From NCBI GenBank assembly GCA_050013395.1, contig JBEKFI010000006.1:12303-76302 (forward strand): a DNA stretch of 64,000 nucleotides. Reading direction: 5' to 3'. This DNA comes from Verrucomicrobiia bacterium. Its GTDB lineage: Bacteria > Verrucomicrobiota > Verrucomicrobiia > Palsa-1439. Below the pieces are notes generated by a model that was not told the DNA's origin, searched no databases, and saw nothing but the letters and a program-made list of their open reading frames with translations. Each line of letters opens with the position of its first letter. Within the stretch, counting starts at the first letter, position 1. Shown one piece after another: positions 1-64,000 of this stretch. The position numbers and the translations under genes are program-made.

Positions 1-2
1 TA

Positions 3-1562
3 ATGGAGCGATGGAGTAATGGAGCGATGGGAACGACCGAACCCAGTACTCCAGCACTCCAACACTCCATCACTCCGTTTGTTGGTTTCTCTTCCATCAC
101 CAAAACGTTCGTCGGTGTGACGGCGCTGGACGGCGTCAGCCTCGCGATCGAGCGCGGCGAATGTCACGGGTTGATGGGCGAGAACGGCGCGGGCAAATCC
201 ACGCTCGGCAAAATTCTGGCGGGCATTCATCGTCCCGACTCCGGTGAAATTCGTATCGACAGCAAACCGCATCATTTCCACTCGCCCCGCGACGCGGCGC
301 GAGCTGGCGTCGGCATGGTGCACCAGGAACTGGCTTTCTGCCCCGACCTGACCGTTGCCGAAAACCTCAGTCTGGGTCAGTACCCGCGCCGGTTCGGCAT
401 CATGACCGACCGCCGCGCGATGGTGGCACGCGCGCAGAAACTTCTCGGCGAGATTGGCGTCACGCTCGACGTGCGTCAGCCGATGAAGCAACTCACCACC
501 GGCCAGGAACAACTCGTTCAGATCGCCGCTGCGGTCGGCACCGGCGCCAAGATCCTCGTCTTCGATGAACCGACCAGTTCGCTGTCGGAAGCCGAGTCGC
601 AACGCCTGTTCGAGTTGATCGAGCGGTTGCGTCAACGCGGCGTGACGATGATTTACGTCTCGCATCGGCTGCCGGAAGTGTTCCGGTTGTGCGACCGCAT
701 CAGCGTGTTGCGCGACGGGCGTTACGTCGGCACGCTCAGCCGCGCCGACGCCACACAGGACAAAGTGGTGCAGATGATGATCGGGCGCCCGCTCGCCGAC
801 TATTTCCCGCATCATCTCAGCGTCCCGCGAGGCGGGATGAAACTGCGGGTCAAAAACCTCACGTCGCCGGGAAAGTTTGAGGATATTTCCTTCGAGGTGC
901 GCGCCGGGGAGATTGTCGGCCTGGCCGGCCTCGTCGGTTCCGGCCGCAGCGAAGTGGCGCAAGCCATCTTCGGCCTGGACCCGGACGCGCGCGGCACCGT
1001 GGAAGTGGACGGCCAACCGTTGCGGCTCGGTTCCGCGCGGGAAGCGCTGCGGCGCGGCGTCGGTCTGATCCCCGAAGACCGCAAACGTCAGGGACTGGTG
1101 TTGATGATGAGCGGTCGCGGCAATTTCTCGTTGGCGATTCTGGATCGATTGCGCAGGTTCGGGTTGCTGAACCGCAAACAGGAAGCCTGCGAGGCCGGGG
1201 AGCTGTTCGCGCATCTGCGCGTGAAAACGCCGAGCATCGAGACGCCCGTGGCCGCGCTCAGCGGCGGCAACCAACAGAAGGTCGTCCTCGCCAAATGGCT
1301 CGCCGCCCACTGCCGCATTCTCATGGTGGACGAACCGACGCGCGGCGTGGACGTCGGCGCGAAGGCGGAGATTCATGGATTGATCGATCAACTCGCCAAC
1401 GAAGGCAGCGGCGTGCTGTTGATCTCCAGCGAACTGCCCGAAGTCATCAATCTTTCGACGCGCATCCTCGTGCTGCGGGCCGGCCGGATCGTTGGCGAAG
1501 TCTCGCGCGACCAGGCGAACCAGGAGACACTGATGCGGTTGATGGCGGGGATTGGGTCGTGA
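3..1562 (+). CDS. Sugar (ribose/xylose-type) ABC transporter ATP-binding protein with two nucleotide-binding domains
   Basis: Two Walker A motifs (GENGAGKST; GLVGSGRSE) and a signature motif (LSGGNQQKV). Domain order is RbsA/MglA-like. The start may be the internal ATG at 27. Confidence 0.8.
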   Translation: MERWSNGAMGTTEPSTPALQHSITPFVGFSSITKTFVGVTALDGVSLAIERGECHGLMGENGAGKSTLGKILAGIHRPDSGEIRIDSKPHHFHSPRDAARAGVGMVHQELAFCPDLTVAENLSLGQYPRRFGIMTDRRAMVARAQKLLGEIGVTLDVRQPMKQLTTGQEQLVQIAAAVGTGAKILVFDEPTSSLSEAESQRLFELIERLRQRGVTMIYVSHRLPEVFRLCDRISVLRDGRYVGTLSRADATQDKVVQMMIGRPLADYFPHHLSVPRGGMKLRVKNLTSPGKFEDISFEVRAGEIVGLAGLVGSGRSEVAQAIFGLDPDARGTVEVDGQPLRLGSAREALRRGVGLIPEDRKRQGLVLMMSGRGNFSLAILDRLRRFGLLNRKQEACEAGELFAHLRVKTPSIETPVAALSGGNQQKVVLAKWLAAHCRILMVDEPTRGVDVGAKAEIHGLIDQLANEGSGVLLISSELPEVINLSTRILVLRAGRIVGEVSRDQANQETLMRLMAGIGS

Positions 1563-1608
1563 AGCGTGGAGCGTCGGAGCGTGAGAGCGTGGAGCGCAAG
1601 GGAATTGT

Positions 1609-1637
1609 AGCCGCGAGACTTTCTCGCGGCGTTTGTT
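1609..1637 (+). terminator. Putative intrinsic terminator after the ABC ATPase gene
   Basis: GC stem gccgcgaga-cttt-ctcgcggc followed by a T-rich stretch (gtttgttg). It is preceded by a GAGCGT-rich micro-repeat. Confidence 0.35.
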
Positions 1638-1717
1638 GCCGGGGCGGGAGGGTCGCGACAAGTCTTGCATCTATCTCGTAGGATCGCCATTCTTGGCGCG
1701 ACCGGGACACCGCGACG

Positions 1718-3106
1718 ATGAGTGAGCAACCACAGCAAATTCCTGCCAAACGCCGCCGCTGGCCGCGACGGATTCTTGTCGTCATCCTCGTCCTCGCGGC
1801 TCTCTACGCCGCGTACCGCTACACGCTCCATCGCATGGTCGAAGCCAAGCTCGATGAAATCCGCAAGCAAGGCTACCCCGTCACGCTCACTGAGTTGGAC
1901 AAATGGTATCCGCAACCGCCGCCGGGAGAGAATGCGGCGGATGTTTATGAAAACGCCTTCTCACGGTATGCGAAATGGGACTACGAGAAACTTCGGGTCT
2001 TGCCTGTAGTGGGAGACGTACGCCGGCCAAAACGTGGCGAACCATTGCCAAGCCAACTGCGCGAAACTGCTGCAACCTATTTGGCTGAAAGCGAACCGGC
2101 CTTGAGACTGCTCCATGCCGGAGTTGCGCGGAAGCGCTGTCGGTATCCTGTCAGTTTCTCCGAGGGAGTCGAAACACCTTTGCCACACTTGAACGAAGTG
2201 CGTCAAGGGGCCCGGCTGCTCTCCCTTGAGGCCACCTTGCATGCTGCTGGGGGCGAAGCGCAGAGTGCGGCCAGTTCCATCTCTGCAGCGGTGGCTCTGG
2301 CACGTTCACTGACAGACGAACCGGGACTTGTTGACCAACTTGTTCGGGTAGCAGTGCTGCGAATAGACGCGTCATGCCTGGAAGACATCCTCAATCGGAC
2401 TGCATTCGCAGATGCTCAATTGCGGGAACTTGACGCTGCCTTAGGCGAATCGGAAACCACCAACGGTCTTGCGCGGGCGCTTGGAAGTGAAATCGTCATC
2501 CATGTCGATCTCTTCCATCGGCCGGTAAAACGCCAACTCACATCGATGCTTCCGCCGCCGCCGCCCGACGGCTTTATGAACAGCGTTGGCTTTTTGATCC
2601 CGGCTTGGTACAGGCGGCCGCAATTCTATTTTCTCAAGGCGTCAGGATTGATGGAGATCGATCTTCTGCATCATCTGAGGATTATGGAAGGCTATCTTCA
2701 TGCCGCACAGCTTCCCCTGCCTGAAAGACTTGCCGCTGCGAAGTTTGTCGATAGCGAGACGCGAAAGCTACCGAAGTTCTGTGTGATGTCAAACTGGCTA
2801 TGCGGCTATGGTAGTGGTAGCATGAGCGCATTCGTTGCGAAAGACTTGGCTGCTATCGCCAGCCTGCGATGTTGCCGTACTTCTTTTGCCTTGGAACGCC
2901 ATCGACTCGCTAGTGGCAACCCGCCTGATCGCTTTGATGAACTTGTGCCCACCTATCTCGCTGCCGTTCCCACCGATCCCTTCGATGGCCAGCTGTTGCG
3001 ATACAAGAAGTTGGAGAATGGGTACGTCGTGTATAGCGTCGCCGAGGACGGCAAGGACGATGGCGGCGACGAGAAGAAGGACATCACGTTCACGGTCGAG
3101 CGATAA
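1718..3106 (+). CDS. Hypothetical membrane-anchored protein, paralog A of a tandem pair
   Basis: Basic N-terminus followed by one TM helix (ILVVILVLAALYAAY). Shares the conserved motif EIRKQGYPVTLTELDKWYPQ and the C-terminal motif GYVVYSVAEDGKDDGGDEKKDITF with the downstream paralog. Confidence 0.5.
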   Translation: MSEQPQQIPAKRRRWPRRILVVILVLAALYAAYRYTLHRMVEAKLDEIRKQGYPVTLTELDKWYPQPPPGENAADVYENAFSRYAKWDYEKLRVLPVVGDVRRPKRGEPLPSQLRETAATYLAESEPALRLLHAGVARKRCRYPVSFSEGVETPLPHLNEVRQGARLLSLEATLHAAGGEAQSAASSISAAVALARSLTDEPGLVDQLVRVAVLRIDASCLEDILNRTAFADAQLRELDAALGESETTNGLARALGSEIVIHVDLFHRPVKRQLTSMLPPPPPDGFMNSVGFLIPAWYRRPQFYFLKASGLMEIDLLHHLRIMEGYLHAAQLPLPERLAAAKFVDSETRKLPKFCVMSNWLCGYGSGSMSAFVAKDLAAIASLRCCRTSFALERHRLASGNPPDRFDELVPTYLAAVPTDPFDGQLLRYKKLENGYVVYSVAEDGKDDGGDEKKDITFTVER

Positions 3107-3225
3107 GAGGTCGTGAAGCGTGGAGCGTTAGAGCGTGGGAGCGACAGGCAGAACTTTGTCCCAAACACTCCGGCACCGGTTCTGGTTGCGCGGCGGAGGA
3201 AAAAACGATAGGTAAGGGGGCAGGT

Positions 3226-4608
3226 ATGAGCGCGACAGCAACCAGTTCTCTTTGGAGTCGCAGACGCAAGTGGGCGCTGCGGCTGCTGATTGCCGGGCTG
3301 GTCTTGGTCGCGCTGTTTACTGTCTATCGATACACTCTGGAACGCGTGCTGGCATCGAAGCTGGAGGCGATCCGCAAGCAAGGCTACCCGGTCACGCTGG
3401 CGGAGTTGGACAAATGGTATCCGCAAGTGCTCGCGGGCGGGAACGGCGCGGACGCGTTCGGCGTGGCCTTCACCCGATTGGCAAACGGAACGGATCCGCC
3501 ATCATCGCCTCGCGTCGATCTGGCCGGCCTCACTCCGCACACCACGCCGCTGTCTGACGCCATAAAGCAGGCCATGACGAGTTTGCTGGCCAGCAACGCG
3601 GAGGCCATGGCCCTCTTGCACGAGGCTGCATCCACCAAGCGGAGCCGCTATCCGCTGAATCTGGAAAGACTTTCCCTGTTGCCCTATCCGCATCTGGTGA
3701 ACCTGCACCGCAGCGCGTATTTGCTGGAATTGGAGGCCGTCGGCTACGCTGAGAACGAGAATCCGGCGCTGGCCGCCCGCTCGGTGGATTCGCTGCTGGG
3801 TCTCGCGCGCTCCCTGGCGGCCGAACCGCTGGTGCGCTCTTATCTGGCGCGCCTTGAGTGTCAGCGCGTTGCCGTGGCCAGCTTCCAGCAAGTCCTCAAC
3901 AAGGTGACCCCGACCGATTCACAACTGGGCAGTCTGAGCGAGGCGCTGCAGCAGGCGAACAACTCGTACAGTCTGTCGCGCGCTTTCATCGGCCAACGCT
4001 GCATCGGCATTTACAGTTTCGAATTGATGGGCGGCATGGCTGACGTGTGGCGAATGCGTCTCGGGCGCAATTGGCACTGGTGGCAGCGACTGGTCATCAA
4101 ACTGACGGTGTTCTTCAGTTCGTCTGCCTGTCTCTACGACGCCTCCGGCCTGCTGCAATGGGACGAACTGCGTTACCTGCAGTTGATGGATCGGTACATC
4201 GAGGCGGCGCGAGCGGACTTTCCCGAGCGGATTGCCGTCGCGCGCACCCTGCAAAGCGCTGTTCGGCAGTTGCCGCGATCTCATGTATTCACGGGACAAT
4301 GGCTGCGGGGTATGAACGGCTCGGACCTCATTCTGAAAGACGCCTCAATGACGGCCCGCTTGCGCGCCGCGCAGATCGCTATCGCCACCGAACGGTATCG
4401 CCTCGCGCACGACCAGCCTCCTGAGACTCTGGCAATGTTGGCCCCGACCTGCCTGGAGACGGTGCCGACCGATCCATTCGATCCCGCCTCGGCGGGACTG
4501 CGGTATAAGAAGCTGACGAAGGGCTACGTTGTGTACAGCGTCGGCGAGGATGGCCAGGACGATGGAGGCGACGAGAAGAAAGACATCACGTTCGCAGTCG
4601 AACGGTGA
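3226..4608 (+). CDS. Hypothetical membrane-anchored protein, paralog B of a tandem pair
   Basis: Same architecture and the same N- and C-terminal motifs as 1718..3106; about 40% identity by eye. Confidence 0.5.
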   Translation: MSATATSSLWSRRRKWALRLLIAGLVLVALFTVYRYTLERVLASKLEAIRKQGYPVTLAELDKWYPQVLAGGNGADAFGVAFTRLANGTDPPSSPRVDLAGLTPHTTPLSDAIKQAMTSLLASNAEAMALLHEAASTKRSRYPLNLERLSLLPYPHLVNLHRSAYLLELEAVGYAENENPALAARSVDSLLGLARSLAAEPLVRSYLARLECQRVAVASFQQVLNKVTPTDSQLGSLSEALQQANNSYSLSRAFIGQRCIGIYSFELMGGMADVWRMRLGRNWHWWQRLVIKLTVFFSSSACLYDASGLLQWDELRYLQLMDRYIEAARADFPERIAVARTLQSAVRQLPRSHVFTGQWLRGMNGSDLILKDASMTARLRAAQIAIATERYRLAHDQPPETLAMLAPTCLETVPTDPFDPASAGLRYKKLTKGYVVYSVGEDGQDDGGDEKKDITFAVER

Positions 4609-4981
4609 GGCGGGCGTGGCGGATGGCGTGCTTGCGATGATAGCCGCAGACTGCGCAGAACTCATCGAGGATTTTGGATCTGAACTGGCGGCCCACGTGT
4701 TGATAGCGGGCACGGATGGTTCCGCCGTGGCGGGATATTCGTGTTTGGGATTTGTCCCCATAATGCAGGTTCCTTTCGGTAACCTGCATTATGAGTCAAC
4801 GACCCCTTCCCCCCGCACACCCTTTCCCTTCCCCGGTAACATTTAGTTAGAGCCAATTCGTCCTTGCCTCAAACCGGGCTTTTTACTTGATTCGCTTCAG
4901 CTTTCTGGGAAAATCGCTGCACTCGCGTTGCGCGCGAGAAGAACGAAGTTCTGAAGCGGGAATGTTTTCCGGAGATTTCCT

Positions 4982-7018
4982 ATGCCTTTTGATGCCTCGA
5001 AAGTTCGTGCCGTGGCTGTCGTCGGCCACGCTTCCAGTGGTAAAACTTCACTCATCGACAGCACGCTGTTCATGGCCAAAGCCGTGCCCACCCACGGGCG
5101 CGTGGCCAACGGCACCAGCGTCGCCGATTGTTTGCCCGACGAAATCGAGCGTAAAATCACGATTCACGCCAAACCGCTGCACTGCAAATGGCAGGATTAT
5201 CAGGTTTACTTGCTCGACACGCCCGGCGTCGCCGATTTCTACGGCGACACGATGGCGGCAATCCGTGCCGCCGATGCGGCCATCGTTGTCGTCGATGGCG
5301 TCAACGGCGTCGAAATCGGAACGAGGCGCATTTGGAAACTGCTCGACGAGATGCAAAAGCCGCGTCTGATCTTTGTCAGCAAGCTGAACAAGGAAAACAG
5401 CGATTTCTTCCGCTGCATCGAACAGATCAGGGGCGCCTTCGGCAAGAACTGCATTCCGTTTGAGCTACCGGTCGGCAAGGAGGCGGGCTTTTCAAAGGTT
5501 GTGAACCTGCGCACGACGCCCGAAGCGGAAGTGCCTGCCGAATTGCGCGACCAATTCAAGAGCGCCCACGACAGCCTGGAAGAAGCCGCCGCTGAGCAAG
5601 ACGACAAGCTGCTGGAAGAATACCTCGGCGGACAGAAGCTCACCGTTGACGAAATCACCAATGGCACGCGCGTCGGCGTGGCCCGCGGCGCAACGGTCCC
5701 GATTTACTGCGGTTGCGCCGAGAAGGAAATTGGGTTGCGCCAATTGCTTGACGGCGTCACGGCGTTGCTTCCGTCGCCGATTGACCGCGGACCCGTATCA
5801 TCCGAAAACGGCGAAAAGATTGAGCCCAAGGCCGACGCGCCGTTCAGTGGATTTGTCTTCAAGGCGACAGTCGATCCGTACGCCGGTCATCTGGCCTACG
5901 TGCGGGTGTACTCAGGGACGTTGCGGGCCGACCTGGATGTGTTGAACGCGACGCGCGGCGGCAAGGAACGCGTGCCGCAACTGTTGCGGCTGCAGGGCAG
6001 GACCCAAACGGTCGTCGCCGACGCGGGCCCGGGCGAGATCGTTGCGCTGGCCAAACTCAAGGACACGCACATCAACAACACGCTGTGCGATCCGTCGCGA
6101 AAAATCACTTTCCCGCCGATCCGGTTCCCGCGGCCGGTGATGAGTTTTGCGGTTCATCCGCACACGCAGAAGGACGAGGAAAAGATCAGCCTCGCCTTGC
6201 ATCGGTTGATCGAAGAAGACGCCACGTTTCACATGGAACGCAATCCCAACACCAAGGAGTTGGTCATCTCGGGCATGGGTGACATGCATCTGGCGGTCGT
6301 GGTGGACAACCTGAAACGCAGACTCGGCGTCAACGTGGATCTCAGCACGCCGAAGGTCGATTACAAGGAAACCATCACGGGGCGCGGCGACGGCCATTAC
6401 AAACACAAGAAACAGTCCGGCGGTCGCGGCCAGTATGGCGAAGCGTACGTCAAGGTCGAGCCGCAGGAACGCGGCAAGGGATTCGAGTACGTGGACGAGG
6501 TGGTCGGCGGCGCGATCCCGCGCAACTTCATCCCGGCCGTCGAAAAGGGCTGCGTGGAAGCGATGCTGGGCGGCGTGGTGGCCGGCTATCCCGTCGTGGA
6601 CGTGCGGGCGATTGTCTATGACGGCTCCTATCACGACGTGGACTCCAGCGAAATCAGCTTCAAGATCGCCGGCCTGCACGCGTTCAAGGACGCGATGAGC
6701 AAGGCGCGGCCCGTGTTGCTCGAGCCGATCATGAACGTCACCGTCTATGTGCCCGATCAATACATGGGCGACATCACCGGCGACCTCAACCACCGTCGCG
6801 GCCGCATCACGACCGTCGAACCGGCCGATGGCCTGCAAGCCATCAAGGCGCAGGTGCCGCAGGCCGAGGTTTTCAAGTACTCCAGTGAACTCCGTTCGAT
6901 GACGGGCGGCCGCGGAAGCTTCGAACTGGAGTTCTCGCACTACGAACAGGTCCCGCAGCACATCGCCCAGAAGGTCATCGCCGAAGCCCAAGCCGCCAAG
7001 AAAGCCGAGCAGGAGTGA
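4982..7018 (+). CDS. Elongation factor G family translational GTPase (EF-G paralog)
   Basis: G1 motif AVVGHASSGKT, DTPG, NKLD-like; EF-G domain IV/V-like C-terminus. Total length 678 aa. Confidence 0.8.
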   Translation: MPFDASKVRAVAVVGHASSGKTSLIDSTLFMAKAVPTHGRVANGTSVADCLPDEIERKITIHAKPLHCKWQDYQVYLLDTPGVADFYGDTMAAIRAADAAIVVVDGVNGVEIGTRRIWKLLDEMQKPRLIFVSKLNKENSDFFRCIEQIRGAFGKNCIPFELPVGKEAGFSKVVNLRTTPEAEVPAELRDQFKSAHDSLEEAAAEQDDKLLEEYLGGQKLTVDEITNGTRVGVARGATVPIYCGCAEKEIGLRQLLDGVTALLPSPIDRGPVSSENGEKIEPKADAPFSGFVFKATVDPYAGHLAYVRVYSGTLRADLDVLNATRGGKERVPQLLRLQGRTQTVVADAGPGEIVALAKLKDTHINNTLCDPSRKITFPPIRFPRPVMSFAVHPHTQKDEEKISLALHRLIEEDATFHMERNPNTKELVISGMGDMHLAVVVDNLKRRLGVNVDLSTPKVDYKETITGRGDGHYKHKKQSGGRGQYGEAYVKVEPQERGKGFEYVDEVVGGAIPRNFIPAVEKGCVEAMLGGVVAGYPVVDVRAIVYDGSYHDVDSSEISFKIAGLHAFKDAMSKARPVLLEPIMNVTVYVPDQYMGDITGDLNHRRGRITTVEPADGLQAIKAQVPQAEVFKYSSELRSMTGGRGSFELEFSHYEQVPQHIAQKVIAEAQAAKKAEQE

Positions 7019-7158
7019 TCGGCACAGGGGCAACTCAGCGATACATCGGTATCCGATGTATGCCGTCGTCACGTCATCGCCCGTCCTGGGGAATACCGAC
7101 CCAATCTCCGCTTCGCGCTCACGTACCGGCTAACATCGTCAAATGGAGAATAGATAGA

Positions 7159-7668
7159 TCAGACCCCGGTCTGTCCATATAGTGTATAGCTCGGGCCGCT
7201 CCCAACGGGTGACAACGGGATGGCTTGTCCGTCGAAGCTCACGGCAAAACTGGCTCCCAACCACGGGAACACTTCCAACTGAATGGACTTGGCACTCACC
7301 GGAACCAAACCGACTTGGGCCAGGGAAGCATCGAGGAGGTCTGATGAGTCGCGGGTAAATGGGTTACCCCCGCATTGGAGAAGCGCAGTATATTGGCCTT
7401 GGATGATACCACCATAGGGCCAATCCGGGCCAAAGATATCGATGCTGGCATCTCCGAGTGTGGAGTTATTCTGCAACACTTGAGTGACTTGATTGGTGCC
7501 GAGATAGCCCGTCCAGTGTGGAATCGCGTCCGTAATCGGCACGAAGCCTCCATACTGAACTGGCGCGAGGTCGGCATCTTCAAAATCGAGATTTTGAAAG
7601 GTCTGACGCAATAGGCCGGACGTGCAACTCAGGTACAACACCAAAGAATAAACTAACCCTTTCCTCAT
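7159..7668 (-). CDS. PEP-CTERM-family paralog, C-terminally truncated (lacks the PEP-CTERM anchor)
   Basis: Signal peptide MRKGLVYSLVLYLSCTSG and TFQNLDFE/LPGW/GTNQ motifs are shared with the two upstream paralogs. The ORF stops before the PEP-CTERM region. Confidence 0.45.
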   Translation of the reverse strand: MRKGLVYSLVLYLSCTSGLLRQTFQNLDFEDADLAPVQYGGFVPITDAIPHWTGYLGTNQVTQVLQNNSTLGDASIDIFGPDWPYGGIIQGQYTALLQCGGNPFTRDSSDLLDASLAQVGLVPVSAKSIQLEVFPWLGASFAVSFDGQAIPLSPVGSGPSYTLYGQTGV

Positions 7669-7709
7669 CACCGACCTCGCAAGGGACAATACTCGTTGCC
7701 CGGAAGTTT

Positions 7710-8411
7710 TCACGCGGCCCGGCGGTAGGTCAAACGCCACAAGCCAAGCGCCGCGACTCCGATCACCAGTAAACTCAAACCACTCGGTTCAGGAATCGGG
7801 TCAGGCGAGAACTCGATGGAATCCAAGGTCAATCCATGGAGTTGGCCCTCGTACGGATTCTGGGCGAACACCGTAAACGTTAACTCAGCCGCTTGCCCTG
7901 CAAATGATGAAATATCGGCTTCGTATAGACTATAGTTTTGACCGGTCACCGGAGAAGAAACCAAGTTGAGACTTGAACCTCCCAAGGATACTGCGAATGG
8001 ACCGAAGGCATTTGCAAGAAAACTCAGCGACTTTGTACCTACCGGAACCAATCCGGTTTGGGAGAGTGATGCATCAGCGGATATCGAAGAACTGCCGAGT
8101 TGAAGACCTGCTTCGAGAGAAAGAGTGTAGTTCCCTTGAATGACCGGAAACGCGCCGCTGGAACTCCAAAGGGCGATACCTGTGGAATCCAAGAAAGCGT
8201 TGTCGTACAAAATCCAGTCCAGTTGATTGGTTCCCGAAAACCCATTCCAACCGGGCAACGCCTCGCTGAGGTAAACACCGTTATGAGGATCGCCAGAAAT
8301 TGGGACCAACGTTGCCGACTCAAAGTCTAAATTTGTGAAGGTGCCCGACGCCCACAGAACGGAAGTGCAACTCACATACAACACGAAGGAGCAAACAATC
8401 CCTTTCCTCAT
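7710..8411 (-). CDS. PEP-CTERM sorting domain-containing secreted protein
   Basis: N-terminal signal peptide. C-terminus PIPEPSGLSLLVIGVAALGLWRLTYRRAA matches PEP + TM + basic tail. Confidence 0.7.
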   Translation of the reverse strand: MRKGIVCSFVLYVSCTSVLWASGTFTNLDFESATLVPISGDPHNGVYLSEALPGWNGFSGTNQLDWILYDNAFLDSTGIALWSSSGAFPVIQGNYTLSLEAGLQLGSSSISADASLSQTGLVPVGTKSLSFLANAFGPFAVSLGGSSLNLVSSPVTGQNYSLYEADISSFAGQAAELTFTVFAQNPYEGQLHGLTLDSIEFSPDPIPEPSGLSLLVIGVAALGLWRLTYRRAA

Positions 8412-8451
8412 CCATCACCTCGAACAGGACAATACTCGTTGCCCGCTGTTT

Positions 8452-9129
8452 TCACGCGGTCTTGCGATAAGTCACGCGCCAACAGCCAAGCGCCACAACT
8501 CCAATCACCAGTAAACTCAAACCACTCGGTTCAGGGATCGGCTGGGCGGCGAACGAGATCGCGTCAAGATCGCATGGGGCGCTACCGTGAGCGGTACCTA
8601 TCGTGAATCTCATTTCTTCAACAGAGCCCGCAAACGAGGAAATATCACAGCCGAAGAAGCCGGAGCCAAGTGGAAATACCGTTGTATTTTGACTACCAAC
8701 CGTAACAGTCAGGTCATTCGTATAAAACAACCTGGCTTCAAACTGGAGAGAATTCGCCCAAACGGGGATCAGACCCGTCTGGGCGATGCTTGCTGGCTGT
8801 GCTCCTTCGTTTTGAGTGCCTCCAGCTTGGAGGATTGCTGTGTAGGTCCCCTCAAGCGGCTGGTAACCGAACGAATACTGAGGCCCCATAATGCCGACGT
8901 TGGCATCGCCCAGTGTAATGGCGTTATGCCCTACTTGGGTGAGTTGTTTCGTGCCGATGTACGCTGACCAGCCGGGAAGTCCATCCGAAACGGACACAAA
9001 TTCCTCGTAATCGGGAGGCAAATTGCTGACGTTAGCCGACTCGAAATCGAGATTTTGAAAAGTCTGTGCCCGAAGGGCAGAAGTGAAGCTTACACACAAC
9101 AGCACAGCTAGAACAATTCCCTTTCTCAT
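8452..9129 (-). CDS. PEP-CTERM sorting domain-containing secreted protein
   Basis: C-terminus PIPEPSGLSLLVIGVVALGCWRVTYRKTA. Paralogous to 7710..8411. The 5' leader is conserved among the three paralogs. Confidence 0.7.
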   Translation of the reverse strand: MRKGIVLAVLLCVSFTSALRAQTFQNLDFESANVSNLPPDYEEFVSVSDGLPGWSAYIGTKQLTQVGHNAITLGDANVGIMGPQYSFGYQPLEGTYTAILQAGGTQNEGAQPASIAQTGLIPVWANSLQFEARLFYTNDLTVTVGSQNTTVFPLGSGFFGCDISSFAGSVEEMRFTIGTAHGSAPCDLDAISFAAQPIPEPSGLSLLVIGVVALGCWRVTYRKTA

Positions 9130-9381
9130 CACCGACCTCGTAGCGCACAATACTCGTTGCCCGCCAGTCTCGCAAGCCAGAACTGGAGCGGGCAGAGACT
9201 GTGAGGTTCGATCTCGCACATTAGTCGCTCCGAATGTTGTTTGTTGAAACCTTGAACCCATTGGCTTGCCCACACGGTGCATACTGGCGTCGATGAGCCG
9301 CGGCTACATCTCACCGAGCAGCCGGCCGTACCTATTTCGGGTGTGACCACTTGAATAAGTGCGCGCTGGATACGTCTATCG

Positions 9382-12117
9382 GTGCGATTACACCTCGGAG
9401 GACATGAAGCCGGACTTGGATTGACGATGGAGCGATTTCTTGCTACAGGTATTGTCAGCAAGTTGCCAAGCCGAGGAACCATTCTCGAAGGCGAGGATTT
9501 TGTGCCAGGACCCCAAATCATCGAAGCGCCAGCGCCCCTTGTTACGGCCAAAGCCGTCAACGAAGGTGGCGTAAGCAGCGTATCCCCGCAGGCTGTTGTC
9601 CCCGCCGAGCGGGTGCTGACGGACGGAAAGTTCTTCCGCATCGGGGCACAGAAGTTTTACCCGAAAGGCGTCACCTACGGCACGTTCAAGCCCGATGCGT
9701 CCGGGTGCACGTTCCCCAAGCCGGAACAGGTGGAGTGGGACTTCGAGTTGATCAAGCAACTCAATGCCAATTGCGTCCGCGTTTACCACGTGCCGCCGCG
9801 CTGGTTCTTGGATTTAGCGCAGCAGCATGGGCTGAAGGTACTGATTGATTGCGTCTGGTCCAAGCACACCTGTTTCCTCGATGACCCCGAGACGATGGAA
9901 AACGCCCGACGCGCCGTGCGCCAAGCGGCGGAAACGGTGGCGGGCCATCCGGCGGTGTTCGCGCTGGTGCTGGCCAACGAGATTCCGCCGGACATTGCGC
10001 GCTGGTACGGCGCGCGCCGGATCGAAAGCTTCATCGACGACCTGGCGGCCATCGTGAAACGAATCGATCCGCAACGGCTGGTCACCTTCGTCAATTTCCC
10101 GCCCACGGAGTTCCTCCGCCCCAGCAGTCTGGACTTTGTCAGCTTTAACGTTTACCTGCACGAGCAGCGGCCGTTCTCAAACTATCTGGATCGACTCCAA
10201 AGCATCGCGGGCGACAAACCGCTGGTGCTCGCGGAGTTCGGCATCGACTCGATCCGCGAGAGCGAAGAACGCAAGGCGCAGATTCTGAGCAGCCACATCG
10301 AGATCGCCTTCCGCGCCGGGCTGGCCGGTACGTTCATTTTTGCCTTCACCGACGATTGGCACACGGGTGGTCACCAAATTGAAAACTGGTTCTTCGGGTT
10401 GACCGACCGCGAACGGCAGCCACGCCGTTCGTATCACGCGATTGCCGAGCAGTACAAGCGCGCCCCGCACTTTCCGTTGCCGGATTACCCAAAGGTAAGC
10501 GTCGTGGTGGCGAGCTACAACGGCGGGCGGACTCTGCCCGCGTGCCTGAATTCGCTGACGCATCTGAATTATCCCAACTACGAGATCATCCTCGTCGATG
10601 ACGGCTCGACCGACGACACGGCGAAGATTGCCTCGCATTACCCTTCAGTGCGAACGATTCATCAGCCCAACCTTGGCTTGAGTGCCGCCCGCAACACAGG
10701 CATTGCGGCGGCTGAGGGCGACTTGATCGCTTTTACCGACAGCGATTGTCGCGCTGACGAAGACTGGCTTTACTATCTCGTTGGCGACCTGCTGAAGACA
10801 GACGCCGCCGCCATTGGCGGTCACAACTTTCCTCCGGCGGAGGACGACTGGATTGCGGGCGCCGTGGCGGTTTCGCCCGGCGGCCCAGCGCACGTCATGC
10901 TCGATGACCGCAACGCGGAGCACATCCCCGGCTGCAACATGATGTTCTGGAAGTGGTCGCTCGAGGGGATCGAAGGATTCGATCCGCAATACCGCGCGGC
11001 GGGCGACGACGTGGACGTTTGCTGGCGGCTGCTGCAACGCGGATACAAGATCACCTTTTCGCACGCCGGTTTCGTCTGGCATTACCGCCGCAACACCTTC
11101 GCCGCCTACTTGAAACAGCAGCGCGGCTACGGCGTGGCCGAGGCGCTGCTGCGCTACAAACATCCTGAATACTTCAACAGCCTCGGCGGCATGCGCTGGC
11201 ACGGTCGGATTTACAATCCGACGCGGGCGGCGGGCGCGTTCGGGCGGTTCGTGATTTATCACGGCATCTTCGGCAGCGGCCTGTTTCAAACACTCTACAC
11301 TCCCGAACCAGCCGGATTGCTGCCGATCCTGACCAGCCTGGAATGGCACGTGTTGTTTACGTTGGGCGGGGTTTTGCTGGCGATGATGTGGCCGGCGCTC
11401 TGGCCACTGCCGGCACTAACGCTCCTGGCGAGCCTGAGTGCGGCGGCGCTGGCTGCCGCGCGCGTCGATCTGCCTCCCTGGCAACGGCGCATCTGGTCGC
11501 GGCCGCTCGTCACCGGATTGTATTTGCTTCAGCCGATCGTGCGCGGTTGGCCAAGGTACGCGCATCGATTGCGCCGATCGGAGACGCCGACGACGGCGCA
11601 CGCGACGGTGAGAGAGTTGGCCGAGCAGTACGACGGCGTGTCGAGCATTCACACGGTCAATTACTGGAACGAGCAGGGGATCGAACGCGTTGCTTTTTTG
11701 CAGAAGCTTTTGGAGGTTCTGGAGCGCGACCAGTGGCAGGCCAGCGCCGATAGCGGTTGGGACGAGCATGACGTGACGATTCACGGCGACCGCTTCACCA
11801 AGGCTGTCGTCAACACCGTTTGCGAAAACCATGGCGGCGACAAGCGATTGCTGCGGGCGCGATTGTGCGCCCGCTGGACACTGCTGGCGAAAGTGCTGCT
11901 GTGGACTGACGTCGCGCTGGTGGCGCTCTTCCTCGTGGTGGCACAGCATGCCTTGTGGGCGCTATCGGCGTGGTTGCTGGTGGTGCTGGTGGCGGCGTAC
12001 CTGCATTTGCGCTCGCATCGCACGTTGCGGTTGGCGATTGCCCTCTTGGATGTGACGGCGCAGCAGATGGGACTCACCAAGCTCACGGCTCCGAAAAAGT
12101 TTGAAAAGCCCGCGTAG
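9382..12117 (+). CDS. Fusion protein: clan GH-A (TIM-barrel) glycoside hydrolase domain + family 2 glycosyltransferase + C-terminal multi-TM region
   Basis: GH-A catalytic motifs LANEIP and LAEFG. GT2 motifs VVVASYNGG, ILVDDGSTDDT, FTDSDC. Several hydrophobic helices at the C-terminus. Start codon uncertain (possibly 9427). Confidence 0.65.
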   Translation: MRLHLGGHEAGLGLTMERFLATGIVSKLPSRGTILEGEDFVPGPQIIEAPAPLVTAKAVNEGGVSSVSPQAVVPAERVLTDGKFFRIGAQKFYPKGVTYGTFKPDASGCTFPKPEQVEWDFELIKQLNANCVRVYHVPPRWFLDLAQQHGLKVLIDCVWSKHTCFLDDPETMENARRAVRQAAETVAGHPAVFALVLANEIPPDIARWYGARRIESFIDDLAAIVKRIDPQRLVTFVNFPPTEFLRPSSLDFVSFNVYLHEQRPFSNYLDRLQSIAGDKPLVLAEFGIDSIRESEERKAQILSSHIEIAFRAGLAGTFIFAFTDDWHTGGHQIENWFFGLTDRERQPRRSYHAIAEQYKRAPHFPLPDYPKVSVVVASYNGGRTLPACLNSLTHLNYPNYEIILVDDGSTDDTAKIASHYPSVRTIHQPNLGLSAARNTGIAAAEGDLIAFTDSDCRADEDWLYYLVGDLLKTDAAAIGGHNFPPAEDDWIAGAVAVSPGGPAHVMLDDRNAEHIPGCNMMFWKWSLEGIEGFDPQYRAAGDDVDVCWRLLQRGYKITFSHAGFVWHYRRNTFAAYLKQQRGYGVAEALLRYKHPEYFNSLGGMRWHGRIYNPTRAAGAFGRFVIYHGIFGSGLFQTLYTPEPAGLLPILTSLEWHVLFTLGGVLLAMMWPALWPLPALTLLASLSAAALAAARVDLPPWQRRIWSRPLVTGLYLLQPIVRGWPRYAHRLRRSETPTTAHATVRELAEQYDGVSSIHTVNYWNEQGIERVAFLQKLLEVLERDQWQASADSGWDEHDVTIHGDRFTKAVVNTVCENHGGDKRLLRARLCARWTLLAKVLLWTDVALVALFLVVAQHALWALSAWLLVVLVAAYLHLRSHRTLRLAIALLDVTAQQMGLTKLTAPKKFEKPA

Positions 12118-13711
12118 CACCTGGTTTTGGAACGCATTGCTTCTTGCGCTGCTTGTCTGGCAGGCGGCCGTGCTGTCGCTGCACATCAACCGCCCGTGGA
12201 CGGGCCATCACGACTGGAATGGCTTCCTGTGGTCTCAGGCGGCGCACAATCACCTGCTCGCGGGACTGCGCAGCACGCTGGGCGCATCTGCTTGGAACCA
12301 TTTCGGGCCGCCACCGATCCCGCCGGAGGCGTACTACGTTCATCATCCGCCCCTGCTGTCCTTGATTTTGGCGGCGCTTTTTGCCGTGCTCGGCGAACAC
12401 GAGTGGGTCGCCCGCCTCCTGCCGGTCAGTTTCTCAGTCGTCGGCGCGATGTTGCTGTGGCTGCTCGTGCGGGAAGCCGCCGGACCGCGCGCGGCCACGC
12501 TCGCGGTTGCTGTGTTTGCCGCCTGCCCGACGGAGTTGTACTTCGGCCAGATGGTCAATTTCGAGCCGCTGATGGCGGTGTGGATGTTGGGCGCGTTGTG
12601 GTGCCTCCGCCGTTGGCAACTGACCGCCAGCAGCGCGTACCTTGCAGCGGCGCTTGGCCTCGTAGCGCTCGGGCTGTGGACGGAATGGCCGATGTACATC
12701 CTGGCTGTGGTCCTCGCCGCAATGCTGCTGGCCCGACGACCGCCCGATTGGCGCGCGTCGGGCATGCTCACCGCAATCGCACTGGCTTCAGCCATGCTGT
12801 TTCTGTTGCACATTCGGCTGGTGTGCCCCGACGCTTGGCGGGATGCGCTCGGTCAGTTTGCGTTTCGGCTCAGCGCAGACCCCGGGCTGACGAGAGAAAG
12901 CGGGGCGACGTTCACGGCAGCGGAGTGGTTCGTCCGACAGGGCCGGTTTCTGACGCGCGGGATTTTGTGGCCGCTGTGGATTCTGGCGATTGCGGGCGCG
13001 GCGATGTGCTGGCGAAAACGGCTGACCTCGGACGGCCTTCGGTGGCTTGGCTGGGCTGCCCTGAACTTGTTCAGCATGCAGACAATTTATCTGGTTGTGT
13101 GGAGGAACGTCTCGTACACGCATGAGTACGCGAGCTTCTACTTTGTTCTGCCCGTGGCGATCATGGGCGGCGTTGCGTTGGATGGTTTGCTGGGCTGTGT
13201 GCAACAGCGGTGGAGTTCGAAACGTACGCACGTTGTGGCGCATTGCTTGCTGGTCGCTGCTGTTGTCGGGCTGTGCGGATGGGGTTATGCGCAGTCGCGC
13301 GTGTATCACCACCGTTATTACCTCCTCGAATGGGGCGAACCTGAGCCCGAAGACCTGATCCCGTCTCTTGGCCGAACGATTGCGCGGGCGTGTCCCGACG
13401 ACGCAATGATCATCTGCAATTTCCCGTGGATCTCGCCGCAACTGCAGTATTACGCCCGCAAAGAGATGGCCTTTCAGAAGACCGCGTACGCCGACTGGCA
13501 GCCTTATCTGGCGACCAACCGCGCCATTGGCGGTGTCATCTGGCAGGAAGCGCAAGGAGCGGCGGAATTACTCGCGGCGCTGCCGCCAGGCCACCGGGAA
13601 ATCGTCCGCTTTGGCCCCTATAGTTTCTGTCTGTGGCGGCCTGAATCTGCAGGCACGGGCAGATCGCAGGCGCGCAGCAGGGCAGCCAGCGCCTTGTCCG
13701 AATCGAAGTAA
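12101..13711 (+). CDS. GT-C fold glycosyltransferase, family 39 / ArnT-like membrane protein
   Basis: At least 10 predicted TM helices with the typical ArnT/PMT-like N-terminal topology. Sits next to the GT2 gene. Confidence 0.55.
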   Translation: MKSPRSTWFWNALLLALLVWQAAVLSLHINRPWTGHHDWNGFLWSQAAHNHLLAGLRSTLGASAWNHFGPPPIPPEAYYVHHPPLLSLILAALFAVLGEHEWVARLLPVSFSVVGAMLLWLLVREAAGPRAATLAVAVFAACPTELYFGQMVNFEPLMAVWMLGALWCLRRWQLTASSAYLAAALGLVALGLWTEWPMYILAVVLAAMLLARRPPDWRASGMLTAIALASAMLFLLHIRLVCPDAWRDALGQFAFRLSADPGLTRESGATFTAAEWFVRQGRFLTRGILWPLWILAIAGAAMCWRKRLTSDGLRWLGWAALNLFSMQTIYLVVWRNVSYTHEYASFYFVLPVAIMGGVALDGLLGCVQQRWSSKRTHVVAHCLLVAAVVGLCGWGYAQSRVYHHRYYLLEWGEPEPEDLIPSLGRTIARACPDDAMIICNFPWISPQLQYYARKEMAFQKTAYADWQPYLATNRAIGGVIWQEAQGAAELLAALPPGHREIVRFGPYSFCLWRPESAGTGRSQARSRAASALSESK

Positions 13712-14814
13712 TCCACTACGACCGCGCGTGCGGCGCGACAATGTTTTGCGTAGTCGGAGTTGATCTTCTCCACCGCCTCGACCACGTCGTCCTCGGCGCT
13801 GAAGGCAAACAGGCCTTCGCCGCACGGGATGATTTCGCTGAAGCCTGTGTCTTGAACGATGGCGGGTTTGCCTGACGCGAGATAAACCGCCGTGCGGTCG
13901 CTGAACCAGCCGCTGCGCGCCTTGACTTCCAGGTTCACCGCCACGCTGAATTCGCCGCGCGATTGCGCGATGTACTCGAGGTACGTCCACGGCGTGGCCG
14001 TTACCTTGAGCGGATTGGCGATGCGCCAACCGGCGGCGGCGATTTGCTCGCGCGGAGCGTTCGGCCCGGCCAGGGCGATTTCAAACATTGGCCCGACCCG
14101 CTTGGGCAAATCGAAGATCCGTATGAACTCGACGTCCTTCTGCCCGTACTCCTCGCCATTGTAAATGACCGGTTTGCGCGCGCTCCAGCTCATGATTGTC
14201 GTGAAGAACTTCGCCTCCGGTGTAAACCGCGGCGTCACCAACTCCAGCGCCATCGGCCAGCGGGTTGGACGCCAGTTCAGGCCGTGCGTCGGGATCGGGC
14301 AATCCACCTTGCCGATGCGCTCGCCGATGGTGAAATGAAATTGAAAATCGTACGGCGAGGCGTAGCCGTCGCAGGACGGCGCAGGCGTGGCAGGCATGCC
14401 GAACTGCGTGAAGCCGGGATCGGCATCCCAAAAGATGCGCTTCTTGCAGTCGCGAAACTGATCCAGCCAGGTCACGGCCGCTACGCTGAGCAGGAAATCG
14501 GCGTCGCAGCAAACGCGTCCCAATTCCTCGCGCGACATGCCGTGGTAATTGCCGTCCGCGTCCACGTAGCACCATCGGTTCACGCCGATCTTTTCGAACG
14601 CGCGGCGCAGCTCGGCGATGCCGTAGGTCGGATCATTGGTCGAGCTGTTGGTGCGCGGGTCATAACACGAGGACGGCCATCCGTACTGCTCGGCGAACAC
14701 CACCTCGTAGCCAAGCCTCTGCAACCCGACGAGAAAATGGAGCTGGGAAAGCACATGGCCGCCCAGCGGGTAGCGCACCAGATAACCGGCGACAATGGCC
14801 ACCGGCTTGCTCAT
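13618..14814 (-). CDS. CgeB-like glycosyltransferase family protein (paralog 1)
   Basis: The C-terminal segment FSDRTAVYLASGKPAIVQDTG...GEGLFAF resembles the CgeB / Glyco_trans_1_2 domain. Tandem paralog of 14811..16016. Confidence 0.45.
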   Translation of the reverse strand: MSKPVAIVAGYLVRYPLGGHVLSQLHFLVGLQRLGYEVVFAEQYGWPSSCYDPRTNSSTNDPTYGIAELRRAFEKIGVNRWCYVDADGNYHGMSREELGRVCCDADFLLSVAAVTWLDQFRDCKKRIFWDADPGFTQFGMPATPAPSCDGYASPYDFQFHFTIGERIGKVDCPIPTHGLNWRPTRWPMALELVTPRFTPEAKFFTTIMSWSARKPVIYNGEEYGQKDVEFIRIFDLPKRVGPMFEIALAGPNAPREQIAAAGWRIANPLKVTATPWTYLEYIAQSRGEFSVAVNLEVKARSGWFSDRTAVYLASGKPAIVQDTGFSEIIPCGEGLFAFSAEDDVVEAVEKINSDYAKHCRAARAVVVDYFDSDKALAALLRACDLPVPADSGRHRQKL

Positions 14815-16016
14815 ACGCCGACGCGCTCCAGCATCGCCCCCAACACCTTGCGCGCGTCAAACATCTGCTCGGCTATTCCGCGGGCTGCGGCACTGTGCCT
14901 CGCGTAATCGGCATTGATGTGATCGATGCCCGCGATCGCTTCTTCCGCCGTGCTGAACGCAAAAAGCCCGTTGCCGGTCGGATAAATCTTGCTCCAGTCT
15001 GTGTCCTGCAACACGCAGGGTCGCCCGAGCGCCAGATAACACGCGCTGCGGCAACTGAACCAGCCGCTGCGCGATTTGACGTAGCCTTCCTTGGCCACGC
15101 TCCATTCGCCCTTGGAGTTGCCCAAGTAATCGCGGTAGGTCCACGGATCAGGGAGATGCTCGCTCGGCTCGATGATCCGCCAGCCTTTTTGTTGGAGGAG
15201 TTCTGTCGGCCGCTTCATGCCCGGCCCCATGCCCATCGCGATCTCAAACTTCTGCGTCGTCTTCTGAGGCAGGTCAATAAACTTCATGAACTCGACATCT
15301 TTTTGTCCCCAGGTCTCTCCGCCGTACTCGCAGCCCTTGTAAGAAACCCAGTTCATCACCGTGGTGAATACATCGCGGACATCTTCCGTGGGAGCGGCGT
15401 CCCCGCCGCGATTCTGGCCCGGTCGCGGCGGGGACGCCGCTCCCACAAACGGCCACCAATCCAGCACGATCGGCTGGCGCGTCGGAATCCATTTCAATCC
15501 TGCCATCGGCACACGGCAATCAGGCGCTCCGATGTTCTCGGCGAACGTGAAATGAAAATCGTGGGCGTGGATGCGATCGATCACGCCTTGGTTGCCCGAC
15601 ACCAGCGCCACCTGCGTGAACATCGGATCGGAATCGATAAAAACCTTTCTGGGGATTGCGACGTACTCCGGCCGCAACCAGCCGCAGCCGGACACGTTCA
15701 GGTAAACGTCGGCGCTGGCGCAGAATTTCCTGGCCTCGGCCTCGCTAACGCCATGGTAACTGCCGTCGGGCGCGTTGCGGTAAATCCAGCGGTCGCCGAG
15801 GCTGAGCCGGTTCATCACGTCGCCGAGATACTTGACGTTGTAGCTGCAATCGTCGCTGACGGTGTTCTTGATCGGGTCGTACGGCCACGTCTCCGTGTCT
15901 TCGAGATACCACACCTCATGCCCGAGCAGGCGAAATCCCTCGACATACTGCAGGTAATCCCACGCCACCCCGCCGAACGCATACTGCCCGACCAGCCCTG
16001 TCACAATGATCCGCAT
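14811..16016 (-). CDS. CgeB-like glycosyltransferase family protein (paralog 2), carrying an in-frame palindromic-element insertion
   Basis: Same family as 13618..14814. Contains the extra segment GAASPPRPGQNRGGDAAPT, encoded by the palindromic element at 15388..15446, which is absent from the paralog. Confidence 0.45.
   Translation of the reverse strand: MRIIVTGLVGQYAFGGVAWDYLQYVEGFRLLGHEVWYLEDTETWPYDPIKNTVSDDCSYNVKYLGDVMNRLSLGDRWIYRNAPDGSYHGVSEAEARKFCASADVYLNVSGCGWLRPEYVAIPRKVFIDSDPMFTQVALVSGNQGVIDRIHAHDFHFTFAENIGAPDCRVPMAGLKWIPTRQPIVLDWWPFVGAASPPRPGQNRGGDAAPTEDVRDVFTTVMNWVSYKGCEYGGETWGQKDVEFMKFIDLPQKTTQKFEIAMGMGPGMKRPTELLQQKGWRIIEPSEHLPDPWTYRDYLGNSKGEWSVAKEGYVKSRSGWFSCRSACYLALGRPCVLQDTDWSKIYPTGNGLFAFSTAEEAIAGIDHINADYARHSAAARGIAEQMFDARKVLGAMLERVGV
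15388..15446. repeat. RPE-like palindromic element (23-bp inverted termini GTGGGAGCGGCGTCCCCGCCGCG) inserted in-frame in a CDS
   Basis: Near-perfect inverted repeat gtgggagcggcgtccccgccgcg ... cgcggcggggacgccgctcccac. The same termini occur at 48106..48175. Confidence 0.7.
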
Positions 16017-16190
16017 GCCGCCCAGTTTATACCGTGCCGCCGTCCAGCCGACAACAAGTCAGTGCAGCCGCCGCTAAAGCGATCCGTGCACGGTCAGGAA
16101 ACCGGCGCACAACGGGTTGACACGCAACTATGCGGAGTCTAATCTGCCGGTCGACTTTTTCATAATATTGCTGTTAGGTTTTGATGAATG

Positions 16191-16497
16191 TATGAAATGT
16201 CCTTATTGTGAGCATGAGCTTCCGCTGACTTGGCGTCGATATTGGAAGTCGCCTTTTGGTCGCCACCTTTGCCCTAGTTGCAGTCGGCGCTCTAAGTTCG
16301 AGGTGAGCGTGTTGTATTGTCTGCTCCTTCTGCTCGGTGCGGCGGTGGGAGGAGTTCCGTTGTCACTGTTGTTCCACACGTGGAGGGGAGGCCATTGGTG
16401 GATTATGGGTTGGGTTGTCGGAGGTCTGCTCACGTGCATCCCGTTCGACAAATACTTGGAGACGAGACATAGAACACTCGTGAAGATGGAGACCTAA
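16191..16497 (+). CDS. Hypothetical zinc-ribbon membrane protein
   Basis: CPYC...CPSC zinc-ribbon motif followed by two hydrophobic helices. Lies in a lower-GC region. Confidence 0.3.
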
Positions 16498-16547
16498 CCT
16501 GACTTATTCACGATGCGCTTGAAAGCTCGACAGTCTGTCACAGCTCG

Positions 16548-16632
16548 AACCCTCACCCTGACCCTCTCCCTTGGAAAGGGAGAGGGGAAATCTCCTCGCC
16601 CCGCATGCGGGGAGAGGACCAAGGTGAGGGGC
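16548..16632. repeat. ~90-bp nested palindromic intergenic element (copy 1 of 4)
   Basis: CCCTCACCCTGACCCTCTCCC ... GGGAGAGG..GGTGAGGG with internal hairpins. Related copies at 37092, 61711 and 63197. Confidence 0.75.
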
Positions 16633-17021
16633 AGTTCGTTGCGCAAAACTTCATGAATGAGTCAGGCTAGTGCTTGACGTCCGATCCCTCATAGGAGGCC
16701 GACGTCTCATCACAAAGACATTCACGCTGTGAGCGCCATGAATATCGTGATTACTGAAATGCCAAGTGCCGGCAAAGCAACCCAGAAACACGCACGAACC
16801 TTCCCGCGCCGATAACTTGAAATCAGGACGAAAGCTGCCAATGACACCCCCACGGTCGGTAACGCAAATACGTTATCCGGCAAGTGCTGTGTCGTGCCTC
16901 CAGCACCGGCTGCAACCATCGCTCCAGTATTTGTCCAATCCCAAAAAGCGCCTATGACTGCAATGACACAGCCCAGAATGCCAGTACCATTTCGGTCTTA
17001 TTCACGGTGGTGCGAGTCGGC

Positions 17022-17573
17022 CTAACGATAGGTCTTGTCGTCGACACGGCTTAGGTCGATTCCGTCCTTGAAAACTCCGACCGTCACGACAGCGAAGGTG
17101 AACACGCTGGTACCGGCCTCCAGGTGCCCGCCGAACGCCTTGTCGGCGTCGGTCATGGTGAGGTGGGCATGAACGCGGCCGTCGATCACATATCCGTTCA
17201 TGCTCACGATGTCGGCCGGGCCCGCGGGGTTTTTCACGTAGATGTTCTTGGAGGGGAAGGTTCCATTGCTGACCGTGTGGAAATGATAGCTCCGGACCGA
17301 TCCGGCTGCCGCCAGGATCACGGCGTTGCGGATCTTGTGCTGTTTCACCATGCGCTCCAGACCTGCAAGAAGGTCGGTTTGATTCTTGAAGCGCAGCACC
17401 AAGACCCGCTCGAATTGCCCGCTGAGCGCATACACCTCCGGCACCGTGTCGCTGTTCGGTTTCGAATCCTCCGCCGGCGTGGTGGCGTTGGTCACCTCGG
17501 TGCGGGTCGGTTGGGCTGCCGCCGTGCTCATGATCGCCAGAAAACCTAGAATCTGAATCAGTCTACGCATGGG
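17022..17573 (-). CDS. DUF296 / PPC (PCC) domain protein with signal peptide
   Basis: Signal-peptide-like N-terminus MRRLIQILGFLAIMSTAAA. The C-terminal region resembles PPC-domain proteins. Confidence 0.5.
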   Translation of the reverse strand, partial: PMRRLIQILGFLAIMSTAAAQPTRTEVTNATTPAEDSKPNSDTVPEVYALSGQFERVLVLRFKNQTDLLAGLERMVKQHKIRNAVILAAAGSVRSYHFHTVSNGTFPSKNIYVKNPAGPADIVSMNGYVIDGRVHAHLTMTDADKAFGGHLEAGTSVFTFAVVTVGVFKDGIDLSRVDDKTYR

Positions 17574-17729
17574 ATGTCTCCTTGTTCGGTGGATGATGGT
17601 TGAGCCGTATCGTTCATAAACTTGTCCTTGCGAGCCTGTGTGAACTAGGAGCGCATCGTCGCGGCAAGAATGCCGCTCCCACAACGATACAGTTTGTCCG
17701 CACAGCAAGCAGCTCGTGCAATGCACGGG

Positions 17730-19172
17730 TTAAAATTTCATCGAGAGCAGAAACTCGGCGTTGGACTGGGTCTTCTTGAGCTTCTCGACGATCAATTCCA
17801 TCGCTTCAATCGGCGGGACACCGCTCAGCGCCTTGCGCAGAATGTAGATGCGCTCAAGCTCGTCAGGATGATAGAGCAGCTCCTCTTTGCGCGTCCCCGA
17901 CTTTTCGATGTTAATCGCGGGGAAGATGCGCTTGTCCACCAAATGCCGGTCTAGGCACAGCTCCATGTTGCCCGTGCCCTTGAATTCCTCAAAGATGACT
18001 TCGTCCATGCGCGAGCCTGTGTCAACCAGGGCCGTGGCCATGATCGTCAGCGTGCCGCTTTCCTCGATGTTGCGGGCCGAGCCGAAGAATCGCTTGGGCT
18101 TGTGCAACGCGTTGGCGTCCACACCGCCCGACAGGATTTTGCCCGAGTGCGGCGCCAACGTGTTGTAGGCGCGGGCCAGACGCGTGATCGAGTCGAGCAG
18201 GATCACGACGTCCTTCTTGAATTCGACAAGGCGTTTGGCTTTCTCCAGCACCATCTCGGCGACTTGCGCGTGCCGCTCGGGCGGCTCGTCGAACGTGGAA
18301 CTGATGATTTCGGCATCGACGGTGCGCTTGAAGTCGGTGACTTCCTCGGGCCGCTCGTCGATGAGCAGCACGATCACAATCGCTTCGGGATTGTTGGTCA
18401 GAATCGCATTGGCGATTTTCTGCAGCAGAATGGTCTTGCCCGTGCGCGGCGGCGCGACGATCAGGCCGCGCTGGCCCTTGCCGATCGGGCAGAACAAGTC
18501 CAGCACGCGCGTGTTGATCTCCTCCGGCCTCGTTTCGAGGATGAATCGCTTGGTCGGGAAGTACGGCGTGAGGTTGTCGAACTGGATCTTTTCCTTGGCT
18601 TTCTCGGGGTTTTCCCGGTTGACCGCCTGCACCTTCAACAAGGCAAAGAACCGCTCCTTGTCCTTTGGCGGACGCACTTGTCCGGAGACAACGTCACCCG
18701 TCTGCAACTCGAACCGTCGGATCTGTGAGGGCGACACGTAGATGTCCTCGGGGCAGGGCAGATAATTGTAGCTGGGCGAACGCAGGAATCCGAAGCCGTC
18801 AGGCAGGATTTCCAGCACACCCTCGCCGAACATCGTGCCGTTGCGCTCGGCGTTTTTCTTGAGAATCTGGTGGATGATCTCGTGTTTCTTGAGCGTGGCG
18901 ACGGTTTCGACTCCCATGGTGCGCGCCATTTTCTGGAGCGCAGGCATGGACATCTCCTGGAGTTTGCTCAGATCGAGCATCTCACCGGGCGGTTGTTCCG
19001 CAGCGCGCTGCTCCGAAGGGGCTTCCTTCTCCGCCACCGCGGCTGGAGCATCGATTGTTTCCACCGCAGCGGCGGCCTCCTCACCGTTTCCGGCGCTGGA
19101 ACCGTTCTTCACTTCTGTTTCGTTCGGCGTCTCGACCGCCTGTTCCGTCGTCTTAGTTTTTGCTCGGGGCAT
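17730..19172 (-). CDS. rho: Transcription termination factor Rho
   Basis: Rho N-terminal and CSD motifs, Walker A PPRTGKT, strongly conserved RecA-like core. Total length 480 aa. Confidence 0.9.
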
Positions 19173-19779
19173 GGTAGTTCTCCTTGAGGTTTGCCCAAAT
19201 GATGTCGGCCTGTTCCACGAGCACGCGGAACGAGCCGTCGTTCAAAATCACGAAATCTGCTTTGTCCATCTTCTTCTGCATCGGCCACTGCGCTCGGATC
19301 CGTGCGCGCGCCTGCGTTGCGGTCAATCCTTTTGCCGCCAGCCGCGCCAGTTGTGTCTGCTCGCTGCAGCCGACGGCCACGACGCAATCAAATTGATTTT
19401 CCACTCCGACTTCATAAAGCAACGGGATCGAAACCAGCGCGACCGCGACACGCCCCTCGCGCTCCAGCTTTTCCAGGGCTTCCATCCACATCTGGCGAAC
19501 GACTGGATGAACGATTTGATTCAACACCAGGCGCTTCTGTTCATCTCCAAAAACGATTTCGCCCAGCGCGGCCCGGTTGATCGATCCGTCTGCGTTCAAA
19601 ATCCCCTTGCCGAACACCTTGACAATCTCGTCGTAGGTCGTCGTTCCCTGCGCCAGCGTCTGATGAGCCAGTTTGTCGGTCTCAATCACCGCCGTGTCGG
19701 CCTGCCGCCAGCGAGCTGCAACGGCCGATTTTCCAGCGGCGATTCCGCCGGTAAGGCCAAGCTTGAATAGCCATTTCAT
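19153..19779 (-). CDS. coaE: Dephospho-CoA kinase
   Basis: P-loop [11 protein letters not shown] and CoaE-like overall sequence. Overlaps the rho start. Confidence 0.85.
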
Positions 19780-20011
19780 GCTGTCATAACGCCGATTACC
19801 GTACCAAGCGCATTGGGTGGTAAATATCCTGAACAGTGCTTTGGGATGATGACCTAGGAGACCGTCAGATCAACTGTGTACGACCGAAAAATACCTGTCG
19901 AATCCACGTGCGTCAAGTGCCGAATTCAGTTTATTTCAGGTATTGAACCGACTTTGGCGGGAGGACCTTTCGCGCCGCTGCCGAGCCTCCTCCGCCAAGT
20001 GCCTCCGCCGA

Positions 20012-20267
20012 AGCTACGGCACTCACGCGAAGGCGGAAGCAGCATTGGCTGCGACGGCCGGAAGCTATGGCGCGTAGGTGGTCAGGCCCGCGACTCCTCG
20101 CAGCAGTCGCGCGCAGAAGCGCGCTCCTACAGCTCGCACCGCAGCTTCTCAAGGCTGGTTGCCCAAACGTCTTCGGTCGTTGTAGCCGCGCTTCTACGAA
20201 ACGCGGGGCATCGGCTTGCCGAAGAGATTCGGCGCTTCATTCACCCCGAAAGCCTTCGGGGCAGGGA
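20012..20267. repeat. ~250-bp structured non-coding repeat (copy 1) ending in hairpin CCCCGAA-AGCC-TTCGGGG
   Basis: About 90% identical to 30848..31090. No conserved reading frame. Contains internal complementary segments. Confidence 0.75.
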
Positions 20268-20346
20268 CGGACTGCGGATCGAGACGAATGCCGCAATCCA
20301 GCGGCATGTTGATGACGTCCGCGCAGTCGGCCATCTTTATCCTGAC

Positions 20347-20559
20347 TCAGTCCTTTTTGGGGCTCACGACCAGCAACACGATTCCGCCGACCAGCGCGAG
20401 CGCCCCGACGACTGGCGGGATAAAGTGGCTGTGGGTGGTCTCGATGTGCACTCCGAGGAAATCGACGGGCTTTCCCGGAGTCTTGAAAGTGATGCCCGAG
20501 TAAGCGAGCACCACGATGCCGAGAGCGATCAAGATGACGGCAATGGTTTTTGTATTCAT
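20347..20559 (-). CDS. Small two-TM membrane protein (DUF3185-like)
   Basis: 70 aa with two hydrophobic helices. A GGAG RBS lies upstream. Confidence 0.45.
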   Translation of the reverse strand: MNTKTIAVILIALGIVVLAYSGITFKTPGKPVDFLGVHIETTHSHFIPPVVGALALVGGIVLLVVSPKKD

Positions 20560-20588
20560 TTCGAATCTCCAGTTTCCTTGTATCAGTT

Positions 20589-20747
20589 AACCGCTTCTTA
20601 CGACGCTTTTCGGCCCTGAATGATGTTGACCAGAATCATGATCACGGCAATCACCAGCAGAACGTGAATGACTCCGCCCATCGTGTAACTGCTCACCAGT
20701 CCCAGCAGCCACAGAACGATTAGTACGACAGCTATTGTCCACAACAT
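20589..20747 (-). CDS. lmo0937-family small membrane protein
   Basis: The 52-aa sequence MLWTIAVVLIVLWLLGLVSSYTMGGVIHVLLVIAVIMILVNIIQGRKAS matches the lmo0937 family signature. RBS aaggagaat. Confidence 0.6.
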
Positions 20748-20833
20748 ATGATTCTCCTTTTGGTTTGCTTTGAATTCACTACCGACTAGTGCGCCCCATA
20801 CAACTCCCGCACCAGCCAGTAATGAATTGATGT

Positions 20834-21412
20834 CTACTTGTTCTTGGACACGGCCGCCTTTGGCTGTTTCAGCACCACCTTGGCGCCATGCGCGGTCTTG
20901 GTCACCGCTTTGCGAACCGTCTCCACTGCGGTCGAACCGACCTTGCCAGCCGCTTTCAACGCCCCATCGGCAGCCGCCGACGCGGCGTCCTCGGCGCTGA
21001 CTCCCAATTCCTTGGCGCCTGCGATCGCCCCTTCAACAAGACCGGTGGCAGCGGCCTCAAGGTCGCCGCCGACCGCGGCCGTGTCTCGGATCGTGACATG
21101 GGCGGTGTGGCTGATGGTATCCATGACCTCCGTGCCTGCCTCCTTGGTGCCGCGCAGTACCCCGACCATGATCCCTTTCGCGGCATGCCCCAGGTCGGCG
21201 CCAACCTGCACTGCGCCGCGGATCGCGCCGCTCGCAACTGCAGCAATGGCATCGGTTACGGACGTGCCCACCTTGCCGGTATCTTTGATCGTTGTGGCGA
21301 GCGTTTTGGTAATGGTATCCACCGTCGCTTGGACGATGTCACCCGTCCCTTTGATCGCGGCAACAATCCCATCTTTAACCGTCTCAATCATCCCTGAGTG
21401 TTCTGTCTTCAT
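20834..21412 (-). CDS. Repetitive Ala/Thr/Gly-rich hypothetical protein
   Basis: Internal imperfect repeats (TxxDTxxxV / GAIxGAxxxG). No recognisable catalytic motifs. Confidence 0.35.
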   Translation of the reverse strand: MKTEHSGMIETVKDGIVAAIKGTGDIVQATVDTITKTLATTIKDTGKVGTSVTDAIAAVASGAIRGAVQVGADLGHAAKGIMVGVLRGTKEAGTEVMDTISHTAHVTIRDTAAVGGDLEAAATGLVEGAIAGAKELGVSAEDAASAAADGALKAAGKVGSTAVETVRKAVTKTAHGAKVVLKQPKAAVSKNK

Positions 21413-21493
21413 GTTTGCTTTCCTTTCGGATTACCAAGGCTCGTTGCCGGCTGGTGCACTCCTGCACCAGCCAACAGCGATCCTGTGGTTGTG

Positions 21494-22261
21494 TTACTCT
21501 TTCTTGGGCTCTTCGATGGTCATGTTGTTGACCACGCTCTTCACACCGTGAACGTCCTCGACGAGCTTGGTAACCAGATCCTTCTCGGCGGCGTTCCGGG
21601 CTTTGCCACCCAGCGTGACCACGCCATCGTTCGTCTCCACCTTGGTCCGGAGGACGCCGGTCGAGCGATGCGACAGCAACGTCATCTTCACTTGGGCGGT
21701 GATGGAAGCGTCATCAATCTTTTCGCCCATGGTTTCGCCCGGCTTTTCCGGGTTTGCTGCCACCGTCATCTCGTTCTTGACGCCTTTGACGCCTTCGACG
21801 TCTTTGGCGAATTCGGTGGTGAGTTCCTTTTGGGCCTGGCTCGCGGCTTCGCCTTTCAGCGTCACGATGCCATCTTTCACGTAAACCTCCGTTTTGTGGG
21901 CATTCACGTTGCGATGGAACACCAGCGCGGTTTTCACTTTCATGCTGACCCACGTATCCGAGCTCTCGGCGGGGCCTTTGACTTCGATACGATTGTCCAC
22001 GGTCTTGACCCCGGGCAACGCCTCGGCGACGTCTTGGGCCATCGGTTTGTGGGTTTCGTTATACACGTCGCCCGACAAGGTGACGGCTCCATCCTTGGAG
22101 CTGATCTTGATGTGTTCGTCCTTCAGATACGTCTTATAGACGTAGGTCTTTTTGAACGAGGTTTCGATGCGGTCATCCGTCTCGGACGCGCGCAACGGCG
22201 TGCTGCTGCCCACCAGGGCGGCCACAGCCACTACAAGCGCCAATGGATACATTACTTTCAT
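21494..22261 (-). CDS. BON-domain (OsmY-like) periplasmic protein with three BON domains
   Basis: Signal peptide. Three repeats of the ~60-aa BON pattern (V.V.DG.VTL.G.....A...A...V.GVK.V.N). Confidence 0.75.
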   Translation of the reverse strand: MKVMYPLALVVAVAALVGSSTPLRASETDDRIETSFKKTYVYKTYLKDEHIKISSKDGAVTLSGDVYNETHKPMAQDVAEALPGVKTVDNRIEVKGPAESSDTWVSMKVKTALVFHRNVNAHKTEVYVKDGIVTLKGEAASQAQKELTTEFAKDVEGVKGVKNEMTVAANPEKPGETMGEKIDDASITAQVKMTLLSHRSTGVLRTKVETNDGVVTLGGKARNAAEKDLVTKLVEDVHGVKSVVNNMTIEEPKKE

Positions 22262-22377
22262 TCGACTTCCTTCTTTCTGTTGTTACGTCTTTGGGTTGGA
22301 AGCAGGCTACGCGATGGGCTGGCCCTTCGCTATGGGGTAAAACCCTACCTTGGATGTTCAGGGGTCCATGGCCATGC

Positions 22378-23304
22378 TTACGGCTTCTTCACGCGGCCGG
22401 CTTTGTTGGTCGCTGCGGCATCGGCTTGCTCGACGTACTTGCGGATCAGCCAGTGCCGCTGCATCCCTCTGACCAACCGTTCGATCTCGTGCATGGTCTG
22501 CTGCGTCTGCGCCACCAGCGCCGGCAGGTCTTGGGCGCTCTGATTAACCGAACCGGCGATCGCCGGGAAATTCGTGCTCGCTTGCTGAACGTTGCCCAAG
22601 ATGAGCTTCAGTTCGTCCATCGAGGCGTTGGCCTTGGCCAGCAACTCCTCCAACTCATCCGCGACCGTCGGATCTGTCAGCAGTCGGCCCGCCGTGCCTT
22701 TGCCCTGCTGGAGGTCAGTGGCAATGTCGTCCACGCGAACAATCAGTTTGTCCAAGCGCTCCGTCGCGGCGACGAGGTTCGTGCCCAGCGCAGTCCACGT
22801 CTCGAGGCCCGCGCTCAGTTTCTTCAACGCGGGCACGGCCTCGCGGCGGACCTCCTCCAGCGCGGCTTCCAAGGCGCTTGGCTGAAGCTCGTTGCAGATG
22901 ATGGAGGCATTCTTTTCGGGCAACGGCTGGCCATGACCGCGCGTGATCTCAAAGTAGGCATCGCCCATCACGCCGAATTTCCGTTTGACGACCGCCGACG
23001 AGTCCGCGCGCACAAACAGGAAGAAATCGCGGCGGATGTTCACCCGGGCCTCCATGCGCCCGGTCGGATCGACGCTGACATCGGAGACCGTTCCCATGAG
23101 CGTGCCCAGGAAGTACACCTCCGAGCCTTGCCGGATGCCCGCCGCGCCGGTCGCCGGCAGAACGATCCGCAGCGTGACATTGCTTCTGAACCAGCGCTGA
23201 CTGTGACTCGTCCACACGATGGCGGCGATCAGCACGGCGACAACGGCGAGGACAAACGTGCCCGTGATCGCGTTGACGTGCCGAAACTTGAAGCGTTCTT
23301 CCAT
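22378..23304 (-). CDS. MlaD / Mce-family protein
   Basis: N-terminal TM helix, Mce domain (LRIVLPATGAAGIRQGSEVYFLG..G.V) and a long helical C-terminus. Confidence 0.7.
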   Translation of the reverse strand: MEERFKFRHVNAITGTFVLAVVAVLIAAIVWTSHSQRWFRSNVTLRIVLPATGAAGIRQGSEVYFLGTLMGTVSDVSVDPTGRMEARVNIRRDFFLFVRADSSAVVKRKFGVMGDAYFEITRGHGQPLPEKNASIICNELQPSALEAALEEVRREAVPALKKLSAGLETWTALGTNLVAATERLDKLIVRVDDIATDLQQGKGTAGRLLTDPTVADELEELLAKANASMDELKLILGNVQQASTNFPAIAGSVNQSAQDLPALVAQTQQTMHEIERLVRGMQRHWLIRKYVEQADAAATNKAGRVKKP

Positions 23305-23344
23305 CAGTGTGCCTCGTTCGCCTTGTCCGTCATTTCGTTCATGG

Positions 23345-24181
23345 CTACAGATAAGTTAGCAGCGACACCACCGCCGAGATCACAAACAGGCCCGCGACGG
23401 AGCGGGTGAGCGCCCGTTGCGTGGCCCGCGGGATTTCCGTGACCGACCCGCCGACGCCCAGCCCGCCAATGCAACAGGACGCACCGGCAAACAGGGCGGG
23501 CAGGATGCTCTTGGCGAGGATGCTGAACACGTCGTTGGGGCGAACCGCGCTCGACACGGTGTCCGTAAATAACAGCAAATCGCCACTGCCTTTTCCGACC
23601 CATGCCGCGAACACATAACCGCTCGCAAACGCGACCAGGATAAAGATGATCGTCAGGCAAAACGTGGACACGGCCACGCCCAGCACGCGCGGCATCACCA
23701 GATACAGGAACGGATCGCTCCCCTGTGCTTCGAGGGCGTGAACGTCCCCGTTGATTTTGAGAACGGCCAGTTCTGTCGCCATCGCACTGCTGCTGCGCAC
23801 GATCACCACGATGTTGGTCAGTACCGGACCGAGTTCGCGCGCCACGACCGCCACCAACAGCGGCCCGAGCAGTTGTGATTGTCCCGCTGCGCCGACCCAG
23901 AAAGAGAGCTGCACCACCACCGAAATACCGACAAACACCGCCACCCCGCAGACAAACCCGAGCGGTTCGACTCCGATAGCCAGGACCTGCCGCGCCAACA
24001 TGTTCCGCACCGTGCGCACCCAGGACCGCGGTCGAACGCCGACGTACAGGACTGTCCCAATCACCGCCGCCGCATGCCGCAACTCGTCCCACTGCGTCCA
24101 AGCCATCTCCCCCAATCTGCCAATCGCACGCATGAATGGATTCCGAAACTCACCTGCCACTTCGGTTATTCCTACAAACAT
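23345..24181 (-). CDS. MlaE-family ABC transporter permease
   Basis: Multi-TM permease with MlaE-like conserved segments. Adjacent to and co-oriented with mlaD. No MlaF ATPase gene is nearby. Confidence 0.7.
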   Translation of the reverse strand: MFVGITEVAGEFRNPFMRAIGRLGEMAWTQWDELRHAAAVIGTVLYVGVRPRSWVRTVRNMLARQVLAIGVEPLGFVCGVAVFVGISVVVQLSFWVGAAGQSQLLGPLLVAVVARELGPVLTNIVVIVRSSSAMATELAVLKINGDVHALEAQGSDPFLYLVMPRVLGVAVSTFCLTIIFILVAFASGYVFAAWVGKGSGDLLLFTDTVSSAVRPNDVFSILAKSILPALFAGASCCIGGLGVGGSVTEIPRATQRALTRSVAGLFVISAVVSLLTYL

Positions 24182-24668
24182 AGCGCTTGTCTCAGTCTAC
24201 AATCACCTGCTCGCCGTAAAGCCAAGTGGGATGGTTATTCAGTTACTAAGTCTTCATGATGTTTCGACCTGCTGGACGGTTCTTAACCATCCCTTTTCCA
24301 CCACGCCCCTTGGCCGCGCGCTTTTTAGCTGCAGTCATCCTGCCGCCTCTGCTTTTCTTTGCCATATGCAATCACCCCTTCCCTTGTTGCGTTGTTACGT
24401 TTTCCATTACGAAGCATGCTAAGTCGTGGGCTGGCCCTTCGCTATGGGGTGTATACCCCATAGACGGCTTGCCGACGACGCCCTCCAGTTTCTCCAACAA
24501 CAACCCTGGCCCGGTAACGCAAACCGGGCGTCAAGCAGGCGGTGGCTGAAGTCGAACCGCGAGAGTCAACCCTTCTGAGCGAATCGCGGCGCAGGCGTAC
24601 CGGCAGACGTACCGGCATTCAATCGCGGGCTGGTTCGCCGAAGGAGAGCTTGCCCCGACCGGCTCACC

Positions 24669-25724
24669 TTGGCATACTGCGTACCGATGGCTGCGAGTGT
24701 CGCACTTGTAGATTTAGGTGAAACCGTTGACCTAGCGAGGGTGGCGGCGACGGATCATCTTGACCCAGAAAGGCGGGCCGAATTGGGGCAAGTCCTAACG
24801 CCGCATTTCGTTGCAAAGTTGATGGCAGACAGGCTGTCACTGCATCGTTCCTCAATTCGTTTGCTCGATCCGGGTGCCGGAATCGGGTCGTTGACTGCGG
24901 CTGTCGTCGAGCGGATTCTCCAGAGTGACCAGCGGCCTACTTCGCTTCATGTGGATGCTTTCGAGATTGATTCGACGCTTGCTGTCCACTTGGATGATAC
25001 GCTGGAACTTTGCGCGAGACACCTTGCAGGAATCGGCGTCTATTTCTCGCATGTGATTCACCGCACGGACTTCATCTCCGATGCAAGTCTGGCGTTGCGG
25101 GATGACCTTTTTACCGGAGAGCGCCAGCGTTACGATGCTGCAATTCTGAATCCGCCTTACCGGAAGATCGCGACGGATTCGGTGGAACGAAGGCATCTTG
25201 AGGGAGTGGGATTGCCGGTCGTTAATCTTTACACGGCGTTTCTCGGGCTCGTGGTGAAGCTGCTGGCGGAGGACGGGGAGTTGGTGGCGATCACGCCGCG
25301 CAGTTTCTGCAACGGTCCATATCACGCGCCGTTTCGCAGGTTTTTCTTGGACGAGATGGCGATTAAGTCCATGCACGTTTTCGAGTCGCGAAAAGCTGCT
25401 TTCAATGAAGCCGATGTCTTGCAGGAGAATGTCGTCATCCATGCCGTCAAAACGAGAATCAAGCCGCAGACCGTGACAATCTTCACGTCGAGCGGCCAAT
25501 CTGAAGACATGGTTGCCTATCACGAAACACTTTATGACAAAATAGTCCTGCCGGACGATGCACAGCGGTTCATTCGGATTGTCGAAGATAGCGTTGACGA
25601 CGAGATTCAACAGCAGCTTCAGGCGCTGCCCTCTCGTCTCGACCATTTGGGACTGTCAGCGTCAACAGGTCGCGTAGTGGATTTTCGCGCAGCGGACTTG
25701 CTGCAAGCGGAATTGAACGCGTAG
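24669..25724 (+). CDS. N6-adenine DNA methyltransferase (gamma-class)
   Basis: Motif I LDPGAGIGSL, then motif IV NPPY about 85 aa downstream. Lower GC than the flanking DNA. Confidence 0.7.
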   Translation: MAYCVPMAASVALVDLGETVDLARVAATDHLDPERRAELGQVLTPHFVAKLMADRLSLHRSSIRLLDPGAGIGSLTAAVVERILQSDQRPTSLHVDAFEIDSTLAVHLDDTLELCARHLAGIGVYFSHVIHRTDFISDASLALRDDLFTGERQRYDAAILNPPYRKIATDSVERRHLEGVGLPVVNLYTAFLGLVVKLLAEDGELVAITPRSFCNGPYHAPFRRFFLDEMAIKSMHVFESRKAAFNEADVLQENVVIHAVKTRIKPQTVTIFTSSGQSEDMVAYHETLYDKIVLPDDAQRFIRIVEDSVDDEIQQQLQALPSRLDHLGLSASTGRVVDFRAADLLQAELNA

Positions 25725-25741
25725 CCTTGGGCGACCGCACC

Positions 25742-26215
25742 TCAGAACGAGATGCTCCATGTCGGGTAGATTCCTTTCGCCCGGGCGAAAATCCGCGCCA
25801 AGTCGATCTCCGTGTGCTGACGCGTTGTGGTGTTCACCAGCACGAACTTGAACTGGCGCTTTAGGCTTTGCGCAACCAGAACCTCCGCGCCTGTGAGGCC
25901 AAAAAAGAATTTCGAGAAGTCAGATCGAAGATTCTTCTTCGTGGACTTTATTTCGAAGACAGTTACTCGGTGGAGATTGGCTTCCACTGACGCCAAGTCG
26001 TCCAAGTTCACTGAACCGGTTACTTTAACAATGTCGAACGCCTTCCCATAAACGACCTTGCCTTTCTTTGCGAAGGCAACGAGCAGGTTCTGCTTTTGCC
26101 GAGCTGTCGGAATTATAAAACCGGTCTTCTTGGCAACCAGGATGTCGGCGGCTTTCTTGGCGGTCCGTTGACCTGACTGGAAATCGTGTTCTGCGATCTC
26201 GTCCCGTTTGCTCAT
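25742..26215 (-). CDS. Small PD-(D/E)xK-type nuclease; candidate restriction endonuclease
   Basis: D...(V)FEIK motif (NLDDLASVEANLHRVTVFEIKSTKK). Start overlaps the stop of the upstream HTH gene (ATGA). Convergent with the methyltransferase. Confidence 0.35.
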   Translation of the reverse strand: MSKRDEIAEHDFQSGQRTAKKAADILVAKKTGFIIPTARQKQNLLVAFAKKGKVVYGKAFDIVKVTGSVNLDDLASVEANLHRVTVFEIKSTKKNLRSDFSKFFFGLTGAEVLVAQSLKRQFKFVLVNTTTRQHTEIDLARIFARAKGIYPTWSISF

Positions 26216-26490
26216 CGACTTCTGCCTCGCTCAGCCTTGCTGAAGTTGGAGTACGCGGCTGCAAACTTCTCAATGGTCAATCCCAACGCACCGCAGACTT
26301 GTGCCGTCTCAATAAAGTCCAATCGTCTCTCTCCGGTTTCGTACTTGCTCACGAAGCTCTGGGGAACTTTGAGGCGCTCAGCCAACTCGGCTTGGGTTAA
26401 GCCTTTATCTTCGCGCAGCTTCTTGAGCAGCGCGCAGAATGAATCGTAATCGTCTGTTTGGCTCGCTTTACTCACCCGCCCATAATGCAC
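26212..26490 (-). CDS. XRE-family HTH transcriptional regulator, controller (C) protein-like
   Basis: HTH segment LTQAELAERLKVPQSFVSKYETGERRL. Translationally coupled to the downstream nuclease gene. Start codon uncertain (GTG at 26490 or further upstream). Confidence 0.45.
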   Translation of the reverse strand: MHYGRVSKASQTDDYDSFCALLKKLREDKGLTQAELAERLKVPQSFVSKYETGERRLDFIETAQVCGALGLTIEKFAAAYSNFSKAERGRSR

Positions 26491-26527
26491 GACTTGACTT
26501 GAATAACCCAAATTAGGATATTCGAGC

Positions 26528-27100
26528 GTGCGACGTAACCTACCATTCGACGCCGAAAGCATCCGTGAGACTCTGGAAGCCTTTGTTGAGGCCGGTATCG
26601 CAAAGCGAATCGAGCATGCAGCTCCCGTGAAGTTTTCTCGTCGTGCACGCCGCGCTCTCGTCAGAGCCGTCGTCACCAAATTGCACGCGTGCTGGGCGCC
26701 TGCCGGGCGCGTTCTTTACGTTGGCGATGCCGACACGAAATTTGCCCGCTTTGACAAAAGAGGACTCAGCAAATTGGGTGTGCATCTGGAAGAGCACGGC
26801 AAGATGCCCGATGTCATCATCCATTACACAAAGAAAAACTGGCTCCTGTTGATCGAGGCAGTCACCTCGCACGGGCCGGTGAATCCGAAACGACATCAAG
26901 AACTCAAACGCTTATTCGCGAAGTCAAAGGCTGGACTGGTTTACGTCACGGCATTTCTCACCCGCAAAGAAATGGTCGTGCACCTCGGGCAAATTTCTTG
27001 GGAAACAGAAGTCTGGGTCGCAGAGTCTCCGACGCACATGATTCATTTTAATGGTGAAAGGTTTCTTGGCCCGTACCCTGACTCGACGCCGACCCGCTGA
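26528..27100 (+). CDS. BsuBI/PstI-family restriction endonuclease C-terminal (catalytic) domain-like protein; lacks an N-terminal domain
   Basis: The segment PDVIIHYTKKNWLLLIEAVTSHGP resembles the catalytic core of the BsuBI/PstI family. At 190 aa it is shorter than the ~320-aa enzymes in that family. Confidence 0.3.
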   Translation: MRRNLPFDAESIRETLEAFVEAGIAKRIEHAAPVKFSRRARRALVRAVVTKLHACWAPAGRVLYVGDADTKFARFDKRGLSKLGVHLEEHGKMPDVIIHYTKKNWLLLIEAVTSHGPVNPKRHQELKRLFAKSKAGLVYVTAFLTRKEMVVHLGQISWETEVWVAESPTHMIHFNGERFLGPYPDSTPTR

Positions 27101-27389
27101 GAAGAAACGCCGTCGCGCATCCACAAAATGAGCAAGCACGTTCAACGGTTTGTTGTAACCGCGCATCCCGCGGACACCGGCCATTTGCGTTAACTACACA
27201 CTTCCGAATATTTATGGCGCGACGGAGTGCCCATTCCAACGAGGTAGGGTTTTACCCCATCGACAGATTGAAGCAACTGTCAGACATTGACACAAGATTA
27301 GTGGCTCGCCGACGAGGGATCAGGCGTCCCTGAGGGCGGGACAACAACCGAGGCTGCCTTGGTGGTGGCGCATGAATGCGGGATACACT

Positions 27390-28097
27390 ATGAAGCGAAA
27401 ATTGACCGGGTTATCGCGACGCTATGTGGCGGCGTTGCGAAAACACCTGAAGCAAGGGCCACAGGCGAGCTTGCAGCCGGCGCTTGGACTGGGACGCCAG
27501 GCCGCGGCTCTCGGACTGGAGACGTTGGACGTGGCCAGGATTCACGAGGGAGCACTCGCCACACTGGAAGCATCCAGCAGCAGAGATGGGATCATCAAGC
27601 GAGCGGGGATTTTTTTTGCCGAGGCCATCACGCCGATCGAGAAGACTCATCGCGCCGCGCTCAAGGCCAATGCCCGCCTGAATCAACTGAACAACACGCT
27701 GGGCCGGCGCACGGTGCACCTGGCGGCCTCCAACCGGTCCTTGAAACAGGGGATCGTCCGGCGCAAGGCCGTGGAGCAAGCCCTCAAGAAAAGCGCGGGA
27801 CACTACGCCCGGTTGTTGAAGAAGTCCCGTCGCCTGCAGGAATATTTGCAGCATTTGACCCACCAGATTCTATCGGCGCAGGAGGACAAACGAAAGAAGA
27901 TCAGCCGCGAGTTGCATGATGAAGTCGCCCAGACTTTGTTGGGAATCAATGTCCGGCTGTTGACGTTGAAAAAGGCGGCCGCGGTCAACACGGGGGGCCT
28001 TAAAAAAGAGATTGCCAGCACGCAGCAGCTTGTGGAAAAATCAGTGAAAATCATGAGTCGGTTCGCTCGTGAATTCGGCATCCATAATGAAGCGTAA
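27390..28097 (+). pseudogene. Truncated tandem duplicate of the downstream histidine kinase (sensor + HisKA_3 only, no HATPase domain)
   Basis: N-terminus MKRKLTGLSRRY... and the HisKA_3 region ISRELHDEVAQTL are about 70% identical to 28087..29220. The ORF ends exactly where the 5' leader and start of copy 2 begin. Confidence 0.55.
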
Positions 28098-29220
28098 ATT
28101 GACCGGGTTATCGCGACGATATCAGGCGGCGTTGCGAAAACACCTGGAACAAGGTTCACAGGCAAGCTCAGAGACGGCACAAAGATTCGGCCGGCAGGCC
28201 ATGGCCACCGGGCTGGAGACGTTGGACTTGGCCAGGATTCACGAGCAAGCGTTGATTGCCCTCGTGTTGCCGAGCTACTCCCCCTGCACCCGGGGTGCGA
28301 TGGTCCGGCGGGCGGGAACTTTTTTTGCCGAGGCCATCACCCCGATCGAGAAGACTCATCGCACCGCGCGCGAGGCCAGCGTCCGCTTGAATCAAATGAT
28401 CGAGACGTTGAACCGGCGCAGCGCAGATCTGGACGACTCGAACCGGCAGTTGAAACAGGAAACCGCCCGGTGCAAGTCGGTGGAGGAGTCCCTCCGTAAA
28501 AGCGAGCAACACTACAGCCAGTTGCTGGAGCAGTCGCACCGCTTGCAGGAACAATTGCGGCTTCTGTCCCGCCAGCTCCTGGTAGCGCAGGAGGAAGAAC
28601 GCAAGCGGATCAGCCGCGAGCTGCATGATGAAATCGCCCAGACCTTGACGGGCATCAATGTGCGGCTGGCGGCCTTAAAAATGGAGGCCACGGTCAACAC
28701 CAAAGGCCTCCAGAAAAAGATCACCCGCACACAACGGATGGTGGAGAAGTCGGTGAACATCGTGCATCAGTTCGCGCGAGAATTGCGCCCGGCGGTGTTG
28801 GACGACCTGGGGCTGATTCCCGCTCTTCATTCGTTTGTAAAAAGCTTTTCGAAACAGGCGGGCATCCACATTCGCCTGACGGTTTTTGCTGAGGTTGAAA
28901 AATTGGACAATGCCAAGCGAACGGTCCTCTATCGCGTCGCCCAGGAAGCACTGACCAATGTCGCCCGTCATGCGCAAGCCAGCCGGGTGGACGTGAGCAT
29001 CCGGAAACTCCCGGGCGCTGCTCGAATGGAAATAAAAGACAACGGCAAATCCTTTGAGGCGCAACGCGTCATGGACTCCAAACGGAACACACGCTTGGGG
29101 TTGATCGGCATGCGCGAGCGGCTGGAGATGGTCGGCGGCAGCTTTGGCGTCGAATCGGCGCCGGGCAAAGGAACCACCATCCGAGCACAGATTCCGTTCA
29201 CGAAGGGCAACCGGGTTTAA
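28087..29220 (+). CDS. Cytoplasmic NarL-family sensor histidine kinase (HisKA_3 + HATPase_c)
   Basis: H-box RISRELHDEIAQTL, N-box EALTNVARHA, G-boxes DNGKSF and GLIGMRERLEMVGG. No TM segments. Confidence 0.8.
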   Translation: MKRKLTGLSRRYQAALRKHLEQGSQASSETAQRFGRQAMATGLETLDLARIHEQALIALVLPSYSPCTRGAMVRRAGTFFAEAITPIEKTHRTAREASVRLNQMIETLNRRSADLDDSNRQLKQETARCKSVEESLRKSEQHYSQLLEQSHRLQEQLRLLSRQLLVAQEEERKRISRELHDEIAQTLTGINVRLAALKMEATVNTKGLQKKITRTQRMVEKSVNIVHQFARELRPAVLDDLGLIPALHSFVKSFSKQAGIHIRLTVFAEVEKLDNAKRTVLYRVAQEALTNVARHAQASRVDVSIRKLPGAARMEIKDNGKSFEAQRVMDSKRNTRLGLIGMRERLEMVGGSFGVESAPGKGTTIRAQIPFTKGNRV

Positions 29221-29903
29221 TGTCTATGAAACGCATCACCGTCCTGCTGGCTGAAGACCACATGATTGTCCGCGAGGGGTTTCGGAGGTTGTTGGATGCC
29301 GAAGACGATCTCGATGTGGTCGGCGAAGCGGAGACCGGCCGCCAGGCGGTGGCACTGGCCAGGAAACTTCGTCCCGCCGTGGTCGTGATGGACATCGCGA
29401 TGCCATTGCTCAATGGTTTGGAAGCCACCCGTCAGATTCTCAAAGCCGTTCCCGACACCAAGGTGCTCATTCTCTCCGCGCACAGCGATGACGCGTACGT
29501 CCAGCATGCAACCGAGTTGGGCGCGGTAGGATTTCTGCTCAAACAGACATCCTCGCACGAACTGTCCAAGGCGATTCGGGAAGTGCACAAAGGAAACACA
29601 TTCTTCAGCCCCTCCATTGCCAAGCGCCTCGACAATCGCAATCAGAAGTCGCCTGGTCGAGGAGGACGGCTCAAGAAGAAAGTCGCCCGCCTGAGTTCGC
29701 GCGAGGCGGAGGTGCTCCAACTGATTGCCGAAGGCGAACCCAACAAACAAGTGGCAGGTGAACTGGGCATCAGCATCAAAACCGTCGAGAAGCACCGGCA
29801 GAGTCTCATGCAGAAGCTGAACATCCACGACGTTGCCGGTCTCACGCGTTACGCGATCGGGGCGGGCATCATCGAGAGCAGTGTCCAAGTGACCATCGTC
29901 TAG
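29220..29903 (+). CDS. NarL/LuxR-family response regulator
   Basis: Receiver domain (phospho-acceptor D in VVVMDIAMP) plus a LuxR HTH (LSSREAEVLQLIAEGEPNKQVAGELGISIKTVEKHR). Start overlaps the HK stop. Confidence 0.85.
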   Translation: MSMKRITVLLAEDHMIVREGFRRLLDAEDDLDVVGEAETGRQAVALARKLRPAVVVMDIAMPLLNGLEATRQILKAVPDTKVLILSAHSDDAYVQHATELGAVGFLLKQTSSHELSKAIREVHKGNTFFSPSIAKRLDNRNQKSPGRGGRLKKKVARLSSREAEVLQLIAEGEPNKQVAGELGISIKTVEKHRQSLMQKLNIHDVAGLTRYAIGAGIIESSVQVTIV

Positions 29904-30357
29904 CCCGCGGCCACCCCGACTTGCCGCGTCGGGACTGAATTCATGAAATCTCCCATAGGGTGAACACCCCATAGCGCCCGCCCGGTTTCCCGTGCTTATT
30001 ATCATGCCATGAAAAATAAGCCGGCCAGCACACCGTTGCCGACGACGACTACGGACGCGGACGATACCAGAATTGATGTCGATCAGTTGGAGACCGAAGC
30101 CCAAACGCATGACTGCCGCCGCGATGACAGTGAAAAGGAAAAGCCCGTTGTCCCGTCCGGCAGTGCGGCACGGGAGAAAGCAGGAGCAGTTCGATTACTG
30201 TTGCCCGGTCAAACATCGGGGCGGTGCCTTTTGCTTTGCACTCAGTCAGCACCTCCGAACGCAGTCTGACCCGGCGTCTGCCAGAAATCAGGACGAGATT
30301 CGAACTTGATGCTGTTTCAAAATCGTTAGCTGGACCAAATCGAAAAAGGAGAATTGC

Positions 30358-30759
30358 ATGAAAACGACCGCGGGTTTGTGGATTGATCATCGGAAGGCTG
30401 TGATCGCGATTGTCTCGGCCGAAGGGGAAGAGACTATGGAGATCAGATCAAACGTTGAGAAACAGCCGGGACGTTTTGCTGGCGTACGTTCGACGACTCA
30501 CTATGGACAGCAGGTGCCGGCAGATGATAGCCACGAGAGGGAGTTTACGGGCCATCTCAACAATTACTACGATGAGGTGATTGCGGCGATTCGTGATGCC
30601 GAATCGATTCTGCTGTTTGGTCCGGGTGAGGCCAAGGGCGAGTTGAAACAACGTCTCGAGAAAGACAAACTCGGTGGACACATCATCGCTGTGGAAACAG
30701 TTGACAAGATGACTGATCGCCAGATCGCGGCAAAAGTCCGCGAGTACTTTCACGAATAG
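30358..30759 (+). CDS. Hypothetical protein
   Basis: Strong RBS aaaaaggagaa. 133-aa ORF with no recognisable motifs. Confidence 0.4.
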   Translation: MKTTAGLWIDHRKAVIAIVSAEGEETMEIRSNVEKQPGRFAGVRSTTHYGQQVPADDSHEREFTGHLNNYYDEVIAAIRDAESILLFGPGEAKGELKQRLEKDKLGGHIIAVETVDKMTDRQIAAKVREYFHE

Positions 30760-30847
30760 AGTTCAGCCATCGGATCGAGATCGAACCACCCAGCACGGTG
30801 CGGCAGCGGACGCGAACAGGCCGCGCCGCCGAGCTCGCGCAGGCGGG

Positions 30848-31090
30848 AGCTACGGCACTCACTCGAAGGCGGAAGCAGCATTGGCTGCGACGGCCGGAAG
30901 CTATGGCGCGCAGGTGGTCAGGCCGCGACTCCTCGCAGCAATCGCGCGCCGAAGCGCGCTCCGCAGCTTCTCAAGGCCGGTTGCCCAAACGTCTTCGGTC
31001 GTTGTAGCCGCGCTTCTACGAAGCGCGGGGCGTCGGCTTGCCGAAGAGATTCGGCGGCTTCATTCACCCCGAAAGCCTTCGGGGCAGGGA
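30848..31090. repeat. ~250-bp structured non-coding repeat (copy 2)
   Basis: About 90% identical to 20012..20267, including the terminal hairpin CCCCGAAAGCCTTCGGGG. Confidence 0.75.
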
Positions 31091-31198
31091 AGCGCCGCTA
31101 CATCGGCACGACGAAGGTTCTGGAGAGGATCGAAATGTAGCCGCACCCTTCAGGGTGCGCTCGTCGGCATCTGAACCCGCGCAGGCTGAAGCCTGCGG

Positions 31199-34100
31199 CT
31201 ACGGAACCAATCGGATGCGGTAGAAGCGCGAAGGCGCGGTGGTCGCGGCACCTATGTCAAGATAGTTGGTGGTCGCGTCGCCACTGTCGGGAATGATAAT
31301 CAGTCCGCTGATGTCACTGAAGTTGGTCGTGAAACTGCCGTCGGCGTCGGAGCCGGCCGCCTGCACCGCATTGGTCCGCCCGCCCGCCGTCATCCAAGTG
31401 ATCTCCACATCGTCGCCTTCCTGCACGATGCCGGTAATGCGCAGCCCTGACGCGCTGTTGGTCGGATCGGTGCCGGCCTGAAACTCCTGTAGGTTGGTGA
31501 GTCCGTCGCCGTCGGGGTCGCCACTCGCGCCATCGTTGCCGCTCGAAGACTTCGGATTGAGACCGTAATTCATCTCCCAAACGTTCGGGAGGCCATCACC
31601 GTCGGGGTCGCCGTTGGAACCATTGGCCCCCGTGGGGTCGAACATGTCAAGTCCGTTTGCCAACTCCCAACCGTTTGGCAATCCATCGGCGTCCGCATCG
31701 AAGGACGAAACATAATTGACGCTGAGGAAGAAGACTGTTCCGCCGGTATGTATGAACCGGGAGCAGGCATTGGTCACGACCAGTCGGTCCACCACGAGCG
31801 CGCCGCCGCTGACTGTGAACGTGCCGCCGCGAACGTCCAGCGTTGCGGTGTGCGCCGCGTTAGTAACGTACAGTTTCCCGCCGGCGAGCGTTACCACGCC
31901 CGCTCCGCCGCCGCTGCAGTTCCCGATGACGAAATCGGACGACACTGTGTTGGTGCCACCGACCTGTGTGAATCTGCCACCCGCCGAGGCAGTGATGTCA
32001 CTCACATGCAAACTGCGAGCGAGGACGGTGCCGTTGGATTGTGTTAAGAACCCCGTCTCGGGCAGACCAACCGTGATCGTTCCATTGGTGACAAGTAACT
32101 GACCGCCCGTGATCCAGACTGTCGAGGTGCTGCCCGAGTTGAATTGCCCCATGGCTAGATCGTTTTGAACGGTAAGCTTACCGCCTGCGACAAGAAGCGT
32201 GGGGGAAGATTGATACGATGCTTGGAGCGCGACACCGCGCGCCAGCATATTGCCGTTAGAGACTACCAACGTGCCACGGCTCTGGCCGATGATCACGTCT
32301 CCGTTTGTCACGGTGAGCTGTCCGCCGGTCACCCACACCGTGCCTGTTGCACTCTCGCGCGCAATCCGCAGTTCGGAGCCAAGGGTCATGGTGCCGCCTG
32401 CAACGGTCAGCGTTCCCTTCCCGCCAAGATAGCCAACGCCGTAGTAACCGAAGTCGGTCGTGACAATGCCGTTGGATACGACGATCTGGCCGAAGGTGTT
32501 GTAGTTGCCGAAGAACACAGGCGCGTCGAAGTTTCCACCATTGACAGTGACGATGGCGGGGGCCGATGGGTTGGTGTTTCCGATGTTTAAATAGCGAAAC
32601 GCAGGCGAGATCAGAGTCCCTCCGGTCATCACGTCGAGGCTGCCGCGGACGCTCGCCCCGTTACAACGCAACTCGCCGCCGTTTACCGTGATCTTTCCAC
32701 GCGGATCGGCCAAAGTCCCGACAAGCATTTGCGCGTTGGCGATGGCCAGCACCCCGCCGTCAATTCTCACGGCTCCGTTGGCAACGGTGAGGTTGCTGGT
32801 GTAGGTGCCGCCATTGACCTGCACAGTCGAGTTCGTGATAATCAACAAGCCATTCGTGCTGATCGTGCACTGATTGATAATAGTCAGTGGCGTGTTCGTG
32901 CCCGCATTGGACAGCAGCAATGTATTCGTCGAGCCGGTCGGCGAGGAAAGCGCCAGGTTACTGATCGTCATCGTGCTGGGAAAACTTCCTGATGTACTCG
33001 CATCAATCGTGACAGTCTTGGTGGTGGCGTTGGTGATCAACACCGCCGAGCGACTGGTGGAAGGAACCCTCCCGAACGCCCAGTTGTCGCTGCCTTCCCA
33101 TTTGTCGCTGCCTGTATTGGTCCAGCGACTTTGGTCAGGCGGATGAGACGCCGCGTTGTTCGGCTGCGTGCCCGCTTGGTATTCTTCGAAATTGCTGAAC
33201 CCGTCCCCATCCGGATCGCCACTGGCTCCGTCGTTGCCCGCAGCGGAAAGCGGGTTCAATCCGTACGCGGTTTCCCAACCATTCGGCAGACCGTCGCCAT
33301 CCGCATCGCCGTTGATGTCGAGGGTGGTGGCACTGGCTTGGTTGCTGTAGTCGGAATTCCCTCCCGAGTTATACGCTCGGACGCGGTACCAGTAGGTCGT
33401 GGTCGCCGACAATCCTGTGTCGCTGTAGATCGTAACGTTGCTCGACACGGTTGCGATCTGCGTCCACGTCCCGGGCGTGCCGCTGTTGTCGGGGGCGCGC
33501 TCGATCTTGAAGCCGTCCTCGTTGGCCGCGTTATCCGTCCACCCTAGGTTGATCTGATTGATGGATACCGCCGTTGCTGTCAGACTCGACGGCGGCGCGG
33601 GCGGAAGTGGCAGAGTCGTCGCGCTCGCTTGGTTGCCATACGGCGAATTGCCGCCGGTGTTGTAGGCTCGGACGCGATACCAGTACTTCGTGTCCGCCGA
33701 CACATTCGTGTCGCTGTAGGTCGTGACATCCGCGCCTACAGTTGCGATCTGCGTCCAAGTACCCGGAACTCCGCCATTGTCTGGTGCCCGCTCGGTCAAA
33801 AAACCGGTCTCGTCGCTGGAGTTATCAGTCCATGACAAGTTGATCTGGTTCGTAGAGACGGCGATCGCTGTGAGGGCGGTCGGGGCGGCGGGACTGCACG
33901 TCATCGCGAGACCATGGTACTCACCCGCGGCGATGCTCACCACGCCCATCAATCCATCCGGCGGCGTTATCGAAGTGCCCCAGCTAACGACCGTGCCTTC
34001 ACCTGTCAACGCCAAATTGTAAGAACCGCTGGTGCTGATGGCGACAACGTTGGTCAAACCGTTGGGCGGCGTTGCCTGGCCCTGATCGTTGCGACCCCAA

Positions 34101-36181
34101 CCGACGACGGTGCCATCGCCCTTGAGCGCGAGGCTATATTCATCGCCTGCGGCAACGGCGACAACTCCCGTCAGTCCGGCCGGCGGCGTAGCTTGGCCAT
34201 AGTAATTGTTCCCCCAGCCAACAACGGTGCCATCGCTCCTGAGCCCGAGCCCGTGGATGTCGTAGCCTTTGGCGATGGCGACAATGCCGCTCAATCCTGG
34301 AGGCGTCACGTCACCGTAAGCTCCCCAACCGACGACGGTGCCATCGCTCCGAAGCGCCAAGCTGTCCCAGAAACCGGCGGCTATGGCGACCGCGTTCGTC
34401 AGTCCTGCGGGAGGCGTCGCTTGCCCGTAGTAATTCCAGCCCCAACCGACAACGCTGCCATCGCTTTTGAGAGCAAGGCTGTAGAGGCCACCGGCGGCAA
34501 TAGCAACCACATTCGTCAGCCCGGGCGGAGGCGTCGCTTGTCCGTAGTCATTCGCTCCCCACCCGGCGACATTGCCGCTGCTTGACAAGGCCAAACTATG
34601 GTAACCGCCACCGGAGACAGCCACCACTCCTGTTAGACCGATCGGAGGTGTCGCGTAACCTTCCCAAACAACAATGGCCGGCGGGCACAAGGCCGAGGTG
34701 TTGGTGACCGTGACGCCGGAATAGTCCGAGCTAGTTACAGAATTATACGCCTGCACGCGGTAATAATGAGTGGTGTCGGGGAACAGCCCGGTATTGCGAT
34801 AACTTGTCGTATTAGCTAATACCTGCGCGATCTGCGTGAAGTTCGTCCCGTCGGTGGAACGCTCGATCTTGAACCCGTCCTCGTCGCCGGAGTTATCGGC
34901 CCACGACAAGTTGATCTGGCTACTGGAAACTGTTGTTGCCGTCAGACCCGATGGAGGCGCAAGCGGCGTGGTGGCACTCACTTCGTTGCTGCAGTCTGAA
35001 TTCCCGCCCCCATTGTAGGCCCGCACCCGATACCAATAGGTCGTGTTCGGCAATAGCTCCGTGTCGCTGTGGTTGGTGACATTCGCGCCCACAGTCGTAA
35101 TTTCCGCCCAAGCGCCCGGAACACCACCATTGTCCGGCGCCCGCTCGATCTTGAAGCCATCCTCGTTGTTGGAGTTGTCGGCCCATGACAGATTGATCTG
35201 ATTGGTGGACACGGCTGTCGCCGTCAGAGCTGAGGGAGCAAGAGGCGGTGTCGTAGCGTTTGCTTGGTTGCTGTAGGTAGAATCACCGCCCGTGTTGTAC
35301 GCCCGCACCCGGTACCAATACTTCGTGTCCGCCGATGCTGTCAGATCACTGTAGGCGGTAACGTTCGAACCGACGGTCGCAATCTGCGTCCACGCGCCTG
35401 GAACGCCGCCGATGTCGGGCGCCCGCTCGATCTTGAAACCGTCCTCGTTGCCGGAGTTATCCGTCCACGACAAGCTGATTTGGTTCGACGAGACAGTGCT
35501 CGCAGTGAGGCTCGACGGTGCGGCTGGCGGCAGCGGCAAGGTAGTGGCGCTGGTCTGGCTGCTGTAGGCTGAATCACCGCTCCCGCTGGATGCGCGAACA
35601 CGGTACCAATACTTCGTGTTTGGTGATAACGGGGTGTCGCTGTAAGCCGTAACGTTGCTCGACACGGTTGCGATCTGCGTCCACACGCCCGGAGCACCAC
35701 TGCTGTCTGGAGCGCGTTCGATTTTGAAACTGCTCTCAGTGTTCGAGTTGTCCGTCCAAGACAGGTTGATCTGGTTGGTGGAGATGGCTGTCGCCGTGAG
35801 ACTCGATGGAGGCGGTGGCGGAGTGGTCGCACTGGCCTGGTTGCTGTAGGCGGAATCACCGCCGTTCTTGTACGCGCGCACACGGTACCAGTATCTCGTG
35901 TCCGCTGACACTCCCGTGTCGCTGTAGCTCGTGATATTCGCGCCCACGGTAGCGATCTGCGTCCAAGGTCCGGGAATGCCGCCGTTATCCAACGCCCGTT
36001 CGACCTTGAAGCCGGTCTCGTTGTTGGAGTTGTCCGTCCAAGACAGGTTGATCTGGTTGGTGGAGACGGCAGTGGCCGCCAGGTTCGTCGGCGCTTTCGG
36101 AGCGGCGTGGGCAGAGGAATAAAACGCGGTGAGCCAGAGGAACAGGCCGCATACCGACCAGCATTGAAGGTGCTTCTTCAT
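31199..36181 (-). CDS. Giant secreted/surface protein with fibronectin type III repeats, RCC1-like beta-propeller repeats, thrombospondin type-3-like Ca-binding repeats and beta-helix-like repeats
   Basis: Signal peptide MKKHLQCWSVCGLFLWLTAFYSSAHA. At least 8 FN3-like units (NLSWTDNS..GFKIERA..WYRVRAYN). RCC1 blades (GY.HSLAL..DG.V.GWG.N.YGQ). DADGDGLPNGWE Ca-binding loops. Total length 1660 aa. Confidence 0.7.
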   Translation of the reverse strand: MKKHLQCWSVCGLFLWLTAFYSSAHAAPKAPTNLAATAVSTNQINLSWTDNSNNETGFKVERALDNGGIPGPWTQIATVGANITSYSDTGVSADTRYWYRVRAYKNGGDSAYSNQASATTPPPPPSSLTATAISTNQINLSWTDNSNTESSFKIERAPDSSGAPGVWTQIATVSSNVTAYSDTPLSPNTKYWYRVRASSGSGDSAYSSQTSATTLPLPPAAPSSLTASTVSSNQISLSWTDNSGNEDGFKIERAPDIGGVPGAWTQIATVGSNVTAYSDLTASADTKYWYRVRAYNTGGDSTYSNQANATTPPLAPSALTATAVSTNQINLSWADNSNNEDGFKIERAPDNGGVPGAWAEITTVGANVTNHSDTELLPNTTYWYRVRAYNGGGNSDCSNEVSATTPLAPPSGLTATTVSSSQINLSWADNSGDEDGFKIERSTDGTNFTQIAQVLANTTSYRNTGLFPDTTHYYRVQAYNSVTSSDYSGVTVTNTSALCPPAIVVWEGYATPPIGLTGVVAVSGGGYHSLALSSSGNVAGWGANDYGQATPPPGLTNVVAIAAGGLYSLALKSDGSVVGWGWNYYGQATPPAGLTNAVAIAAGFWDSLALRSDGTVVGWGAYGDVTPPGLSGIVAIAKGYDIHGLGLRSDGTVVGWGNNYYGQATPPAGLTGVVAVAAGDEYSLALKGDGTVVGWGRNDQGQATPPNGLTNVVAISTSGSYNLALTGEGTVVSWGTSITPPDGLMGVVSIAAGEYHGLAMTCSPAAPTALTAIAVSTNQINLSWTDNSSDETGFLTERAPDNGGVPGTWTQIATVGADVTTYSDTNVSADTKYWYRVRAYNTGGNSPYGNQASATTLPLPPAPPSSLTATAVSINQINLGWTDNAANEDGFKIERAPDNSGTPGTWTQIATVSSNVTIYSDTGLSATTTYWYRVRAYNSGGNSDYSNQASATTLDINGDADGDGLPNGWETAYGLNPLSAAGNDGASGDPDGDGFSNFEEYQAGTQPNNAASHPPDQSRWTNTGSDKWEGSDNWAFGRVPSTSRSAVLITNATTKTVTIDASTSGSFPSTMTISNLALSSPTGSTNTLLLSNAGTNTPLTIINQCTISTNGLLIITNSTVQVNGGTYTSNLTVANGAVRIDGGVLAIANAQMLVGTLADPRGKITVNGGELRCNGASVRGSLDVMTGGTLISPAFRYLNIGNTNPSAPAIVTVNGGNFDAPVFFGNYNTFGQIVVSNGIVTTDFGYYGVGYLGGKGTLTVAGGTMTLGSELRIARESATGTVWVTGGQLTVTNGDVIIGQSRGTLVVSNGNMLARGVALQASYQSSPTLLVAGGKLTVQNDLAMGQFNSGSTSTVWITGGQLLVTNGTITVGLPETGFLTQSNGTVLARSLHVSDITASAGGRFTQVGGTNTVSSDFVIGNCSGGGAGVVTLAGGKLYVTNAAHTATLDVRGGTFTVSGGALVVDRLVVTNACSRFIHTGGTVFFLSVNYVSSFDADADGLPNGWELANGLDMFDPTGANGSNGDPDGDGLPNVWEMNYGLNPKSSSGNDGASGDPDGDGLTNLQEFQAGTDPTNSASGLRITGIVQEGDDVEITWMTAGGRTNAVQAAGSDADGSFTTNFSDISGLIIIPDSGDATTNYLDIGAATTAPSRFYRIRLVP

Positions 36182-36522
36182 TTCTCTCACCCAATCTCGT
36201 CGCGACCGAAGACTGATACGCCGAATCCTAACGAGCGGGGTAGGGGCTAGCAGTTTACTGGTTTCGAGTCGAGCGAAAACTGGCGTTCGGCGAGGTTTCC
36301 AAAGTGGACGGGAGACCTTCGGTCGAAGACGGTGCGCGGTCAGGAGACCGGCGCACAACGTCACGACACGCTTCATTTGGAGGGCTACGCTCCGTCGTGG
36401 CCGCCGGAACATCACGGACGCGACGGAGAGCGCGTCCCTCCAACCAGCCGAGCGAATCAACTGTGCCGGAGTACCGGCTTTTGCTTTTCAGGCTACGACC
36501 GGTCGGCTAAGGTTCTCCCGCC

Positions 36523-37083
36523 ATGCAGCCGATGCGCGACGACCTCGAAGAAATCCTGATCACCGAACAGCAAATCCAGCAGCGAATGGATGCGTTGGCG
36601 TTGGAAATCCAGTGCGAGTATGCGGCGAAAGATTTGACGTTGGTGGCAGTGCTGACAGGCAGCGTGATGTTCATCGCCGACCTGTTGAGACGATTGCCGA
36701 TGCAGCTCCGGTTCGATTACATCGGCGTTTCCAGTTACCAAGGCGAGACGCGTTCGACGGGCGATCTCATCGTCACCAAAGCCTTGACCTTGGACGTCCG
36801 CGGACACGACGTGCTCGTGGTGGACGATATTCTCGACACGGGACTGACGTTGGTGAAAATCCGCGAGATGATTCTCAAGCTGCAGCCGCGCAGCCTGAAG
36901 TTCGGCGTTTTTCTGGAGAAGGACGTCCCTCACCATGAAGGGTTTCAAGCCCACTTTGTCGCCTTCCGCATCCCGGACAAGTTCGTCGTCGGCTACGGAC
37001 TGGACTATCAGGAGCGGTACCGCAACCTGCCGTATGTGGCGACGCTCCGACCCGAAGTAACCAGTCATGGAGATGCGATCTAA
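36523..37083 (+). CDS. hpt: Hypoxanthine-guanine phosphoribosyltransferase
   Basis: PRPP-binding motif VLVVDDILDTGLT and overall Hpt-like sequence. Length 186 aa. Confidence 0.85.
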   Translation: MQPMRDDLEEILITEQQIQQRMDALALEIQCEYAAKDLTLVAVLTGSVMFIADLLRRLPMQLRFDYIGVSSYQGETRSTGDLIVTKALTLDVRGHDVLVVDDILDTGLTLVKIREMILKLQPRSLKFGVFLEKDVPHHEGFQAHFVAFRIPDKFVVGYGLDYQERYRNLPYVATLRPEVTSHGDAI

Positions 37084-37091
37084 GATGTCGG

Positions 37092-37172
37092 CCCCTCACC
37101 TTGATCCTCTCCCCCGAGCGGGGAGAGGAATTCCCCTCTCCCTTTTCGCAAGGGAGAGGGTCCGTGTGAGGG
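37092..37172. repeat. ~90-bp nested palindromic intergenic element (copy 2 of 4)
   Basis: CCCCTCACCTTGATCCTCTCCCCCGAGCGGGGAGAGG...CCCTCTCCCTTTTCGCAAGGGAGAGGGTCCGTGTGAGGG. Confidence 0.75.
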
Positions 37173-37233
37173 TTTTGCCTGCCACTGCTCATCGCAATCA
37201 ATCGCAAATGCAATCCGCTCCCACAGAAATGCC

Positions 37234-37863
37234 ATGACCATCACCGTCCAATTCTTCAGTTTTCTGCGCCCACTTGTTGGGCAGAATGAACTACAACTTG
37301 AAGTCGCGCCAGAATCGACCGTGGCCGATGCGCTGGCTGAGTTACACCGCCGGTTCCCCAAGCTGAAGGAAGCGGAGAAGACCACGCTGATCGCGGTCGG
37401 CGTCGAGTTTGCGAAGCCCAAGGACAGGCTGCGCGACGGCGACGTGCTTGCGTTAATGCCGCCGCTGCATGGCGGTGCGGACGACGAACTTCTCATCACC
37501 GACCAGCCGATCCATCCAGTCGAAGCGCACGTCGGCCCGGCCGTAGGCGACGTGGGCGGTATTGTCGTGTTCTGGGGGGTCGTGCGCGACATCGAAGAGA
37601 GTCAACAAATCACGGCGCTCGATTACACCGCCTACCGCGAAATGGCCGAGCACCAGTTCCGCAACTTGCTCGCCGAGACGCGCAAGAAGTGGCCGCTCAA
37701 ACGCATCCGCGTCGTTCATCGTCTCGGCGTCATCCCCGTCGGCGAGCCGTCGCTGTTGGTGCGCGTCGAAGCCGCTCACCGCGGCGAAGCGTTCGCCGCG
37801 GCGCAGTTCATCATTGACGAACTGAAACAGAAAGTCCCGATCTGGAAACGCGGCGCTACTTGA
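37234..37863 (+). CDS. Molybdopterin synthase MoaD-MoaE fusion protein
   Basis: N-terminal MoaD-like ubiquitin fold ending in PPLHGG, then a MoaE catalytic-subunit-like domain. Confidence 0.75.
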   Translation: MTITVQFFSFLRPLVGQNELQLEVAPESTVADALAELHRRFPKLKEAEKTTLIAVGVEFAKPKDRLRDGDVLALMPPLHGGADDELLITDQPIHPVEAHVGPAVGDVGGIVVFWGVVRDIEESQQITALDYTAYREMAEHQFRNLLAETRKKWPLKRIRVVHRLGVIPVGEPSLLVRVEAAHRGEAFAAAQFIIDELKQKVPIWKRGAT

Positions 37864-38182
37864 CGACGTTCTTCGGCGTGCCCGCTGCGAATGCCACGAT
37901 GTTGTCCGCTGTCGTCTGGAGGATTCGCTCCAGCGCTTCCTGGCTGTTGAAGGCATTGTGCCGGGTAAAGACGACGTTGGACTTCTTCAGAATGACGTGG
38001 TTCTGAATCGCCTGCCGTAACCGCTCGGGGTTCACCGCGTCGCCCAGCAATGCGCTCTCTTCGTAGATAGCCTCTTCGCCCTCCAACACCTCGCGGATCG
38101 CCACCACCTCGTGCGCGCCGTCCACGTGCTCGCGCAGGTATTGCTCTTCCCAGTCGTGAAGTTCAAAGAAGACGATTCGCAT
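37856..38182 (-). pseudogene. Possible remnant of a D-isomer 2-hydroxyacid dehydrogenase (N- and C-terminal catalytic-domain pieces, NAD-binding core missing)
   Basis: MRIVFFEL... start, and a C-terminus TRHNAFNSQEALERILQTTADNIVAFAAGTP resembling the family's C-terminal segment. Only 109 aa. Confidence 0.3.
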
Positions 38183-38391
38183 CTCACCGCTCTTTGTCAT
38201 TCTGAGCGAAGCGAAACCGCTGCTGGCCGTCTGTCGTTCGACGGCAAATCTCTGCTGTTTCTCGCAGTCTCCGGAACGACTGAGACCCTTCCCCTTCGCG
38301 GACTCAGGGCTTCGGCTCACGACACTCAGGGTGACAAAACCAAAGTGGCGGGCACTCCTCAAGCACGGTTTTGGCGAAAGGGTGCGACCCT

Positions 38392-39504
38392 TCATGCGTG
38401 ACGCGCTTCCCATTGTTGTTCAGCTTCGGTGAAGTATTCGACGCGCACCTTCTTCCATTCCTTGGTCGAGTAGAGCGCGGCATAGTCGGTGATGCCGGTT
38501 TCCCTGGAAATCTCCGCCAGCACGGTTTCGCACTCTGCCGGTGTGCGGCCGTGAACCATCGTGAACAGGTTGTACGGCCAGTCGGGATAGGTCGGGCGCC
38601 GATAGCAGTGCGTCACCGCGCGAAACCCGGCCATCTTCTCGCCCGCGGCCAGAATCTCGGCGTCGGTACCGCCCACGGCCCAGACGCCCATGGCGTTCGC
38701 GGTGAACCCGACCTCGCGATGCCGCAGCACGGCGCTGAAGCGGCGCATCCTGCCGTTTTCGATCATGGCCGCAGCAGTCCGCTGCAGTTCTTCGAGGCTG
38801 ACGCCGAGTCGCGACGCGGTGGCGACGAACGGTTCGGGTTCAATCGCCAAGTCCTTCTGCATCTCGCGCACGAACCGAATCTCCAAATCCGTCAGCGACG
38901 TGTCGGCTGCCTTGCGGTCTTTGTGCGTGTAGCCACCAGACTTCTTCTCGCACAGATTGGCTGTGCCTTCGACGTCGAGTTCGACGCCGATCTTGAACAG
39001 GTGGAGTGTCGGCAGCAGCCGCGTCGTGATCGCGCCGCTGGTCTCGTGGAGAACCTGCACCGTCCGCTCCAGACCGAGCCGCGAGTCGGGGCTGACTGCG
39101 ATGGTGTACCAGAGGTTGAACGCGTGGTTGCGCTGGTAGTTGTGCGAGACGCCGGGGTGCGCGTTGACGATCGCAGCGGCGGCGTCCATCCCGCTCCGAG
39201 CGGGATCCACGCGGGCGGAGTCGTACTGCGCCGCCACCAGCGACGATTCGTAACCGAGCGAGCGCGTGTCGAAAATGGCGCTGATCTGGCGGATGATTTT
39301 GGCAGCCTTCAACGCCCGCACGCGTTCCATCACCTCCGCCTCGCCGACACCGCCGAGCCGTTCGCCGACCTCGCCCCAGGGTCGGGGCGCGATCGGTACC
39401 TCGGTTTGCAGGAGGTTCAACAGCTTCTTGTCGGTGCCATCCATACGGTCTGCATGCGTCTCAGCGCCAAGATACGGGAACTTGCCCGCCGCGGCAACCC
39501 GCAT
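38392..39504 (-). CDS. Lrp/AsnC-like tandem-domain siroheme decarboxylase (AhbA-AhbB / NirDL-type fusion)
   Basis: Two Lrp/AsnC-like modules. The N-terminus DKKLLNLLQTEVPIAPRPWGEVGERLG is typical of AhbA/NirD-family proteins. Confidence 0.5.
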   Translation of the reverse strand: MRVAAAGKFPYLGAETHADRMDGTDKKLLNLLQTEVPIAPRPWGEVGERLGGVGEAEVMERVRALKAAKIIRQISAIFDTRSLGYESSLVAAQYDSARVDPARSGMDAAAAIVNAHPGVSHNYQRNHAFNLWYTIAVSPDSRLGLERTVQVLHETSGAITTRLLPTLHLFKIGVELDVEGTANLCEKKSGGYTHKDRKAADTSLTDLEIRFVREMQKDLAIEPEPFVATASRLGVSLEELQRTAAAMIENGRMRRFSAVLRHREVGFTANAMGVWAVGGTDAEILAAGEKMAGFRAVTHCYRRPTYPDWPYNLFTMVHGRTPAECETVLAEISRETGITDYAALYSTKEWKKVRVEYFTEAEQQWEARHA

Positions 39505-39568
39505 CCATCTTGCGGTGGACGCTCGCGGACAATTCGGCTACTATTCCGGGCAAACCGAGCAGACATCC

Positions 39569-39883
39569 ATGAGCGAATTCGTCCCCGTGGCCAAGGTGGC
39601 CGACCTCAAACCCGGCGAATGCAGGACCGTCATGGCGGACGGGCGGGAACTCGCTCTGTTCAACGTCGGGGCAAAGTTCTACTGTCTGGACAACGTTTGC
39701 CCGCACCGCGGCGGCCCGTTGGGCGAGGGGACGCTCGACGGGACCGTCGTCACCTGCCCGTGGCACGGCTGGCGGTTTGATGTGACGACCGGCGTGTCGC
39801 CCGTTGTGCCGACCGCGAAGGTGGAGAAGTTCGACTGCGTCGTCGAAGGCAACGATGTGAAGGTGAAATTGAATGGCAATTAA
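39569..39883 (+). CDS. Rieske [2Fe-2S] domain protein (NirD-like small subunit)
   Basis: CPHRGGPL ... CPWHGW Rieske ligand boxes. Length 104 aa. Confidence 0.75.
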   Translation: MSEFVPVAKVADLKPGECRTVMADGRELALFNVGAKFYCLDNVCPHRGGPLGEGTLDGTVVTCPWHGWRFDVTTGVSPVVPTAKVEKFDCVVEGNDVKVKLNGN

Positions 39884-40163
39884 ATCCGCATACGAACTCG
39901 CCCTGGAGCGGATGGCGAAACAATCGCCACAGCCCACCCGTAAGCTCACCGCCGAAGGCAAGGCGAAGTTGGCCGAGCTTGACCGCGTTTACACGGCGAA
40001 GATCGCCGAGCAGGAGTTCGCGCTGAAACCCAAGATTGCCGAAGCCCGCGCCGCGGGAAAGTTTGAAGACGCCGAGAAGCTGGAAGAAACCCTGCACGCC
40101 GAAGTCCAAAAGCTCCGTGGCAAACTCGAAGCGGAGAAGGAAGCCGTGCGGCGGGGCAAGTGA
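39873..40163 (+). CDS. Small coiled-coil hypothetical protein
   Basis: 96-aa charged, helical ORF overlapping the Rieske gene stop. The hairpin repeat follows it. Confidence 0.3.
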   Translation: MAIKSAYELALERMAKQSPQPTRKLTAEGKAKLAELDRVYTAKIAEQEFALKPKIAEARAAGKFEDAEKLEETLHAEVQKLRGKLEAEKEAVRRGK

Positions 40164-40215
40164 ACGCCTGAACGCTCAACGCTCAACGCTTTCACCCCGA
40201 AAGCCTTCGGGGCAA

Positions 40216-40914
40216 GCCGCTCAACGCCAGTCTGTCTGCGCTCTGGTCAGCGGCGGCTTGGACAGTAGCGTGATGCTGGCGATGCTGGCGAAGCGTCACG
40301 CGAAAGTTTATCCTGTCTTCATCCGCCACGGCCTCGTGTGGGAGGAGGCGGAGCTTCGGGCACTGCGGCAATTCCTTCGCGCTCTTCGTCGTTCTTCATC
40401 CTTCATCCCTCATCCTTCATCTTTGGCTTCACTCACCGTCCTCTCTCTTCCCGTGCGCGACATTTACGGCGCGCACTGGAGCACGACTGGCCGCAAAGTT
40501 CCGCATGCCAGTACTCCTGACGACGCAGTCTATCTGCCCGGACGAAACCTGCTGCTGCTCTCCAAAGCGGCTGTCTTCTGCGCCGAGCGCGGCATCCCCA
40601 TCATCGCCGTCGGCTCGCTCGGCCACAACCCGTTCGCCGACGCGACGCCCAAATTCTTCCGCGACTTCTCTGCTGCCGCCAGTGCCGGGCTAAGCTGTCG
40701 GCTGAAAGTCATCGCACCGTTTCGCACGTTGACGAAAGAGCAAGTCATTCGGCGCGGTAAACATCTTCCGCTTCGCCTCAGCTTCTCTTGCATATCCCCG
40801 CGCCGCGACCAGCACTGCGGCCGCTGCAACAAATGCGCCGAACGACAGCGCGCGTTTCAGGAGGCGGGCATCCATGATCTAACCCAATACGCGTCCAACA
40901 GCTTGTCACCCTGA
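40216..40914 (+). CDS. queC: 7-cyano-7-deazaguanine synthase
   Basis: PP-loop LVSGGLDSS and C-terminal zinc motif CGRCNKC. No canonical start codon sits immediately upstream of the PP-loop, so the start is unresolved. Confidence 0.7.
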   Translation, partial: AAQRQSVCALVSGGLDSSVMLAMLAKRHAKVYPVFIRHGLVWEEAELRALRQFLRALRRSSSFIPHPSSLASLTVLSLPVRDIYGAHWSTTGRKVPHASTPDDAVYLPGRNLLLLSKAAVFCAERGIPIIAVGSLGHNPFADATPKFFRDFSAAASAGLSCRLKVIAPFRTLTKEQVIRRGKHLPLRLSFSCISPRRDQHCGRCNKCAERQRAFQEAGIHDLTQYASNSLSP

Positions 40915-41030
40915 TCCCGCAGTCGCGGGAGAATGGCCTCTGCTGAAATGCTCACGCGCGACTGAGAAAGGCCGAGGTTCTTCGCTTCGCTCAGAATGAC
41001 AAACAGAGCGGTTTGTGTTATGACTCGCGC

Positions 41031-42569
41031 ATGGCCTACGATTCGTTGCGGGAGTTCGTGCAGAGATTGGACGCGGCTGGTGAACTGAAACGCGTCTCCG
41101 TCGAGGTCGATCCTGTTCTGGAGATCACCGAGTTCGCCCACCGCGAGATGAAGTCGCCCCATGGCGGCAAGGCGTTGCTGTTCGAGAAGTGCAAAGGGTC
41201 AAGTTTCCCGCTGCTCATCAACGCTTACGGGTCTTGGAAACGGATGGCGATGGCGCTCGGCGTGAACGATGTCGAAGATGTCGCACGCGAGTTGGAAAGT
41301 TTGCTCAAAGCCAAGCCACCGACATCTTTCCAGGAAGCCATCGCGCTGCTCGGCACGGCGCTGGAGTTGCGGCATGCGAAACCAAAGGTCGTGGAGCGTT
41401 CCGCCTTCGCCAAGGCTTCGGCGGACAGGGGAGCGTGTCAGGAGATGGTGCATGATCTGAGCGGGCAGGCCGGTCGCGGCAAGAATGCCGCTCCCACGGG
41501 GCTGGAGCTTTTGCCGATACAGAAATGCTGGCCGGAGGATGCGGGGCGGTTCATCACGTTGCCGCTGGTTATCACCCGCGATCCCGATACCGGCACGCGC
41601 AATGTCGGCTGCTACCGGATGCAGGTGATCGATGGGCGCACCACCTTCATGCACTGGCAACTGCAGAAAACGGGTGCGCGTCATTGGCGGCGGCATGTCG
41701 GGTTGAGGCAGCGGATGACCGTGGCCGTGGCGCTCGGCGGCGATCCGGTTTATGCGTTTGCGGCGGCCGCGCCGTTGCCGGATGGCATCGACGAATTCAT
41801 GTTCGCCGGTTTCCTGCGGAAGAAATCCGTGGAGATGGTGAAGTGCCAGACGAACGATTTAGAGGTGCCCGCCGATTGCGATTTCGTGCTGGAGGGTTAT
41901 GTGGAGCCGGACGAGAAGCTGGAGATGGAAGGCATGTTCGGCGATCACACAGGTTACTATTCGCTGCCCGAGCCGTATCCGAAATTCCACGTCGAGCGGA
42001 TCATGCACCGCCGCGATGCAATTTATCCGAGCACGATCGTCGGCGTGCCGCCGATGGAAGACTTTTACATGGGCGCGGCCAGCGTGCGGATCTTCCTGCC
42101 GGTGTTCAAGATGAATTTCCCCGAAATCGTGGACATGGCGTTGCCGGCCGAGGGCGTGTTTCACAATCTCGTCTTTGTCTCCATCAAGAAAGCGTTCCCG
42201 TATCACGCGATGAAGGTGATGCACGGGTTGTGGGGCATGGGGCAGATGATGTTCACGAAAATCATCGTGGTGGTCGACCACGACGTGAACGTGCACGACA
42301 CCAGCGAGATGTTATTCCGCCTCTGCGCCAATATCGATCCCGAGCGCGACATCATTTTCACCAAGGGGCCTGCGGACGTTTTGGATCATGCGACGCCCGT
42401 GCTCGGCTGCGGGAGCAAAATCGGCATCGACGCCACGCATAAACTACCAAGCGAAGCCAACACGCGTCTTTGGCCGCCCCCGATCAAGATGGATGACGCG
42501 GTGAAGAAACGCGTGGGAGAACTCGTGAGAGCGTTGGAGCGTGGCAGCGTTAGAGCGTGGCAGCGTTAG
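41031..42569 (+). CDS. UbiD-family decarboxylase
   Basis: UbiD family N-terminal, core and C-terminal conserved blocks (e.g. FITLPLVITRDPDTG..NVGCYRMQV). Contains an in-frame half-copy of the palindromic-element terminus, encoding GRGKNAAPTG. Confidence 0.75.
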   Translation: MAYDSLREFVQRLDAAGELKRVSVEVDPVLEITEFAHREMKSPHGGKALLFEKCKGSSFPLLINAYGSWKRMAMALGVNDVEDVARELESLLKAKPPTSFQEAIALLGTALELRHAKPKVVERSAFAKASADRGACQEMVHDLSGQAGRGKNAAPTGLELLPIQKCWPEDAGRFITLPLVITRDPDTGTRNVGCYRMQVIDGRTTFMHWQLQKTGARHWRRHVGLRQRMTVAVALGGDPVYAFAAAAPLPDGIDEFMFAGFLRKKSVEMVKCQTNDLEVPADCDFVLEGYVEPDEKLEMEGMFGDHTGYYSLPEPYPKFHVERIMHRRDAIYPSTIVGVPPMEDFYMGAASVRIFLPVFKMNFPEIVDMALPAEGVFHNLVFVSIKKAFPYHAMKVMHGLWGMGQMMFTKIIVVVDHDVNVHDTSEMLFRLCANIDPERDIIFTKGPADVLDHATPVLGCGSKIGIDATHKLPSEANTRLWPPPIKMDDAVKKRVGELVRALERGSVRAWQR

Positions 42570-42582
42570 AGCGTGAGGAGCG

Positions 42583-43058
42583 CATGAAGGTAGCGGATTA
42601 CAGAGACTTGCGGGTGTATCAACTGGCGTTTGAATCGGCGATGGAGATTTTCGAGTTGAGTCGAGCGTTCCCAACGGAAGAGAAATTACGCGCTCACCGA
42701 TCAGATGCGGCGGTCGTCACGGTCGGTCTGCGCGGACATTGCCGAAGCGTGGCGAAAACGCCGTTACGAGGCGGCGTTTGTAAGCAAACTCAGCGACGCC
42801 GATGGCGAGGCAACGGAAACCGAAGTGCACCTTGAGTTCGCGCTGCGCTGCGGTTACCTGCAGAACGACGTGCACGCCCGGCTCAAAGACAAGTACGATC
42901 ACATCTGCCGGCAGTTGACGCTCATGATGGATGACGCTGCGGCTTGGTGCACGCTCGGTGAACGCGTCCGGGAAGAGCTTGCGGAGTACTTCGCCGCACG
43001 CTCCCACGCTCCACACGCTCAACGCTCTCACGGTTCAATGGACGCTCCACGCTCATGA
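42583..43058 (+). pseudogene. Four-helix-bundle protein (TIGR02436-like, '23S rRNA intervening-sequence protein' family) with an apparent +1 frameshift
   Basis: Frame A encodes MKVADYRDLRVYQLAFESAMEIFELSRAFPTEEK. After a single extra T near 42680 the family motif continues in another frame (YALTDQMRRSSRSVCADIAEAWRKRRY...). Confidence 0.5.
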
Positions 43059-43345
43059 CGCTCAAACGCTCTGACGATCCGTTTATTTGTCCGAACTGCG
43101 GTGCAGATGTGCCGGCCGGAGCGAAGGCGTGTCCTGAGTGTGGATCGGATGAAAAGACCGGTTGGTCCGACAAAACCATCTACGACGGGACTGGCATCGA
43201 AGACCCGGACGAAGACGATTTCAACTACGAAGATTGGAGGCGGCGCGAGTCTGGCGGCGCACCCCACAAGAGCAGTATGGGCTGGCTCTGGTGGCTCGTG
43301 GCAGTGGTGGTGTTGGTGATGGTTGTGTGGTTGATGATTAGGTAG
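43055..43345 (+). CDS. Zinc-ribbon protein with C-terminal TM helix
   Basis: CPNCG...CPECG zinc-ribbon motif. C-terminal helix WLWWLVAVVVLVMVVWLMI. Confidence 0.4.
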   Translation: MTLKRSDDPFICPNCGADVPAGAKACPECGSDEKTGWSDKTIYDGTGIEDPDEDDFNYEDWRRRESGGAPHKSSMGWLWWLVAVVVLVMVVWLMIR

Positions 43346-43425
43346 GGGCGGACCGCCGGGCCGCCCGCAACTTGATGACAATCGGACACGGCGCGCCCGG
43401 CGGTCGCGCCCTACCCGAGATGTTG

Positions 43426-44460
43426 ATGATGAAAGCAGTGATCTTTCGAGATCATGGCGGAATCGAAAAGCTGGAATACGCGGACGTGCCCGAACCGAAA
43501 ATTTCCGCCGAAGAAGTGTCGGTGCGGGTGCGCGGGTGCGCGCTGAATCACCTCGACATCTGGGTGCGGCAGGGACTGGGGATTCCGATCGACATGCCGC
43601 ACATCGGCGGCAGCGACATTGCGGGCGAAGTGGCGGCGGTCGGAGCGAACGTGAAGAATCTGAAGCCGGGCCAGCGTGTGATCGTTTCTCCCGGCGTCAC
43701 CGACGGCGCGATTGATGAGTGGACGACGAGTGGTTGGGATTCGATGAGTCCGAGTTTCGACATCGTCGGAATGCGACGGCAGGGCGGTTACGCGGAGTTT
43801 GCGAAGGCGCATCACAGCGACGTGTTGCCCGTCAGCGACAAACTGAGTTTCGAGGAATGGGCGGCGATTCCGCTGGTGACTTTGACCGCGTGGCACATGT
43901 TGGTGACGCGGGCGCAATTGCGCGCCGGCGAAACCGTGCTGGTGCATGCGGCGGGGTCGGGGATCGGTGCGATGGCGATTCAAGTGGCGAAGCTCTGCGG
44001 CGCTTCATTAGTCATCACGACGGTCGGCTCGGACGAAAAGGCGGCGAAAGCCCTGGCGCTGGGCGCGGATGTGGTGATCAACTACCGCAAACAGGATTTT
44101 GCCGAGGAAGTTCTGAAACTGACAAACAAGCGCGGCGTGAACGTGATCTTCGAGCACATCGGCCCGGAAACATGGCCGAAGAACCTGTCGTGCCTAGCGC
44201 GCTTGGGTCGGATGGTCACGTGCGGCGCGACGAGCGGCCCGCAGGCAACAATGGAAATTCGCGGGTTGTACGTCCGTCAGCACACGATCATGGGCTGTTA
44301 CATGGGCGGTCGCAAAGAATTGCTGGAGGTATTGCGCCTCGTCGAAGCGGGCAAACTCCGTCCCGTCGTGGATCGCATGTTTCCGTTGAAGGAAGCCACC
44401 GCCGCCCAGCAGTACATGCTCGACCGAAAGAATTTCGGGAAGATCGTGCTGAAGGTGTAG
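43426..44460 (+). CDS. Zinc-type alcohol dehydrogenase / quinone oxidoreductase (MDR superfamily)
   Basis: GroES-like N-terminal domain. Rossmann motif VLVHAAGSGIGAMAIQVAK. Length about 345 aa. Confidence 0.8.
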   Translation: MMKAVIFRDHGGIEKLEYADVPEPKISAEEVSVRVRGCALNHLDIWVRQGLGIPIDMPHIGGSDIAGEVAAVGANVKNLKPGQRVIVSPGVTDGAIDEWTTSGWDSMSPSFDIVGMRRQGGYAEFAKAHHSDVLPVSDKLSFEEWAAIPLVTLTAWHMLVTRAQLRAGETVLVHAAGSGIGAMAIQVAKLCGASLVITTVGSDEKAAKALALGADVVINYRKQDFAEEVLKLTNKRGVNVIFEHIGPETWPKNLSCLARLGRMVTCGATSGPQATMEIRGLYVRQHTIMGCYMGGRKELLEVLRLVEAGKLRPVVDRMFPLKEATAAQQYMLDRKNFGKIVLKV

Positions 44461-44809
44461 CGTTCTGCTTGAGCTACGGCGATTGGCTTATTTCATTAAG
44501 GTTTTTCCTGAGCTTTTTCCGCCGGCTCATCGCTTTTTTGGCTTCGTCAAAATACGCGACATACCGAAGCCATGATATGGCTCTGCAGGAATTCGGTTTG
44601 TTTGCATAACTCGAGTTTATCCCGTGTAGAACCGCGTTGCGGTTCACTATTTCCCCAGAGGCAAATTTGTGTGCCTCGGTATCATTAAGCGGTACTTGCA
44701 GCAAGACGACCGTCAGAATATCTCTTTCGAGATGGACCGACGAGTCAACCCGCGCATCATCACGCTTGCGCGGGATGCAGCCACATTGTAGCCTCAAGGC
44801 TGTGATTCC

Positions 44810-45272
44810 ATGAAGCTGTACTTGGAAACGTCCGTGCCGAACTTCCTGTTTCACGATGACGCGCCCGAAAAGCAGGATGTCACCAAACGTTTCTTTCAGT
44901 GGTTGCGGCATTGCGACGATGAATTGTTCACGTCGGTCATCGTGGAGGCGGATAATCAGGCGCGCGCCGCTGCCGCTGCGGGCCAGTCTGCTGGAGGCAA
45001 TGGCGCGTTTGCCGGTGACAACCTTGGAATTGACTCCCGAAGCGGTCGGATTGGGAGAAGTGTACGTGCAGCGCGGGATTATCCCCCGGCGATTTCTCAA
45101 CGATGCGTTGCAGGTCGCCATCGCTGTTTGCCAGCAGATGGATGTTGTCGTAAGCTGGAACATGAAGCATCTGGTCAATGTGCGGAAAGTCGCGGCCATG
45201 AATCGTGTCAACTTGGAATACGGGTTGCCGCCGATCCGCATTCACACGCCCGAAGAGGTGATGCCGTTATGA
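44810..45272 (+). pseudogene. PIN-domain (VapC-like) protein gene interrupted by a frameshift
   Basis: N-terminus MKLYLETSVPNFLF in one frame. The C-terminal PIN signature NDALQVAIAVCQQMDVVVSWNMKHLVN is in another frame (ORFs 44810.. and 44856..). Confidence 0.45.
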
Positions 45273-45469
45273 AACGCGCGACCGAACCCAGGGCACTGAA
45301 AGAGTTGCACCGCATCCGGGAACGCATGGCCGGGGAGGCACGGAAAGTGGGCGTGGCGCGGTATTATCTGGCGCTGAACAAATCCTCTGAATGGCTTCGC
45401 GGAAAACCCCGCACGAGGCAGGCGGCGGCAGCCGTTTGCGAGAAACCAACTCGCAAATACGGCAGCTAG
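45269..45469 (+). CDS. Small hypothetical protein overlapping the PIN gene end (possible TA partner)
   Basis: ATGA overlap with the PIN ORF stop. 66-aa basic protein. Confidence 0.2.
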   Translation: MKRATEPRALKELHRIRERMAGEARKVGVARYYLALNKSSEWLRGKPRTRQAAAAVCEKPTRKYGS

Positions 45470-45627
45470 GAACACGCAAAAGAACCAGAGACTCTTCTCC
45501 CGCCAAGGCGGGATCAGAATGACAACCTTAAGTAGGGATTGGTTTACGGAGAAGCTCTGACCGCCTTGCCAAAAGGCTTGCGCGTGTACTGGCTCACTCC
45601 TAAAGTCGCGGTGGTTAAACTTGCGCG

Positions 45628-48600
45628 ATGAAACATTCTGACTTCGTCCATCTGCACCTGCACACCGAGTACAGCCTGCTCGATGGGGCGTGCCGCATTG
45701 ACGACGTGGTGGAGAAGGCGCACGCGGCAAAGATGCCGGCGGTGGCGATCACCGATCACGGCAACATGTACGGCGCGATCGATTTCTACAAGGCGGCGTC
45801 GGAACGCGGCATCAAACCGATCATCGGCTGCGAGGCGTACATCGCGCCGGGCAGCCGGCTCGACAAGAAATCCAGCAACGCGCGGGACGCGGCGTATCAT
45901 CTGGTGCTTCTGGCCAAGGACGAGGTCGGCTACAAGAATTTGATCAAGCTCATCACGGCGGCGCATCTCGAAGGGTTTTACTACAAACCGCGCATCGACA
46001 AGGAAATTCTGGCGCAACACGCGAAAGGGCTGATCGGGTTCACGTCCTGCCTCAAGGGCGAGGTGCCGAACAAGATCAAAGATGAGCAGATCGAACAGGC
46101 GAAGGCCGCGCTGGACGAGTACCGCCACATTTTCGAGCCGGGCGATTATTACGTCGAACTCCACAATCACGGGATTGAAGATCAACGAAAGGTCAATCGC
46201 GTGCTCATCGAATGGGCCAAGGAATTCAACCTGCCGCTTGTGGCGACCAACGACGTGCATTACATCGAGCGCAAGGATTGGGAGGCGCATGATTGCCTGA
46301 TTTGTTTACAGACGCAATCGCTGGTGGCCGACGAGAAGCGGATGCGGTACGCGGCCCAGCAGTTTTATCTGCGCACGCCGGAAGAGATGCACGAATTGTT
46401 CAAGGAGACACCGGAGGCGATCCGCAACACTCTGGCGGTCTCCGAGAAATGCAACGTGCTTCTGGAGTTCGGCAAACTTCGGTTTCCCGTTTATCAGCCG
46501 CCCGAGGGGTTGGGCCGCGAACAATACCTACGGCAGTTGTGCGAACAGGGATTGCGGGAACGCTATGGTATCGAATGGAAGAAACCGAAGTCCGAACAGG
46601 AAAAGGCCCTCATCGAACGGTTGGAATACGAACTGAAGGTGATCGAGAAGACCGGGTTCGCCAGTTATTTCCTGATCGTCTGGGACTTCGTACATTTCGC
46701 CAAGAGTAAAGCCATTCCGGTCGGACCGGGCCGCGGCAGCGCCGCAGGCAGTCTCGTGGCGTACCTGTTGCGCATCACCGACATCGATCCGTTGCGGTAC
46801 AACCTGCTATTCGAGCGGTTCCTCAATCCCGAGCGCGTGTCGCCGCCCGACATCGACATGGATTTCTGTTACAACCGGCGGCCCGAGGTCATCGATTACG
46901 TCCGCCACAAATACGGCAACGATCACGTGGCGCAGATCATCACGTTCGGCACGCTCGGCGCCAAGATGGTCGTGCGCGACGTGGGCCGCGTGCTGGGATT
47001 GAGCTACGGCGAATGCGACCGCATCGCGAAGATGATCCCACCCGACATCGGGATGACACTGGCGAAAGCGCTGGACATCAGTCCCGAACTCAAGAACGCC
47101 TATCAAAACGAAGACATGGTGCGGCGCGTGATCGGCTACGGGTTCACGCTCGAAGGTCTCGCGCGCAACGCCAGCACGCACGCGGCGGGCGTGGTCATCG
47201 GTGCCGAACCATTGATCAATGTCGTGCCCCTGACCACCGGGACGAACTCGAATGAAGTCGTCACGCAGTACTCGATGAACCCGCTTGGCGATCTCGGATT
47301 GCTGAAGATGGACTTCCTCGGGCTGAAAACGCTGACCGTCATCAAGGACGCGCTCGATCTCGTCGAGCAAACGACGGGCAAGCGCATCGACATCGACAAG
47401 ATTCCGCTCGACGACGCGAAGGCGTTCGACCTGCTCAACAAGGCCAATACTATCGGCGTGTTCCAGCTTGAATCACAGGGGATGCGCGATCTGTGCCGGC
47501 GCATTGGGGTGGACTCGATTGACGTGATCATCGCGCTGATCGCGCTGTTTCGTCCCGGGCCGATGAACATGCTCGACGATTACGTGAACCGCAAACACGC
47601 GAAGACGAAGGTCGAGTACGATCATCCGCTGCTGGAGCCGATCCTGAAGGAGACATTCGGCGTGTTCGTGTATCAGGAGCAGGTCATGCAGGCGGCCAAC
47701 GTGCTGGCGGGATACTCGCTCGGCGGCGCCGATATTCTGCGACGCGCAATGGGGAAGAAAAAGCCCGCCGAGATGGAGAAGCAGCGCGAGGTCTTCATCA
47801 AGGGTTGTCACGAGAAAAACAAAATCCCGCGCGGCAAAGCAGAGAGAATCTTCGAGACACTCGCCAAGTTTGCCGGGTACGGCTTCAACAAGTCGCACAG
47901 CGCGGCGTACGCGGTCGTCGCCTACCAGACCGCGTGGCTGAAGGCGAATTACCCGGTCGAGTTCATGGCGGCGTTGCTATCCAACGAACTGGCCAACACC
48001 GACAAAATCCGGCTTTTCATCAACGAATGCCGCCGCATGGGCATTGAAGTGTTGCCGCCCGACGTGAACCAGAGCGGCGTGCGGTTTACGGTGCATCTTC
48101 GCAGTGTGGGAGCGGCGTCCCCGCCGCGACCGGTGGCCGGGCCTGAGACAATCGCGGCGAGGACGCCGCTCCCACAAGACAAGGAGCCTACTAAAGCAAA
48201 ACATCATCAAGGCGCGCGACGCAGGCGGAAAACTCAAATCGTTCAGCGACTTCTGCGAGCGCGTGGACCTGCGCATGGTCAATCGCAAGGTGCTGGAAAG
48301 CTTGGTGAAGTGCGGCACGTTCGATTCGCTCGATCCGCAGCGCGCGCGGCTGTATGCGGAGATTGACTACCAGATGAATCGCGCCAGCAGCCTCCAACGC
48401 GACCGCGAACGCGGACAGGCAGCGCTGTTCGACGTCGAGCCGGTCAACGCGCGCAAACAGGCGACCGGTAAACCGCCCGAGGTCGAGTGGTCGCAAAGCG
48501 AGATGCTGGCGTTTGAGAAGGAACTGCTGGGCTTTTACGTCACAGGACACCCGTTGTCGCAATACGCGGACATCCTTCGTCGCTACGAGTTGGCGTCGTC

Positions 48601-49189
48601 GGCCCGGCTGGCCCAGTTGCAGGACGGGCAGACGACACGCATCGGCGGCATCGTCAGCAAACTGCAGCCGAAGATGACGAAACAGGGAAAACCGATGGCC
48701 ATCGTGACGTTGGAGGATTTGGATGGTTCAGTGGAAGTCCTGATCTTTCCCGAGGCGTACGCGAAGTGCTCGATCCATTTGCGCGCGGATGCTGCGATCT
48801 TTGTCTGCGGGACAGTCAATCTGCGCGAGGACAAGCCGAAGATTTTCGCCGACCATATCATTCCGCTCGACGAAGTCCCGAAGCGGTTCACCAAGGCCGT
48901 CCACATCCGCCTGCCCGCCGAGACGACCGAAGAAGCGGCGCTGACGCGCGTGCGGGAGGCGTTGCAAGCGCATCAAGGCAATGTGCCGGTGATGTTTTGC
49001 TTCATGTACGACGATGGCAAGCTGGTGTTCATCGAGACCCACGACAACTTTTTCGTTACGCCGTCAGAGGCGCTGGTGCAGGAACTGGAACGGATCCTCG
49101 GCGAAGACACCGTCTGGCTGAAGGTGGACACCGAGAAGATGGCCAACGGAAATGGCTCGCGTCAGGAGAGTCGGTTCGCCAAGGAGTGA
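45628..49189 (+). CDS. dnaE: DNA polymerase III alpha subunit, reading frame interrupted near 48100 by a palindromic element
   Basis: PHP domain start MKHSDFVHLHLHTEYSLLDG, polymerase core, YGFNKSHSAAY, an OB-fold region and a C-terminal domain. The N-terminal 912-aa ORF (45628..48366) and the C-terminal 361-aa ORF (48104..49189) are in different frames. Confidence 0.85.
48106..48175. repeat. RPE-like palindromic element (23-bp inverted termini) inside dnaE
   Basis: gtgggagcggcgtccccgccgcg-(24 nt)-cgcggcgaggacgccgctcccac. It occupies the position where the conserved HhH (GIGAIKGVG-type) motif is expected. Length 70 bp, so it shifts the frame by +1. Confidence 0.65.
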
Positions 49190-49228
49190 TGTCCTGCGCT
49201 TCGCTCGGGATGACAACCAGAGCAGTTG

Positions 49229-49783
49229 TCACTTGGGAATGATCAGCTTCTGACCGATTTTGATCTCGTTTGGATTGGAGATGTTGTTGGATTTCTTTAA
49301 ATCCTCAACCGATACGCCGTAGGCTTTGGCGATCGTGGTCAGAGTTTCGCCCTTGGCAACAACATGCTCCTTCCCTGCGCTGGTGGTGGCGCTTGCTGAT
49401 GTCGAGCCACCGGCCTTTTCGCCTGCTCGGGGCGGGTTCAAGGCGGCAATTTCCTTGGCGAGTTGATCGATGATCGCCTGTTTGTCCTTTTGTCGGGCGG
49501 CATCCAGCTCATCAACGCGTGCTTGGAGAGCTTGGAGATCGCTGGTGGACGCGCCGCCAGCAGAGCGGCGTAACGCCTGCAAATCCTCTTGGATTTTGGC
49601 GATGTCCTTTTGCATTTGCTGCTGTTTGAACTGCAGGTCTTCCACGTCGGCGCGCAAATGGCTCAGTTTCTCATCCAAGATATTCAGGCTCTCGGTGACA
49701 GTTTGCTGGGCCGCGAAGGGAGTCCCGATGGCTGACAAAATCACAGAAGCGACAAAAATGTGTGGGAGGATTCTCAATTTCAT
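49229..49783 (-). CDS. LysM-domain protein with signal peptide and coiled-coil region
   Basis: C-terminal LysM HVVAKGETLTTIAKAYGVSVEDLKKSNNISNPNEIKIGQKLIIP. Signal peptide at the N-terminus. Confidence 0.7.
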   Translation of the reverse strand: MKLRILPHIFVASVILSAIGTPFAAQQTVTESLNILDEKLSHLRADVEDLQFKQQQMQKDIAKIQEDLQALRRSAGGASTSDLQALQARVDELDAARQKDKQAIIDQLAKEIAALNPPRAGEKAGGSTSASATTSAGKEHVVAKGETLTTIAKAYGVSVEDLKKSNNISNPNEIKIGQKLIIPK

Positions 49784-50212
49784 ACGGCCAGTTTAGAAAG
49801 GGGCTTCAGCGGATGCAAGCTCGCTGTCGCATTTGGAGAAACGTTATAGAGCCGAGCGACGCACCCCGAAGGCATGTGAGCCTCGCGATTTGATTGATCG
49901 CGCCGTCGAAGTCTGCAAATACCGGAGAGAACCCATCCGATTAACGCAGGACGTACTGGATTTGGCTTGGGATGGGTATTTCGGCGCGTCTGTAAGTGGC
50001 TAACCCGCATATTTCACACGCCCGTGTGAAATATGCGCCCGCAGGGCCGACCCCGACACACAGAGTGTGTCGGCCTCGGGAGCGCCGCGCCCCCACGCGC
50101 GGCGCTCCCGAGGTGGACACTTCACGACTACCTACTGGCAGGTGTGAAATATCCAAGCTAAGCATTGGCAAAATTGACGGACGCGACTTAACCTGCTATA
50201 TAAGGAACACAA

Positions 50213-50272
50213 ATGAACGACAAAGGCCAACACAGCACAGCAGATCAGGCTTGGTTCTGGTTTTATTTTAGC
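50213..50272 (+). CDS. Attenuator leader peptide MNDKGQHSTADQAWFWFYF (6 consecutive aromatic codons)
   Basis: RBS taaggaacacaaATG. The 19-codon ORF ends in W-F-W-F-Y-F-stop. Followed by alternative hairpins and an intrinsic terminator immediately upstream of the DAHP synthase RBS. Confidence 0.5.
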
Positions 50273-50318
50273 CACGATCTGCGGGCGCTGTGTTGACGAC
50301 ACGGAAGCACACGTCAAA

Positions 50319-50349
50319 CCGTCCCGCAGACGCGGGGCGGTTTTTTTAT
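50319..50349 (+). terminator. Intrinsic terminator of the aromatic attenuator (ccgtcccgc-aga-cgcggggcgg + TTTTTTTAT)
   Basis: 9-bp GC stem followed by a 7-T run, 44 nt upstream of the DAHP synthase ATG. Confidence 0.6.
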
Positions 50350-50392
50350 TGCCCGTGACCGTCCCGCCGAGGCGGGGACGAAGGAGCGAACG

Positions 50393-51418
50393 ATGATCAT
50401 CATAATGAAAACAGGGAGAACGGGGCAGGAGATTCAACAGGTGGTGGATGCAGTAAAACAATTCGGTTACGAGCCTAAACTGATCCGCGGCGTCGAGCGC
50501 ACTGTCGTTGCCTGCGTCGGCGACGAGCGCAACCATCACACGCTGGAATCTCTTATCGTGTTGCCACAGGTCGAAAGCGTGATGCCGGTCCAGAAGCGGT
50601 ACAAGCTGGTCAGTCGCGAATACCAGCCTCAGGACAGCATTCTCGACGTCTGCGGCCTCAAGATCGGCGGTGACACTTTTCACGTCATCGCCGGGCCGTG
50701 TTCGGTCGAAACCCAGGAGCAGACTTTGGAAACCGCGAAAGCGGTGAAGTCGTACGGCGGCACACTGTTTCGCGGCGGCGCATTCAAACCGCGCACCTCG
50801 CCGTACGACTTCCAAGGTCTGGGCCGCGACGGACTGGAAATGTTGAGGCAGGCCCGCGCCGCCACCGGGCTACCTATTGTCACCGAAGTCATGTCGCCGC
50901 AGGATGTGGACATGGTAGCCGAGATTGCCGACGTGCTGCAGATCGGCGCGCGCAACGCGCAGAACGTTCCGCTGCTCGCCGCCGCCGCCGCTTCCGGCAA
51001 AACGATCCTCCTCAAGCGCGGCATGTCGAGTTTCATCGACGAATGGCTGCTCGCCGCTGAATACATCTGCGTGCAGGGTAACAGCAAGGTCATCCTCTGC
51101 GAACGCGGCATCCGCACCTTCGAGCACGCCTGCCGCAACACGCTCGACATCAGCGCCGTCGCCGTGGCGAAAAAGGAAACACATCTGCCCGTGTTCGTCG
51201 ATCCGAGTCACGCGGCGGGCCGCTACGACATGGTCATTCCGCTGGCCCGCGCCGCCGTGGCCGCGGGAGCGGACGGCTTGCTCGTCGAAGTGCATCCCAA
51301 TCCTGCCGTCGCCCTCAGCGACGGCGGCCAACAACTCAAACCGAAACAGTTCGGTCAACTGATGTCCGAAATCCGTCCGCTGGTTGAGGTGATGGGCAAA
51401 AAACTAGGCGGAGAGTGA
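50393..51418 (+). CDS. 3-deoxy-7-phosphoheptulonate (DAHP) synthase, class I-beta with N-terminal regulatory domain
   Basis: KDO8PS/DAHPS I-beta core (GPCSVE, KPRTSPY, GARN, DPSH) preceded by an ACT/FL-like extension of about 80 aa. Confidence 0.8.
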   Translation: MIIIMKTGRTGQEIQQVVDAVKQFGYEPKLIRGVERTVVACVGDERNHHTLESLIVLPQVESVMPVQKRYKLVSREYQPQDSILDVCGLKIGGDTFHVIAGPCSVETQEQTLETAKAVKSYGGTLFRGGAFKPRTSPYDFQGLGRDGLEMLRQARAATGLPIVTEVMSPQDVDMVAEIADVLQIGARNAQNVPLLAAAAASGKTILLKRGMSSFIDEWLLAAEYICVQGNSKVILCERGIRTFEHACRNTLDISAVAVAKKETHLPVFVDPSHAAGRYDMVIPLARAAVAAGADGLLVEVHPNPAVALSDGGQQLKPKQFGQLMSEIRPLVEVMGKKLGGE

Positions 51419-51486
51419 ACAAACAACCCCACGCTGAACGTGATTCTTAATTCAATGCTACATATGTAGTGTAAGATTCAGACGCC

Positions 51487-52275
51487 CTATTTCCCTTTCG
51501 GGAGCGATGAACTGAGCGCGCTCAGGACGCGGCGTCGCGACTGCCATGCTTTTACGCCGAGGTAGTCGTGGGGCAATAAAGATCGAGGCAAGAGCGGGTC
51601 CAGCGAAAAGGCGTGTTGCCACGCGATGCGTTCCGCACGCAGCCACTGGCTGGCGCGAGCAAATCCCAAGCGACGGTCTGGCAGGCTCAACGCTTGCCTT
51701 CCGAAACCGGCCAAGTAGGCCGCGTACCGCTTGTTGATTTCGTCGAAGTCCCATGCGCCGCGAACGACGGCCTCATTCGAATACCCCGCACCGCATTCCG
51801 CATCCATGATCGTCAGTGATTCCACATCGTCTCGGTAGTCGTTGAGCGCCTCAGCCACCTCCGTCAGTGGATCCGTGTGGATCCAGACGCTATTCTGCAA
51901 ATACCCGAAGCCGTTTTGACGCAGCCACCGCGGCAATTGCTGACGCAGCGACTGTCGCCCCGTTGGCAAATCAAACAAAACCATCCTCCATTTCCCATCC
52001 CAATCACGCGCCCAACGCGCTTCTGGATCGCGTCCTCCCAAGGCTGCGATGCGACCCAACTCCGTCATATGATACACCCATCCTGCCGCCTGACGTTCGC
52101 GCAGTAGCAGCCCGCGTCGTTCCAGATAGTAAAGCTGATTATGGAACCGACGGCGATGCTCCCAAGCCTCGTAAGGCTCGAACAAATTCCGAAATGTTGG
52201 GTGAGATAAGCGACCCACACCCCAAAACAACACGAGCAACCAATCCTCTAACATCGGCGTAATTTTCTCTTTCAT
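51487..52275 (-). CDS. PaaX-family transcriptional regulator
   Basis: DGKWRMVLFDLP..RQQLPRWLRQNGFGYLQNSVWIHTD and LLPRSLLPHDYLGVKAWQ align with the PaaX C-terminal domain (DGKW...LP; LLPEELLP). Confidence 0.55.
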   Translation of the reverse strand: MKEKITPMLEDWLLVLFWGVGRLSHPTFRNLFEPYEAWEHRRRFHNQLYYLERRGLLLRERQAAGWVYHMTELGRIAALGGRDPEARWARDWDGKWRMVLFDLPTGRQSLRQQLPRWLRQNGFGYLQNSVWIHTDPLTEVAEALNDYRDDVESLTIMDAECGAGYSNEAVVRGAWDFDEINKRYAAYLAGFGRQALSLPDRRLGFARASQWLRAERIAWQHAFSLDPLLPRSLLPHDYLGVKAWQSRRRVLSALSSSLPKGK

Positions 52276-52300
52276 TACCTTTTCCTTGTGTTCCGAAATT

Positions 52301-52320
52301 TATGCTACATCTGTAGCATA
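52301..52320. promoter_or_regulatory. Palindromic candidate operator TATGCTACA-TC-TGTAGCATA upstream of the PaaX-like gene; related site at 51455..51470
   Basis: 9-bp inverted arms located 26 bp upstream of the regulator start. A second imperfect copy (ATGCTACATATGTAGTG) lies at the other end of the inserted segment. Confidence 0.4.
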
Positions 52321-52423
52321 ATTTTCAGAAGATTGGTCAAGGAGCAGTTTTGTCAGGCTGCGCGGTGGGTTGGGCGAGCGGTTAGTTCGAGTTGGTCCCA
52401 AAGGTGAATTGTCATCGCTGCGC

Positions 52424-52615
52424 CTACTCGCGGATGGCCGCCAGCATTGCAGCATCGAAAGCCTTGTCAGAGGTGTTAGCGCCCTTCTTTATTTCCTCCG
52501 CGATGAACTGCTGGCGCTTCTGGCTCAGTTCGTTGATTTGCTTTTGTGGGTCGGCGCGTTCCTTCGCTTTCTGGTCGAGGTACATTTTGCGCTGTTCCAG
52601 CGTCGTGTTTTGCAT
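52424..52615 (-). CDS. Small hypothetical protein (63 aa, charged/helical)
   Basis: ORF only; lower GC. Confidence 0.2.
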   Translation of the reverse strand: MQNTTLEQRKMYLDQKAKERADPQKQINELSQKRQQFIAEEIKKGANTSDKAFDAAMLAAIRE

Positions 52616-52624
52616 CTCGGCCGG

Positions 52625-52788
52625 CAGTGGCGGCGGGAGCGGACGGCTTGCTCGTCGAAGTGCATCCCAACCCTGCAGTGGCGCTGAGCGACGGCGGCCA
52701 ACAACTCAAACCGAAACAGTTCGGTCAGCTAATGTCGGAAATCCGTCCCTTGGTGGAAGTGATGGGTAAACAACTCGGCGGAGCGTAA
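52625..52788 (+). repeat. Diverged duplicate of the DAHP synthase 3' end (last ~55 codons + stop)
   Basis: About 88% nt and 95% aa identity to 51255..51418. Encodes AGADGLLVEVHPNPAVALSDGGQQLKPKQFGQLMSEIRPLVEVMGKQLGGA*. Confidence 0.8.
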
Positions 52789-53283
52789 CGGTACCGTGGA
52801 GCGATGAGCGTAGAGCGAAGGGTGAAGGTGCAAGTCACCTGGGTGAATCACGCCGGCGAGAGCGCCACCAGCGCCCTCGTCCAGATCGTCGTGCCGTGGC
52901 GACGGCAAGTTACTGTAGCGGCGGTCTACGACCGCCGAAGGGAGAGGCTAGCGAAGCTACTGGGCGACAGCCGCCTGCTGAGCGGCTGTCGGCTCGGTTG
53001 AGTTGCTAGGTCTTGGTTGAATCAACCCGTTCTGATTCGGCGGCGTTTGTGGCACTTGCCGTTTTAGAAACTCCAGAACATCCTTTCGTTTCGTCCATAC
53101 CTCATTCGCCAATGTCTCTGCCTTGTCGCTCACGTAGAAGACGTTAACTTTGGTCTCGATATAGTAGACCGGGGCGTGTCATCAACATGATTGTGTCAGG
53201 TGGTGCTTCCGTGGAGGGCGCAACATAGAGGTAGCGCCGATTTCACGCTAACCCTGAAGCAACAGGGCGCCGATCCGTTGCCC

Positions 53284-54396
53284 TCACACACGTGACACAC
53301 GCCAGAGGAGCCAGAGGCCGAGCATCTCGAAGCCGAAGCTGGGGAGCCACATGATCGCTTCGGGGTAGAGGTACGGGCGATTACGCAGGACGTTGGCCAG
53401 CACCATCGTGAAGTAGTAAATCAGTGCCAGACCGAGGCTGATCGCAACGCCGATTGAAGTTTCGCGCCGGCTCGTCTTCACGCCCAGCGGAATGCCGATC
53501 AGCGTGAAGGCGACGCATGCGACGGCCATCGCCACGCGTTGGTGGGCTTCCATTAATGCGGCGGCAGGATAGATTCCTTGGCCGCGTAGACTTTCGCTCT
53601 GCTCGATCAGTTCCGAGAACAATAAATCGGATAATCGCCGCGACGTCCTCGCCTGCCGGAACGCGTTCCCCAAATCCAGTTCGACCGGATAACGCAGCGC
53701 CGTGGTGCCGGGGCGGATTTTACGGATGTTAGTCGGATCGTTGGGATCGCGCAGGTCGCCGCGCACGTTGTACAAGTCCAGCAAGAGCTTCTTCTCCTGC
53801 GGTTCACCTTTCACCAGCCCTTTTTGCGCCCGCAGGCTGGAGACGACGTTGCCGTTGCTATCCAACGCGTACAACGTCACGTCCTCGATGATGTTCTGCT
53901 TCTTGCGTCCCACGTAGATCACGTAGCCGGGAAAATCCTTGAGGTAAGCGCCTTCCTCGATGAGCGCCATCGGTTGCTTCGTGCCCATCTCCAGGAACAG
54001 GGTGCGAAACTTGAACCGACACTCCGGCGCGAGCGTCGTGTTCATGTAGAAGCAAATTGCGCCCACCAGCGCGGAAAGCAGGATGACGGGCGCAGCAACG
54101 CGTCCCAAGCCGATCCCGCTGGCGCGCATTGCGGTGATTTCGTTGTCGGCGCTCATCCGGCCAAACACGAGCAGCGCCGTCGTCAGCATCGCCATCGGCA
54201 GCGAAAAACTCAGCACGGTCGGCAGCAGCAACAACAAGAACCACCCGACAATCCCCGGTCCCACCTGCCGATTGATCAGCAACTCGCTGAGTTCCTTCAG
54301 CACCCGCGCCAGCAACAGGACAAACGTGAACACACCCACGCTGAAAAACAGGGTGATGACCGTCTGGCGTGTGATATACTTCGGCAGAATTTTCAT
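53284..54396 (-). CDS. LptF/LptG-family (YjgP/YjgQ) LPS export permease
   Basis: Six TM helices with a periplasmic beta-jellyroll insert between TM3 and TM4, matching family topology and length (370 aa). Confidence 0.75.
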   Translation of the reverse strand: MKILPKYITRQTVITLFFSVGVFTFVLLLARVLKELSELLINRQVGPGIVGWFLLLLLPTVLSFSLPMAMLTTALLVFGRMSADNEITAMRASGIGLGRVAAPVILLSALVGAICFYMNTTLAPECRFKFRTLFLEMGTKQPMALIEEGAYLKDFPGYVIYVGRKKQNIIEDVTLYALDSNGNVVSSLRAQKGLVKGEPQEKKLLLDLYNVRGDLRDPNDPTNIRKIRPGTTALRYPVELDLGNAFRQARTSRRLSDLLFSELIEQSESLRGQGIYPAAALMEAHQRVAMAVACVAFTLIGIPLGVKTSRRETSIGVAISLGLALIYYFTMVLANVLRNRPYLYPEAIMWLPSFGFEMLGLWLLWRVSRV

Positions 54397-54401
54397 CGAC
54401 A

Positions 54402-57251
54402 GTGCGTACGACTAACAATATTCCCGCCGAAACGCCACGCAAAAGCTCGCTCAGTCGTTTCGCCGAGGCGCTTGCCAAATCTTGCCGTGCCCATCTGCTC
54501 CGCGAAAAATGGTTGTTGGCCCCTTCGTATCGCGTCGGGCAACAATGGTTGGATGTCGTCGCGCGCAACGGCCAACCTGTCGTCAATGGCCGCCTCAAAA
54601 CCCTTCGGTCCCTCGCAGTCGAACTCGCCGGGCCGTTACTGGCGCGCGATGGCCTGCAACCGCTCTCGCCGCTCGGTCGACTCGTTGTGGTGCGACAGCT
54701 TCTCGAACAACACCGCGAACACCATTCGGTCGAGAGCTACCTCGGATCGCTGCCAGCCAGCCTTGCTTTTGTCCAACAAATGGCCGCCACGCTGCGCGAC
54801 CTGCGGTTGGCTGGCTTGGGGCCGGACGATCTTGAGCGCGGCCAATACGAAGCCACGCAGAAGGGGCGCGAACTCATCGGCTTGCTCCGCGCCTATCAGG
54901 ACGCCTTGCGGCAGCGCCGACTCGCGGACGAAGCCGACGTGTTACGCCGCGCCGCAGCGGGCGACTTCAACGTTGACGCTCTCGTGCTCGTGCCGGAAGA
55001 CCTTGAACTGGCAGCACTGGAACGTGCGCTGCTCGGCGCGATTCCTCGCCAACAGCGGATCGACTTGCCGGTTGACCCGCCATCGGATCGTCGCGTGGAC
55101 GAGGTGTTTCGCGCCGTCGGCGAAATCAACGAGGTGCGCGAGGTTTTGCGGCGTTGTCTCGCCAACGGCTGGTCGCTCGATCACGTTGAACTGCTTTCCA
55201 CGGATCCCGACCTTTACGGCAGTCTCGTGTACGAAGTGACCGCCGCGCTGCGCCGCGAAGACGCGGTCACGTTTGCAGACGGCATCCCTGTGCGCTACAC
55301 GCGACCGGCGCGCGCGCTGAATGCGTGGCTTGCGTGGCGCCGGGCCGAATTCCCGCAGTCGTCGCTGGTGGCGATGGTGCAGGACGGGTTACTCGCTCTA
55401 CCGGAGAATCTGTTGCCGGCGCGCTTGGCCGGTGTCCTGCGCAATGTGCCGATCGGTTTTGGACGCGAGCGTTATCTGTCCAAGCTGGACGAGTTCATGG
55501 GCGGTCTCATGCGCCGGCTCACCGACGCGGATGAGGAACGTCGCCCAAGCGTGGAGCGTCGTCTCGAAACCGCGCGGGCGCTGCGTCCCCTGGTCGAACG
55601 TTTGTTGCAGACCACGTGCGACTCCTTGCTGCCTTCCGCCGCCGCTTTCCTGCGCGACCATGCGCGCTGCGCAACAGAATTGGACAACAATGCCCGGCAG
55701 GTGCTTCTCGAACGAATCGAGGAAATGGCGGCGTTGCTGGAAGCGGACGGCACTGCCTCGGTGAACGAGGCGGAGTGGCTGGAGATGCTGCTGCGCGAAT
55801 CGCGCGTGCTCGGTCTTGGCCCGCGTCCCGGTTGCCTGCACGTAGCGAGCATCTGGTCGGGCGGCCATTCAGGAAGACCCCACACGTTCATCGTGGGCCT
55901 GGACAGCGGGCGTTTTCCTCCGGCGGGCGGGCAAGACCCCGTGTTGCTGGACGGAGAACGCCAGTCACTTTCCGAGCATCTCGCCACTTCCGGCCAGCGA
56001 CGCGAGCAGGTTGTGCAACAGTTCGCGCGATTGCTCGCGCGTTTGCGCGGAAGCGTCACACTGAGTTATTCCAGCCGCGACTTGGCTGACGACGCCGAAA
56101 CGTTCCCAAGCAGCGCCAGCCTCAAGCAACTCGCTGACGAAGAGGAGCTGCCGCCCGCCTGCGCGTTCGCGCCGACACGTGCCGAGGGCAGTCTGGATGA
56201 AACCGAGTGGTGGCTTTGGCGTTTGTGCGCCGCCGCGCCGGTCCGCGAGCCGATGACGCTGGTGGGCGAATGTTTCCCGCGGCTGGGCCGTGGACTGCGC
56301 GCCGCGCAGCAACGCGCCAGCGAGGTGTTCACCGCGTATGACGGGTTCGTGCCGGAGGCCGGGCCGGACCTCGACCCGGCACGCTCGCCCGACCGCCTGT
56401 TCTCGCCGCGTCGGCTGGAAACGCTCGGCGCGTGTCCGCTTCGGTACTTTTACCAATACGCCCTGGGCTTGGAGTTGCCGGACGAGTTGGAGCTTGATCC
56501 GCATCGCTGGCTGCAGCCGGCGGAGTTCGGCCAGTTGCTGCACGAGGTGTTTCACCGGTTCCTGCGCGATGGCGGGCGGTTGGCGGACATCTTGCAGGAG
56601 CGCATTGAGCATTACGGGGAAAAGTTCCCGCCGCCGAACGAGGGCGTATTCCGTCGTGATTGTCGGCGGCTCGAACGCGCCGGGCGCATCTTTCTGGCGG
56701 AGGAGGAAGAACTGCGGCAGACATGCCGGCCGATCGAGTTCGAGAAGGAAATCAGCGGCGTGCCGGTGCGCTTGCCGGACGGCGGAACGATCCACGTGCG
56801 CGGGCGGATCGACCGCGTGGACGAGATGGCCGGCAGGCTCGCGTTGTGGGACTACAAGACCGGCAACCCATCGCGCTTCGCCAAGACTTCGAAGGATCCG
56901 TTTGCGCAAGGCCGCATTCTGCAACACGCGCTCTACATCGCGCTGGCGGAGGCGCACTACGGTCGGCCGGTCGCGCAGTTCGGCTATTTCTTTCCGACAG
57001 AAAAAGGCAGCGGAGAGCGAATCTTTTTCACACCGGCGAAACTGGCTGATGCCCCAAACGTTCTCGTCCGGCTCAGGGAACTGATCGCCCGCGGCGCGTT
57101 CCCGGCGACAAACCAGATGGATGACTGCGCGTATTGCGATTACCGGCCGATCTGCCGCGACATCGAAACCATCACCGCTCAGAGCGCCGGTAAGCTGGCG
57201 TCACCGGCCAACAACGTCTTGCAACCGTTTCGGGAGTTGCGCCCGCAATGA
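54402..57251 (+). CDS. AddB-like PD-(D/E)xK nuclease-family subunit of a helicase-nuclease complex (no intact Walker A)
   Basis: C-terminal RecB-type nuclease with a Cys cluster (C..C..C; DYKTG). No GKT/S motif found. Lies upstream of the addA-like gene, as in addBA operons. Confidence 0.6.
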   Translation: MRTTNNIPAETPRKSSLSRFAEALAKSCRAHLLREKWLLAPSYRVGQQWLDVVARNGQPVVNGRLKTLRSLAVELAGPLLARDGLQPLSPLGRLVVVRQLLEQHREHHSVESYLGSLPASLAFVQQMAATLRDLRLAGLGPDDLERGQYEATQKGRELIGLLRAYQDALRQRRLADEADVLRRAAAGDFNVDALVLVPEDLELAALERALLGAIPRQQRIDLPVDPPSDRRVDEVFRAVGEINEVREVLRRCLANGWSLDHVELLSTDPDLYGSLVYEVTAALRREDAVTFADGIPVRYTRPARALNAWLAWRRAEFPQSSLVAMVQDGLLALPENLLPARLAGVLRNVPIGFGRERYLSKLDEFMGGLMRRLTDADEERRPSVERRLETARALRPLVERLLQTTCDSLLPSAAAFLRDHARCATELDNNARQVLLERIEEMAALLEADGTASVNEAEWLEMLLRESRVLGLGPRPGCLHVASIWSGGHSGRPHTFIVGLDSGRFPPAGGQDPVLLDGERQSLSEHLATSGQRREQVVQQFARLLARLRGSVTLSYSSRDLADDAETFPSSASLKQLADEEELPPACAFAPTRAEGSLDETEWWLWRLCAAAPVREPMTLVGECFPRLGRGLRAAQQRASEVFTAYDGFVPEAGPDLDPARSPDRLFSPRRLETLGACPLRYFYQYALGLELPDELELDPHRWLQPAEFGQLLHEVFHRFLRDGGRLADILQERIEHYGEKFPPPNEGVFRRDCRRLERAGRIFLAEEEELRQTCRPIEFEKEISGVPVRLPDGGTIHVRGRIDRVDEMAGRLALWDYKTGNPSRFAKTSKDPFAQGRILQHALYIALAEAHYGRPVAQFGYFFPTEKGSGERIFFTPAKLADAPNVLVRLRELIARGAFPATNQMDDCAYCDYRPICRDIETITAQSAGKLASPANNVLQPFRELRPQ

Positions 57252-60200
57252 ACCCTCCGGATCACCGGCAGCGTGAACTGATTGTGAAGCGGCTCGATGC
57301 GACCATGATCGTCGAAGCCGCCGCCGGCACCGGCAAAACGCGTTCGATGACCGACCGGATGGTGGCGCTGCTGGCCGGCGGCAAGTGCCGCATCGAAACA
57401 CTGGTCGCCGTCACCTTCACGCGCAAGGCCGCTGCCGAGTTACAGAACCGTTTTCAATTCGCTCTCGAAGACGCGGCGCGCCACGCGAGCGGCAAACCTG
57501 CCGAACGTCTGCGCCACGCCCGCAACCACGTCGAGCTTTGTTTCATCGGCACGGTGCACTCGTTCTGCGCACGGCTGTTGCGCGAGCGTCCCGTGGAAGC
57601 GGGCGTTGACCCGGCCTTCGAGGAACTCGACGAGGAGCGCGACGCGCGGCTGCGCCAGCAGGCGTGGGAGACGTTCGGCAACGAGTTGTTTGCAGCCGAT
57701 GATCCCGTGCTGGATGAGTGCGAGGAACTCGGGTTGACACTGGCGGAGTTGCGCGAGGCCTTCCTGCAATTCGCCGATTACCCGGACGTGGACGAGTGGC
57801 CCGCGCCTGCCGTGCCCGCGCCGGCGCTGAAGCCGGCCATGCAGGCGTTGTGCGAGTACACGGCGCACATGGCGCGTGTGCTGCCGACCTTGCCGGCAGA
57901 GGGAGGCACGGATGAGTTGATCGGACTGTTTCGGCGGGTGTTGCGCATGATGCGGTCGCGCGATCTCGAACGCCACGCCGATGTGGCAGAAGTGTTCGAG
58001 CAGTTCAAGCCTGAGCGGAAATGCACGCAGAAGAATTGGCCGGGCGGCAAAGAGCAGGCGTTGCGCGAACACGAGCGGTGGAATGGATTTGCCACGGAGG
58101 TGGCCGCGCCGTTTGTCGCTGCGTGGCGGGCGCACCGCTATCCGACCGTGTTGCGCGTGCTGGAGCGGGCGTGCGCGGTCTATGACCGGCAACGCCAGGT
58201 TGCGCACGGGTTGAACTTTCAGGATATGCTGATGCGCGCCGCCGCGTTGTTGCGCGACCGGCCGGAAATCCGCCGGTATTTCCGCCTGCGGTTCACGCAC
58301 GTGTTGGTGGACGAGTTTCAGGACACCGATCCGGTGCAGGCCGAGGTGCTGTTGCTGCTCACGGCCGACGACCCGCGCGAGCGCGATTGGCGCAAATGCC
58401 GGCCCGTGCCGGGCGCGTTGTTTGTCGTCGGCGACCCGAAACAATCCATCTACCGGTTTCGCCGTGCCGACATCGTGACCTACAATACCGTCAAAGAAAT
58501 CATCACCAGCACCGGCGGCTTGTGCGTCACGCTCACGGCCAACTTCCGCTCTGCCGCCCCGGTGGTGGACTGGGTGAACGCGGTATTTCAGTCGGGAGGG
58601 TTCTTCCCGGCCACAGCGAATGATTTCTCGCCGTCGTACGCGCCGTTTTTGGTGGGCCGCACGGAGGACGCCGCGGCGCCCGGTGTTTTCCGGATTGCCA
58701 TCCCTGGCAACCTGAGCAATCAGGACGAGATCGCGGCGTACGAAGCCGACTTGCTAGCGCGGCAAATCCGCCACGCGGTCGACGGCGATGCGCGCGCGCC
58801 CGGCGACTTCCTCATTGTGACGCGCCAGAAGAAACGGCTCAGCGTGTACGCCGCGGCGCTGCAACGGCTAGGCATTCCGCACGAAGTGACCGGCGGCAGT
58901 TCGCTTAATGAAGTACGCGAACTCAGTATGCTAAACACGGCGTTGCGCGCCGCGCTCGAACCCGACAACACGGTCGCTGTGGTGGCCGCCTTGCGCAGCG
59001 AGTTGTTCGGGTTCAGCGACCAACAGTTGTATGCGTTCCGGCGCGCGGGTGGGCGGTTCGATTTCCGTGGCACGACGCCGGAAACGCCTGCGGCTGAGTT
59101 GTTCGACGACGCGTTTGCCTGCCTGTCCCGGTACGCCGACTGGCTGGCCAATCTCGCGCCGATCATCGCCATCGAACGCATCACCGCGGATCTCGGTCTC
59201 GCGCCGCTCGCTGCCGCTGCGCCCGGCGGCGATGTGCAGGCCGGCAGCCTCGGCAAAGCCATCGAGTTGCTCCGGGCTGCGCAGGCGGATTTGCCCACTG
59301 CCGCGGATTTTGTGGCGCAATTGGGCCGGTTGATCGAGCAAGCCGAGCAATACGACGGCGTGCCCGCCACCGCGCCCATGCCGTCGGTTGTCCGGGTGAT
59401 GAACCTGCACAAGGTCAAAGGACTCCAGGCGCCCGTCGTGTTTCTGGCCGATCCATCGGGCGCGTCGGAGCACGCCGTCAGGCTGCAAGTGGATCGCCGT
59501 CAGGACCGCGTCACAGGCTACCTCGCGTTGCACGGCGAACGCAACATCTGGGGGCAGGCCTCGCTGTTGGCGCATCCGCCGGACTGGGAAACGCTGGCGT
59601 CGCGGGAACAGCAGTTTCAGGCCGCCGAGAATCACCGGCTGCTCTATGTCGCCGCCACGCGCGCGCGCGACCGACTCATCGTGACATTGCGCGGCAAGCG
59701 CGCCGATTCCAACCCGTGGCAGCCGTTGGCCGGGCAACTTGCCGACGCACCGGAGTTGCCGGACCCCGGCCCGCAACAACCGCCGGGCGTCGAGACGGAG
59801 ACCGTAACGCAGGCCGATGTCGCTGCTGCGCTCGATCAGATTCGCGCCCGCTGGCAAACCGTGCTGGCGCCTACTTACAGCGCCCGCGCCGCCAAGCAAA
59901 TCAGTTTTCCCAGCGCGCCGCTGGCCACGCGCGACGAAGCGAGCGGCGTGCGTTGGGGCGGTGTGATCCATGCGTTGTTGCAGGCGGCGATGAGCGCGCC
60001 GAAAACCGACTGGCAGGCGCTCGCCACGGCGTTGCTTCAAGCTGCGGACTTGGACGTCACGCTGATCGAAGAAGCCGTGGAAATCGTTCGGCATGTCATG
60101 GAGTCAACGCTCTGGCAGCGCGCCTCCAGCAGCCGGCAACGCTCCACTGAATTGCCGTTCGTCGTGCTTGACGCCGGCGACGGCGCGTTGGTGCGCGGCG

Positions 60201-60415
60201 TGATTGACCTCGCGTTTGAAGAATCGGATGGTTGGGTCATTGTGGATTACAAGACCGACCGCGCTACGGGACAGCAACTGGAGAAGCTCGCGGAGACCTA
60301 CCGTCCGCAAGTGACCGTCTATCGCACAGCATGGGCGCAAATCTTGCAGCAGCCTGTGAAAGAAGTTGGGCTGTATTTCACGCATGCGAACCGGTACGTG
60401 ACTGTGACACCATGA
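57248..60415 (+). CDS. AddA-like UvrD/Rep-family helicase with C-terminal RecB-type nuclease
   Basis: Walker A AAGTGKT, DEFQDTD, helicase motifs, C-terminal nuclease motif VIDLAFEE..VIVDYKTD. Start overlaps the addB-like stop. Confidence 0.8.
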   Translation: MNPPDHRQRELIVKRLDATMIVEAAAGTGKTRSMTDRMVALLAGGKCRIETLVAVTFTRKAAAELQNRFQFALEDAARHASGKPAERLRHARNHVELCFIGTVHSFCARLLRERPVEAGVDPAFEELDEERDARLRQQAWETFGNELFAADDPVLDECEELGLTLAELREAFLQFADYPDVDEWPAPAVPAPALKPAMQALCEYTAHMARVLPTLPAEGGTDELIGLFRRVLRMMRSRDLERHADVAEVFEQFKPERKCTQKNWPGGKEQALREHERWNGFATEVAAPFVAAWRAHRYPTVLRVLERACAVYDRQRQVAHGLNFQDMLMRAAALLRDRPEIRRYFRLRFTHVLVDEFQDTDPVQAEVLLLLTADDPRERDWRKCRPVPGALFVVGDPKQSIYRFRRADIVTYNTVKEIITSTGGLCVTLTANFRSAAPVVDWVNAVFQSGGFFPATANDFSPSYAPFLVGRTEDAAAPGVFRIAIPGNLSNQDEIAAYEADLLARQIRHAVDGDARAPGDFLIVTRQKKRLSVYAAALQRLGIPHEVTGGSSLNEVRELSMLNTALRAALEPDNTVAVVAALRSELFGFSDQQLYAFRRAGGRFDFRGTTPETPAAELFDDAFACLSRYADWLANLAPIIAIERITADLGLAPLAAAAPGGDVQAGSLGKAIELLRAAQADLPTAADFVAQLGRLIEQAEQYDGVPATAPMPSVVRVMNLHKVKGLQAPVVFLADPSGASEHAVRLQVDRRQDRVTGYLALHGERNIWGQASLLAHPPDWETLASREQQFQAAENHRLLYVAATRARDRLIVTLRGKRADSNPWQPLAGQLADAPELPDPGPQQPPGVETETVTQADVAAALDQIRARWQTVLAPTYSARAAKQISFPSAPLATRDEASGVRWGGVIHALLQAAMSAPKTDWQALATALLQAADLDVTLIEEAVEIVRHVMESTLWQRASSSRQRSTELPFVVLDAGDGALVRGVIDLAFEESDGWVIVDYKTDRATGQQLEKLAETYRPQVTVYRTAWAQILQQPVKEVGLYFTHANRYVTVTP

Positions 60416-61131
60416 TCAAAGTGGATTTGCACATGCACTCGGGAGAAGACCCGGAGGATGGACTGAAGTATCCGGCAACGGCGTTGATTGACAAGGCGGT
60501 CGAACTGGGCTTCAGTGCAATCGCCATCACGCTTCACGGCAAGGTGCTGGAGGACGAGCGCGTGTTCGAATACGCACAGCGGAACGGGCTGCTGCTCATC
60601 CGGGCGGTCGAGTGGAACATCCTGGGCCGCGACGTACTGTTGTACAACATCACGCAGCGCGAGGCGGAGAAGCTACAGACATTCAAAGACCTGCGTGCCC
60701 ACAAGCGTGAGCGCGGTGAAGATCTTCTGGTCGTCGCGCCGCACCCGTTTTACCCGAAGGGCCACAGCCTCGGACGCGAGTTTGAGCGTAACATCGACTT
60801 ATTCGACGCGGTCGAGTACGCGCAGATCCATTTCCCGTGGTTCGACGCGTTTAACCAGCGCGCGGTGCGCATCGCGCAGAAGCACGGCAAGCCGATCATC
60901 GCAAATTCGGACTCGCACAATGTCTGGATGTTTGGCCGGCACTACACCGTCGTCGATGCCGAGCCGACGATGCCTTCGATCTTTCGTGCCATTCGAGAGG
61001 GACGCATCGAACGGCACAGTCCCCACGTCTCGATCTGGGACTGCCTGCGCATGTTCGTGTTCGATCCGTTGCTAGAGCGTCAGCCCGGTCGCGTGATGGA
61101 GAGTTTTCCCAGCGCTCAGCCGGTGAAATAA
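60412..61131 (+). CDS. PHP (polymerase/histidinol-phosphatase) domain metal-dependent phosphoesterase
   Basis: N-terminal VDLHMHS, His/Asp-rich PHP motifs (HP..P; NSDSH). ATG overlaps the addA stop (ATGA). Confidence 0.6.
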   Translation: MIKVDLHMHSGEDPEDGLKYPATALIDKAVELGFSAIAITLHGKVLEDERVFEYAQRNGLLLIRAVEWNILGRDVLLYNITQREAEKLQTFKDLRAHKRERGEDLLVVAPHPFYPKGHSLGREFERNIDLFDAVEYAQIHFPWFDAFNQRAVRIAQKHGKPIIANSDSHNVWMFGRHYTVVDAEPTMPSIFRAIREGRIERHSPHVSIWDCLRMFVFDPLLERQPGRVMESFPSAQPVK

Positions 61132-61694
61132 ACCGCGATTCGCTTCGGGCCATGCGCGCCCATCACGACGATCTTCTCGATATCGGCGGTGCGGCTCGGC
61201 CCAGTGATGAGGCAAAGTGAACTCGGCCAGTGTCGATCGTAACGTTTTCGGATCAGCGCGAACGCTGCCGCGAGATCGGGCACGAGTTGATCGCGCCGCG
61301 CGATCACCAGATGCACCGGCGGCAGCACCGACAGCGCCCGTCCCCCCGCCGAGCGCGTGGTCACAAAGACTGAACCCGTCTGGGCGATTAGACAATCGCA
61401 GCCGGTGACGCCGATGTCCGCCTCGCGCACACTGGCATTTCCATCGCCCACCGCCAAACGGACCAACTCGCTGCCGTCGGTGGCGACTCGCTCGAATGGT
61501 TTCAAGAACTCAGGGAGTTTGTCCGCGCCGTCAATAAGTTCGCCGCGCAGTGCGACGAACTCTTCGCGGAACCGCGTCTCGATATCGCCTACGGGCAGCC
61601 AGATCGGCATCTCGGTCGGCACGGGCGGGCGTGGGGCCTCCGTGCGCAACGCGGCGCGGACGCGGGCAAGAATATTCTCGCGGGCGGGAGTCAA
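61116..61694 (-). CDS. lutC: Lactate utilization protein C (LUD domain, YkgG family)
   Basis: LUD-domain pattern (ADIGVTGCDCLIAQTGSV). Gene order lutA-lutB-lutC. Confidence 0.65.
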   Translation of the reverse strand: MTPARENILARVRAALRTEAPRPPVPTEMPIWLPVGDIETRFREEFVALRGELIDGADKLPEFLKPFERVATDGSELVRLAVGDGNASVREADIGVTGCDCLIAQTGSVFVTTRSAGGRALSVLPPVHLVIARRDQLVPDLAAAFALIRKRYDRHWPSSLCLITGPSRTADIEKIVVMGAHGPKRIAVYFTG

Positions 61695-63193
61695 TGCTCA
61701 CCCCGGTTTGCCCCCTCACCCTGATCCTCTCCCCCGGCGGACGGGGGAGAGGAGGGAACTTCCCTCTCCCTTGCCGTGTAAGGGAGAGGGTCAGGGTGAG
61801 GGTTAAGTTTTTCCCACCATTCCCGAAAATTTTGTGGCGGCGGTTCGGGCAATTCGCGGCCTTGCGTCCATGGTTTCGCCAGCGACGCGGCCCAACCGAG
61901 CCGCATGGCGAGGCGCGCGAGTTTGCCAGCCACGACGTACCGCTTTTCCGATTGCATCGCCCAAAGCCACACTTTGAACGCGAACCGTTGGAGCGGATTG
62001 TCGAACTTGTGCTGCACGGCGTTGCGACGGTTGTGCAGCAGGTGATGGTGCAGATCAATCCGCACCGGGCAAACGTCGGTGCACGCGCCACACAGCGAAC
62101 TGGCGTAGGGCAAATGCGACCAATCCGCCGCATCGCGCAAATGCGGTGTGATGACCGAGCCGATCGGCCCTTGATACGTCGTGCCGTAGGCGTGGCCGCC
62201 GATGTTCCTGTAAATCGGACATGCGTTGAGGCACGCGCCGCAGCGGATGCAGTACAGCGCATCGCGTTGCTCTGCGTCGGCCAGCAGGTGCGTGCGACCA
62301 TTGTCGAGAAGCACGACGTGAAATTCTTCCGGGCCGTCCATCTCGCCGTCGCGTCGCGGGCCGCCGATGAGAGTGTTATAAACCGTGACGGCCTGCCCGT
62401 TGCCGGCTATGGCGAGGACAGGCCACATCAAGGCGAGGTCTTCAAGTCGCGGGATAAGTTTCTCAATGCCGGCCACGGCGACGTGGATGCGCGGCAGCGA
62501 CACGCTCAGGCGACCATTGCCTTCGTTGGTACTGATGGTGATCATGCCGGTGTCGGCGATAAGGAAGTTGGCGCCGGTGACGCCCATGCCCGCCGTAAGG
62601 AATTCCTGGCGGAGCTGCGCGCGCGCGATGCCGGCCAGTTCCTCGGCGGTGGCGTCGGGCGCCGTGCCGAATTTCTCATGGAATGTCCGGGCGATGTCGG
62701 CTTTCGTCAGATGCATCACCGGCGTCACGATGTGGTAGGGCGGTTCGCGGCGGATCTGGCAGATGTACTCGCCGAGGTCGGTCTCCACGACCTGAATCTC
62801 CGCCGCTTCAAGCGCTTCGTTGAGATGGATTTCTTCGGTCGTCATCGACTTGGATTTGACGACCTTGCGGACGTTGCGAGTGCGTGCGATCTGCAGGATG
62901 TATGCGCGTGCTTCTTCAGCCGTTTCGGCCCAGAACACGCGGCCGCCATTTTCAATCACCTTGCGCTCGAACTGTTCGAGGTAACGGTCGAGATGGTTGA
63001 TCGTCTCCCATTTGATCTGCGCGGCGTGAGAGCGGGCGTTCTGCCAATCGGCGAACCGCGTCTTGCCCAGCGCGACGGCGGCATGGTAGGTGCCGATGGC
63101 CTTCTGAATGACGGCGCGGTGATGGAGATTGCCCGCCTTCTCCGCTGCGGCGCGCTTGAATCGGATGGCTGAAGAGGTCATGGCGCACACCAA
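61691..63193 (-). CDS. lutB: Lactate utilization protein B (4Fe-4S, DUF162/LUD)
   Basis: Two CxxCxxCxxxCP ferredoxin motifs (CIRCGACLNACP; CGACTDVCP). The last ~30 codons and the stop lie inside the palindromic element at 61711..61803. Confidence 0.8.
   Translation of the reverse strand: MVCAMTSSAIRFKRAAAEKAGNLHHRAVIQKAIGTYHAAVALGKTRFADWQNARSHAAQIKWETINHLDRYLEQFERKVIENGGRVFWAETAEEARAYILQIARTRNVRKVVKSKSMTTEEIHLNEALEAAEIQVVETDLGEYICQIRREPPYHIVTPVMHLTKADIARTFHEKFGTAPDATAEELAGIARAQLRQEFLTAGMGVTGANFLIADTGMITISTNEGNGRLSVSLPRIHVAVAGIEKLIPRLEDLALMWPVLAIAGNGQAVTVYNTLIGGPRRDGEMDGPEEFHVVLLDNGRTHLLADAEQRDALYCIRCGACLNACPIYRNIGGHAYGTTYQGPIGSVITPHLRDAADWSHLPYASSLCGACTDVCPVRIDLHHHLLHNRRNAVQHKFDNPLQRFAFKVWLWAMQSEKRYVVAGKLARLAMRLGWAASLAKPWTQGRELPEPPPQNFREWWEKLNPHPDPLPYTAREREVPSSPPSAGGEDQGEGANRGEH
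61711..61803. repeat. ~90-bp nested palindromic element (copy 3 of 4), overlapping the lutB 3' end
   Basis: CCCCCTCACCCTGATCCTCTCCCCCGGCGGACGGGGGAGAGGAGGG...CCCTCTCCCTTGCCGTGTAAGGGAGAGGGTCAGGGTGAGGG. Confidence 0.75.
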
Positions 63194-63196
63194 TTC

Positions 63197-63290
63197 ACCC
63201 CCTCACCTTGATCCTCTCCCCCGACGAGCGGGGGGCGAGGAGAATCCCATCGCCCTTGCTATGCAAGGGAGAGGGTCAGGGTGAGGGTTT
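63197..63290. repeat. ~90-bp nested palindromic element (copy 4 of 4) between lutA and lutB
   Basis: CCCCCTCACCTTGATCCTCTCCCCCGACGAGCGGGGGGCGAGGAG...CTTGCTATGCAAGGGAGAGGGTCAGGGTGAGGG. Confidence 0.75.
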
Positions 63291-63306
63291 TTGAAATCAA
63301 TCCTCT

Positions 63307-63999
63307 TCATCTCGCCGCCAGGACCTCCGCCAAATGAATGGTTTTAATGGGCATTCTTTGGCGACGGAGGTAACCGTCAATTTGCATCAGGCAACTCGAA
63401 TCGCCTGAGACAACGTACTCCGCGCCCGTTTGCTTGATGGACGTACATTTCATTTCGTCCATCGCGTAGGAAATCATCGGGAACTTCACTGAAAACGTGC
63501 CGCCGAAGCCGCAGCACGTCTCGGCTTCGCTCATTTCCACCAGTTCAAGTTCTTCGACGTTTCGGAGCAGTTCGCGTGGCTCGTCCTTCAGGCGCAGTTC
63601 GCGCAAGGCGTGACAGGCGTCGTGATACGTCACCTTGGCGGGAAATCTCGCGCCCACGTCGGTGACGCCGAGTTGGCGCACGAGGAACTCGGAAAACTCG
63701 AACGTGTTGGCCGTGACGCGCGTCGCTTTGCCGAGAAGTTCAGGATAAAAATTCCTGACCATTGCCGTGCACGAGCCTGACGGGCAGACGATCGCGTCCG
63801 CGTCGGCGAAAATCTCGCAATAACGCCTGGCCAGTTCCCGAGCCTCGTCCCAGTAACCGGTGTTGAACGCCGGCTGGCCACAGCAGGTTTGCTGGAGCGG
63901 GTAATCGACCTCGATATTCAGCCGCCGCAACACCTTGACCATTGCGATGCCAACGTTCGGAAAGAGTTGGTCAACAAAGCACGGAATGAACAGTGCCAC
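63307..63999 (-). CDS. lutA: Lactate utilization protein A (CCG-domain Fe-S oxidoreductase, GlcF/YkgE-like); 5' end at or beyond the window edge
   Basis: Two CCG-type Cys motifs (CCGQPAFNTG; CCGFGGTF). Likely GTG start at 63997..63999, or the gene is truncated by the window. Confidence 0.75.
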   Translation of the reverse strand: MALFIPCFVDQLFPNVGIAMVKVLRRLNIEVDYPLQQTCCGQPAFNTGYWDEARELARRYCEIFADADAIVCPSGSCTAMVRNFYPELLGKATRVTANTFEFSEFLVRQLGVTDVGARFPAKVTYHDACHALRELRLKDEPRELLRNVEELELVEMSEAETCCGFGGTFSVKFPMISYAMDEMKCTSIKQTGAEYVVSGDSSCLMQIDGYLRRQRMPIKTIHLAEVLAAR

Positions 64000-64000
64000 G

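Follow-up and report, generated by a model that had tools for sequence, protein, structure and literature searches.

A Verrucomicrobiota fusion of a GH-A barrel, a GT2 domain and a membrane module: a candidate cytoplasm-facing beta-glycan synthase with in-cis processing

The locus and its genes

The window, that is, the whole stretch of 64,000 nucleotides that was analysed, contains a large fusion gene followed by a gene for a GT-C transferase and two paralogous genes, A and B; all four ORFs were found at the coordinates given by an earlier, sequence-only reading. The fusion ORF (9382..12117, plus strand) opens at a GTG and encodes 911 aa if counted from there. The conserved start is probably the ATG at 9427, giving a gene of 9427..12117 and a protein of 896 aa, since the homologs are 866-908 aa long and in tblastn the nearest relative (L083) is similar from the first residue of the 896-aa form onwards. 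The protein is made of five parts, namely a clan GH-A TIM barrel, a GT2 domain of GT-A fold, a TM hairpin, an alpha/beta domain and a second TM hairpin. The proposal that a single polypeptide combines the barrel, the GT2 domain and C-terminal TM helices was thus borne out by the Pfam domains, the motifs and both hairpins.

It is exceedingly improbable that this long ORF arose from a missed frameshift joining two genes. The fusion architecture was found in more than 100 close and independent homologs from many assemblies (53-90% identity), with both Pfam domains in one protein, and the same layout recurred in 63 full-length cluster representatives (32-51%). The tblastn matches ran unbroken over both domains in 80 genome loci, and the AF2 chain was continuous, with the linker modelled confidently. 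No point in favour of the artefact was found, and we regard it as refuted.

The GT-C gene (12101..13711, plus strand, TTG start) overlaps the stop of the fusion by 17 nt and the 3' end of paralog A by 94 nt. Its product matched PMT_2 (PF13231) at 4e-12, with 46.9 bits (cut-off 26.1); it shows 11 hydrophobic segments and ends in a soluble portion of about 140 aa. HHDWNG, which follows TM1, is the acidic motif expected in the first loop outside the cytoplasm of a GT-C enzyme. The earlier call of a GT39/ArnT-like membrane transferase overlapping the fusion was confirmed by these data. The protein resembles ArnT and PMT (GT83/GT39) in its PMT_2 domain, its approximately 11 TM segments and its Asp-containing first periplasmic loop, and its nearest annotated relatives are 'GT39' proteins of Chthoniobacterales, some of them with a fused PIG-L deacetylase.

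On the minus strand, paralog A (13618..14814, 398 aa) and paralog B (14811..16016, 401 aa) are 38% identical to each other (E 4e-91), and both have the two facing Rossmann-like domains of the GT-B fold. They had been described as tandem CgeB-like glycosyltransferases; the tandem arrangement and the putative activity stood, but the likeness to CgeB was weak and they are better described as GT-B, GT4-like. PF13524 (Glyco_trans_1_2) gave no match at E <= 0.1 in the window paralogs, for which no Pfam family exceeded its threshold, and matched 19 of 42 members of the paralog family with a best E of 3.7e-6. Identity to GT4-type GT-B enzymes (BshA, PimA, DGD2) and to CgeB-type PF13524 proteins was 9-13%, and where GT4 enzymes have the second Glu of their EX7E motif, the sequence reads, by eye, ...SDRTAVYLASGKP..., with no Glu. 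The in-frame palindromic insertion reported for one paralog was also found: a perfect palindrome at 15388..15446, with 24-nt arms and an 11-nt loop, one copy of a repeated element, places 18 extra aa in a loop of paralog B.

Upstream of the fusion, three tandem paralogous genes for secreted proteins occupy 7159..9282 on the minus strand. As had been noticed, PEP-CTERM genes are indeed present here: two of the three proteins end in PIPEPSGLSLLVIG...W[RC][LV]TYR[RK], which is the motif, TM helix and basic tail of such an anchor (Pfam PEP-CTERM at 20.1 bits, where the cut-off is 20.7). L083 has one copy, and L085 and the other loci have none; these genes are probably neighbours and not part of the fusion system.

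Domains and topology of the fusion protein

The (beta/alpha)8 barrel of clan GH-A spans residues 63-345 (9613..10461, plus strand) and matched Pfam Glyco_hydro_2_C (PF02836) at 5e-13, with 49.2 bits against a cut-off of 21. Its acid/base Glu lies in NEI (nt 9976-9984) and its nucleophile Glu in AEFG (nt 10231-10242); these motifs align with the NE and E224 of LaGH157, and E185 and E270 were 100% conserved in 124 family sequences, including 60 close and 63 distant homologs (the latter at 32-51% identity). Similarity was detected to LaGH157 (phmmer 1.8e-7, 18-19% identity) and to a GH158 enzyme (6pal, 4e-5), and Pfam GH72 gave 4e-4, under its cut-off. The nearest structural neighbours were GH157/GH158 beta-1,3-glucanases, GH2 uronidases, GH5 mannanases and GH72, and because they span several specificities the sugar cannot be read from this domain. 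The barrel is 18-22% identical to the GH157 endo-beta-1,3-glucanase LaGH157 (PDB 9fz9/9g4n) and to GH2 catalytic domains (e.g. 6ncw), which differ in being secreted or catabolic and in their accessory domains. In GH2 enzymes the barrel is preceded by sugar-binding and immunoglobulin-like beta-sandwich domains; the fusion lacks these and has at that place just a disordered, non-conserved stretch of 0-74 residues. Members of clan GH-A work with retention of configuration, as beta-glycosidases or transglycosylases.

A linker of about 12 residues leads to the GT2 domain (residues 357-580; 10495..11166, plus strand), for which AF2 predicted a GT-A fold. It contains DDGSTDD (nt 10597-10617), the DxD motif DSD (nt 10738-10746), GCNM, GDDVD and, on the helix after the GT-A core, QQRGYG. 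Pfam matches were to PF00535 Glycos_transf_2 (1e-32) and PF13641 Glyco_tranf_2_3 (1e-18), so that profile searches upheld the GT2 as well as the GH-A assignment. D392, DxD, DDxD and QQxGY were at least 95% conserved in the 60 close and 63 distant homologs, and DSD at least 98% among fusion homologs. Both active sites, for which structural prediction had been proposed as a check, are intact, judged by the AF2 folds and the conserved catalytic motifs, and this conservation in both domains points to selection on the two active sites. GT2 enzymes invert alpha-linked NDP-sugars into beta-linkages.

Over the GT-A domain in its full length, the NCBIfam MftF-like profile TIGR03965 matched best (9e-46, residues 366-600), followed by EpsD (8e-29) and PgaC (6e-25), while ArnC was restricted to residues 370-458. 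The protein differs from MftF-like/COG1216-type enzymes: its 157 bits fall far under the equivalog cut-off of 280, MftF is without a GH domain, and mycofactocin genes are absent here. QQxGY stands 36 residues after DDxD, a spacing equivalent to that of the acceptor motif Q(Q/R)xRW in processive synthases (BcsA, HAS, PgaC, NodC, the GT2 of NdvB), but R and W are replaced. Given that QxxRW has become QQxGY and that MftF gave the best profile, this domain may make a short product or one that grows on an acceptor other than a sugar.

The first TM hairpin (residues 632-678; 11320..11460, plus strand) was found by a hydropathy scan, with AF2 helices at 638-654 and 660-678. Next comes a conserved amphipathic helix (residues 691-715; 11497..11571, plus strand) that carries the LLQPIVRGWPRY motif and an invariant R706, then the small alpha/beta domain (residues 722-817; 11590..11877, plus strand), delimited by AF2 secondary structure, and the second hairpin (residues 819-880; 11881..12066, plus strand), found by both methods. 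The two hairpins thus have about 140 soluble residues between them. Neither a Pfam match nor a PDB sequence relative was found for the alpha/beta domain or the membrane module. The AF2 model as a whole reached a pLDDT of 81.9 and a pTM of 0.73.

No signal peptide or hydrophobic segment was found before residue ~630 in 60 homologs, the maximum KD19 being at most 0.86 in the N-terminal extensions and at most 1.66 within the GH and GT2 domains. Because no homolog has such a segment before or between the two domains, the GH domain is predicted to lie on the cytoplasmic side, as are all the soluble domains, and we infer the same side for the alpha/beta domain. BcsZ acts in the periplasm. The suggested analogy with a synthase and its trimming hydrolase (BcsA/BcsZ) therefore fails on topology, the GH barrel being joined to a cytoplasmic GT2 with no signal peptide, and the four TM helices in two hairpins do not form a BcsA-type translocation channel of 6-8 TM helices.

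Distribution of the fusion and its neighbours

Relatives of the fusion are encoded at no fewer than 550 Verrucomicrobiota genome loci. A search with the GH domain (E <= 1e-30) gave 448 clusters at 50% identity, most of these being proteins 815-940 aa long in which the GH domain is N-terminal; these sizes and the number of loci indicate that the fusion is a conserved unit. Stand-alone GH versions in the representative list were mostly short fragments off short contigs. The fusion family is large and uncharacterised, and belongs to Verrucomicrobiota.

The surrounding genes were far less constant. No conserved neighbourhood was found across 85 fusion loci; thyA was a neighbour in 24 loci, an OEP gene in 13 and folA in 11, and as the fusion stands alone in most genomes beside such genes, it needs no dedicated neighbour. 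The paralog pair accompanied the fusion in about 9 of the 15 loci of the clade at >=65% identity and in none of the 50-58% clade. The GT-C gene adjoined the fusion at the same position in the window, in L086 and in L087, three contigs in all, and was absent beside it in 80 genome loci and in four individual relatives, including L083 (90% identical) and L085 (85%); in this narrow sub-lineage its translation is probably coupled to that of the fusion. Among the window ORFs scanned, no Wza, Wzc, Wzx, Wzy, ABC-2, OM porin, exosortase or other export or polymerisation family was found. The description of an 'EPS-type cluster' did not survive this comparison, the paralogs being tied to the close clade, the GT-C gene to three contigs and PEP-CTERM genes to one relative: the cluster is loose, and the surrounding genes are not a classic EPS export locus.

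One metagenomic sequence, P0299, has the GH domain, the GT2 domain and the first hairpin running into ABC_membrane and ABC_tran domains, and the amphipathic helix could still be aligned in it. Genes of ABC_membrane type lie within 6 kb of the fusion in seven loci. As sequence associations, these give a weak hint of ABC export.

Proposed working of the fusion and competing explanations

Two known systems offer a precedent. Cgs is one membrane protein with a glycosyltransferase and glycan-processing domains, all of whose soluble domains are cytoplasmic (PMC10901819). Its inner-membrane glycosyltransferase, transglycosylating cyclase and GH94 phosphorylase make the product in the cytoplasm, from where it is exported separately, which matches the topology and logic proposed for the fusion. 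However, Cgs combines GT84, an (alpha/alpha)6 cyclase and GH94 and not a GT2 with a clan GH-A barrel, it is far larger than 896 aa with six TM helices against four, and no sequence relationship was detected between the two. The 'Orphan' cyclic beta-1,3-glucan synthase of NdvB type in pseudomonads and Bradyrhizobium joins GH17 to GT2, and cleavage and transglycosylation of what the GT2 makes have been proposed for its GH domain (PMC10237404). The fusion shares with it an N-terminal clan GH-A TIM barrel, a GT2 with TM helices and a similar overall size. NdvB, however, has a signal peptide, three TM helices between a periplasmic GH17 (PF00332) and a BcsA-like GT2, a Q(Q/R)xRW motif and five further TM helices (PMC10237404), whereas the fusion has neither signal peptide nor TM helix between its domains, a GH2/GH157-like barrel that matches PF02836 with no Pfam match to PF00332, QQxGY, and four TM helices as two hairpins around an extra alpha/beta domain.

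On sequence, structural model and analogy, the fusion may be a self-contained, cytoplasm-facing beta-glycan synthase with processing in cis, similar to Cgs and NdvB in its working and a member of neither family; we give this reading a probability of about 0.5. The protein would be anchored in the inner membrane with its soluble domains all on the cytoplasmic face. At the membrane surface the inverting GT2 would turn a nucleotide sugar into an oligo- or polysaccharide with beta-linkages, and the retaining GH-A domain would process this same product by hydrolysis or transglycosylation, possibly for primer release, length control, branching or cyclisation. Such processing fits the stereochemistry, as GT2 makes beta-linkages and clan GH-A cleaves or transglycosylates beta-bonds. 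Export would be left to other machinery, possibly an ABC exporter; the two GT-B paralogs would be accessory glycosyltransferases gained in the close clade, and the GT-C gene would have been inserted between them and the fusion in the narrow sub-lineage. The action of the GH domain on what GT2 makes, the type of sugar and of linkage, and the way of export are all inferred.

A quite unlikely alternative is a synthase-dependent EPS cluster, in which the GT2/TM part polymerises and translocates, the fused GH trims like BcsZ, and the GT-C, CgeB-like and PEP-CTERM genes serve the same EPS or protein-glycosylation system. The BcsA-like spacing of DDxD and QQxGY would suit it, as would PF13632 and PF13641 matches extending into the first hairpin, Poly_export and Wzz/AAA_31 genes about 7 kb off in L085, and PEP-CTERM genes adjoining the fusion both in the window and in L083. 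It is opposed by the cytoplasmic GH domain, by two hairpins in a membrane module of no Pfam or PDB kinship, by the failure to find export genes among the scanned window ORFs and by neighbours that are not conserved.

We also consider it unlikely that the GT2 makes a polyprenyl-phosphate sugar (GtrB/ArnC/DPMS-like) which, once flipped, is moved by the GT-C enzyme to a periplasmic protein, lipid A or glycan, with the GH as regulator or recycler. The layout of GT-A domain, amphipathic helix and C-terminal TM hairpins does recall DPMS and GtrB, the GT-C start overlaps the fusion stop in an order kept in L086 and L087, and fusion of PIG-L/LmbE deacetylase to about 20 of 120 listed GT-C homologs fits a lipid-linked aminosugar donor. 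Yet loci with no adjoining GT-C gene include the 90% and 85% identical relatives, and the full GT-A domain with its acceptor half matches sugar-extending enzymes (MftF, EpsD, PgaC); PDB sequence matches to 5mlz (1.7e-5) and ArnC (9hwj/8vxh, ~1e-4) covered the nucleotide-binding half of GT2 only. Invariant DDxD and QQxGY are not known as features of polyprenyl-phosphate glycosyltransferases, and such a pathway leaves the invariant GH active site without a role. A chance joining of a cytoplasmic beta-glycosidase for imported oligosaccharides to an uncoupled glycosyltransferase is very unlikely: the closest relatives of the GH domain (GH2, GH157, GH158, GH5) are catabolic, but hundreds of clusters, at 90% down to 32% identity, keep the fusion together with its order of domains and its linker, the stand-alone versions in the representative list are mostly fragments, and no transporters or PUL-like genes were found that would make the context catabolic.

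The best reading of the core finding is thus one self-contained enzyme and not an EPS operon. A wider and decidedly speculative proposal is that Verrucomicrobiota possess, phylum-wide, a one-protein machine whose fused GH-A transglycosylase and QQxGY-type GT2 make and process (e.g. cyclise or branch) a beta-glucan-type oligosaccharide wholly on the cytoplasmic side, with the unique membrane module helping to attach a primer, to regulate the enzyme or to pass the product to an exporter. If true, this would be a previously unrecognised, independent invention of the Cgs/NdvB strategy.

Gene layout, domain architecture and topology of the fusion protein

The long ORF at 9382..12117 (+ strand) was translated without interruption, and the sequence-only reading that it joins a clan GH-A hydrolase to a GT2 domain was borne out on both counts by Pfam: Glyco_hydro_2_C was matched at residues 83-292 (5e-13, above the gathering score) and Glycos_transf_2 and Glyco_tranf_2_3 at residues 370-580 (1e-32 and 1e-18). 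The motifs quoted in that reading were all found. The true start is likely to be the ATG at 9427, giving the 896-aa form used for residue numbers here, because homologs are 866-908 aa long and similarity to the nearest relative begins at residue 1 there. The adjoining genes described earlier also proved real: a GT-C ORF (12101..13711, +; PMT_2, 4e-12 in Pfam; 11 hydrophobic segments), the start of which overlaps the stop codon of the fusion, and a convergent pair on the - strand, paralog A (13618..14814) and paralog B (14811..16016), 38% identical to each other.

AlphaFold2, run on the fusion with a 60-sequence alignment (pLDDT 81.9, pTM 0.73), modelled both catalytic domains, and their active-site motifs were conserved in the alignment. 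A disordered, non-conserved stretch (residues 1-59) is followed by a (beta/alpha)8 barrel (63-345), a short linker (346-356), a GT-A domain whose final helix bears QQRGYG (357-580) and a low-confidence linker (600-628). The remainder consists of a first TM hairpin (632-678), a long, conserved amphipathic helix with the sequence LLQPIVRGWPRY (691-715; R706 invariant), a small alpha/beta domain (722-817) and a second TM hairpin (819-880); no Pfam or PDB relative was found for the C-terminal 270 residues.

In sequence comparisons the GH domain matched the GH2 structure 6ncw (4.8e-12), LaGH157 (1.8e-7) and GH158 (4e-5), and the Glu of its AEFG motif aligned with E224 of LaGH157, which is mutated in PDB 9g4n; on these matches it is assigned to clan GH-A, with its retaining machinery intact. 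No single CAZy family fits it, and the N-terminal beta-sandwich domains found in GH2 enzymes are missing. The GT2 domain was matched over its full length by MftF (9e-46), EpsD and PgaC, all below their cut-offs.

The main correction to the earlier reading is the topology. No 19-residue segment before residue ~630 reached the hydrophobicity of a TM helix or signal peptide, and the same held for 60/60 homologs, whose N-terminal extensions of 0-74 residues reached a maximum KD of <= 0.86. Since a GT2 domain depends on nucleotide sugars from the cytoplasm, and ~12 residues tether the barrel to this one, the GH domain is cytoplasmic as well. Since each TM pair forms a hairpin, we infer that the alpha/beta domain and the C-terminus also lie on the cytoplasmic side. 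Trimming of the BcsZ type is periplasmic, and such a role for the fused GH domain was ruled out by the topology. The proposed analogy with a synthase and its trimming hydrolase (BcsA/BcsZ) therefore fails, given a cytoplasmic GH domain and four hairpin helices that do not amount to a BcsA-like channel.

Conservation of the fusion and turnover of its neighbours

More than 100 full-length homologs (53-90% identity), every one with both Pfam domains, were recovered from 5.8 billion proteins; their source labels were only "glycosyltransferase" or "O-antigen biosynthesis protein", and the named sources were Verrucomicrobiota. At least 550 fusion loci were confirmed in GTDB species representatives, nearly all of them Verrucomicrobiota MAGs, together with Limisphaera sp. 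VF-2. The possibility that a missed frameshift had joined two genes was thereby excluded, as the homologs and the genome loci carry the same fusion. With the GH domain alone as query, 448 clusters were obtained at E <= 1e-30 among 1.84 billion cluster representatives, most of which represent proteins 815-940 aa long whose GH domain is N-terminal; members of the distant clusters carried generic names. A tblastn search against plasmids returned GT2-domain matches only (e.g. MftF, archaeal GT2s) and no fusion.

The GH glutamates (NE, EFG) and the GT2 motifs (scored as DDG, DxD, GCNM, GDDVD and QQxGY) were invariant in 60 close homologs at 52-90% identity to the window protein; in 63 distant full-length representatives (32-51% identity) the glutamates were conserved in 100% and the GT2 motifs in >=95%. 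Purifying selection thus acts on the two active sites, and the fusion is the conserved unit. Some distant members (P0273, P0279, P0299, P0275) carry added C-terminal or N-terminal modules, among them an NHL beta-propeller (~1260 aa) and a second GT2 domain (1062 aa). In P0299, a single metagenomic sequence of 1421 aa, a full ABC exporter follows the first hairpin, which lends weak Rosetta-stone support to ABC-mediated export of the product.

The surroundings of the gene varied. The two loci with a 90% identical fusion (L083/L084) contain an EF-G-like gene, one PEP-CTERM paralog, the fusion and paralogs A and B, with no GT-C; L085 (85%) has the EF-G-like gene, fusion and both paralogs, with neither GT-C nor PEP-CTERM paralog. 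L086 (fusion 73%, GT-C 88% identical) and L087 (GT-C 97%) share the arrangement of the window, with the GT-C flanked by the fusion and paralog A. Among genome loci at >=65% identity the paralog pair adjoins the fusion in ~9/15. In the majority clade, at 50-58%, the fusion stands alone, most commonly beside thyA (24 loci), an outer-membrane efflux protein (13) or folA (11). The scanned window ORFs outside the cluster include EF-G-like, Rho, CoaE, MlaE, UbiD and dnaE, with no match to Wza/Wzc/Wzx/Wzy/exosortase families, and Rfam found nothing at 6-20 kb. Because the neighbours vary between clades and export families were not matched in the scanned ORFs, the "cluster" grew recently, and in a lineage-specific way, around a conserved gene that stands alone elsewhere, and the earlier description of an exopolysaccharide-type cluster is not supported. 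Wza-like (Poly_export) and Wzc-like (Wzz + AAA_31) genes do occur ~7 kb downstream of the L085 fusion (19729-22616); this proximity is probably coincidental, since they were unseen in the window and L083.

Repeats and other features of the window

The palindrome in paralog B (15388-15446) belongs to a repeated element, of which a second copy, with arms of 24 nt as in the first, a loop of 22 nt and a single mismatch, lies in dnaE at 48106-48175. There dnaE appears as two ORFs, 45628..48366 (+; PHP, DNA_pol3_alpha and finger domains) and 48104..49189 (+; remainder of HHH_6 and OB fold), and the +1 frame change coincides with the palindrome; as the domains divide between the ORFs there, this essential gene is split exactly at the element. 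The split could be an assembly indel in the hairpin, a pseudogene, or recoding over the 24-bp stem. Read through in frame 1, the dnaE copy encodes VGAASPPRP, identical in paralog B. Paralog B has a hot spot at its insertion site, with an 18-aa insert in the window and a different 29-aa insert in L083 (13968-15203); this loop carries no insert in L085, L003 or paralog A. The 20-mers at 17661 and 41476 resemble half-sites, yet are not palindromic elements.

A secreted protein (N-terminus ...FQNLDFE) is encoded by three tandem paralogs at 7159-9282 (-); 2/3 end in a PEP-CTERM anchor, and the third (7159..7740), apparently truncated, lacks it. A single copy is present in the nearest relative, L083. 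A ~260-nt repeat at 20007-20267 and 30843-31090 (95-100% identity, 10.8 kb apart) holds a short hairpin-like core, CACCCCGAAAGCCTTCGGGGCA, present again at 40185-40218. Upstream of paralog B is a 1-kb gap (16017-17021) with no convincing gene, its 126-aa ORF (16117..16497) giving no Pfam match; it contains a GGGAGAGGGTCAGGGTGAGGGTT-type repeat, with further copies at 61690-61804, 63177-63289 and 37111-37174. Two adjacent genes for ~460-aa proteins (1718-3106 and 3226-4608, +), with no Pfam match, look like a tandem duplication, judging by their repeated 3' ends and common downstream sequence (D10, D20).

Proposed function and significance

GT2 enzymes are inverting, making beta-linkages from alpha-linked NDP-sugars, and the members of clan GH-A are beta-glycosidases or transglycosylases of the retaining type, so the two domains are chemically matched. 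We propose that the GT2 domain would make a beta-oligo- or polysaccharide, that the GH domain would cut or transglycosylate it in cis (release, length control, branching or cyclisation), and that a separate system would then export the processed glycan. We give this general model a probability of about 0.5; it is the most economical, because the fusion is obligate, both sites are invariant and share a compartment, and no partner gene is conserved. Resemblance to GH157/GH158/GH72 points weakly to beta-1,3-glucan as the product.

It is unlikely that the protein is a polyprenyl-phosphate sugar synthase feeding the GT-C: ArnC and DPMS match the nucleotide-binding half of the GT2 domain only. The more distant homologs of the GT-C are "GT39/ArnT-like" proteins of Chthoniobacterales, and among the matches listed ~20/120 (P0413, P0415, P0417 and others, ~900 aa) are fused to a PIG-L/LmbE N-acetylglucosaminyl deacetylase domain (PF02585) and 1/120 to a polysaccharide deacetylase (PF01522). 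The PIG-L/LmbE fusions suggest that the GT-C family may handle a de-N-acetylated aminosugar on a lipid carrier and hint that the GT-C has an origin independent of the GH-A/GT2 fusion. The exopolysaccharide-synthase model of the sequence-only reading is slightly more doubtful, given the hairpin topology and unstable neighbourhood, and uncoupled GH and GT2 activities, which would have to coexist with the obligate fusion, have the slimmest chance.

Both paralogs are putative glycosyltransferases, soluble and of GT-B type, and paralog A gave an excellent AF2 model (pLDDT 94.3, pTM 0.93). That part of the "CgeB-like" assignment stood; the CgeB label itself is weak, PF13524 being matched by 19/42 family members (best E 3.7e-6) and neither window paralog giving any Pfam match. 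Several of their top matches act on membrane lipids, which by analogy makes a membrane-lipid substrate a lead only.

Cgs, which makes cyclic beta-1,2-glucan, is anchored by 6 TM helices and keeps all its soluble domains in the cytoplasm (PMC10901819), and NdvB-type proteins fuse a GH17 transglycosylase to GT2 (PMC10237404). The fusion family would work similarly and is a member of neither; NdvB membership was ruled out by the lack of a GH17 domain, signal peptide and inter-domain TM. Our literature search found no description of this GH-A/GT2 family, nothing relevant on GH and GT2 fusions (in Verrucomicrobia or generally) beyond the NdvB and Cgs papers, nothing for PDB codes 9FZ9/9G5G/9G4N, and GH158 papers only for 6PAL. 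The principle of fusing a glycan-processing domain to a synthase is already known; what is new is the phylum-wide breadth of the family and the way it combines a QQxGY GT2 with a cytoplasmic barrel of GH2/GH157-like type and a novel module of two hairpins.

Soil, freshwater and the gut all harbour abundant Verrucomicrobiota, and to our knowledge their envelope glycans are almost unknown. The fusion gene is conserved in hundreds of species, usually among housekeeping genes, and as its product, a single membrane protein facing the cytoplasm, has two conserved active sites for carbohydrates, it is a strong candidate for making a lineage-typical glycan, whether osmoprotectant, envelope oligosaccharide or glycolipid head group. 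As Limisphaera sp. VF-2 (L081) is a cultured carrier, the question is testable. Should the protein prove a conventional trimming or decorating enzyme, the practical gain would be better annotation of a large "glycosyltransferase"-labelled family; if the general model is true, the family would represent a third independent solution, besides Cgs and NdvB, to polymerising and processing in one polypeptide, and would define a GH-A subfamily acting intracellularly on a nascent product.

Follow-up and report, generated by a model that had tools for sequence, protein, structure and literature searches.

Positions 15388-15446 of the stretch of DNA analysed here (the window, 64,000 nucleotides from a short-read MAG) most probably hold a REP doublet of the GTAG superfamily, that is, a REPIN resembling a head-out dimer of the BIME type, which was inserted with the frame kept into a gene for a glycosyltransferase-like protein. 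A sequence-only reading had proposed a repeated, selfish-type palindromic element lying in frame in a real gene, and so much was borne out. It had also proposed a kinship with the Rickettsia palindromic elements (RPEs) and stressed the novelty of the find, and neither survived: the arms are REPs of the GTAG type, whose sequence flanks RAYT genes in other genomes, and REP singlets and dimers in frame within genes, richest in Opitutus terrae, were published in 2013 (PMC3733652). The insertion is real, and the phenomenon had already been described for the phylum.

Anatomy of the palindrome and its empty sites

Direct reading of the window gave gtgggagcggcgtccccgccgcg-N13-cgcggcggggacgccgctcccac for the palindrome, as proposed, and a repeat finder extended the arms from 23 to 24 nt; they are fully (100%) complementary and 11 nt apart. 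The predicted folding energy was −38.8 kcal/mol for the single-stranded DNA (z = −9.1 against shuffles) and −61.9 kcal/mol for the mRNA. Each arm, GTGG-GA-GCGGCG-TCCC-CGCCGC-GA when written out, comprises a head GTGG (a GTAG variant), an unpaired GA, a 6-bp stem GCGGCG/CGCCGC, a 4-nt loop and a tail GCGA, and is therefore a palindrome within the 20-40-nt range of REPs with a GTAG-type tetranucleotide at one end. The arms of a pair are inverted and 11-24 nt apart and, as in REPINs, the two units and their short spacer can fold into one hairpin (z −9.1 here and −8.2 for a second doublet in dnaE). The consensus of 376 arms (148 + 228) was GTGGGAGCGGCGTCCCCGCCGCGA, with conservation stopping at the head. 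Stem variants showed the compensatory changes of a hairpin, all of them pairing (GGCG/CGCC, GGCA/TGCC, GACA/TGTC and GACC/GGTC), in plain counts that take no account of phylogeny. An Rfam scan of the window yielded no match at the gathering score; the sole resemblance, to a plant miRNA precursor hairpin, lay below threshold at 30.8 against the 79 bits needed.

The arm is repeated, as had been claimed for its terminus: the window contained 4 occurrences of the 23-mer with up to 3 mismatches (0.00 expected) and 6 of its 11-mer core GCCGCTCCCAC (0.11 expected). The window tally came to two REP dimers and two singlets, with 0 expected by chance (Table 1), and many contigs outside it carried further copies.

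Table 1. Coordinates of the REP units in the window and of the genes around them
Feature	Position	Strand	Description
REP doublet (REPIN, head-out "HH" dimer)	15388..15446	.	left REP 15388-15411, loop 11 nt, right REP 15423-15446
Host CDS	14811..16016	-	401 aa, GT-B-fold glycosyltransferase-like; NCBI name "glycosyltransferase family 1 protein"
Tandem paralogue	13618..14814	-	398 aa, 38% identical to host protein, without insert
Second REP doublet, same family	48106..48175	.	in dnaE, just upstream of HhH motif; read as VGAASPPRPVAGPETIAARTPLPQ
dnaE	45628..49189	+	split in the assembly into ORF 45628-48366 and ORF 48104-49189, other frame
Single REP, stem variant GGCA/TGCC	41475..41497	+	in frame in ubiD (41013-42569), read as RGKNAAPT
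Single REP, stem variant GGCA/TGCC	17660..17682	+	extragenic

Read on the minus strand, the doublet becomes VGAASPPRPGQNRGGDAAPT, residues 191-210 of the host protein, which form the linker joining its two Rossmann-like halves. The palindrome is 59 nt long, no multiple of 3, so that its 20 codons need one flanking G. Because none of its frames contains a stop codon and the frame was kept, the host gene stays open. Pfam gave no match to the host CDS, and Foldseek with an AlphaFold model of the protein (pLDDT 85.8, pTM 0.88) retrieved GT-B/GT4 structures with probability 1.0. Modelling had been suggested as a way to locate the insert; it placed it in the linker loop of the GT-B model, where residues 194-210, inside the insert, were the only segment with pLDDT <50.

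The peptide VGAASPPRPGQNRGGDAAPT is an insertion relative to orthologues. The adjacent paralogue, whose start overlaps the host stop by 4 nt, aligned with a gap at this point, as had been noted from the sequence. The orthologue check likewise spoke against native sequence: among the 89 orthologues with a parsable loop, 56 had a loop of 7 residues and no insert. The orthologues are 383 aa long, and the host protein exceeds them by 18 residues with 20 codons inserted. One locus (L120) showed the empty site at the DNA level. In close relatives, the same linker loop held palindromic inserts of at least 8 different kinds. The nearest of these relatives (L121 and L122, 78% identical at third codon positions) held other elements there, whereas a more distant one, the independent JGI contig L119 (65% at third positions), had the same REPIN in the same loop, identical at 57 of 59 nt, between different flanks. 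Between the window gene and that of L119 the REPIN is thus conserved to 97%, compared with 65% identity at third codon positions, and palindromes turn over at the linker site.

Further copies, RAYT genes and placement in genes

The second full copy that had been reported in dnaE is present (48105-48176), and its arms, 48105-48129 and 48152-48176, are 25 nt long and 96% complementary, with one mismatch and a loop of 22 nt. The dnaE gene around it is not intact: its two ORFs result from a frameshift caused by an adjacent deletion. Relative to three sister contigs, 50 nt encoding IRFGLAAVKNVGEIAV are absent at 48197/48198. In these JGI contigs from other samples (L126, L155 and L161) the REPIN is identical and in frame and the HhH motif intact. 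We considered that the 70-nt REPIN itself had broken the frame, with translational bypass or a split polymerase, and rejected this because the sister contigs keep the frame and the window lacks the adjoining 50 nt. The deletion is suspicious and may be an assembly error, in which case GATTCGCTTCGGCTTGGCAGCGGTGAAGAACGTTGGTGAAATCGCGGTGG is the sequence predicted in the raw reads (ERZ27250059). An exact look-up of the first dnaE ORF found no record. The dnaE spacer resembles native HhH-coding DNA, which is better taken as G+C-rich chance because this spacer and that of the glycosyltransferase copy are length variants of each other. At least 5 different kinds of palindrome were found at one dnaE site. 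Separately, the dnaE pieces on long "contig_" assemblies (e.g. L125, with four ORFs) resemble long-read indel errors and were left uninterpreted.

Both half-copies listed in the sequence-only reading were recovered as single REPs. The arm in ubiD codes for exactly the 8 residues that are missing from Escherichia coli UbiD. The extragenic arm lies between two minus-strand genes, 48 nt downstream of the stop of rho (17730-19172) and upstream of a gene for a PCC-domain protein (17022-17570).

A search of the 64-kb window with a regular expression and a purpose-built HMM found no RAYT gene. Elsewhere the identical 23-mer does border RAYT genes: in four other genomes or contigs it flanks genes with hits to NCBIfam NF047646 ("REP-associated tyrosine transposase") and to Pfam Y1_Tnp (PF01797). 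The four are Methyloversatilis (L084), a deltaproteobacterial MAG (L092), Thiohalocapsa (L027) and a peat-metagenome contig (L131). The RAYTs beside this unchanged 23-nt REP share only 35-48% identity from one proteobacterial class to another, and MAGs whose labels span many different phyla contain the same 23-mer. The REPs of Thiohalocapsa are arranged in BIME-like tandem arrays whose units alternate in orientation; a CRISPR array, considered for the evenly spaced copies, was rejected on this alternation and on the conservation of the intervening sequences themselves (L036). A first metagenome scan, with a 25-mer made of the spacer and inner arms, gave no matches, and sample Ga0247727 contained dozens of contigs with a 28-mer.

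Three of the four copies in the window lie inside genes, at odds with the extragenic position by which REPs are defined. To call a unit intragenic we required an open frame and GC3 periodicity on both flanks; a long stop-to-stop ORF had proved useless at 60% G+C, as it accepted 75-82% of random positions and 80% of the Thiohalocapsa arrays. Units of the same REP were intragenic in only 1 of 92 and 2 of 100 cases (1-2%) in Proteobacteria. Among the matches listed for Verrucomicrobiota, a small sample, the share was 7 of 13 by the strict automated test and 11 of 13 with Pfam support, against 52% for random positions. A larger metagenome set showed depletion inside genes (28% against 45%). The REP was found in frame in genes for MutS, UvrA, AcrB, MiaA, FeoB, DnaX, a DUF255 protein and a U32 peptidase in Verrucomicrobiota MAGs, and for a BioF-like aminotransferase, AcrB, RecD-like and DinG-like helicases, a MiaB-like protein and a chromate transporter on metagenome contigs. 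Reading frames rich in Gly, Ala, Ser and Pro predominate; the Arg-rich frame WERRPRRD occurred in only two ORFs, one with no Pfam match and the other outside the Pfam scan.

Origin and persistence of the insert

The REPIN carries no gene and would have been moved in trans by a RAYT, presumably acting as a HUH/Y1 transposase on single-stranded DNA that recognises the folded REP and its head. A copy would have landed in the GT-B linker, or replaced an earlier palindrome there, with a net change in length that would keep the frame. The element would then be translated as a disordered Gly/Ala/Ser/Pro-rich loop, probably neutral for the protein. Its persistence may reflect a filter that spares only those copies which keep the frame and lie in permissive linkers between domains, and such a filter would therefore gather different palindrome families at the same few sites. 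A simple purifying filter, however, predicts depletion, yet the Verrucomicrobiota intragenic share, among the matches listed, is not below random. This would be explained if Verrucomicrobiota linkers (the GT-B linker, the DnaE loop before the HhH motif) served as landing pads at which REP families are swapped by RAYT-type single-strand recombination, the hairpins and linkers being tolerated or exploited; the near-random share, set against 1-2% for the same REP in Proteobacteria, would then follow. We consider such exchange rather unlikely.

A use to the host, with intragenic copies supplying either a 24-27-bp mRNA hairpin that tunes expression as an RNase III or ribosome-pausing signal or else evolvable linkers, would accommodate the same intragenic share, as high as that of random positions among the matches listed, as well as the very stable mRNA hairpin, the predominance of Gly/Ala/Ser/Pro-rich peptide frames and a conservation far above that of synonymous sites. 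This conservation fits a recent insertion from a homogeneous pool equally well, the host genes are functionally unrelated and different element families replace each other at one site, making a host benefit improbable. That the stretch is simply native coding sequence, with a chance palindrome in a linker of low complexity, agrees with its composition and its place in a linker; we give this almost no credence, since most orthologues and the paralogue lack the stretch, the same DNA recurs in unrelated genes and between genes, and it has changed so much less than the third codon positions. Nor is the palindrome in the CDS credible as an artefact of MAG assembly. The short-read origin of the window and the suspicious 50-nt deletion beside the second copy are what such a reading could invoke, but it is contradicted for the elements themselves by the independent contigs that carry them in the same loop (L119) and in dnaE (L126, L155 and L161), and applies at most to the deletion.

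Two inverted termini of 23-25 nt and a small size would also suit a MITE, a deletion derivative of an IS with terminal inverted repeats, mobilised by a DDE transposase and flanked by target-site duplications. We hold this to be very unlikely. Neither copy in the window has a flanking direct repeat (CCGTTT/GGAAGA around the glycosyltransferase copy, CGCAGT/AAGACA around the dnaE copy), nor does the one in L119; single arms exist alone, each self-folding; arms also occur in tandem arrays of alternating orientation; and the genes beside them encode Y1, not DDE, transposases. In the roughly 1.5 Mb of loci examined, we saw no full-length IS bounded by these termini and by target-site duplications. 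Membership in, or homology with, the RPE families has in its favour that RPEs behave alike, as palindromes in frame in genes that stay open, dnaE included (PMC3733652), which is what we found here. The sequence family and the lineage do not agree: the head, GTGG, belongs to the GTAG type, while RPE-4 and RPE-6 belong to a CGTC-tagged superfamily and RPE-1 is longer (PMC3733652); the identical REP lies beside RAYT genes in Proteobacteria; and the host is a verrucomicrobial MAG. This comparison follows the description and classification of RPEs in PMC3733652 and leaves the kinship extremely unlikely.

Since proteins decorated with REPs were published for this phylum in 2013, the REP doublet in the glycosyltransferase gene carries little weight as a discovery. 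For annotation, it means that inserts of 8-25 residues rich in Gly, Ala, Ser and Pro in verrucomicrobial proteins are scars of mobile elements that mark permissive linkers, and are not family-specific motifs. Three observations deserve study: one protein linker with at least 8 palindrome families among close relatives; a 23-nt REP that is unchanged beside RAYTs as divergent as those above and in MAGs of many phyla; and the fact that the same REP is kept out of genes in Proteobacteria and common in genes of Verrucomicrobiota.

Relation to known REP systems

Intragenic REPs are already accepted in the literature. Di Nocera, De Gregorio and Rocco (2013, BMC Genomics 14:522, PMC3733652) described REP singlets and dimers in frame inside genes, most numerous in the verrucomicrobium O. 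terrae and in many cases hosted by genes for replication and repair, the dimers encoding 20-30 residues. The elements in the window resemble the GTAG-type REPs of O. terrae in their head and palindrome, GTGG being the predominant head of family GTAG-20, and share with GTAG-1 and GTAG-2 two unpaired bases that separate the head from the stem and a conserved tail of 3 nt. They also share with the REPs of that study the head-out (HH) dimers and hosts among which are genes for replication and repair, uvrA and dnaE for example, and they come from the same phylum, Verrucomicrobia, in which the intragenic load is highest. The arm sequence could not be traced in the supplements of that study and is not placed in one of its 24 families. 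Different REPs near one site were recorded there in one case only (recB of two Xanthomonas species), compared with at least 8 and at least 5 kinds here. To RPEs (Ogata et al. 2000, via PMC3733652) the likeness is that of selfish palindromes in frame in working genes, with inserts thought to lie in surface loops; the sequence is unrelated, RPEs being CGTC-tagged or much longer, found in another phylum and without association with RAYTs.

The REPIN-RAYT system (Bertels and Rainey 2011, PLoS Genet 7:e1002132, PMC3116915) has the same build of two inverted REPs with a short spacer that form one long hairpin, and is likewise non-autonomous and linked to a RAYT gene with REPs on its own flanks. Those REPINs were described as extragenic, unlike most copies in the window, where no RAYT was found either; a further difference is that one REP is common here to RAYTs of such low identity across proteobacterial classes. 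With the REP/BIME sequences of E. coli (Ton-Hoang et al. 2012, NAR 40:3596, PMC3333891) the elements share a head and a hairpin (imperfect in E. coli), pairs of REP and inverted REP with variable linkers, tandem arrays, as in Thiohalocapsa, and the enzyme family. Binding and cleavage of single-stranded DNA by a RAYT are known for E. coli TnpA_REP only, which depends on GTAG and on a mismatch in the stem and cuts between C and T inside CTAC, the complement of GTAG (PMC3333891). The REPs of the window, unlike those of E. coli, have a perfect stem and the head GTGG, and because E. coli TnpA_REP needs GTAG, the chemistry of cleavage may differ here.

Anatomy and family of the element

A repeat finder resolved the element inside the gene for the GT-like protein, a 401-aa glycosyltransferase-like product, as a perfect inverted repeat with an 11-nt loop, confirming the 23-nt inverted termini of a sequence-only reading and extending the arms to 24 nt. 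Folding of the element gave −38.8 kcal/mol as single-stranded DNA, nine standard deviations below shuffled controls, and −61.9 kcal/mol as sense mRNA. Chance predicts no match to the 23-nt arm in the window at up to three mismatches and 0.11 matches to its 11-nt core; the counts were four and six, respectively. The second full copy previously reported in dnaE and the half-copies in ubiD and between genes are all present.

Palindromic elements in the window
Feature	Position	Location	Form
REP doublet	15388-15446	inside ORF 14811-16016(-)	inverted repeat
REP doublet	48105-48176	inside dnaE	
single REP arm	41475-41497	inside ubiD	
single REP arm	17660-17682	48 nt past rho stop codon	
second UbiD insert	41391-41430	inside ubiD, in frame	small palindrome
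other palindromic doublet	31137-31202	seemingly extragenic	
other palindromic doublet	43341-43415	seemingly extragenic	
other palindromic doublet	50067-50120	seemingly extragenic	
other palindromic doublet	61713-61802	seemingly extragenic	

Every REP arm is more than just one half of a palindrome: it folds alone as GCGGCG-TCCC-CGCCGC, the single arms in ubiD and beside rho forming the compensated variant GCGGCA-AGAA-TGCCGC. GTGG-GA lies before the hairpin and GCGA after it. Across 376 aligned arms from the window and fetched loci, conservation ends exactly at the GTGG head, and by simple counts the stem variants pair (GGCG/CGCC, GGCA/TGCC, GACA/TGTC and GACC/GGTC). Di Nocera et al. described GTAG-type families in which two unpaired bases follow the head and a 3-nt tail is present, and called a head-out pair of units an HH dimer (PMC3733652); Bertels and Rainey named the same pair a REPIN (PMC3116915). 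Judged from its sequence, the arm has the layout of a GTAG-type REP, which places the element in the REP/REPIN family of the GTAG superfamily. The four other doublets belong to different families, indicating that the genome holds several REP families; two of them carry GTAG heads (GTAGCCGCACCC... and GGTAGGGGCGG...).

In-frame inserts in three proteins

The GT-like protein, encoded by a Verrucomicrobiia MAG, has no Pfam match, but its AlphaFold model (pLDDT 85.8, pTM 0.88) matches GT-B/GT4 glycosyltransferases in Foldseek with probability 1.0. Of the 120 best homologues, 89 had a parsable LDWW-RDVFTT loop; in 56 of these it is 7 residues long, giving a 383-aa protein. The insert is missing from the tandem paralogue too. 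At the DNA level, locus L120 shows an empty site, TGGTGG-ATCGTGTCAGCGCAACCGCCG-CGCGAC; the window instead reads CCGTTT, then the 59-nt palindrome and GGAAGATGTC, with no target duplication. The peptide is thus an insertion, as had been claimed. In the model, pLDDT falls below 50 only at residues 194-210, the insert itself, which lies in the coil between two Rossmann-like halves, so that the modelling proposed earlier, which asked about a surface loop, predicts a disordered loop. The two tandem GT-B-fold paralogues, both without Pfam match, adjoin a PMT_2-family membrane glycosyltransferase of the dolichyl-phosphate-mannose type (12101-16016), and their 398/401-aa family is uncharacterised, with more than 5,800 matches.

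At least 24 GT-like homologues have loops of 24-41 residues, of at least eight unrelated kinds, including EGRASARP...LDGARPS, VVGRFPAP...SQSRPTT, LSKPAAGGRVEG...EMLRQAQHD and SLSPPRGEGVRRTGEG. DNA fetched for four kinds (L121-L124) revealed a different palindromic element in each. The nearest relatives, L121 and L122 (78% third-codon-position identity), carry other elements at the loop, that of L122 starting at the left junction used in the window, whereas the more distant L119 (65%) shares the window's REPIN, 13-nt spacer included (57 of 59 nt identical), in different flanks, indicating that gain or exchange of elements outpaces divergence of the genes.

In the window, dnaE (45628-49189) comprises two ORFs in different frames, the second annotated separately by NCBI, and lacks a conserved IRFGLAAIKNVGE stretch. 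In three JGI contigs, L126, L155 and L161, which come from other samples, the identical 70-nt REPIN is followed by AAGACAAGGAGCCTACTAAAGC and by 50 nt absent from the window, with which dnaE is open in frame (...HLRS-VGAASPPRPVAGPETIAARTPLPQ-DKEPTKAIRFGLAAVKNVGEIAVENIIK...). The missing 50 nt, at 48197/48198, encode the helix-hairpin-helix stretch AIRFGLAAVKNVGEIAV. Since these contigs are in frame with the same REPIN, the REPIN is an in-frame insert and the break a separate 50-nt deletion; the window gene is frameshifted by this adjacent deletion, not by the element. The loss splits the only dnaE seen in the window and reflects either true inactivation of the gene by deletion or a fault of assembly. 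Elsewhere, dnaE is cut into four ORFs in a 925-kb 'contig_' assembly (L125, 653-4182), and truncated dnaE calls occur on several other long contigs; on contigs of the L125 type the cuts probably reflect long-read indel errors rather than biology.

The dnaE site FTV-IRFGLAAIK holds at least five other palindrome-like inserts among relatives and, from sequence comparison, constitutes a second multi-family hot spot. Differing palindrome-like inserts were observed just before the HhH motif (equivalent to ~48100) in the DnaE orthologues P0121, P0122, P0143, P0160 and P0170. GRGKNAAP of the window UbiD falls precisely at an 8-residue gap in E. coli UbiD. The second UbiD insert, 11 residues (VERSAFAKASA; DNA, TCCGCCTTCGCCAAGGCTTCGGCGGA), is not found in E. 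coli UbiD either.

Genomic placement and association with RAYTs

Because a stop-to-stop ORF test was uninformative at this G+C content, it was dropped in favor of a stricter one, under which both flanks had to show a coding GC3 pattern and each had to stay open for 60 codons. By this test, units were intragenic and in frame in 7 of 13 cases for the window and the Verrucomicrobiota loci among the matches listed (random 60-nt spans, 52%), in 1 of 92 for Thiohalocapsa (49%) and in 2 of 100 for other genomes (38%). When Pfam domains on both sides were counted, the first figure, for the same listed matches, rose to 11 of 13. The Verrucomicrobiota hosts are MutS, UvrA, AcrB, MiaA, FeoB, a DUF255 protein, a U32 peptidase, the GT-like protein, UbiD and DnaE; DnaX holds one more copy, close to the end of L104 and outside the automated count. 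A further scan, with a 28-mer query against JGI metagenomes, yielded 66 loci with 72 units, 20 of them intragenic by the strict test (28%, versus 45% of random positions), in hosts including a BioF-like aminotransferase, AcrB, RecD-like and DinG-like helicases, a MiaB-like enzyme and a chromate transporter. In Pfam-resolved hosts the insert mostly falls between domains or repeats, and sometimes inside a single domain match. The frames read are mostly V-G-A-A-S-P-P-R / R-G-G-D-A-A-P-T or G-S-G-V-P-A-A; the Arg-rich W-E-R-R-P-R-R-D occurs in two ORFs only, one without Pfam match and the other not Pfam-scanned.

That the terminus recurs beyond the window was borne out by an exact 23-mer scan of one genome per species, which found it in at least 117 stretches. 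Isolates among the matches listed were Thiohalocapsa halophila, Methyloversatilis, Desulfosarcina widdelii, Pseudoxanthomonas and Amphritea, and listed MAGs were labelled Verrucomicrobiota, Latescibacterota, Omnitrophota and others. A Thermoplasmata archaeon MAG also matches (L085, CAVYJM010000017.1), either as a binning contaminant or as a real cross-domain occurrence. Thiohalocapsa units form tandem arrays of alternating orientation with conserved linkers, features on which a CRISPR reading was rejected; the arrays are BIME-like. Those of T. halophila hold at least seven REP/inverted-REP pairs with an 85-91-nt period, and a deltaproteobacterial MAG has three repeats of a 230-nt unit containing one REPIN (loci for both kinds of repeat: L036, 5950-6560; L006, 170-720; L017; L080).

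Neither regex nor HMM searches found a RAYT (REP-associated tyrosine transposase) gene in the 64-kb window. Among the fetched loci, six code for Y1/HUH transposases; four of these score above the NCBIfam threshold for 'REP-associated tyrosine transposase', and this REP lies on both sides of the gene in L084, L092 and L027 and on one side in L026. In a peat-metagenome contig (L131), a RAYT whose homologues bear the JGI name 'REP element-mobilizing transposase RayT' lies between REPs at 2952 and 3531/3583. RAYTs beside the identical REP share only 35-48% identity, indicating that the REP site is more conserved than the enzyme. In L131 (2952-3604), the RAYT also contains a single in-frame REP (ESRRGRRSHE, after the HUH motif MPDHIHV), the adjoining BioF-like gene contains a tail-to-tail REP dimer, and the stop-free REPs fuse both genes into one 649-aa ORF. 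In L124, a RAYT-like gene (273-1007(-)) directly upstream of the GT-like orthologue scores below the NCBIfam cut-off, has its own ~40-residue insert and is not flanked by the studied REP.

Proposed mechanism and relation to known elements

The E. coli RAYT acts on single-stranded DNA, needs the REP hairpin and head tetranucleotide, and cuts at C|T (PMC3333891). We infer that this lineage has a RAYT that spreads copies of REPs and REP doublets through the genome. Insertions in flexible linkers with a net length that is a multiple of three would leave the protein working and the element would persist; all remaining insertions would be lost. Since the GT-like gene element lacks a stop codon in all frames, in-frame linker insertions would be tolerated. 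This filter, possibly with a REP preference for existing REP sites, would gather different families at few positions. The long mRNA hairpin may affect expression.

The proposed RPE-like family was not borne out: short Rickettsia palindromic elements are CGTC-tagged and RPE-1 is longer (PMC3733652), so the likeness is analogy, not kinship. Intragenic REP insertion in the window is real, but of a known kind: a 2013 study described REPs, single and as dimers, that lie within ORFs and encode 20-30 residues, with the highest numbers in a verrucomicrobium and with replication and repair genes often among the hosts (PMC3733652). [quoted passage not shown]

Follow-up and report, generated by a model that had tools for sequence, protein, structure and literature searches.

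A coding-compatible inverted doublet of the BoxC/PIT/TMECO repeat unit in Verrucomicrobiia

Repeats of the BoxC/PIT/TMECO type have been known from E. coli since the 1990s, and neither their function nor their origin has been established. The unit was named BoxC at first, then PIT (potential intrastrand triplex) element and later TMECO intrastrand-triplex motif. REPINs, another group of palindromic repeats, are REP doublets mobilised by RAYT transposases. The main source on BoxC/PIT/TMECO defines TMECO by the pattern CCCTCNCCC-N3-6-GGGNGAGGG-N3-GGGNGAGGG and counts 3,610 copies in 262 proteobacterial genomes, with 23 copies in E. coli MG1655 that are all intergenic and include five inverted pairs (Holder et al., NAR 2015; PMC4666352). 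According to the same source, the E. coli TMECO/PIT triplex formed in vitro, whereas DMS footprinting did not detect it in vivo, PIT elements blocked DNA polymerase in vitro, promoter or terminator activity of E. coli PIT elements was absent when tested, and TMECO loci were more variable among E. coli strains (PMC4666352). The HPG1 and HPG2 motifs, described as 'G-quadruplex-hairpin-duplex switch' motifs (Kaplan et al., NAR 2016; PMC5100583), are the E. coli repeats viewed from the G-rich strand (GGGAGAGGGTTAGGGTGAGGG and GGGAGAGGGCCGGGGTGAGGG, with the C-rich block upstream), often occur as opposite-strand pairs less than 50 bp apart, and gave K+-dependent G4 signatures by circular dichroism on E. 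coli sequences (PMC5100583). A literature search for later work on BoxC function returned nothing past the 2015 and 2016 papers. Rickettsia palindromic elements (RPEs), finally, reside in frame in unrelated housekeeping genes, to whose products they add a conserved peptide without destroying the protein (PMC10969869). Judged from its sequence, each of the elements described here is an inverted doublet of the E. coli BoxC/PIT/TMECO/HPG1 repeat unit; what is new is a tail-outward, extended-stem, coding-compatible doublet of this already known repeat family.

The window, i.e., the whole stretch of 64,000 nucleotides that was analysed, contains four nested palindromes of 81-93 bp, each of which is composed of two half units:

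16548-16632, minus strand (canonical left-to-right polarity on minus): doublet copy 1, 81 nt between the arm ends
16117-16497, plus strand, and 17022-17726, minus strand: convergent genes neighbouring copy 1, the latter a PCC-domain gene
16550-16586, minus strand: right-type half unit of copy 1, CCCTCTCCC-TTTCCAA-GGGAGAGGG-TCA-GGGTGAGGG, found with the relaxed TMECO pattern
16593-16630, plus strand: left-type half unit of copy 1, TCCTCGCCCC-GCATGC-GGGGAGAGGA-CCA-AGGTGAGGG
37092-37172, plus strand: doublet copy 2, with half units at 37093-37129 (minus) and 37134-37172 (plus)
61712-61804, plus strand: doublet copy 3, 93 nt (31 codons) if the terminal C and TT are counted
61713-61753, minus strand, and 61762-61802, plus strand: half units of copy 3
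63197-63290, plus strand: doublet copy 4, in the lutA/lutB spacer (lutA stop at 63307, lutB ATG at 63181)
about 63200-63242, minus strand (one mismatch and one bulge), and 63247-63287, plus strand: half units of copy 4

The four palindromic copies with inverted arms and inner hairpins that the first-pass annotation had reported were all found at these coordinates. The 21-nt arm GGGAGAGGGTCAGGGTGAGGG gave eight matches in the window at up to three mismatches, two inverted arms per copy, as compared to 0.00 expected from 100 shuffles, and the core GGGAGAGG occurred 14 times against 1.55 expected. Between the outer arms, each copy carries two inner hairpins. The copies are polar, with a left arm CCCCTCACCTTGRTCCTCTCCCC and a right arm GGGAGAGGGTCAGGGTGAGGGTT; the copy at 16548 is inverted relative to the other three, and all four align once it is reverse-complemented. 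RNA folding of either strand gave -55 to -76 kcal/mol for all copies (z -5.3 to -8.3). Domain matches showed the neighbouring genes to be broadly as previously claimed: the product of 36523-37083 matched only a generic phosphoribosyltransferase domain, which is compatible with hpt, the gene at 37234-37863 encodes a ThiS+MoaE fusion (moaDE), and LutA, LutB and LutC were recognised as well. Copy 2 begins 8 nt past the stop of the hpt-like gene, with moaDE 61 nt downstream. Since the window derives from a MAG and contigs of its relatives sometimes end within the repeat (L121, L128, L140), chance similarity or an assembly artefact had to be considered, in which case the elements should be absent from independent assemblies. 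The probability of this explanation is negligible: the same elements were present at the same sites in independent metagenome assemblies of other samples (copy 1 in L128, L130 and L152; the lutB copy in L121 and L122; the lutA/lutB copy in L123, L137 and L145), which refutes it already, the eight arm matches compare with none expected by chance, and the BoxC-type family also occurs in the finished isolate genomes of E. coli K-12, Archangium and Bradyrhizobium.

The half unit reads CCCTCTCCC-loop-GGGAGAGGG-N3-GGGTGAGGG, i.e., a C-rich/G-rich hairpin, a linker and a third block, and it thereby shares with BoxC/PIT/TMECO the succession of the three blocks CCCTC(N)CCC, loop, GGG(N)GAGGG, N3, GGG(N)GAGGG. 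The sequences are nearly equal, too, with 1 nt separating the window arm GGGAGAGGGTCAGGGTGAGGG from HPG1 GGGAGAGGGTTAGGGTGAGGG, the arm found most often in E. coli. In both cases the repeat is multi-copy, often forms inverted pairs of two slightly differing types and has no known function. The strict TMECO pattern, however, had no matches in the window, where the first two 9-mers are 7-11 nt apart and not 3-6 nt. For this reason the first loop was relaxed and one mismatch per block was allowed; with this relaxed pattern, seven of the eight half units were matched as compared to none in simulations, and the eighth (63200-63242) showed one mismatch plus a bulge. Added pairs such as TT..AA or CCG..CGG lengthen the stems, leaving real loops of about 3-7 nt, and the wider 9-mer spacing is a variant of TMECO rather than another architecture. 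The second loops in the window are TCA, CCA or TCC, followed by GGGTGAGGG, AGGTGAGGG or GTGTGAGGG. A further difference concerns orientation: the tails of the window doublets point outward, like those of Enterobacter (L036) and Pseudomonas (L005, L072), whereas the tails of the E. coli hrpB-mrcB pair, which was inspected directly in the sequence, point inward. Moreover, the host here belongs to the Verrucomicrobiota, whereas E. coli-type TMECO was described from Proteobacteria.

Scanning 185,579 species genomes for the arm yielded at least 120 loci, as compared to about one match expected by chance, and exact arms were found in more than 15 phyla among the matches listed. They include Alpha-, Beta- and Gammaproteobacteria (with Enterobacter, Pseudomonas and Bradyrhizobium), Myxococcota, Desulfobacterota, Planctomycetota, Verrucomicrobiota, Acidobacteriota, Nitrospirota, Gemmatimonadota, Atribacterota and others, as well as Chloroflexota, the latter represented by several closed Dehalococcoidia chromosomes. 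Nearly all of the matches listed carry CCCTCTCCC and a short loop upstream of the arm, and at least 87 of 124 arms among them have a perfect 9-bp complement 3-11 nt upstream. Because the hairpin partner precedes the arm in nearly all loci, the conserved entity is the half unit. The BoxC motif reaches far beyond the Proteobacteria, and the dominance of the same 9-mers in more than 15 phyla is not explained by a lineage-specific selfish repeat.

What is conserved in the unit besides its sequence became apparent from the tails, which were analysed by anchoring on the hairpins alone and then examining the sequence 3' of the hairpin. Exactly one tail was present in 125 of 146 hairpins; the third block was GGGTGAGGG in 30 of 38 units outside the scan-pattern selection, and the 3-nt linker varied freely. 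In variant stems, the tail corresponded to the stem's purine strand read in mirror order, an A being faced by either A or T, and a direct-repeat rule was never followed:

stem purine strand GGGGGAAGG, tail GGATGGGGG: L012
stem purine strand GGGAGAAGG, tail GGATGAGGG: L018, L044, L096
stem purine strand GGGAGAGGA, tail AGGTGAGGG: L019, L020, L062, L096 and the window arms at 16610, 37093 and 63200
stem purine strand GGGAGGGAG, tail GAGGGAGGG: L033
stem purine strand GGGGGAGGG, tail GGGTGGGGG: L094

By this rule, G.G:C, A.A:T and T.A:T triads would be possible between the third block and the stem. In the left-type half unit of copy 1, the A at the stem end and the A at the tail start covary accordingly, and the differences between left and right arms in the window preserve the triads within each unit at the cost of A.C mismatches where the outer arms pair on the lut mRNA strand. 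RNA has been described as not forming triplexes of the purine motif (PMC4666352). Taken together, the mirror-rule tails, the broken G3 tracts of natural variants, the A.C mismatches on the mRNA and the lack of purine triplexes in RNA favour a constraint acting on single-stranded DNA, and the stem/tail covariation favours a predicted single-stranded-DNA triplex as the constrained fold over a G-quadruplex or an RNA hairpin. A switch as proposed for HPG1/HPG2, in which hairpin formation competes with a G4 of the G-rich arm (G3N3G3N3G3N3G3) that controls adjacent genes, appears improbable here, despite the fact that the right-type arm is a textbook G4 motif and that the E. coli sequences gave the circular dichroism signatures mentioned above. 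In contrast to what this proposal would lead one to expect, covariation in the present family keeps the triads and not the G3 tracts: the triad-keeping variants AGGTGAGGG, GGATGAGGG and GGATGGGGG, with the stems GGGAGAGGA, GGGAGAAGG and GGGGGAAGG, break these tracts, three of the four left-type window arms have only two of them, and conservation extends to the central G and the A/T positions of the third block, which a G4 would place in its loops. The mirror rule does not explain, however, why one particular 9-mer dominates everywhere.

The doublet, by contrast to the published BoxC/TMECO elements, is itself the copied unit in the Verrucomicrobial elements. A metagenome scan for complete doublets with window-type arms detected 57 loci in all, which together with the window copies represent 43 distinct genomic contexts; most of these stem from peat and bog samples. 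The doublets share constant termini, (C)CCCTCACC ... GGGTGAGGGTT, and the hairpin types on the left and right are associated, with 12 long/long, 21 short/short and 8 mixed doublets (Fisher p = 2e-4). As left and right hairpin types are co-inherited, the pair is copied as a single piece. The first-pass annotation had offered REP/MITE-like elements or simply selfish DNA among its readings, which is broadly the right class given copying as a unit into at least 43 unrelated contexts; its reservation that the elements might be confined to the four sites does not hold, with these contexts for the doublet and more than 15 phyla for the unit. Like REPINs, the doublets consist of two inverted short palindromic units that form a longer hairpin, are dispersed as a unit, apparently without a target-site duplication. 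Unlike REPINs, they have no GTAG/GTGG head, and the BoxC unit sequence is common to many phyla, in contrast to REPs, which are specific to their lineage. When the window and all loci (1.39 Mb) were searched by tblastn with E. coli RayT, no cognate RAYT was found: the only clear RAYT-like gene, located in L162, has GTAG-headed REPINs of its own on its flanks rather than BoxC doublets. All-against-all clustering of the ORFs near the 57 doublets revealed no recurrent transposase-like neighbour, the ORF families being only generic ones (TPR, Lon, glycosyltransferases, ECF sigma factors, superoxide dismutase). With regard to MITEs derived from DDE transposons, the arms are inverted repeats, and no target-site duplication was consistent across the 43 contexts; ATGA flanks both sides at the lutA/lutB junction, which would equally be explained by selection for stop and start. 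Filled/empty polymorphism at strain level was not found, and it is the dispersal pattern that suggests mobility of the doublet.

A property with no counterpart in the descriptions of BoxC, which is reported as strictly intergenic in E. coli, is the in-frame residence of Verrucomicrobial copies within genes. The length of the doublet was a multiple of three in 29 of 43 contexts (p = 5e-6, with subfamilies that are not independent), and among the 35 contexts that were not confirmed to be coding, it was so in 21 (p = 1e-3). Gene calls were longest ORFs and therefore crude, many 'inside ORF' calls being spurious in GC-rich DNA, so that only in-gene cases supported by Pfam were counted. With Pfam domains on both sides, in-frame doublets were located in Mfd (L132), in Mpl ligase (L148), in a class-I tRNA synthetase (L166), in PrmC (L169) and in two GT4 glycosyltransferases (L151, L164); the L132 Mfd matches E. 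coli Mfd over its full length with 36% identity. A UbiA gene (L172) probably carries an in-frame doublet as well. In all eight supported cases, LutB included, the doublet is read in the same frame class, xPH[LP]DPLP...GE[GD]QGEG, in either orientation, the chance of which is 0.004 if the open frames were equally likely; the other open frame was seen only in unsupported ORFs or upstream of true starts. In Mpl, the loop GARxGQG|KxFVIEGDEYD holds at least eight different inserted peptides in different lineages, where the comparison with empty sites is one at the protein level because the DNA is too diverged. This residence in unrelated housekeeping genes is the behaviour of RPEs. RPEs differ in that they are about 150 bp long, restricted to Rickettsia and unrelated in sequence, whereas the BoxC doublets are 75-100 bp long, occur in free-living Verrucomicrobia and are built from a pan-bacterial unit.

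The lutABC genes of the window offer an example of both kinds of residence, since copy 3 lies within lutB and copy 4 between lutA and lutB:

63307-63999, minus strand: lutA, CCG domains
61691-63181, minus strand: lutB, 496 aa, with LUD, Fer4 and LutB_C domains
61691-61711, minus strand: native lutB end, outside the element, six codons (ANRGEH) followed by the TGA stop at 61691-61693
61116-61694, minus strand: lutC, LUD domain, with a TTG start at 61694 that overlaps the lutB stop

The window LutB is identical to the NCBI protein P0001 from a Verrucomicrobiia MAG; its predicted tryptic peptides include LNPHPDPLPYTAR and EVPSSPPSAGGEDQGEGANR. Translation of copy 3 from the minus strand gives the LutB tail NPHPDPLPYTAREREVPSSPPSAGGEDQGEG, for which 31 codons (61712-61804) are derived from the element. 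Most LutB homologues of the clade have 463-464 aa and end a few residues past a conserved F-x-x-W-W motif; the window LutB exceeds this length by about 32 aa because of the in-frame doublet. The claim that the element supplies both the tail and the stop codon of lutB is therefore correct with regard to the 31 tail residues, which are extra when compared to relatives, but not with regard to the stop, as the last six codons and the TGA lie outside the element. The end ANRGEH resembles native LutB ends in relatives, e.g., ...WWRGNHE* and ...WWRANRE*, and the element is not its source. Hence, the lutB doublet is an in-frame insertion just upstream of the native gene end.

Comparison with relatives gives an impression of the history of these junctions. 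The gene order lutABC is conserved in L121 and L123-L125, and none of the four window copies coincided with a rearrangement breakpoint. The lutA/lutB site is empty in L124 and L125, with stop and start overlapping as ATGA, and in L125 the site between lutB and lutC is empty, too, the end of lutB overlapping the start of lutC; the lutA/lutB copy probably split a formerly overlapping ATGA stop/start. The doublet occurs at the same lutA/lutB site in L121, L122, L123, L137 and L145, and the lutB-tail doublet is shared by L121 and L122, where its codon position and orientation agree with the window and its loops are nearly identical, one arm having decayed in L122. L123 and L122 are about equally close to the window (87.3% and 85.5% identity of lutB coding DNA), yet in L123 the lutB-tail position is occupied by another palindrome family. 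Still others occur in L124 and L126, the latter with a GTAG-type palindrome at lutA/lutB. In our reading, insertions land widely and persist only at permissive points, and those at the lutB/lutC junction would be filtered by the need for ribosomes to read through to the overlapping lutC start. The copies that do persist at the same site changed little: between the window and L121, the lutB-tail element was 93.5% and the lutA/lutB element 92.6% identical, whereas identity of the lutB coding DNA was 75.2%, with 55% at codon position 3 and 87% at position 2. By contrast, E. coli TMECO is reported to be unstable. Conservation of 93% as compared to 55% at third positions should not be displayed by decaying, purely selfish DNA, for which reason a host function or a correction of copies is possible.

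Such a function might be exerted by RNA, e.g., if the stable stem-loops blocked mRNA decay, were processed by RNase III or modulated translational coupling in lutABC and after the hpt-like gene. In favour of this idea, the elements are placed exactly at operon junctions, the folding energies given above are low on both strands, the junction copies were kept and conserved where lutB coding DNA is only 75-87% identical, and units lie nearer to the 3' ends of genes (median 41-52 nt) than to the 5' ends (114-118 nt), although this is based on crude ORF calls. However, the same element type is found within the coding sequence of genes for Mfd, Mpl, a class-I tRNA synthetase, PrmC and GT4, relatives with empty junctions retain the same operon, the arm differences maintain the triads within the unit while yielding the A.C mismatches on the lut mRNA strand, and purine-motif triplexes are stated not to form in RNA (PMC4666352). 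Moreover, terminator and promoter scans around all four copies called no element, no usable T-run follows the hairpin (only TT(T) is found 3' of the right arm), and E. coli PIT is without promoter or terminator activity (PMC4666352). An Rfam scan of the window had no matches at the gathering score and that of 18 loci retrieved only tRNA and tmRNA; at permissive E-values, only generic microRNA-precursor-like hairpins and a weak resemblance to whalefall-1 appeared. The consensus of the latter (RF01762), CUCUCC-loop-GGAGAG ... AGGGUGAGGA, resembles the half unit and aligns with each of the two in copy 3, but with 15 bits against a gathering score of 37 and a spacing of 24 nt against 3 nt it is only a lead. 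A dedicated RNA role is thus unlikely, and the suggestion of the first-pass annotation that the elements act as terminators or transcript stabilisers between operon genes was not borne out.

A function or side effect at the DNA level, where a triplex or cruciform pauses replication or provokes recombination and repair and so creates hot spots of variation, as was proposed for TMECO, would be in accordance with the covariation that indicates a single-stranded-DNA triplex, and with the block of DNA polymerase by PIT in vitro and the greater variability of TMECO loci among E. coli strains (PMC4666352). It is likewise in line with the fact that lineages differ in the palindrome family found at the tail of lutB, at the lutA/lutB junction and in one loop of Mpl. 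This might equally well be due to a permissive site that was hit repeatedly, however, and same-site copies were unusually stable over long divergence, no breakpoints occurred at the window copies and the surroundings of lutABC were kept in L121 and L123-L125. We regard this explanation as slightly less likely still than an RNA role.

The reading that we consider probable is that the element is a selfish, structure-constrained, non-autonomous repeat which is copied by an outside agent. Its unit is a hairpin of 9-11 bp (CCCTCTCCC-loop-GGGAGAGGG) followed by a 3-nt linker and the third block GGGTGAGGG, and because this block mirrors the purine strand of the stem, one DNA strand could fold as a hairpin and a purine-motif triplex. 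In the Verrucomicrobiia lineage, two units facing each other with their tails outward form a doublet of 75-100 bp that is copied whole, probably by a putative trans-acting agent. Copies would then persist where the harm is small, i.e., in intergenic spacers and operon junctions, and inside genes if their length is divisible by three and they are read in the Pro/Gly/Glu-rich frame that has no stops (PHxDPLP...GEGQGEG); the lutB copy is such an in-frame insertion, separated by six codons from the native stop, with which the start of lutC overlaps. We infer from the evidence above that the mobility involves single-stranded DNA and that the element has no dedicated host function. The strong same-site conservation and the constancy across phyla remain unexplained by this, and they keep a functional or machinery-linked reading alive: more tentatively, the BoxC unit may be a pan-bacterial single-stranded-DNA module under selection in more than 15 phyla, of which the Verrucomicrobiia doublet has become a coding-compatible, RPE-like mobile element. 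If this were true, a doublet with a length that is a multiple of three and one harmless frame would repeatedly colonise permissive loops and tails of essential proteins as well as operon junctions, and the constancy across phyla together with evolution slower than at synonymous sites would imply a broadly conserved machinery that recognises, copies or repairs the structure.

For the annotation of Verrucomicrobial proteins, the results mean that odd Pro/Gly/Glu-rich tails and inserts of the type PHxDPLP...GEGQGEG are repeat-derived and not domain features. For the family as a whole, the spread across phyla, the covariation of the fold, the same-site conservation far above that of synonymous sites and the behaviour of the paired form in one lineage, which like RPEs adds 25-33 residues in frame to conserved proteins, provide handles on the origin and function of BoxC.

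Comparison of the lutABC operon among four related loci (L123, L124, L125 and L126) revealed that the lutA/lutB and lutB/lutC junctions are empty in some relatives, with the stop codon overlapping the following start, and that in others they are filled by palindromes of at least four distinct families. Two independent lutA/lutB insertions have ATGA on either side, and every insertion in the lutB tail is in frame and free of stop codons. In L124 the LutB tail contains an in-frame palindrome related to the GTGGGAGCGGCGTCCCCGCCGCGA family, and in L123 and several further homologues it consists of an element GTCACCCTGA...TCAGCATGAC, related to the type found at window 38196-38336 and translated as ...CHPDPAVVGEW...FRCAQHDKEEKR. 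Further palindromes and genes recorded in the window are as follows.

Window 13618-14814(-) and 14811-16016(-): neighbouring paralogous genes of ~400 aa each, with stop/start overlap
Window 15388-15446 and 48105-48176: palindromic family GTGGGAGCGGCGTCCCCGCCGCGA and its inverse, arms of 24-25 nt, complementarity 96-100%
Window 31137-31202, 43341-43415 and 50067-50120: three imperfect palindromes, arms of 21-24 nt
Window 31199-36460(-): ORF of 1,753 aa
Window 38196-38336: palindromic element of ~140 bp, type GTCATTCTGAGCGAAGC...CTCAGGGTGAC

The GTGGGAGCGGCGTCCCCGCCGCGA-type palindromes constitute a second family of palindromic elements in the window. The copy at 15388-15446 lies in frame within ORF 14811-16016(-), where it is translated as ...VGAASPPRPGQNRGGDAAPTED..., and is carried by one of the two adjacent paralogues. 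The palindrome at 31137-31202 has a GTAG head (GTAGCCGCACCC...), as in classical REP/REPIN elements. By eye, the large ORF displays many fibronectin-III-like and RCC1-like repeats as well as Asp-rich, calcium-binding-like motifs.

Inserts were also observed in the Mpl ligase (L148 and proteins P0121-P0240), in which a single surface loop ahead of the conserved FVIEGDEYD holds at least eight different repeat-derived inserts, different ones belonging to different Verrucomicrobial lineages. Protein length rises from a base of 445 aa to as much as 550 aa, and further variable blocks are located at the C terminus and near the N terminus. Two features were recorded at other loci.

L132 1665-5261, residues ~866-886: second insert of Mfd, ARASRPFRSTPEYGRDARAT, missing in E. 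coli Mfd
L162 12522-12977(-), within 12448-13064: RAYT-like gene with HUH and Tyr motifs

The Mfd insert looks like another translated palindromic repeat. On either side of the RAYT-like gene lie inverted pairs of TTGTAGCCGCGAAA..TTTCGCGGC, the canonical REPIN-RAYT arrangement; a BoxC-type doublet, i.e., an inverted pair of repeat units, lies ~0.9 kb away and is unrelated to it.

In some Chloroflexota loci (L019 ~1468-2039, L088 and L054) variant-stem units recur several times inside 8 kb at regular spacing (~285 nt in L019), a pattern suggestive of local arrays, or of repeated modules that include the unit. The half units of the doublet in the LutB tail, at window 61712-61751(-) and 61760-61803(+), each aligned weakly to Rfam whalefall-1, scoring 15-16 bits where the gathering score is 37. 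Since the whalefall-1 consensus, CUCUCC..GGAGAG...AGGGUGAGGA, is similar to the BoxC unit, this metagenome 'RNA motif' may be related to the BoxC-type repeat family.

Follow-up and report, generated by a model that had tools for sequence, protein, structure and literature searches.

A BIME-like cluster of GTAG-tagged REP hairpins probably occupies two intergenic loci in a peat-soil Verrucomicrobiia genome

The window, a 64,000-nt stretch of a Verrucomicrobiia genome, contains two copies of an intergenic repeat. Copy A (20013-20267, no strand assigned) was delimited by alignment and by its neighbours, and lies between an ORF for a 70-aa membrane protein (20347-20559, minus strand) and the coaE-rho operon (19779-17730, minus strand). 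Copy B (30849-31102, likewise without strand) has convergent flanks, namely a 133-aa ORF (30358-30759, plus strand) and the gene of a 1753-aa fn3/RCC1 protein (31199-36460, minus strand). Alignment of copy A with 30849-31090 (MAFFT and global alignment) gave 234 matches, 7 mismatches and 15 gap columns, corresponding to an identity of 97.1% when only aligned bases are counted and of 91.4% when gap columns are included. The gaps represent three indels of 1, 13 and 1 nt, and because of these indels the copies share no reading frame. These results agree with the first-pass annotation, which had described two copies about 90% identical, with small indels and no common frame.

Both copies contain the hairpin CCCCGAA-AGCC-TTCGGGG. 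Its 18-mer, CCCCGAAAGCCTTCGGGG, occurs exactly at 20244-20261, 31067-31084 and 40195-40212, that is, at three sites where 0.01 would be expected, and no shuffle out of 100 reached three occurrences. The hairpin had been taken as the end of both copies. It is indeed present in both, but the end is only apparent, as copy B continues for 12 nt past its earlier end and includes AAGCGCCGCTACA. This 12-nt extension closes an outer stem and supplies a GTAG tag; it is missing from copy A, and the homology between the copies stops at the hairpin because copy A is truncated. The third hairpin, reported beside queC at 40196-40213, proved to be an exact copy whose position had been off by one.

We then resolved the last ~100 nt of the repeat into an inverted doublet of GTAG-tagged REP hairpins. 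The first REP reads TGTAGCCGCGCTTC-tac-GAAGCGCGG, and the second, on the opposite strand, reads TGTAGCGGCGCTTC-[CCTG-hairpin-TGAAT]-GAAGCCGCCG. In copy B the first is a short-loop GTAG REP at 31003-31028 (plus strand; TGTAG-CCGCGCTTC-tac-GAAGCGCGG) with a 9-bp stem (31008-31028). The second is a long-loop GTAG REP at 31052-31102 (minus strand; TGTAG-CGGCGCTTC-[CCTG CCCCGAAGGCTTTCGGGG TGAAT]-GAAGCCGCCG), which was recognised from its fold and from covariation in its outer stem of 9-10 bp with one bulge. Together they make up a head-outside inverted doublet of ~100 nt that is REPIN-like, with both GTAG tags outermost. The loops of the two partners measure 3 nt and 27 nt, and the hairpin noted earlier is the self-complementary 27-nt loop of the second REP; as a loop module it has no strand of its own, and the equivalent of 20244-20261 in copy B is 31067-31084. 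In copy A, the short-loop REP (20181-20206, plus strand) carries one stem mismatch, A at 20201. Its long-loop partner (20230-20267, minus strand) is truncated, retaining the inner arm, the inner hairpin and CAGGGA and missing the outer arm and the GTAG tag. TGTAG tags are accordingly found at 20181 and 31003 on the plus strand and at 31102 on the minus strand, and the tag is lost from the long-loop REP of copy A.

The left part of the repeat holds a third, degenerate GTAG REP together with small hairpins. In copy A this REP lies at 20109-20131 on the minus strand and reads TGTAG-GA-GCGCGC-ttct-GCGCGC (TGTAGGAGCGCGCTTCTGCGCGC, 20131-20109). The 13-nt deletion (CCTACAGCTCGCA) takes its tag in copy B and leaves GCGCGC-cgaa-GCGCGC at 30944-30959. 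Complementary blocks within the copies had been offered as a sign of secondary structure, and the example given for them was inexact: AGAAGCGCGC lies at 20115-20124, its complement is not on the same strand, and the nearest sequence is CCGCGCTTCT at 20186. The REPs of copy A alternate in orientation (20109-20131, minus; 20181-20206, plus; 20230-20267, minus). Immediately past copy B we found a second, different inverted REP doublet at 31136-31203 (no strand assigned; TGTAGCCGCACCCTTCAGGGTGCG ... CGTAGCCGCAGGCTTCAGCCTGCG in reverse complement), which is kept in the related locus L034. Copy B and this doublet together make 30849-31203 a BIME-like cluster of REPs in alternating orientation. Many other hairpins tagged with GT[AG]G occur in the window, often as inverted doublets, as at 15388-15446, 31136-31203, 43342-43414 and 48106-48175. 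The sequence TGTAGCNGCGCTTC, allowing up to 2 mismatches, occurs 10 times in the window against 1.9 expected.

To assess structure, we folded the doublet (31001-31104, 104 nt) as single-stranded DNA and obtained z scores of -4.6 and -5.2 relative to shuffles. Pairing of TGTAGC with GCTACA (TGTAGC/GCTACA) closes this fold, inside which lie three hairpins. The whole 264 nt gave an MFE z of only -1.6/-1.8 relative to shuffles, and the left 171 nt, with a z of -0.2, folded no better than shuffles. Hence, of the ~250-bp structured repeat that had been proposed, the terminal ~100 nt folds well, whereas the whole and the left part do not. The term REP cluster covers only part of the left ~165 nt, because this part folds no better than shuffled sequence and is not dispersed.

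We next searched for the hairpin in other genomes. A 22-nt hairpin pattern was scanned against one genome per species and against metagenome contigs. In the genome scan, 6 contigs of the MAG 'Verrucomicrobiia bacterium SPRUCE 690' carried the pattern, and there was a single site each in 'SPRUCE 380' and, with unrelated flanks, in a Pontibacter; the metagenome scan yielded 24 further stretches, mostly from peat. Neither the 250-bp unit nor the window's genes were on any of the stretches from the two hairpin scans. The family consensus is (N)GCGCTTC-RTTCA-hairpin-CAGG-GAAGCGC(N)GCTACA, and this hairpin-REP usually lies 20-60 nt downstream of a short-loop TGTAGCNGCGCTTC-nnn-GAAGCGC. The usual order in related loci is a short-loop REP, a spacer and a long-loop REP with the tags outside, and this inverted layout is shared by L001, L006, L008, L018, L020 and L029. 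All 16 non-identical units of the hairpin-REP that came from related MAGs and peat metagenomes keep the CTAC tag and have an outer stem. The outer stems vary yet still pair (GCGCTTC/GAAGCGC, GGCGCTC/GAGCGCC, CGCCCCG/CGGGGCG and CCACGGCG/CGCCGTGG), and RNAalifold detected double-sided compensatory changes at 5 of the 15 predicted pairs.

Two related loci bear on how the long loop relates to the short one. The orthologous loci L002 and L009 differ only in one REP loop, which is 'tgc' in L009 and CCTG-CCCCGACATCCAATGTCGGGG-TGAAC in L002, which indicates that a single REP can exist in a short-loop or a long-loop state. A related hairpin in L042, GGCTCCGAAAGCCTTCGGAGCC, carries a compensatory stem change and directly abuts a CTAC tag, indicating that the hairpin can itself serve as a REP body.

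To follow the history of the two loci, we collected contigs of relatives by exact-protein look-ups and two homologue searches. The syntenic contigs comprise one of the same strain (L033, 99.9% identical) and relatives that are ~87-97% identical. At the copy B locus, L035 is without 30837 to 36473, which holds the REP cluster and the 1753-aa fn3/RCC1 gene. L034 keeps the cluster and is without ~100 nt between two 9-bp direct repeats CAGGCCGCG (30817-30825 and 30919-30927 in the window, no strand assigned) and without 30 nt between CTCCT repeats. L034 also has the 13 nt that are present in copy A and absent from copy B, which indicates that the ancestral copy B locus resembled copy A. At the copy A locus, L049 and L050 show the same truncated junction of the long-loop REP as copy A and are missing ~121 nt of the middle, while the contigs L051 and L046 stop inside the element. 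That relatives have deleted different internal blocks argues against a functional 250-nt unit.

The identity between the two copies (~97%) equals that of the closest orthologues (96-97%) and exceeds that of L051 (92%). Three related lineages retain the copy A locus, and two retain that of copy B. Across 452 kb of related DNA, matches to the left 168 nt are confined to the two loci and their orthologues, and the 250-bp unit is not a high-copy family. The suggestion of a dispersed non-autonomous element therefore holds for the ~50-100-nt hairpin-REP and its doublet, which are dispersed in related genomes. The 250-bp unit does not fit this description, as its left ~165 nt was found nowhere beyond the two loci and their orthologues. 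Judged from the sequences compared, the most likely history would be that the whole cluster was duplicated once, long ago, or converted later, and has since been eroded by small deletions between short repeats.

The remaining copy of the hairpin lies in the 5' region of queC as a solo unit, TTCA-CCCCGAAAGCCTTCGGGG-CAAGC (40191-40217), among heptamer units (40171-40227, plus strand). The heptamers, AACGCTC/CGCTCAAC, occupy 40171-40190 and 40218-40227 on either side of it. The solo hairpin has no GTAG tag, and its outer stem is at most 4 bp. Solo flanks of the form TTCA-hairpin-CAAG[C/T] occur at seven sites (40195 in the window, two in L041, L005/L019, two in L027, and L030) and differ from those of REP-embedded copies, TTCA-hairpin-CAGGG. 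Solo hairpins occupy either tandem heptamer arrays or in-frame positions within queC and folP. The heptamer is AACGCTC in the window, TCCTTCA in queC, CCTTCAG in L003 and CCACCNN in L005, and arrays are also present in L041 and L027. At the queC site, the solo hairpin is present in the window and in L041 and absent from L034-L036 and L042.

We further examined the start of queC. No in-frame ATG, GTG or TTG lies between 40164, just after the upstream stop at 40163, and the QueC domain, which begins at residue 69 of the ORF. Since the queC region is identical in an independent assembly, the missing start is real. In L034-L036, queC has a long inverted repeat of heptamers with a TTG start in its right arm (MKVERSGVCALVSGG), and in L042 it begins with ATG and is preceded by a tagged REP. 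L041 carries the same solo hairpin, which is in frame from a GTG overlapping the upstream stop (VNAERSTVSPRKPSGQ...). The L041-type GTG is thrown out of frame in the window by an additional C plus an additional heptamer, 8 nt in total. The absence of a recognisable start codon, which the first-pass annotation had noticed and put down to the hairpin, was thus confirmed, but the hairpin alone is not the cause, as it is the extra 8 nt that shift the frame. L041 contains a second hairpin copy in frame within the gene (LRKPSGQ), at a place where the window has four CTTCATC heptamers, and a hairpin unit accounts for a 7-aa insert in the QueC protein P0004. In L005, the hairpin and adjoining heptamer-like sequence (36 nt) add 12 residues to a loop of dihydropteroate synthase (DHPS), as judged against solved structures.

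Direct repeats of 6-10 bp around four of the solos were considered as target-site duplications and rejected, as the repeats are units of the heptamer arrays. In L027, two hairpin copies share one and the same 'duplication'. The repeat periods, and the inserts they imply, are 35 and 38 nt, which is incompatible with intact reading frames, and the queC relatives show replacement with no clean insertion. A tentative and, in our judgement, rather doubtful reading is that the 27-nt TTCA-CCCCGAAAGCCTTCGGGG-CAAG is a tiny palindromic element that propagates independently. Such an element would enter REP loops, giving rise to long-loop REPs, as well as heptamer arrays and, in frame, genes such as queC and folP; it would be a non-cyanobacterial counterpart of the small dispersed repeats (SDR), copied possibly by a mechanism that does not use a transposase.

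Taken together, the repeat belongs to a known kind, GTAG REP, REPIN or BIME-like, and is ordinary intergenic hairpin DNA. We consider it probable that a BIME-like cluster of GTAG-tagged REPs, mobilised in the manner proposed below, occupies the two intergenic loci of this peat-soil genome. Its core is the ~100-nt head-outside inverted REP doublet, and the left part of about 150-168 nt contains the degenerate GTAG REP and short hairpins and is specific to these loci. The elements may be selfish or structural DNA that persists and spreads as single-strand hairpins. The stem and GTAG tag would be recognised by a REP-associated tyrosine (HUH/Y1) transposase (RAYT) encoded elsewhere in the genome; RAYT-type mobilisation is suggested here by analogy with known REPs. 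A search for a RAYT/IS200-like gene, using phmmer with approximate queries and a regular expression for the HUH...Y motif, gave no match in the window and 55 loci (~452 kb of related DNA, a small fraction of a genome). No precise insertion or excision polymorphism of the doublet and no target-site signature was seen at the loci compared. The two mosaic copies probably arose when the whole cluster was duplicated or ectopically converted once, and small deletions between short direct repeats would now be wearing them down. Any cellular effects would be secondary, the candidates being hairpins at mRNA 3' ends, hot spots of recombination and indels, and disturbance of neighbouring gene starts.

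An alternative that overlaps with the REP-cluster interpretation is that the hairpins are kept mainly for host function, as stabilisers of mRNA 3' ends, terminators or protein-binding sites, so that the copies are conserved regulatory modules. Both copies follow the 3' ends of coding regions and have unidirectional or convergent genes on either side, and a role of the hairpins at mRNA 3' ends may be envisaged. Orthologous retention in three lineages at the copy A locus and two at the copy B locus, and a paralogue identity (97%) matching that of the closest orthologues, point the same way, as do reports, in the portion of the literature consulted, that REPs elsewhere in bacteria stabilise mRNA. 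However, no T tract follows the hairpins, module content varies freely among close relatives, and L035 is without the entire copy B cluster. We therefore regard host function as an unlikely main reason for their presence.

We also considered a classical MITE, a deletion derivative of an IS that has terminal inverted repeats, depends on a DDE transposase for its movement and is flanked by target-site duplications. The ~100-nt doublet does have 14-nt terminal inverted repeats, TGTAGCNGCGCTTC, and the solos at first seemed to be flanked by direct repeats of 6-10 bp. However, the doublet termini are the GTAG tag and stem of two REP hairpins and not IS ends, no target-site duplication lies beside the doublets, and the 250-bp unit itself has no inverted termini. 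The direct repeats at the solos are tandem heptamer units with periods of 35 and 38 nt, which are not simple in-frame insertions in intact genes. A match to a known IS fragment had been named as an outcome that would count against a new element; BLAST against 72,556 plasmid records, which are rich in IS elements, revealed no similarity. A MITE origin is accordingly improbable.

The first-pass annotation had also suggested a small RNA gene family, in which each copy would be a ~250-nt structured sRNA gene with its own promoter, ending at the 7-bp hairpin. The 97% identity of the copies, the numerous local hairpins and the G-T pairs in some outer stems of the family fit this suggestion, and G-T pairs in stems have been taken as a hint of RNA-level function (Di Nocera 2013, PMC3733652). 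It had named an Rfam scan as one check; no match reached the gathering score in the window, and at E<=1 only chance-level eukaryotic families appeared. Neither a sigma-70-like promoter nor a terminator-like site was found inside either copy, and no T run follows the hairpin on either strand. Compensatory rather than random substitutions between the copies had been named as a further check, yet all 7 substitutions are non-compensatory, and 2 of them disrupt a stem in one of the copies. The whole unit folds with an MFE z of just -1.6/-1.8 and its left 171 nt with -0.2, blocks are missing at orthologous loci (~100 and 30 nt in L034, ~121 nt in L049, 13 nt in copy B), and the truncation of copy A falls inside a stem. 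We consider a small RNA gene family very improbable. The sole promoter-like site, TTGACG-17-TATTTT (19916-19888, minus strand), is located upstream of coaE and not within copy A.

That the copies are pseudogene fragments of a duplicated protein-coding gene is scarcely credible: long spurious ORFs do cross them (19876-20619, plus strand, 247 aa; 30881-31174, plus strand, 97 aa), and gene finders have called a 46-aa ORF (20194-20334, minus strand) in other assemblies, but a protein search with the six frames joined found nothing at E<=0.001 among 5.8 billion clusters, the indel lengths are not multiples of three, and the unique part of the 46-aa ORF differs from L049 by 6 non-synonymous and 2 synonymous changes. 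This ORF, which runs into copy A, was also considered as a real gene in its own right and was rejected on the same substitution pattern.

The REP clusters matter chiefly for annotation and assembly. They break metagenome contigs, as in L046 and L051, which end within the element, and they seed spurious ORFs, such as those of 46 aa and 247 aa. They flag variable chromosomal sites as well; copy B has its left edge within about 10 nt of the edge of a 5.6-kb segment, carrying the 1753-aa fn3/RCC1 gene, that is absent from a 97%-identical relative. The 5' end of queC has been reshaped by related small repeats, which leave the gene with no ordinary start codon in this strain. These results add uncultured peat Verrucomicrobiia to the known range of GTAG-type REPs that have nested self-complementary loops, and the filled, empty and decayed orthologous sites provide a tractable set for studying how such repeats originate and erode.

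Several known systems resemble these elements in part. In the BIMEs of E. coli, Y and Z REPs alternate in orientation within a mosaic. The clusters described here are similar in their alternating REPs, unequal loops and other short motifs in between, and differ in that the sequence is unrelated and the mosaic is seen at just two loci; the likeness is one of layout, and any binding of IHF, gyrase or Pol I here would be hypothetical. The SDR of heterocystous cyanobacteria, reportedly described by Elhai et al. in 2008, are said to be small hairpin units with compensatory variants. The solo hairpin seems to share with them, as far as these accounts go, a size of ~27 nt, compensatory variants, a setting in heptamer repeats or larger palindromic mini-elements, and presence or absence at orthologous sites, also within genes. 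Phylum and sequence differ, so the resemblance is in behaviour, not membership. Rickettsia palindromic elements (RPE) are 100-150 bp long. As with RPE and intragenic REPs, in-frame palindromes are tolerated here in surface loops of housekeeping proteins (the 7-aa QueC and 12-aa DHPS inserts), although the inserts are smaller, at 21-36 nt.

REPINs are inverted REP doublets that fold as a hairpin, for which RAYT-mediated movement has been proposed (Bertels & Rainey 2011, PMC3116915). Like REPINs, the doublet consists of two inverted REPs and a spacer and forms one long single-stranded DNA hairpin (z about -5), and it is the doublet rather than the single REP that recurs in related loci. Unlike REPINs, it is a heterodimer with loops of 3 nt and 27 nt, and the approximate queries recovered no cognate RAYT in the window and the related ~452 kb.

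The closest counterparts are the GTAG-tagged REPs, which Di Nocera, De Gregorio & Rocco (2013, PMC3733652) described from eight phyla, Verrucomicrobia among them. In that survey, Opitutus terrae was 'highly enriched' in GTAG REPs and had GTGG variants and the most intragenic copies. The stems were 6-13 bp with complementary changes between sub-families, and self-complementary loops reached 27 bp. Head-outside dimers had 20-100-bp spacers and included heterodimers with unequal loops, and the REPs preferred sites between unidirectional or convergent ORFs (PMC3733652). One difference is that the loop module here also occurs as a tag-less solo. Like the published elements, those described here have a 7-10-bp GC-rich stem with an unpaired GTAG at one end and compensatory sub-families (PMC3733652), a likeness drawn from architecture and not from the 24 published consensus stem and loop sequences. 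They likewise show short loops and long self-complementary ones, head-outside dimers with 20-100-bp spacers, placement between unidirectional or convergent genes, occasional intragenic copies, and coexisting families that include GTGG-tagged ones.

We compared the 5' region of queC in the window (40160-40235) with loci L055, L041, L034-L036 and L042. In the source strain, this interval contains no in-frame ATG, GTG or TTG near the queC 5' end. The 5' sequence was identical in an independent Logan assembly, in which the gene caller placed the queC start downstream of the SGGLDS motif. In L041, a relative with the same solo 18-nt hairpin at queC, a GTG overlaps the upstream TGA, and the queC frame from this GTG runs through the hairpin. 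Relative to L041, the window carries one additional C and one additional AACGCTC heptamer, and because of these 8 extra nt the GTG is out of frame in the window. The start-less queC could be a dead gene, could begin translation at a non-canonical codon (CTG at 40169-40171), or could switch frame through changes in the number of heptamer copies.

Upstream of queC, at the site orthologous to window 40164-40230, the syntenic relatives L034 (9930-10010) and L035 (9950-10030) carry a long inverted repeat, each arm of which consists of heptamers in tandem. The left arm reads AACGCTC AACGTCC AACGTTG AACTCTC AACTCTC and is followed by the loop, and the right arm reads GTTGAAT GTTGAGG GTTGGAC GTTGAAA GTTGAAC and contains the queC TTG start. 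Tandem arrays with a unit length of 7-8 nt, all from a single family, (C)AACGCTC / GAGCGTT(G) / CGTGGAG, were found at several gene ends in the window (1558-1596, 3112-3143, 40171-40190, 42529-42575 and 42997-43080), and the arrays on the two sides of a 117-aa ORF (42705-43058) are in opposite orientation. Within the queC coding region (40394-40421), four CTTCATC heptamers encode SSSFIPHPSS, a segment absent from more distant QueC homologues.

The hairpin, which forms the loop module of the CTAC-tagged long-loop repetitive extragenic palindrome (hairpin-REP), also occurred in other contexts. In MAG SPRUCE 380 (L005 5340-5400, and also in L019), dihydropteroate synthase has 12 inserted residues, PPTTSTPKAFGA, in one of its loops when compared with PDB 5umg and others; these residues are encoded by the hairpin together with the heptamer-like sequence next to it (36 nt in total). 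In a third context, four soil metagenome loci (L012, L013, L014 and L021) contain the same 18-nt hairpin as GGAGCGCA-hairpin-CAGCTCTGCGC. This form lacks the CTAC tag and is probably part of a repeat family from another lineage.

Two intervals varied between the window and its syntenic relatives. The 5.6-kb segment 30837-36473, comprising REP cluster B (copy B of the GTAG-tagged REP mosaic with its adjoining doublet) and the gene for a 1753-aa fn3/RCC1/TSP3 protein, is replaced by 62 nt in L035 (97% identical), and L034 carries two smaller genes (732 and 396 aa) at this position. The left edge of the variable segment coincides with the left end of copy B to within ~10 nt. Between the phosphoribosyltransferase and AsnC-type regulator genes, the relatives have ~280 bp (L034 7903-8182, L035 7929-8203) holding a hairpin-REP with the variant loop CCCCGAAAGCTTTCGGGG. 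The corresponding interval of the window (37046-38408) is ~1.36 kb long, unrelated in sequence, and contains two small minus-strand ORFs.

Around copy A, the other mosaic copy, a 46-aa minus-strand ORF (20194-20334) runs from unique DNA into the repeat, and three other assemblies have it annotated as a gene. Its unique part differs from the related locus L049 by six non-synonymous and two synonymous substitutions, indicating that the ORF is probably spurious. A 247-aa plus-strand ORF (19876-20619) covers all of copy A and is antisense to real genes. Just outside copy A, a sigma-70-like promoter upstream of coaE-rho (19888-19916, minus strand; TTGACG-17 nt-TATTTT) is kept in L049-L051.

Further repeats were present in the window. 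A 73-nt direct repeat (22266-22338 and 24378-24450; 77% identical, spacing 2.1 kb) ends in GGGCTGGCCCTTCGCTATGGGGT and lies near the Mla/BON gene cluster. An inverted-repeat family (16549-16574, 37092-37176, 61690-61806 and 63177-63291) has arms CCCCTCACCYTGATCCTCTCCCCCG and GCAAGGGAGAGGGTCAGGGTGAGGGTT, which look like degenerate heptamers, enclosing a G/C hairpin; two copies, 1.5 kb apart, bracket 61.8-63.2 kb. A second REP family, GTGGGAGCGGCGTCCCCGCCGCGA, forms two inverted doublets and two singlets (15388-15446, 17661-17682, 41459-41497 and 48106-48175), one doublet having a 92% match in L009. This family is GTGG-tagged, as is GTAG-20 of Opitutus terrae according to a published report.
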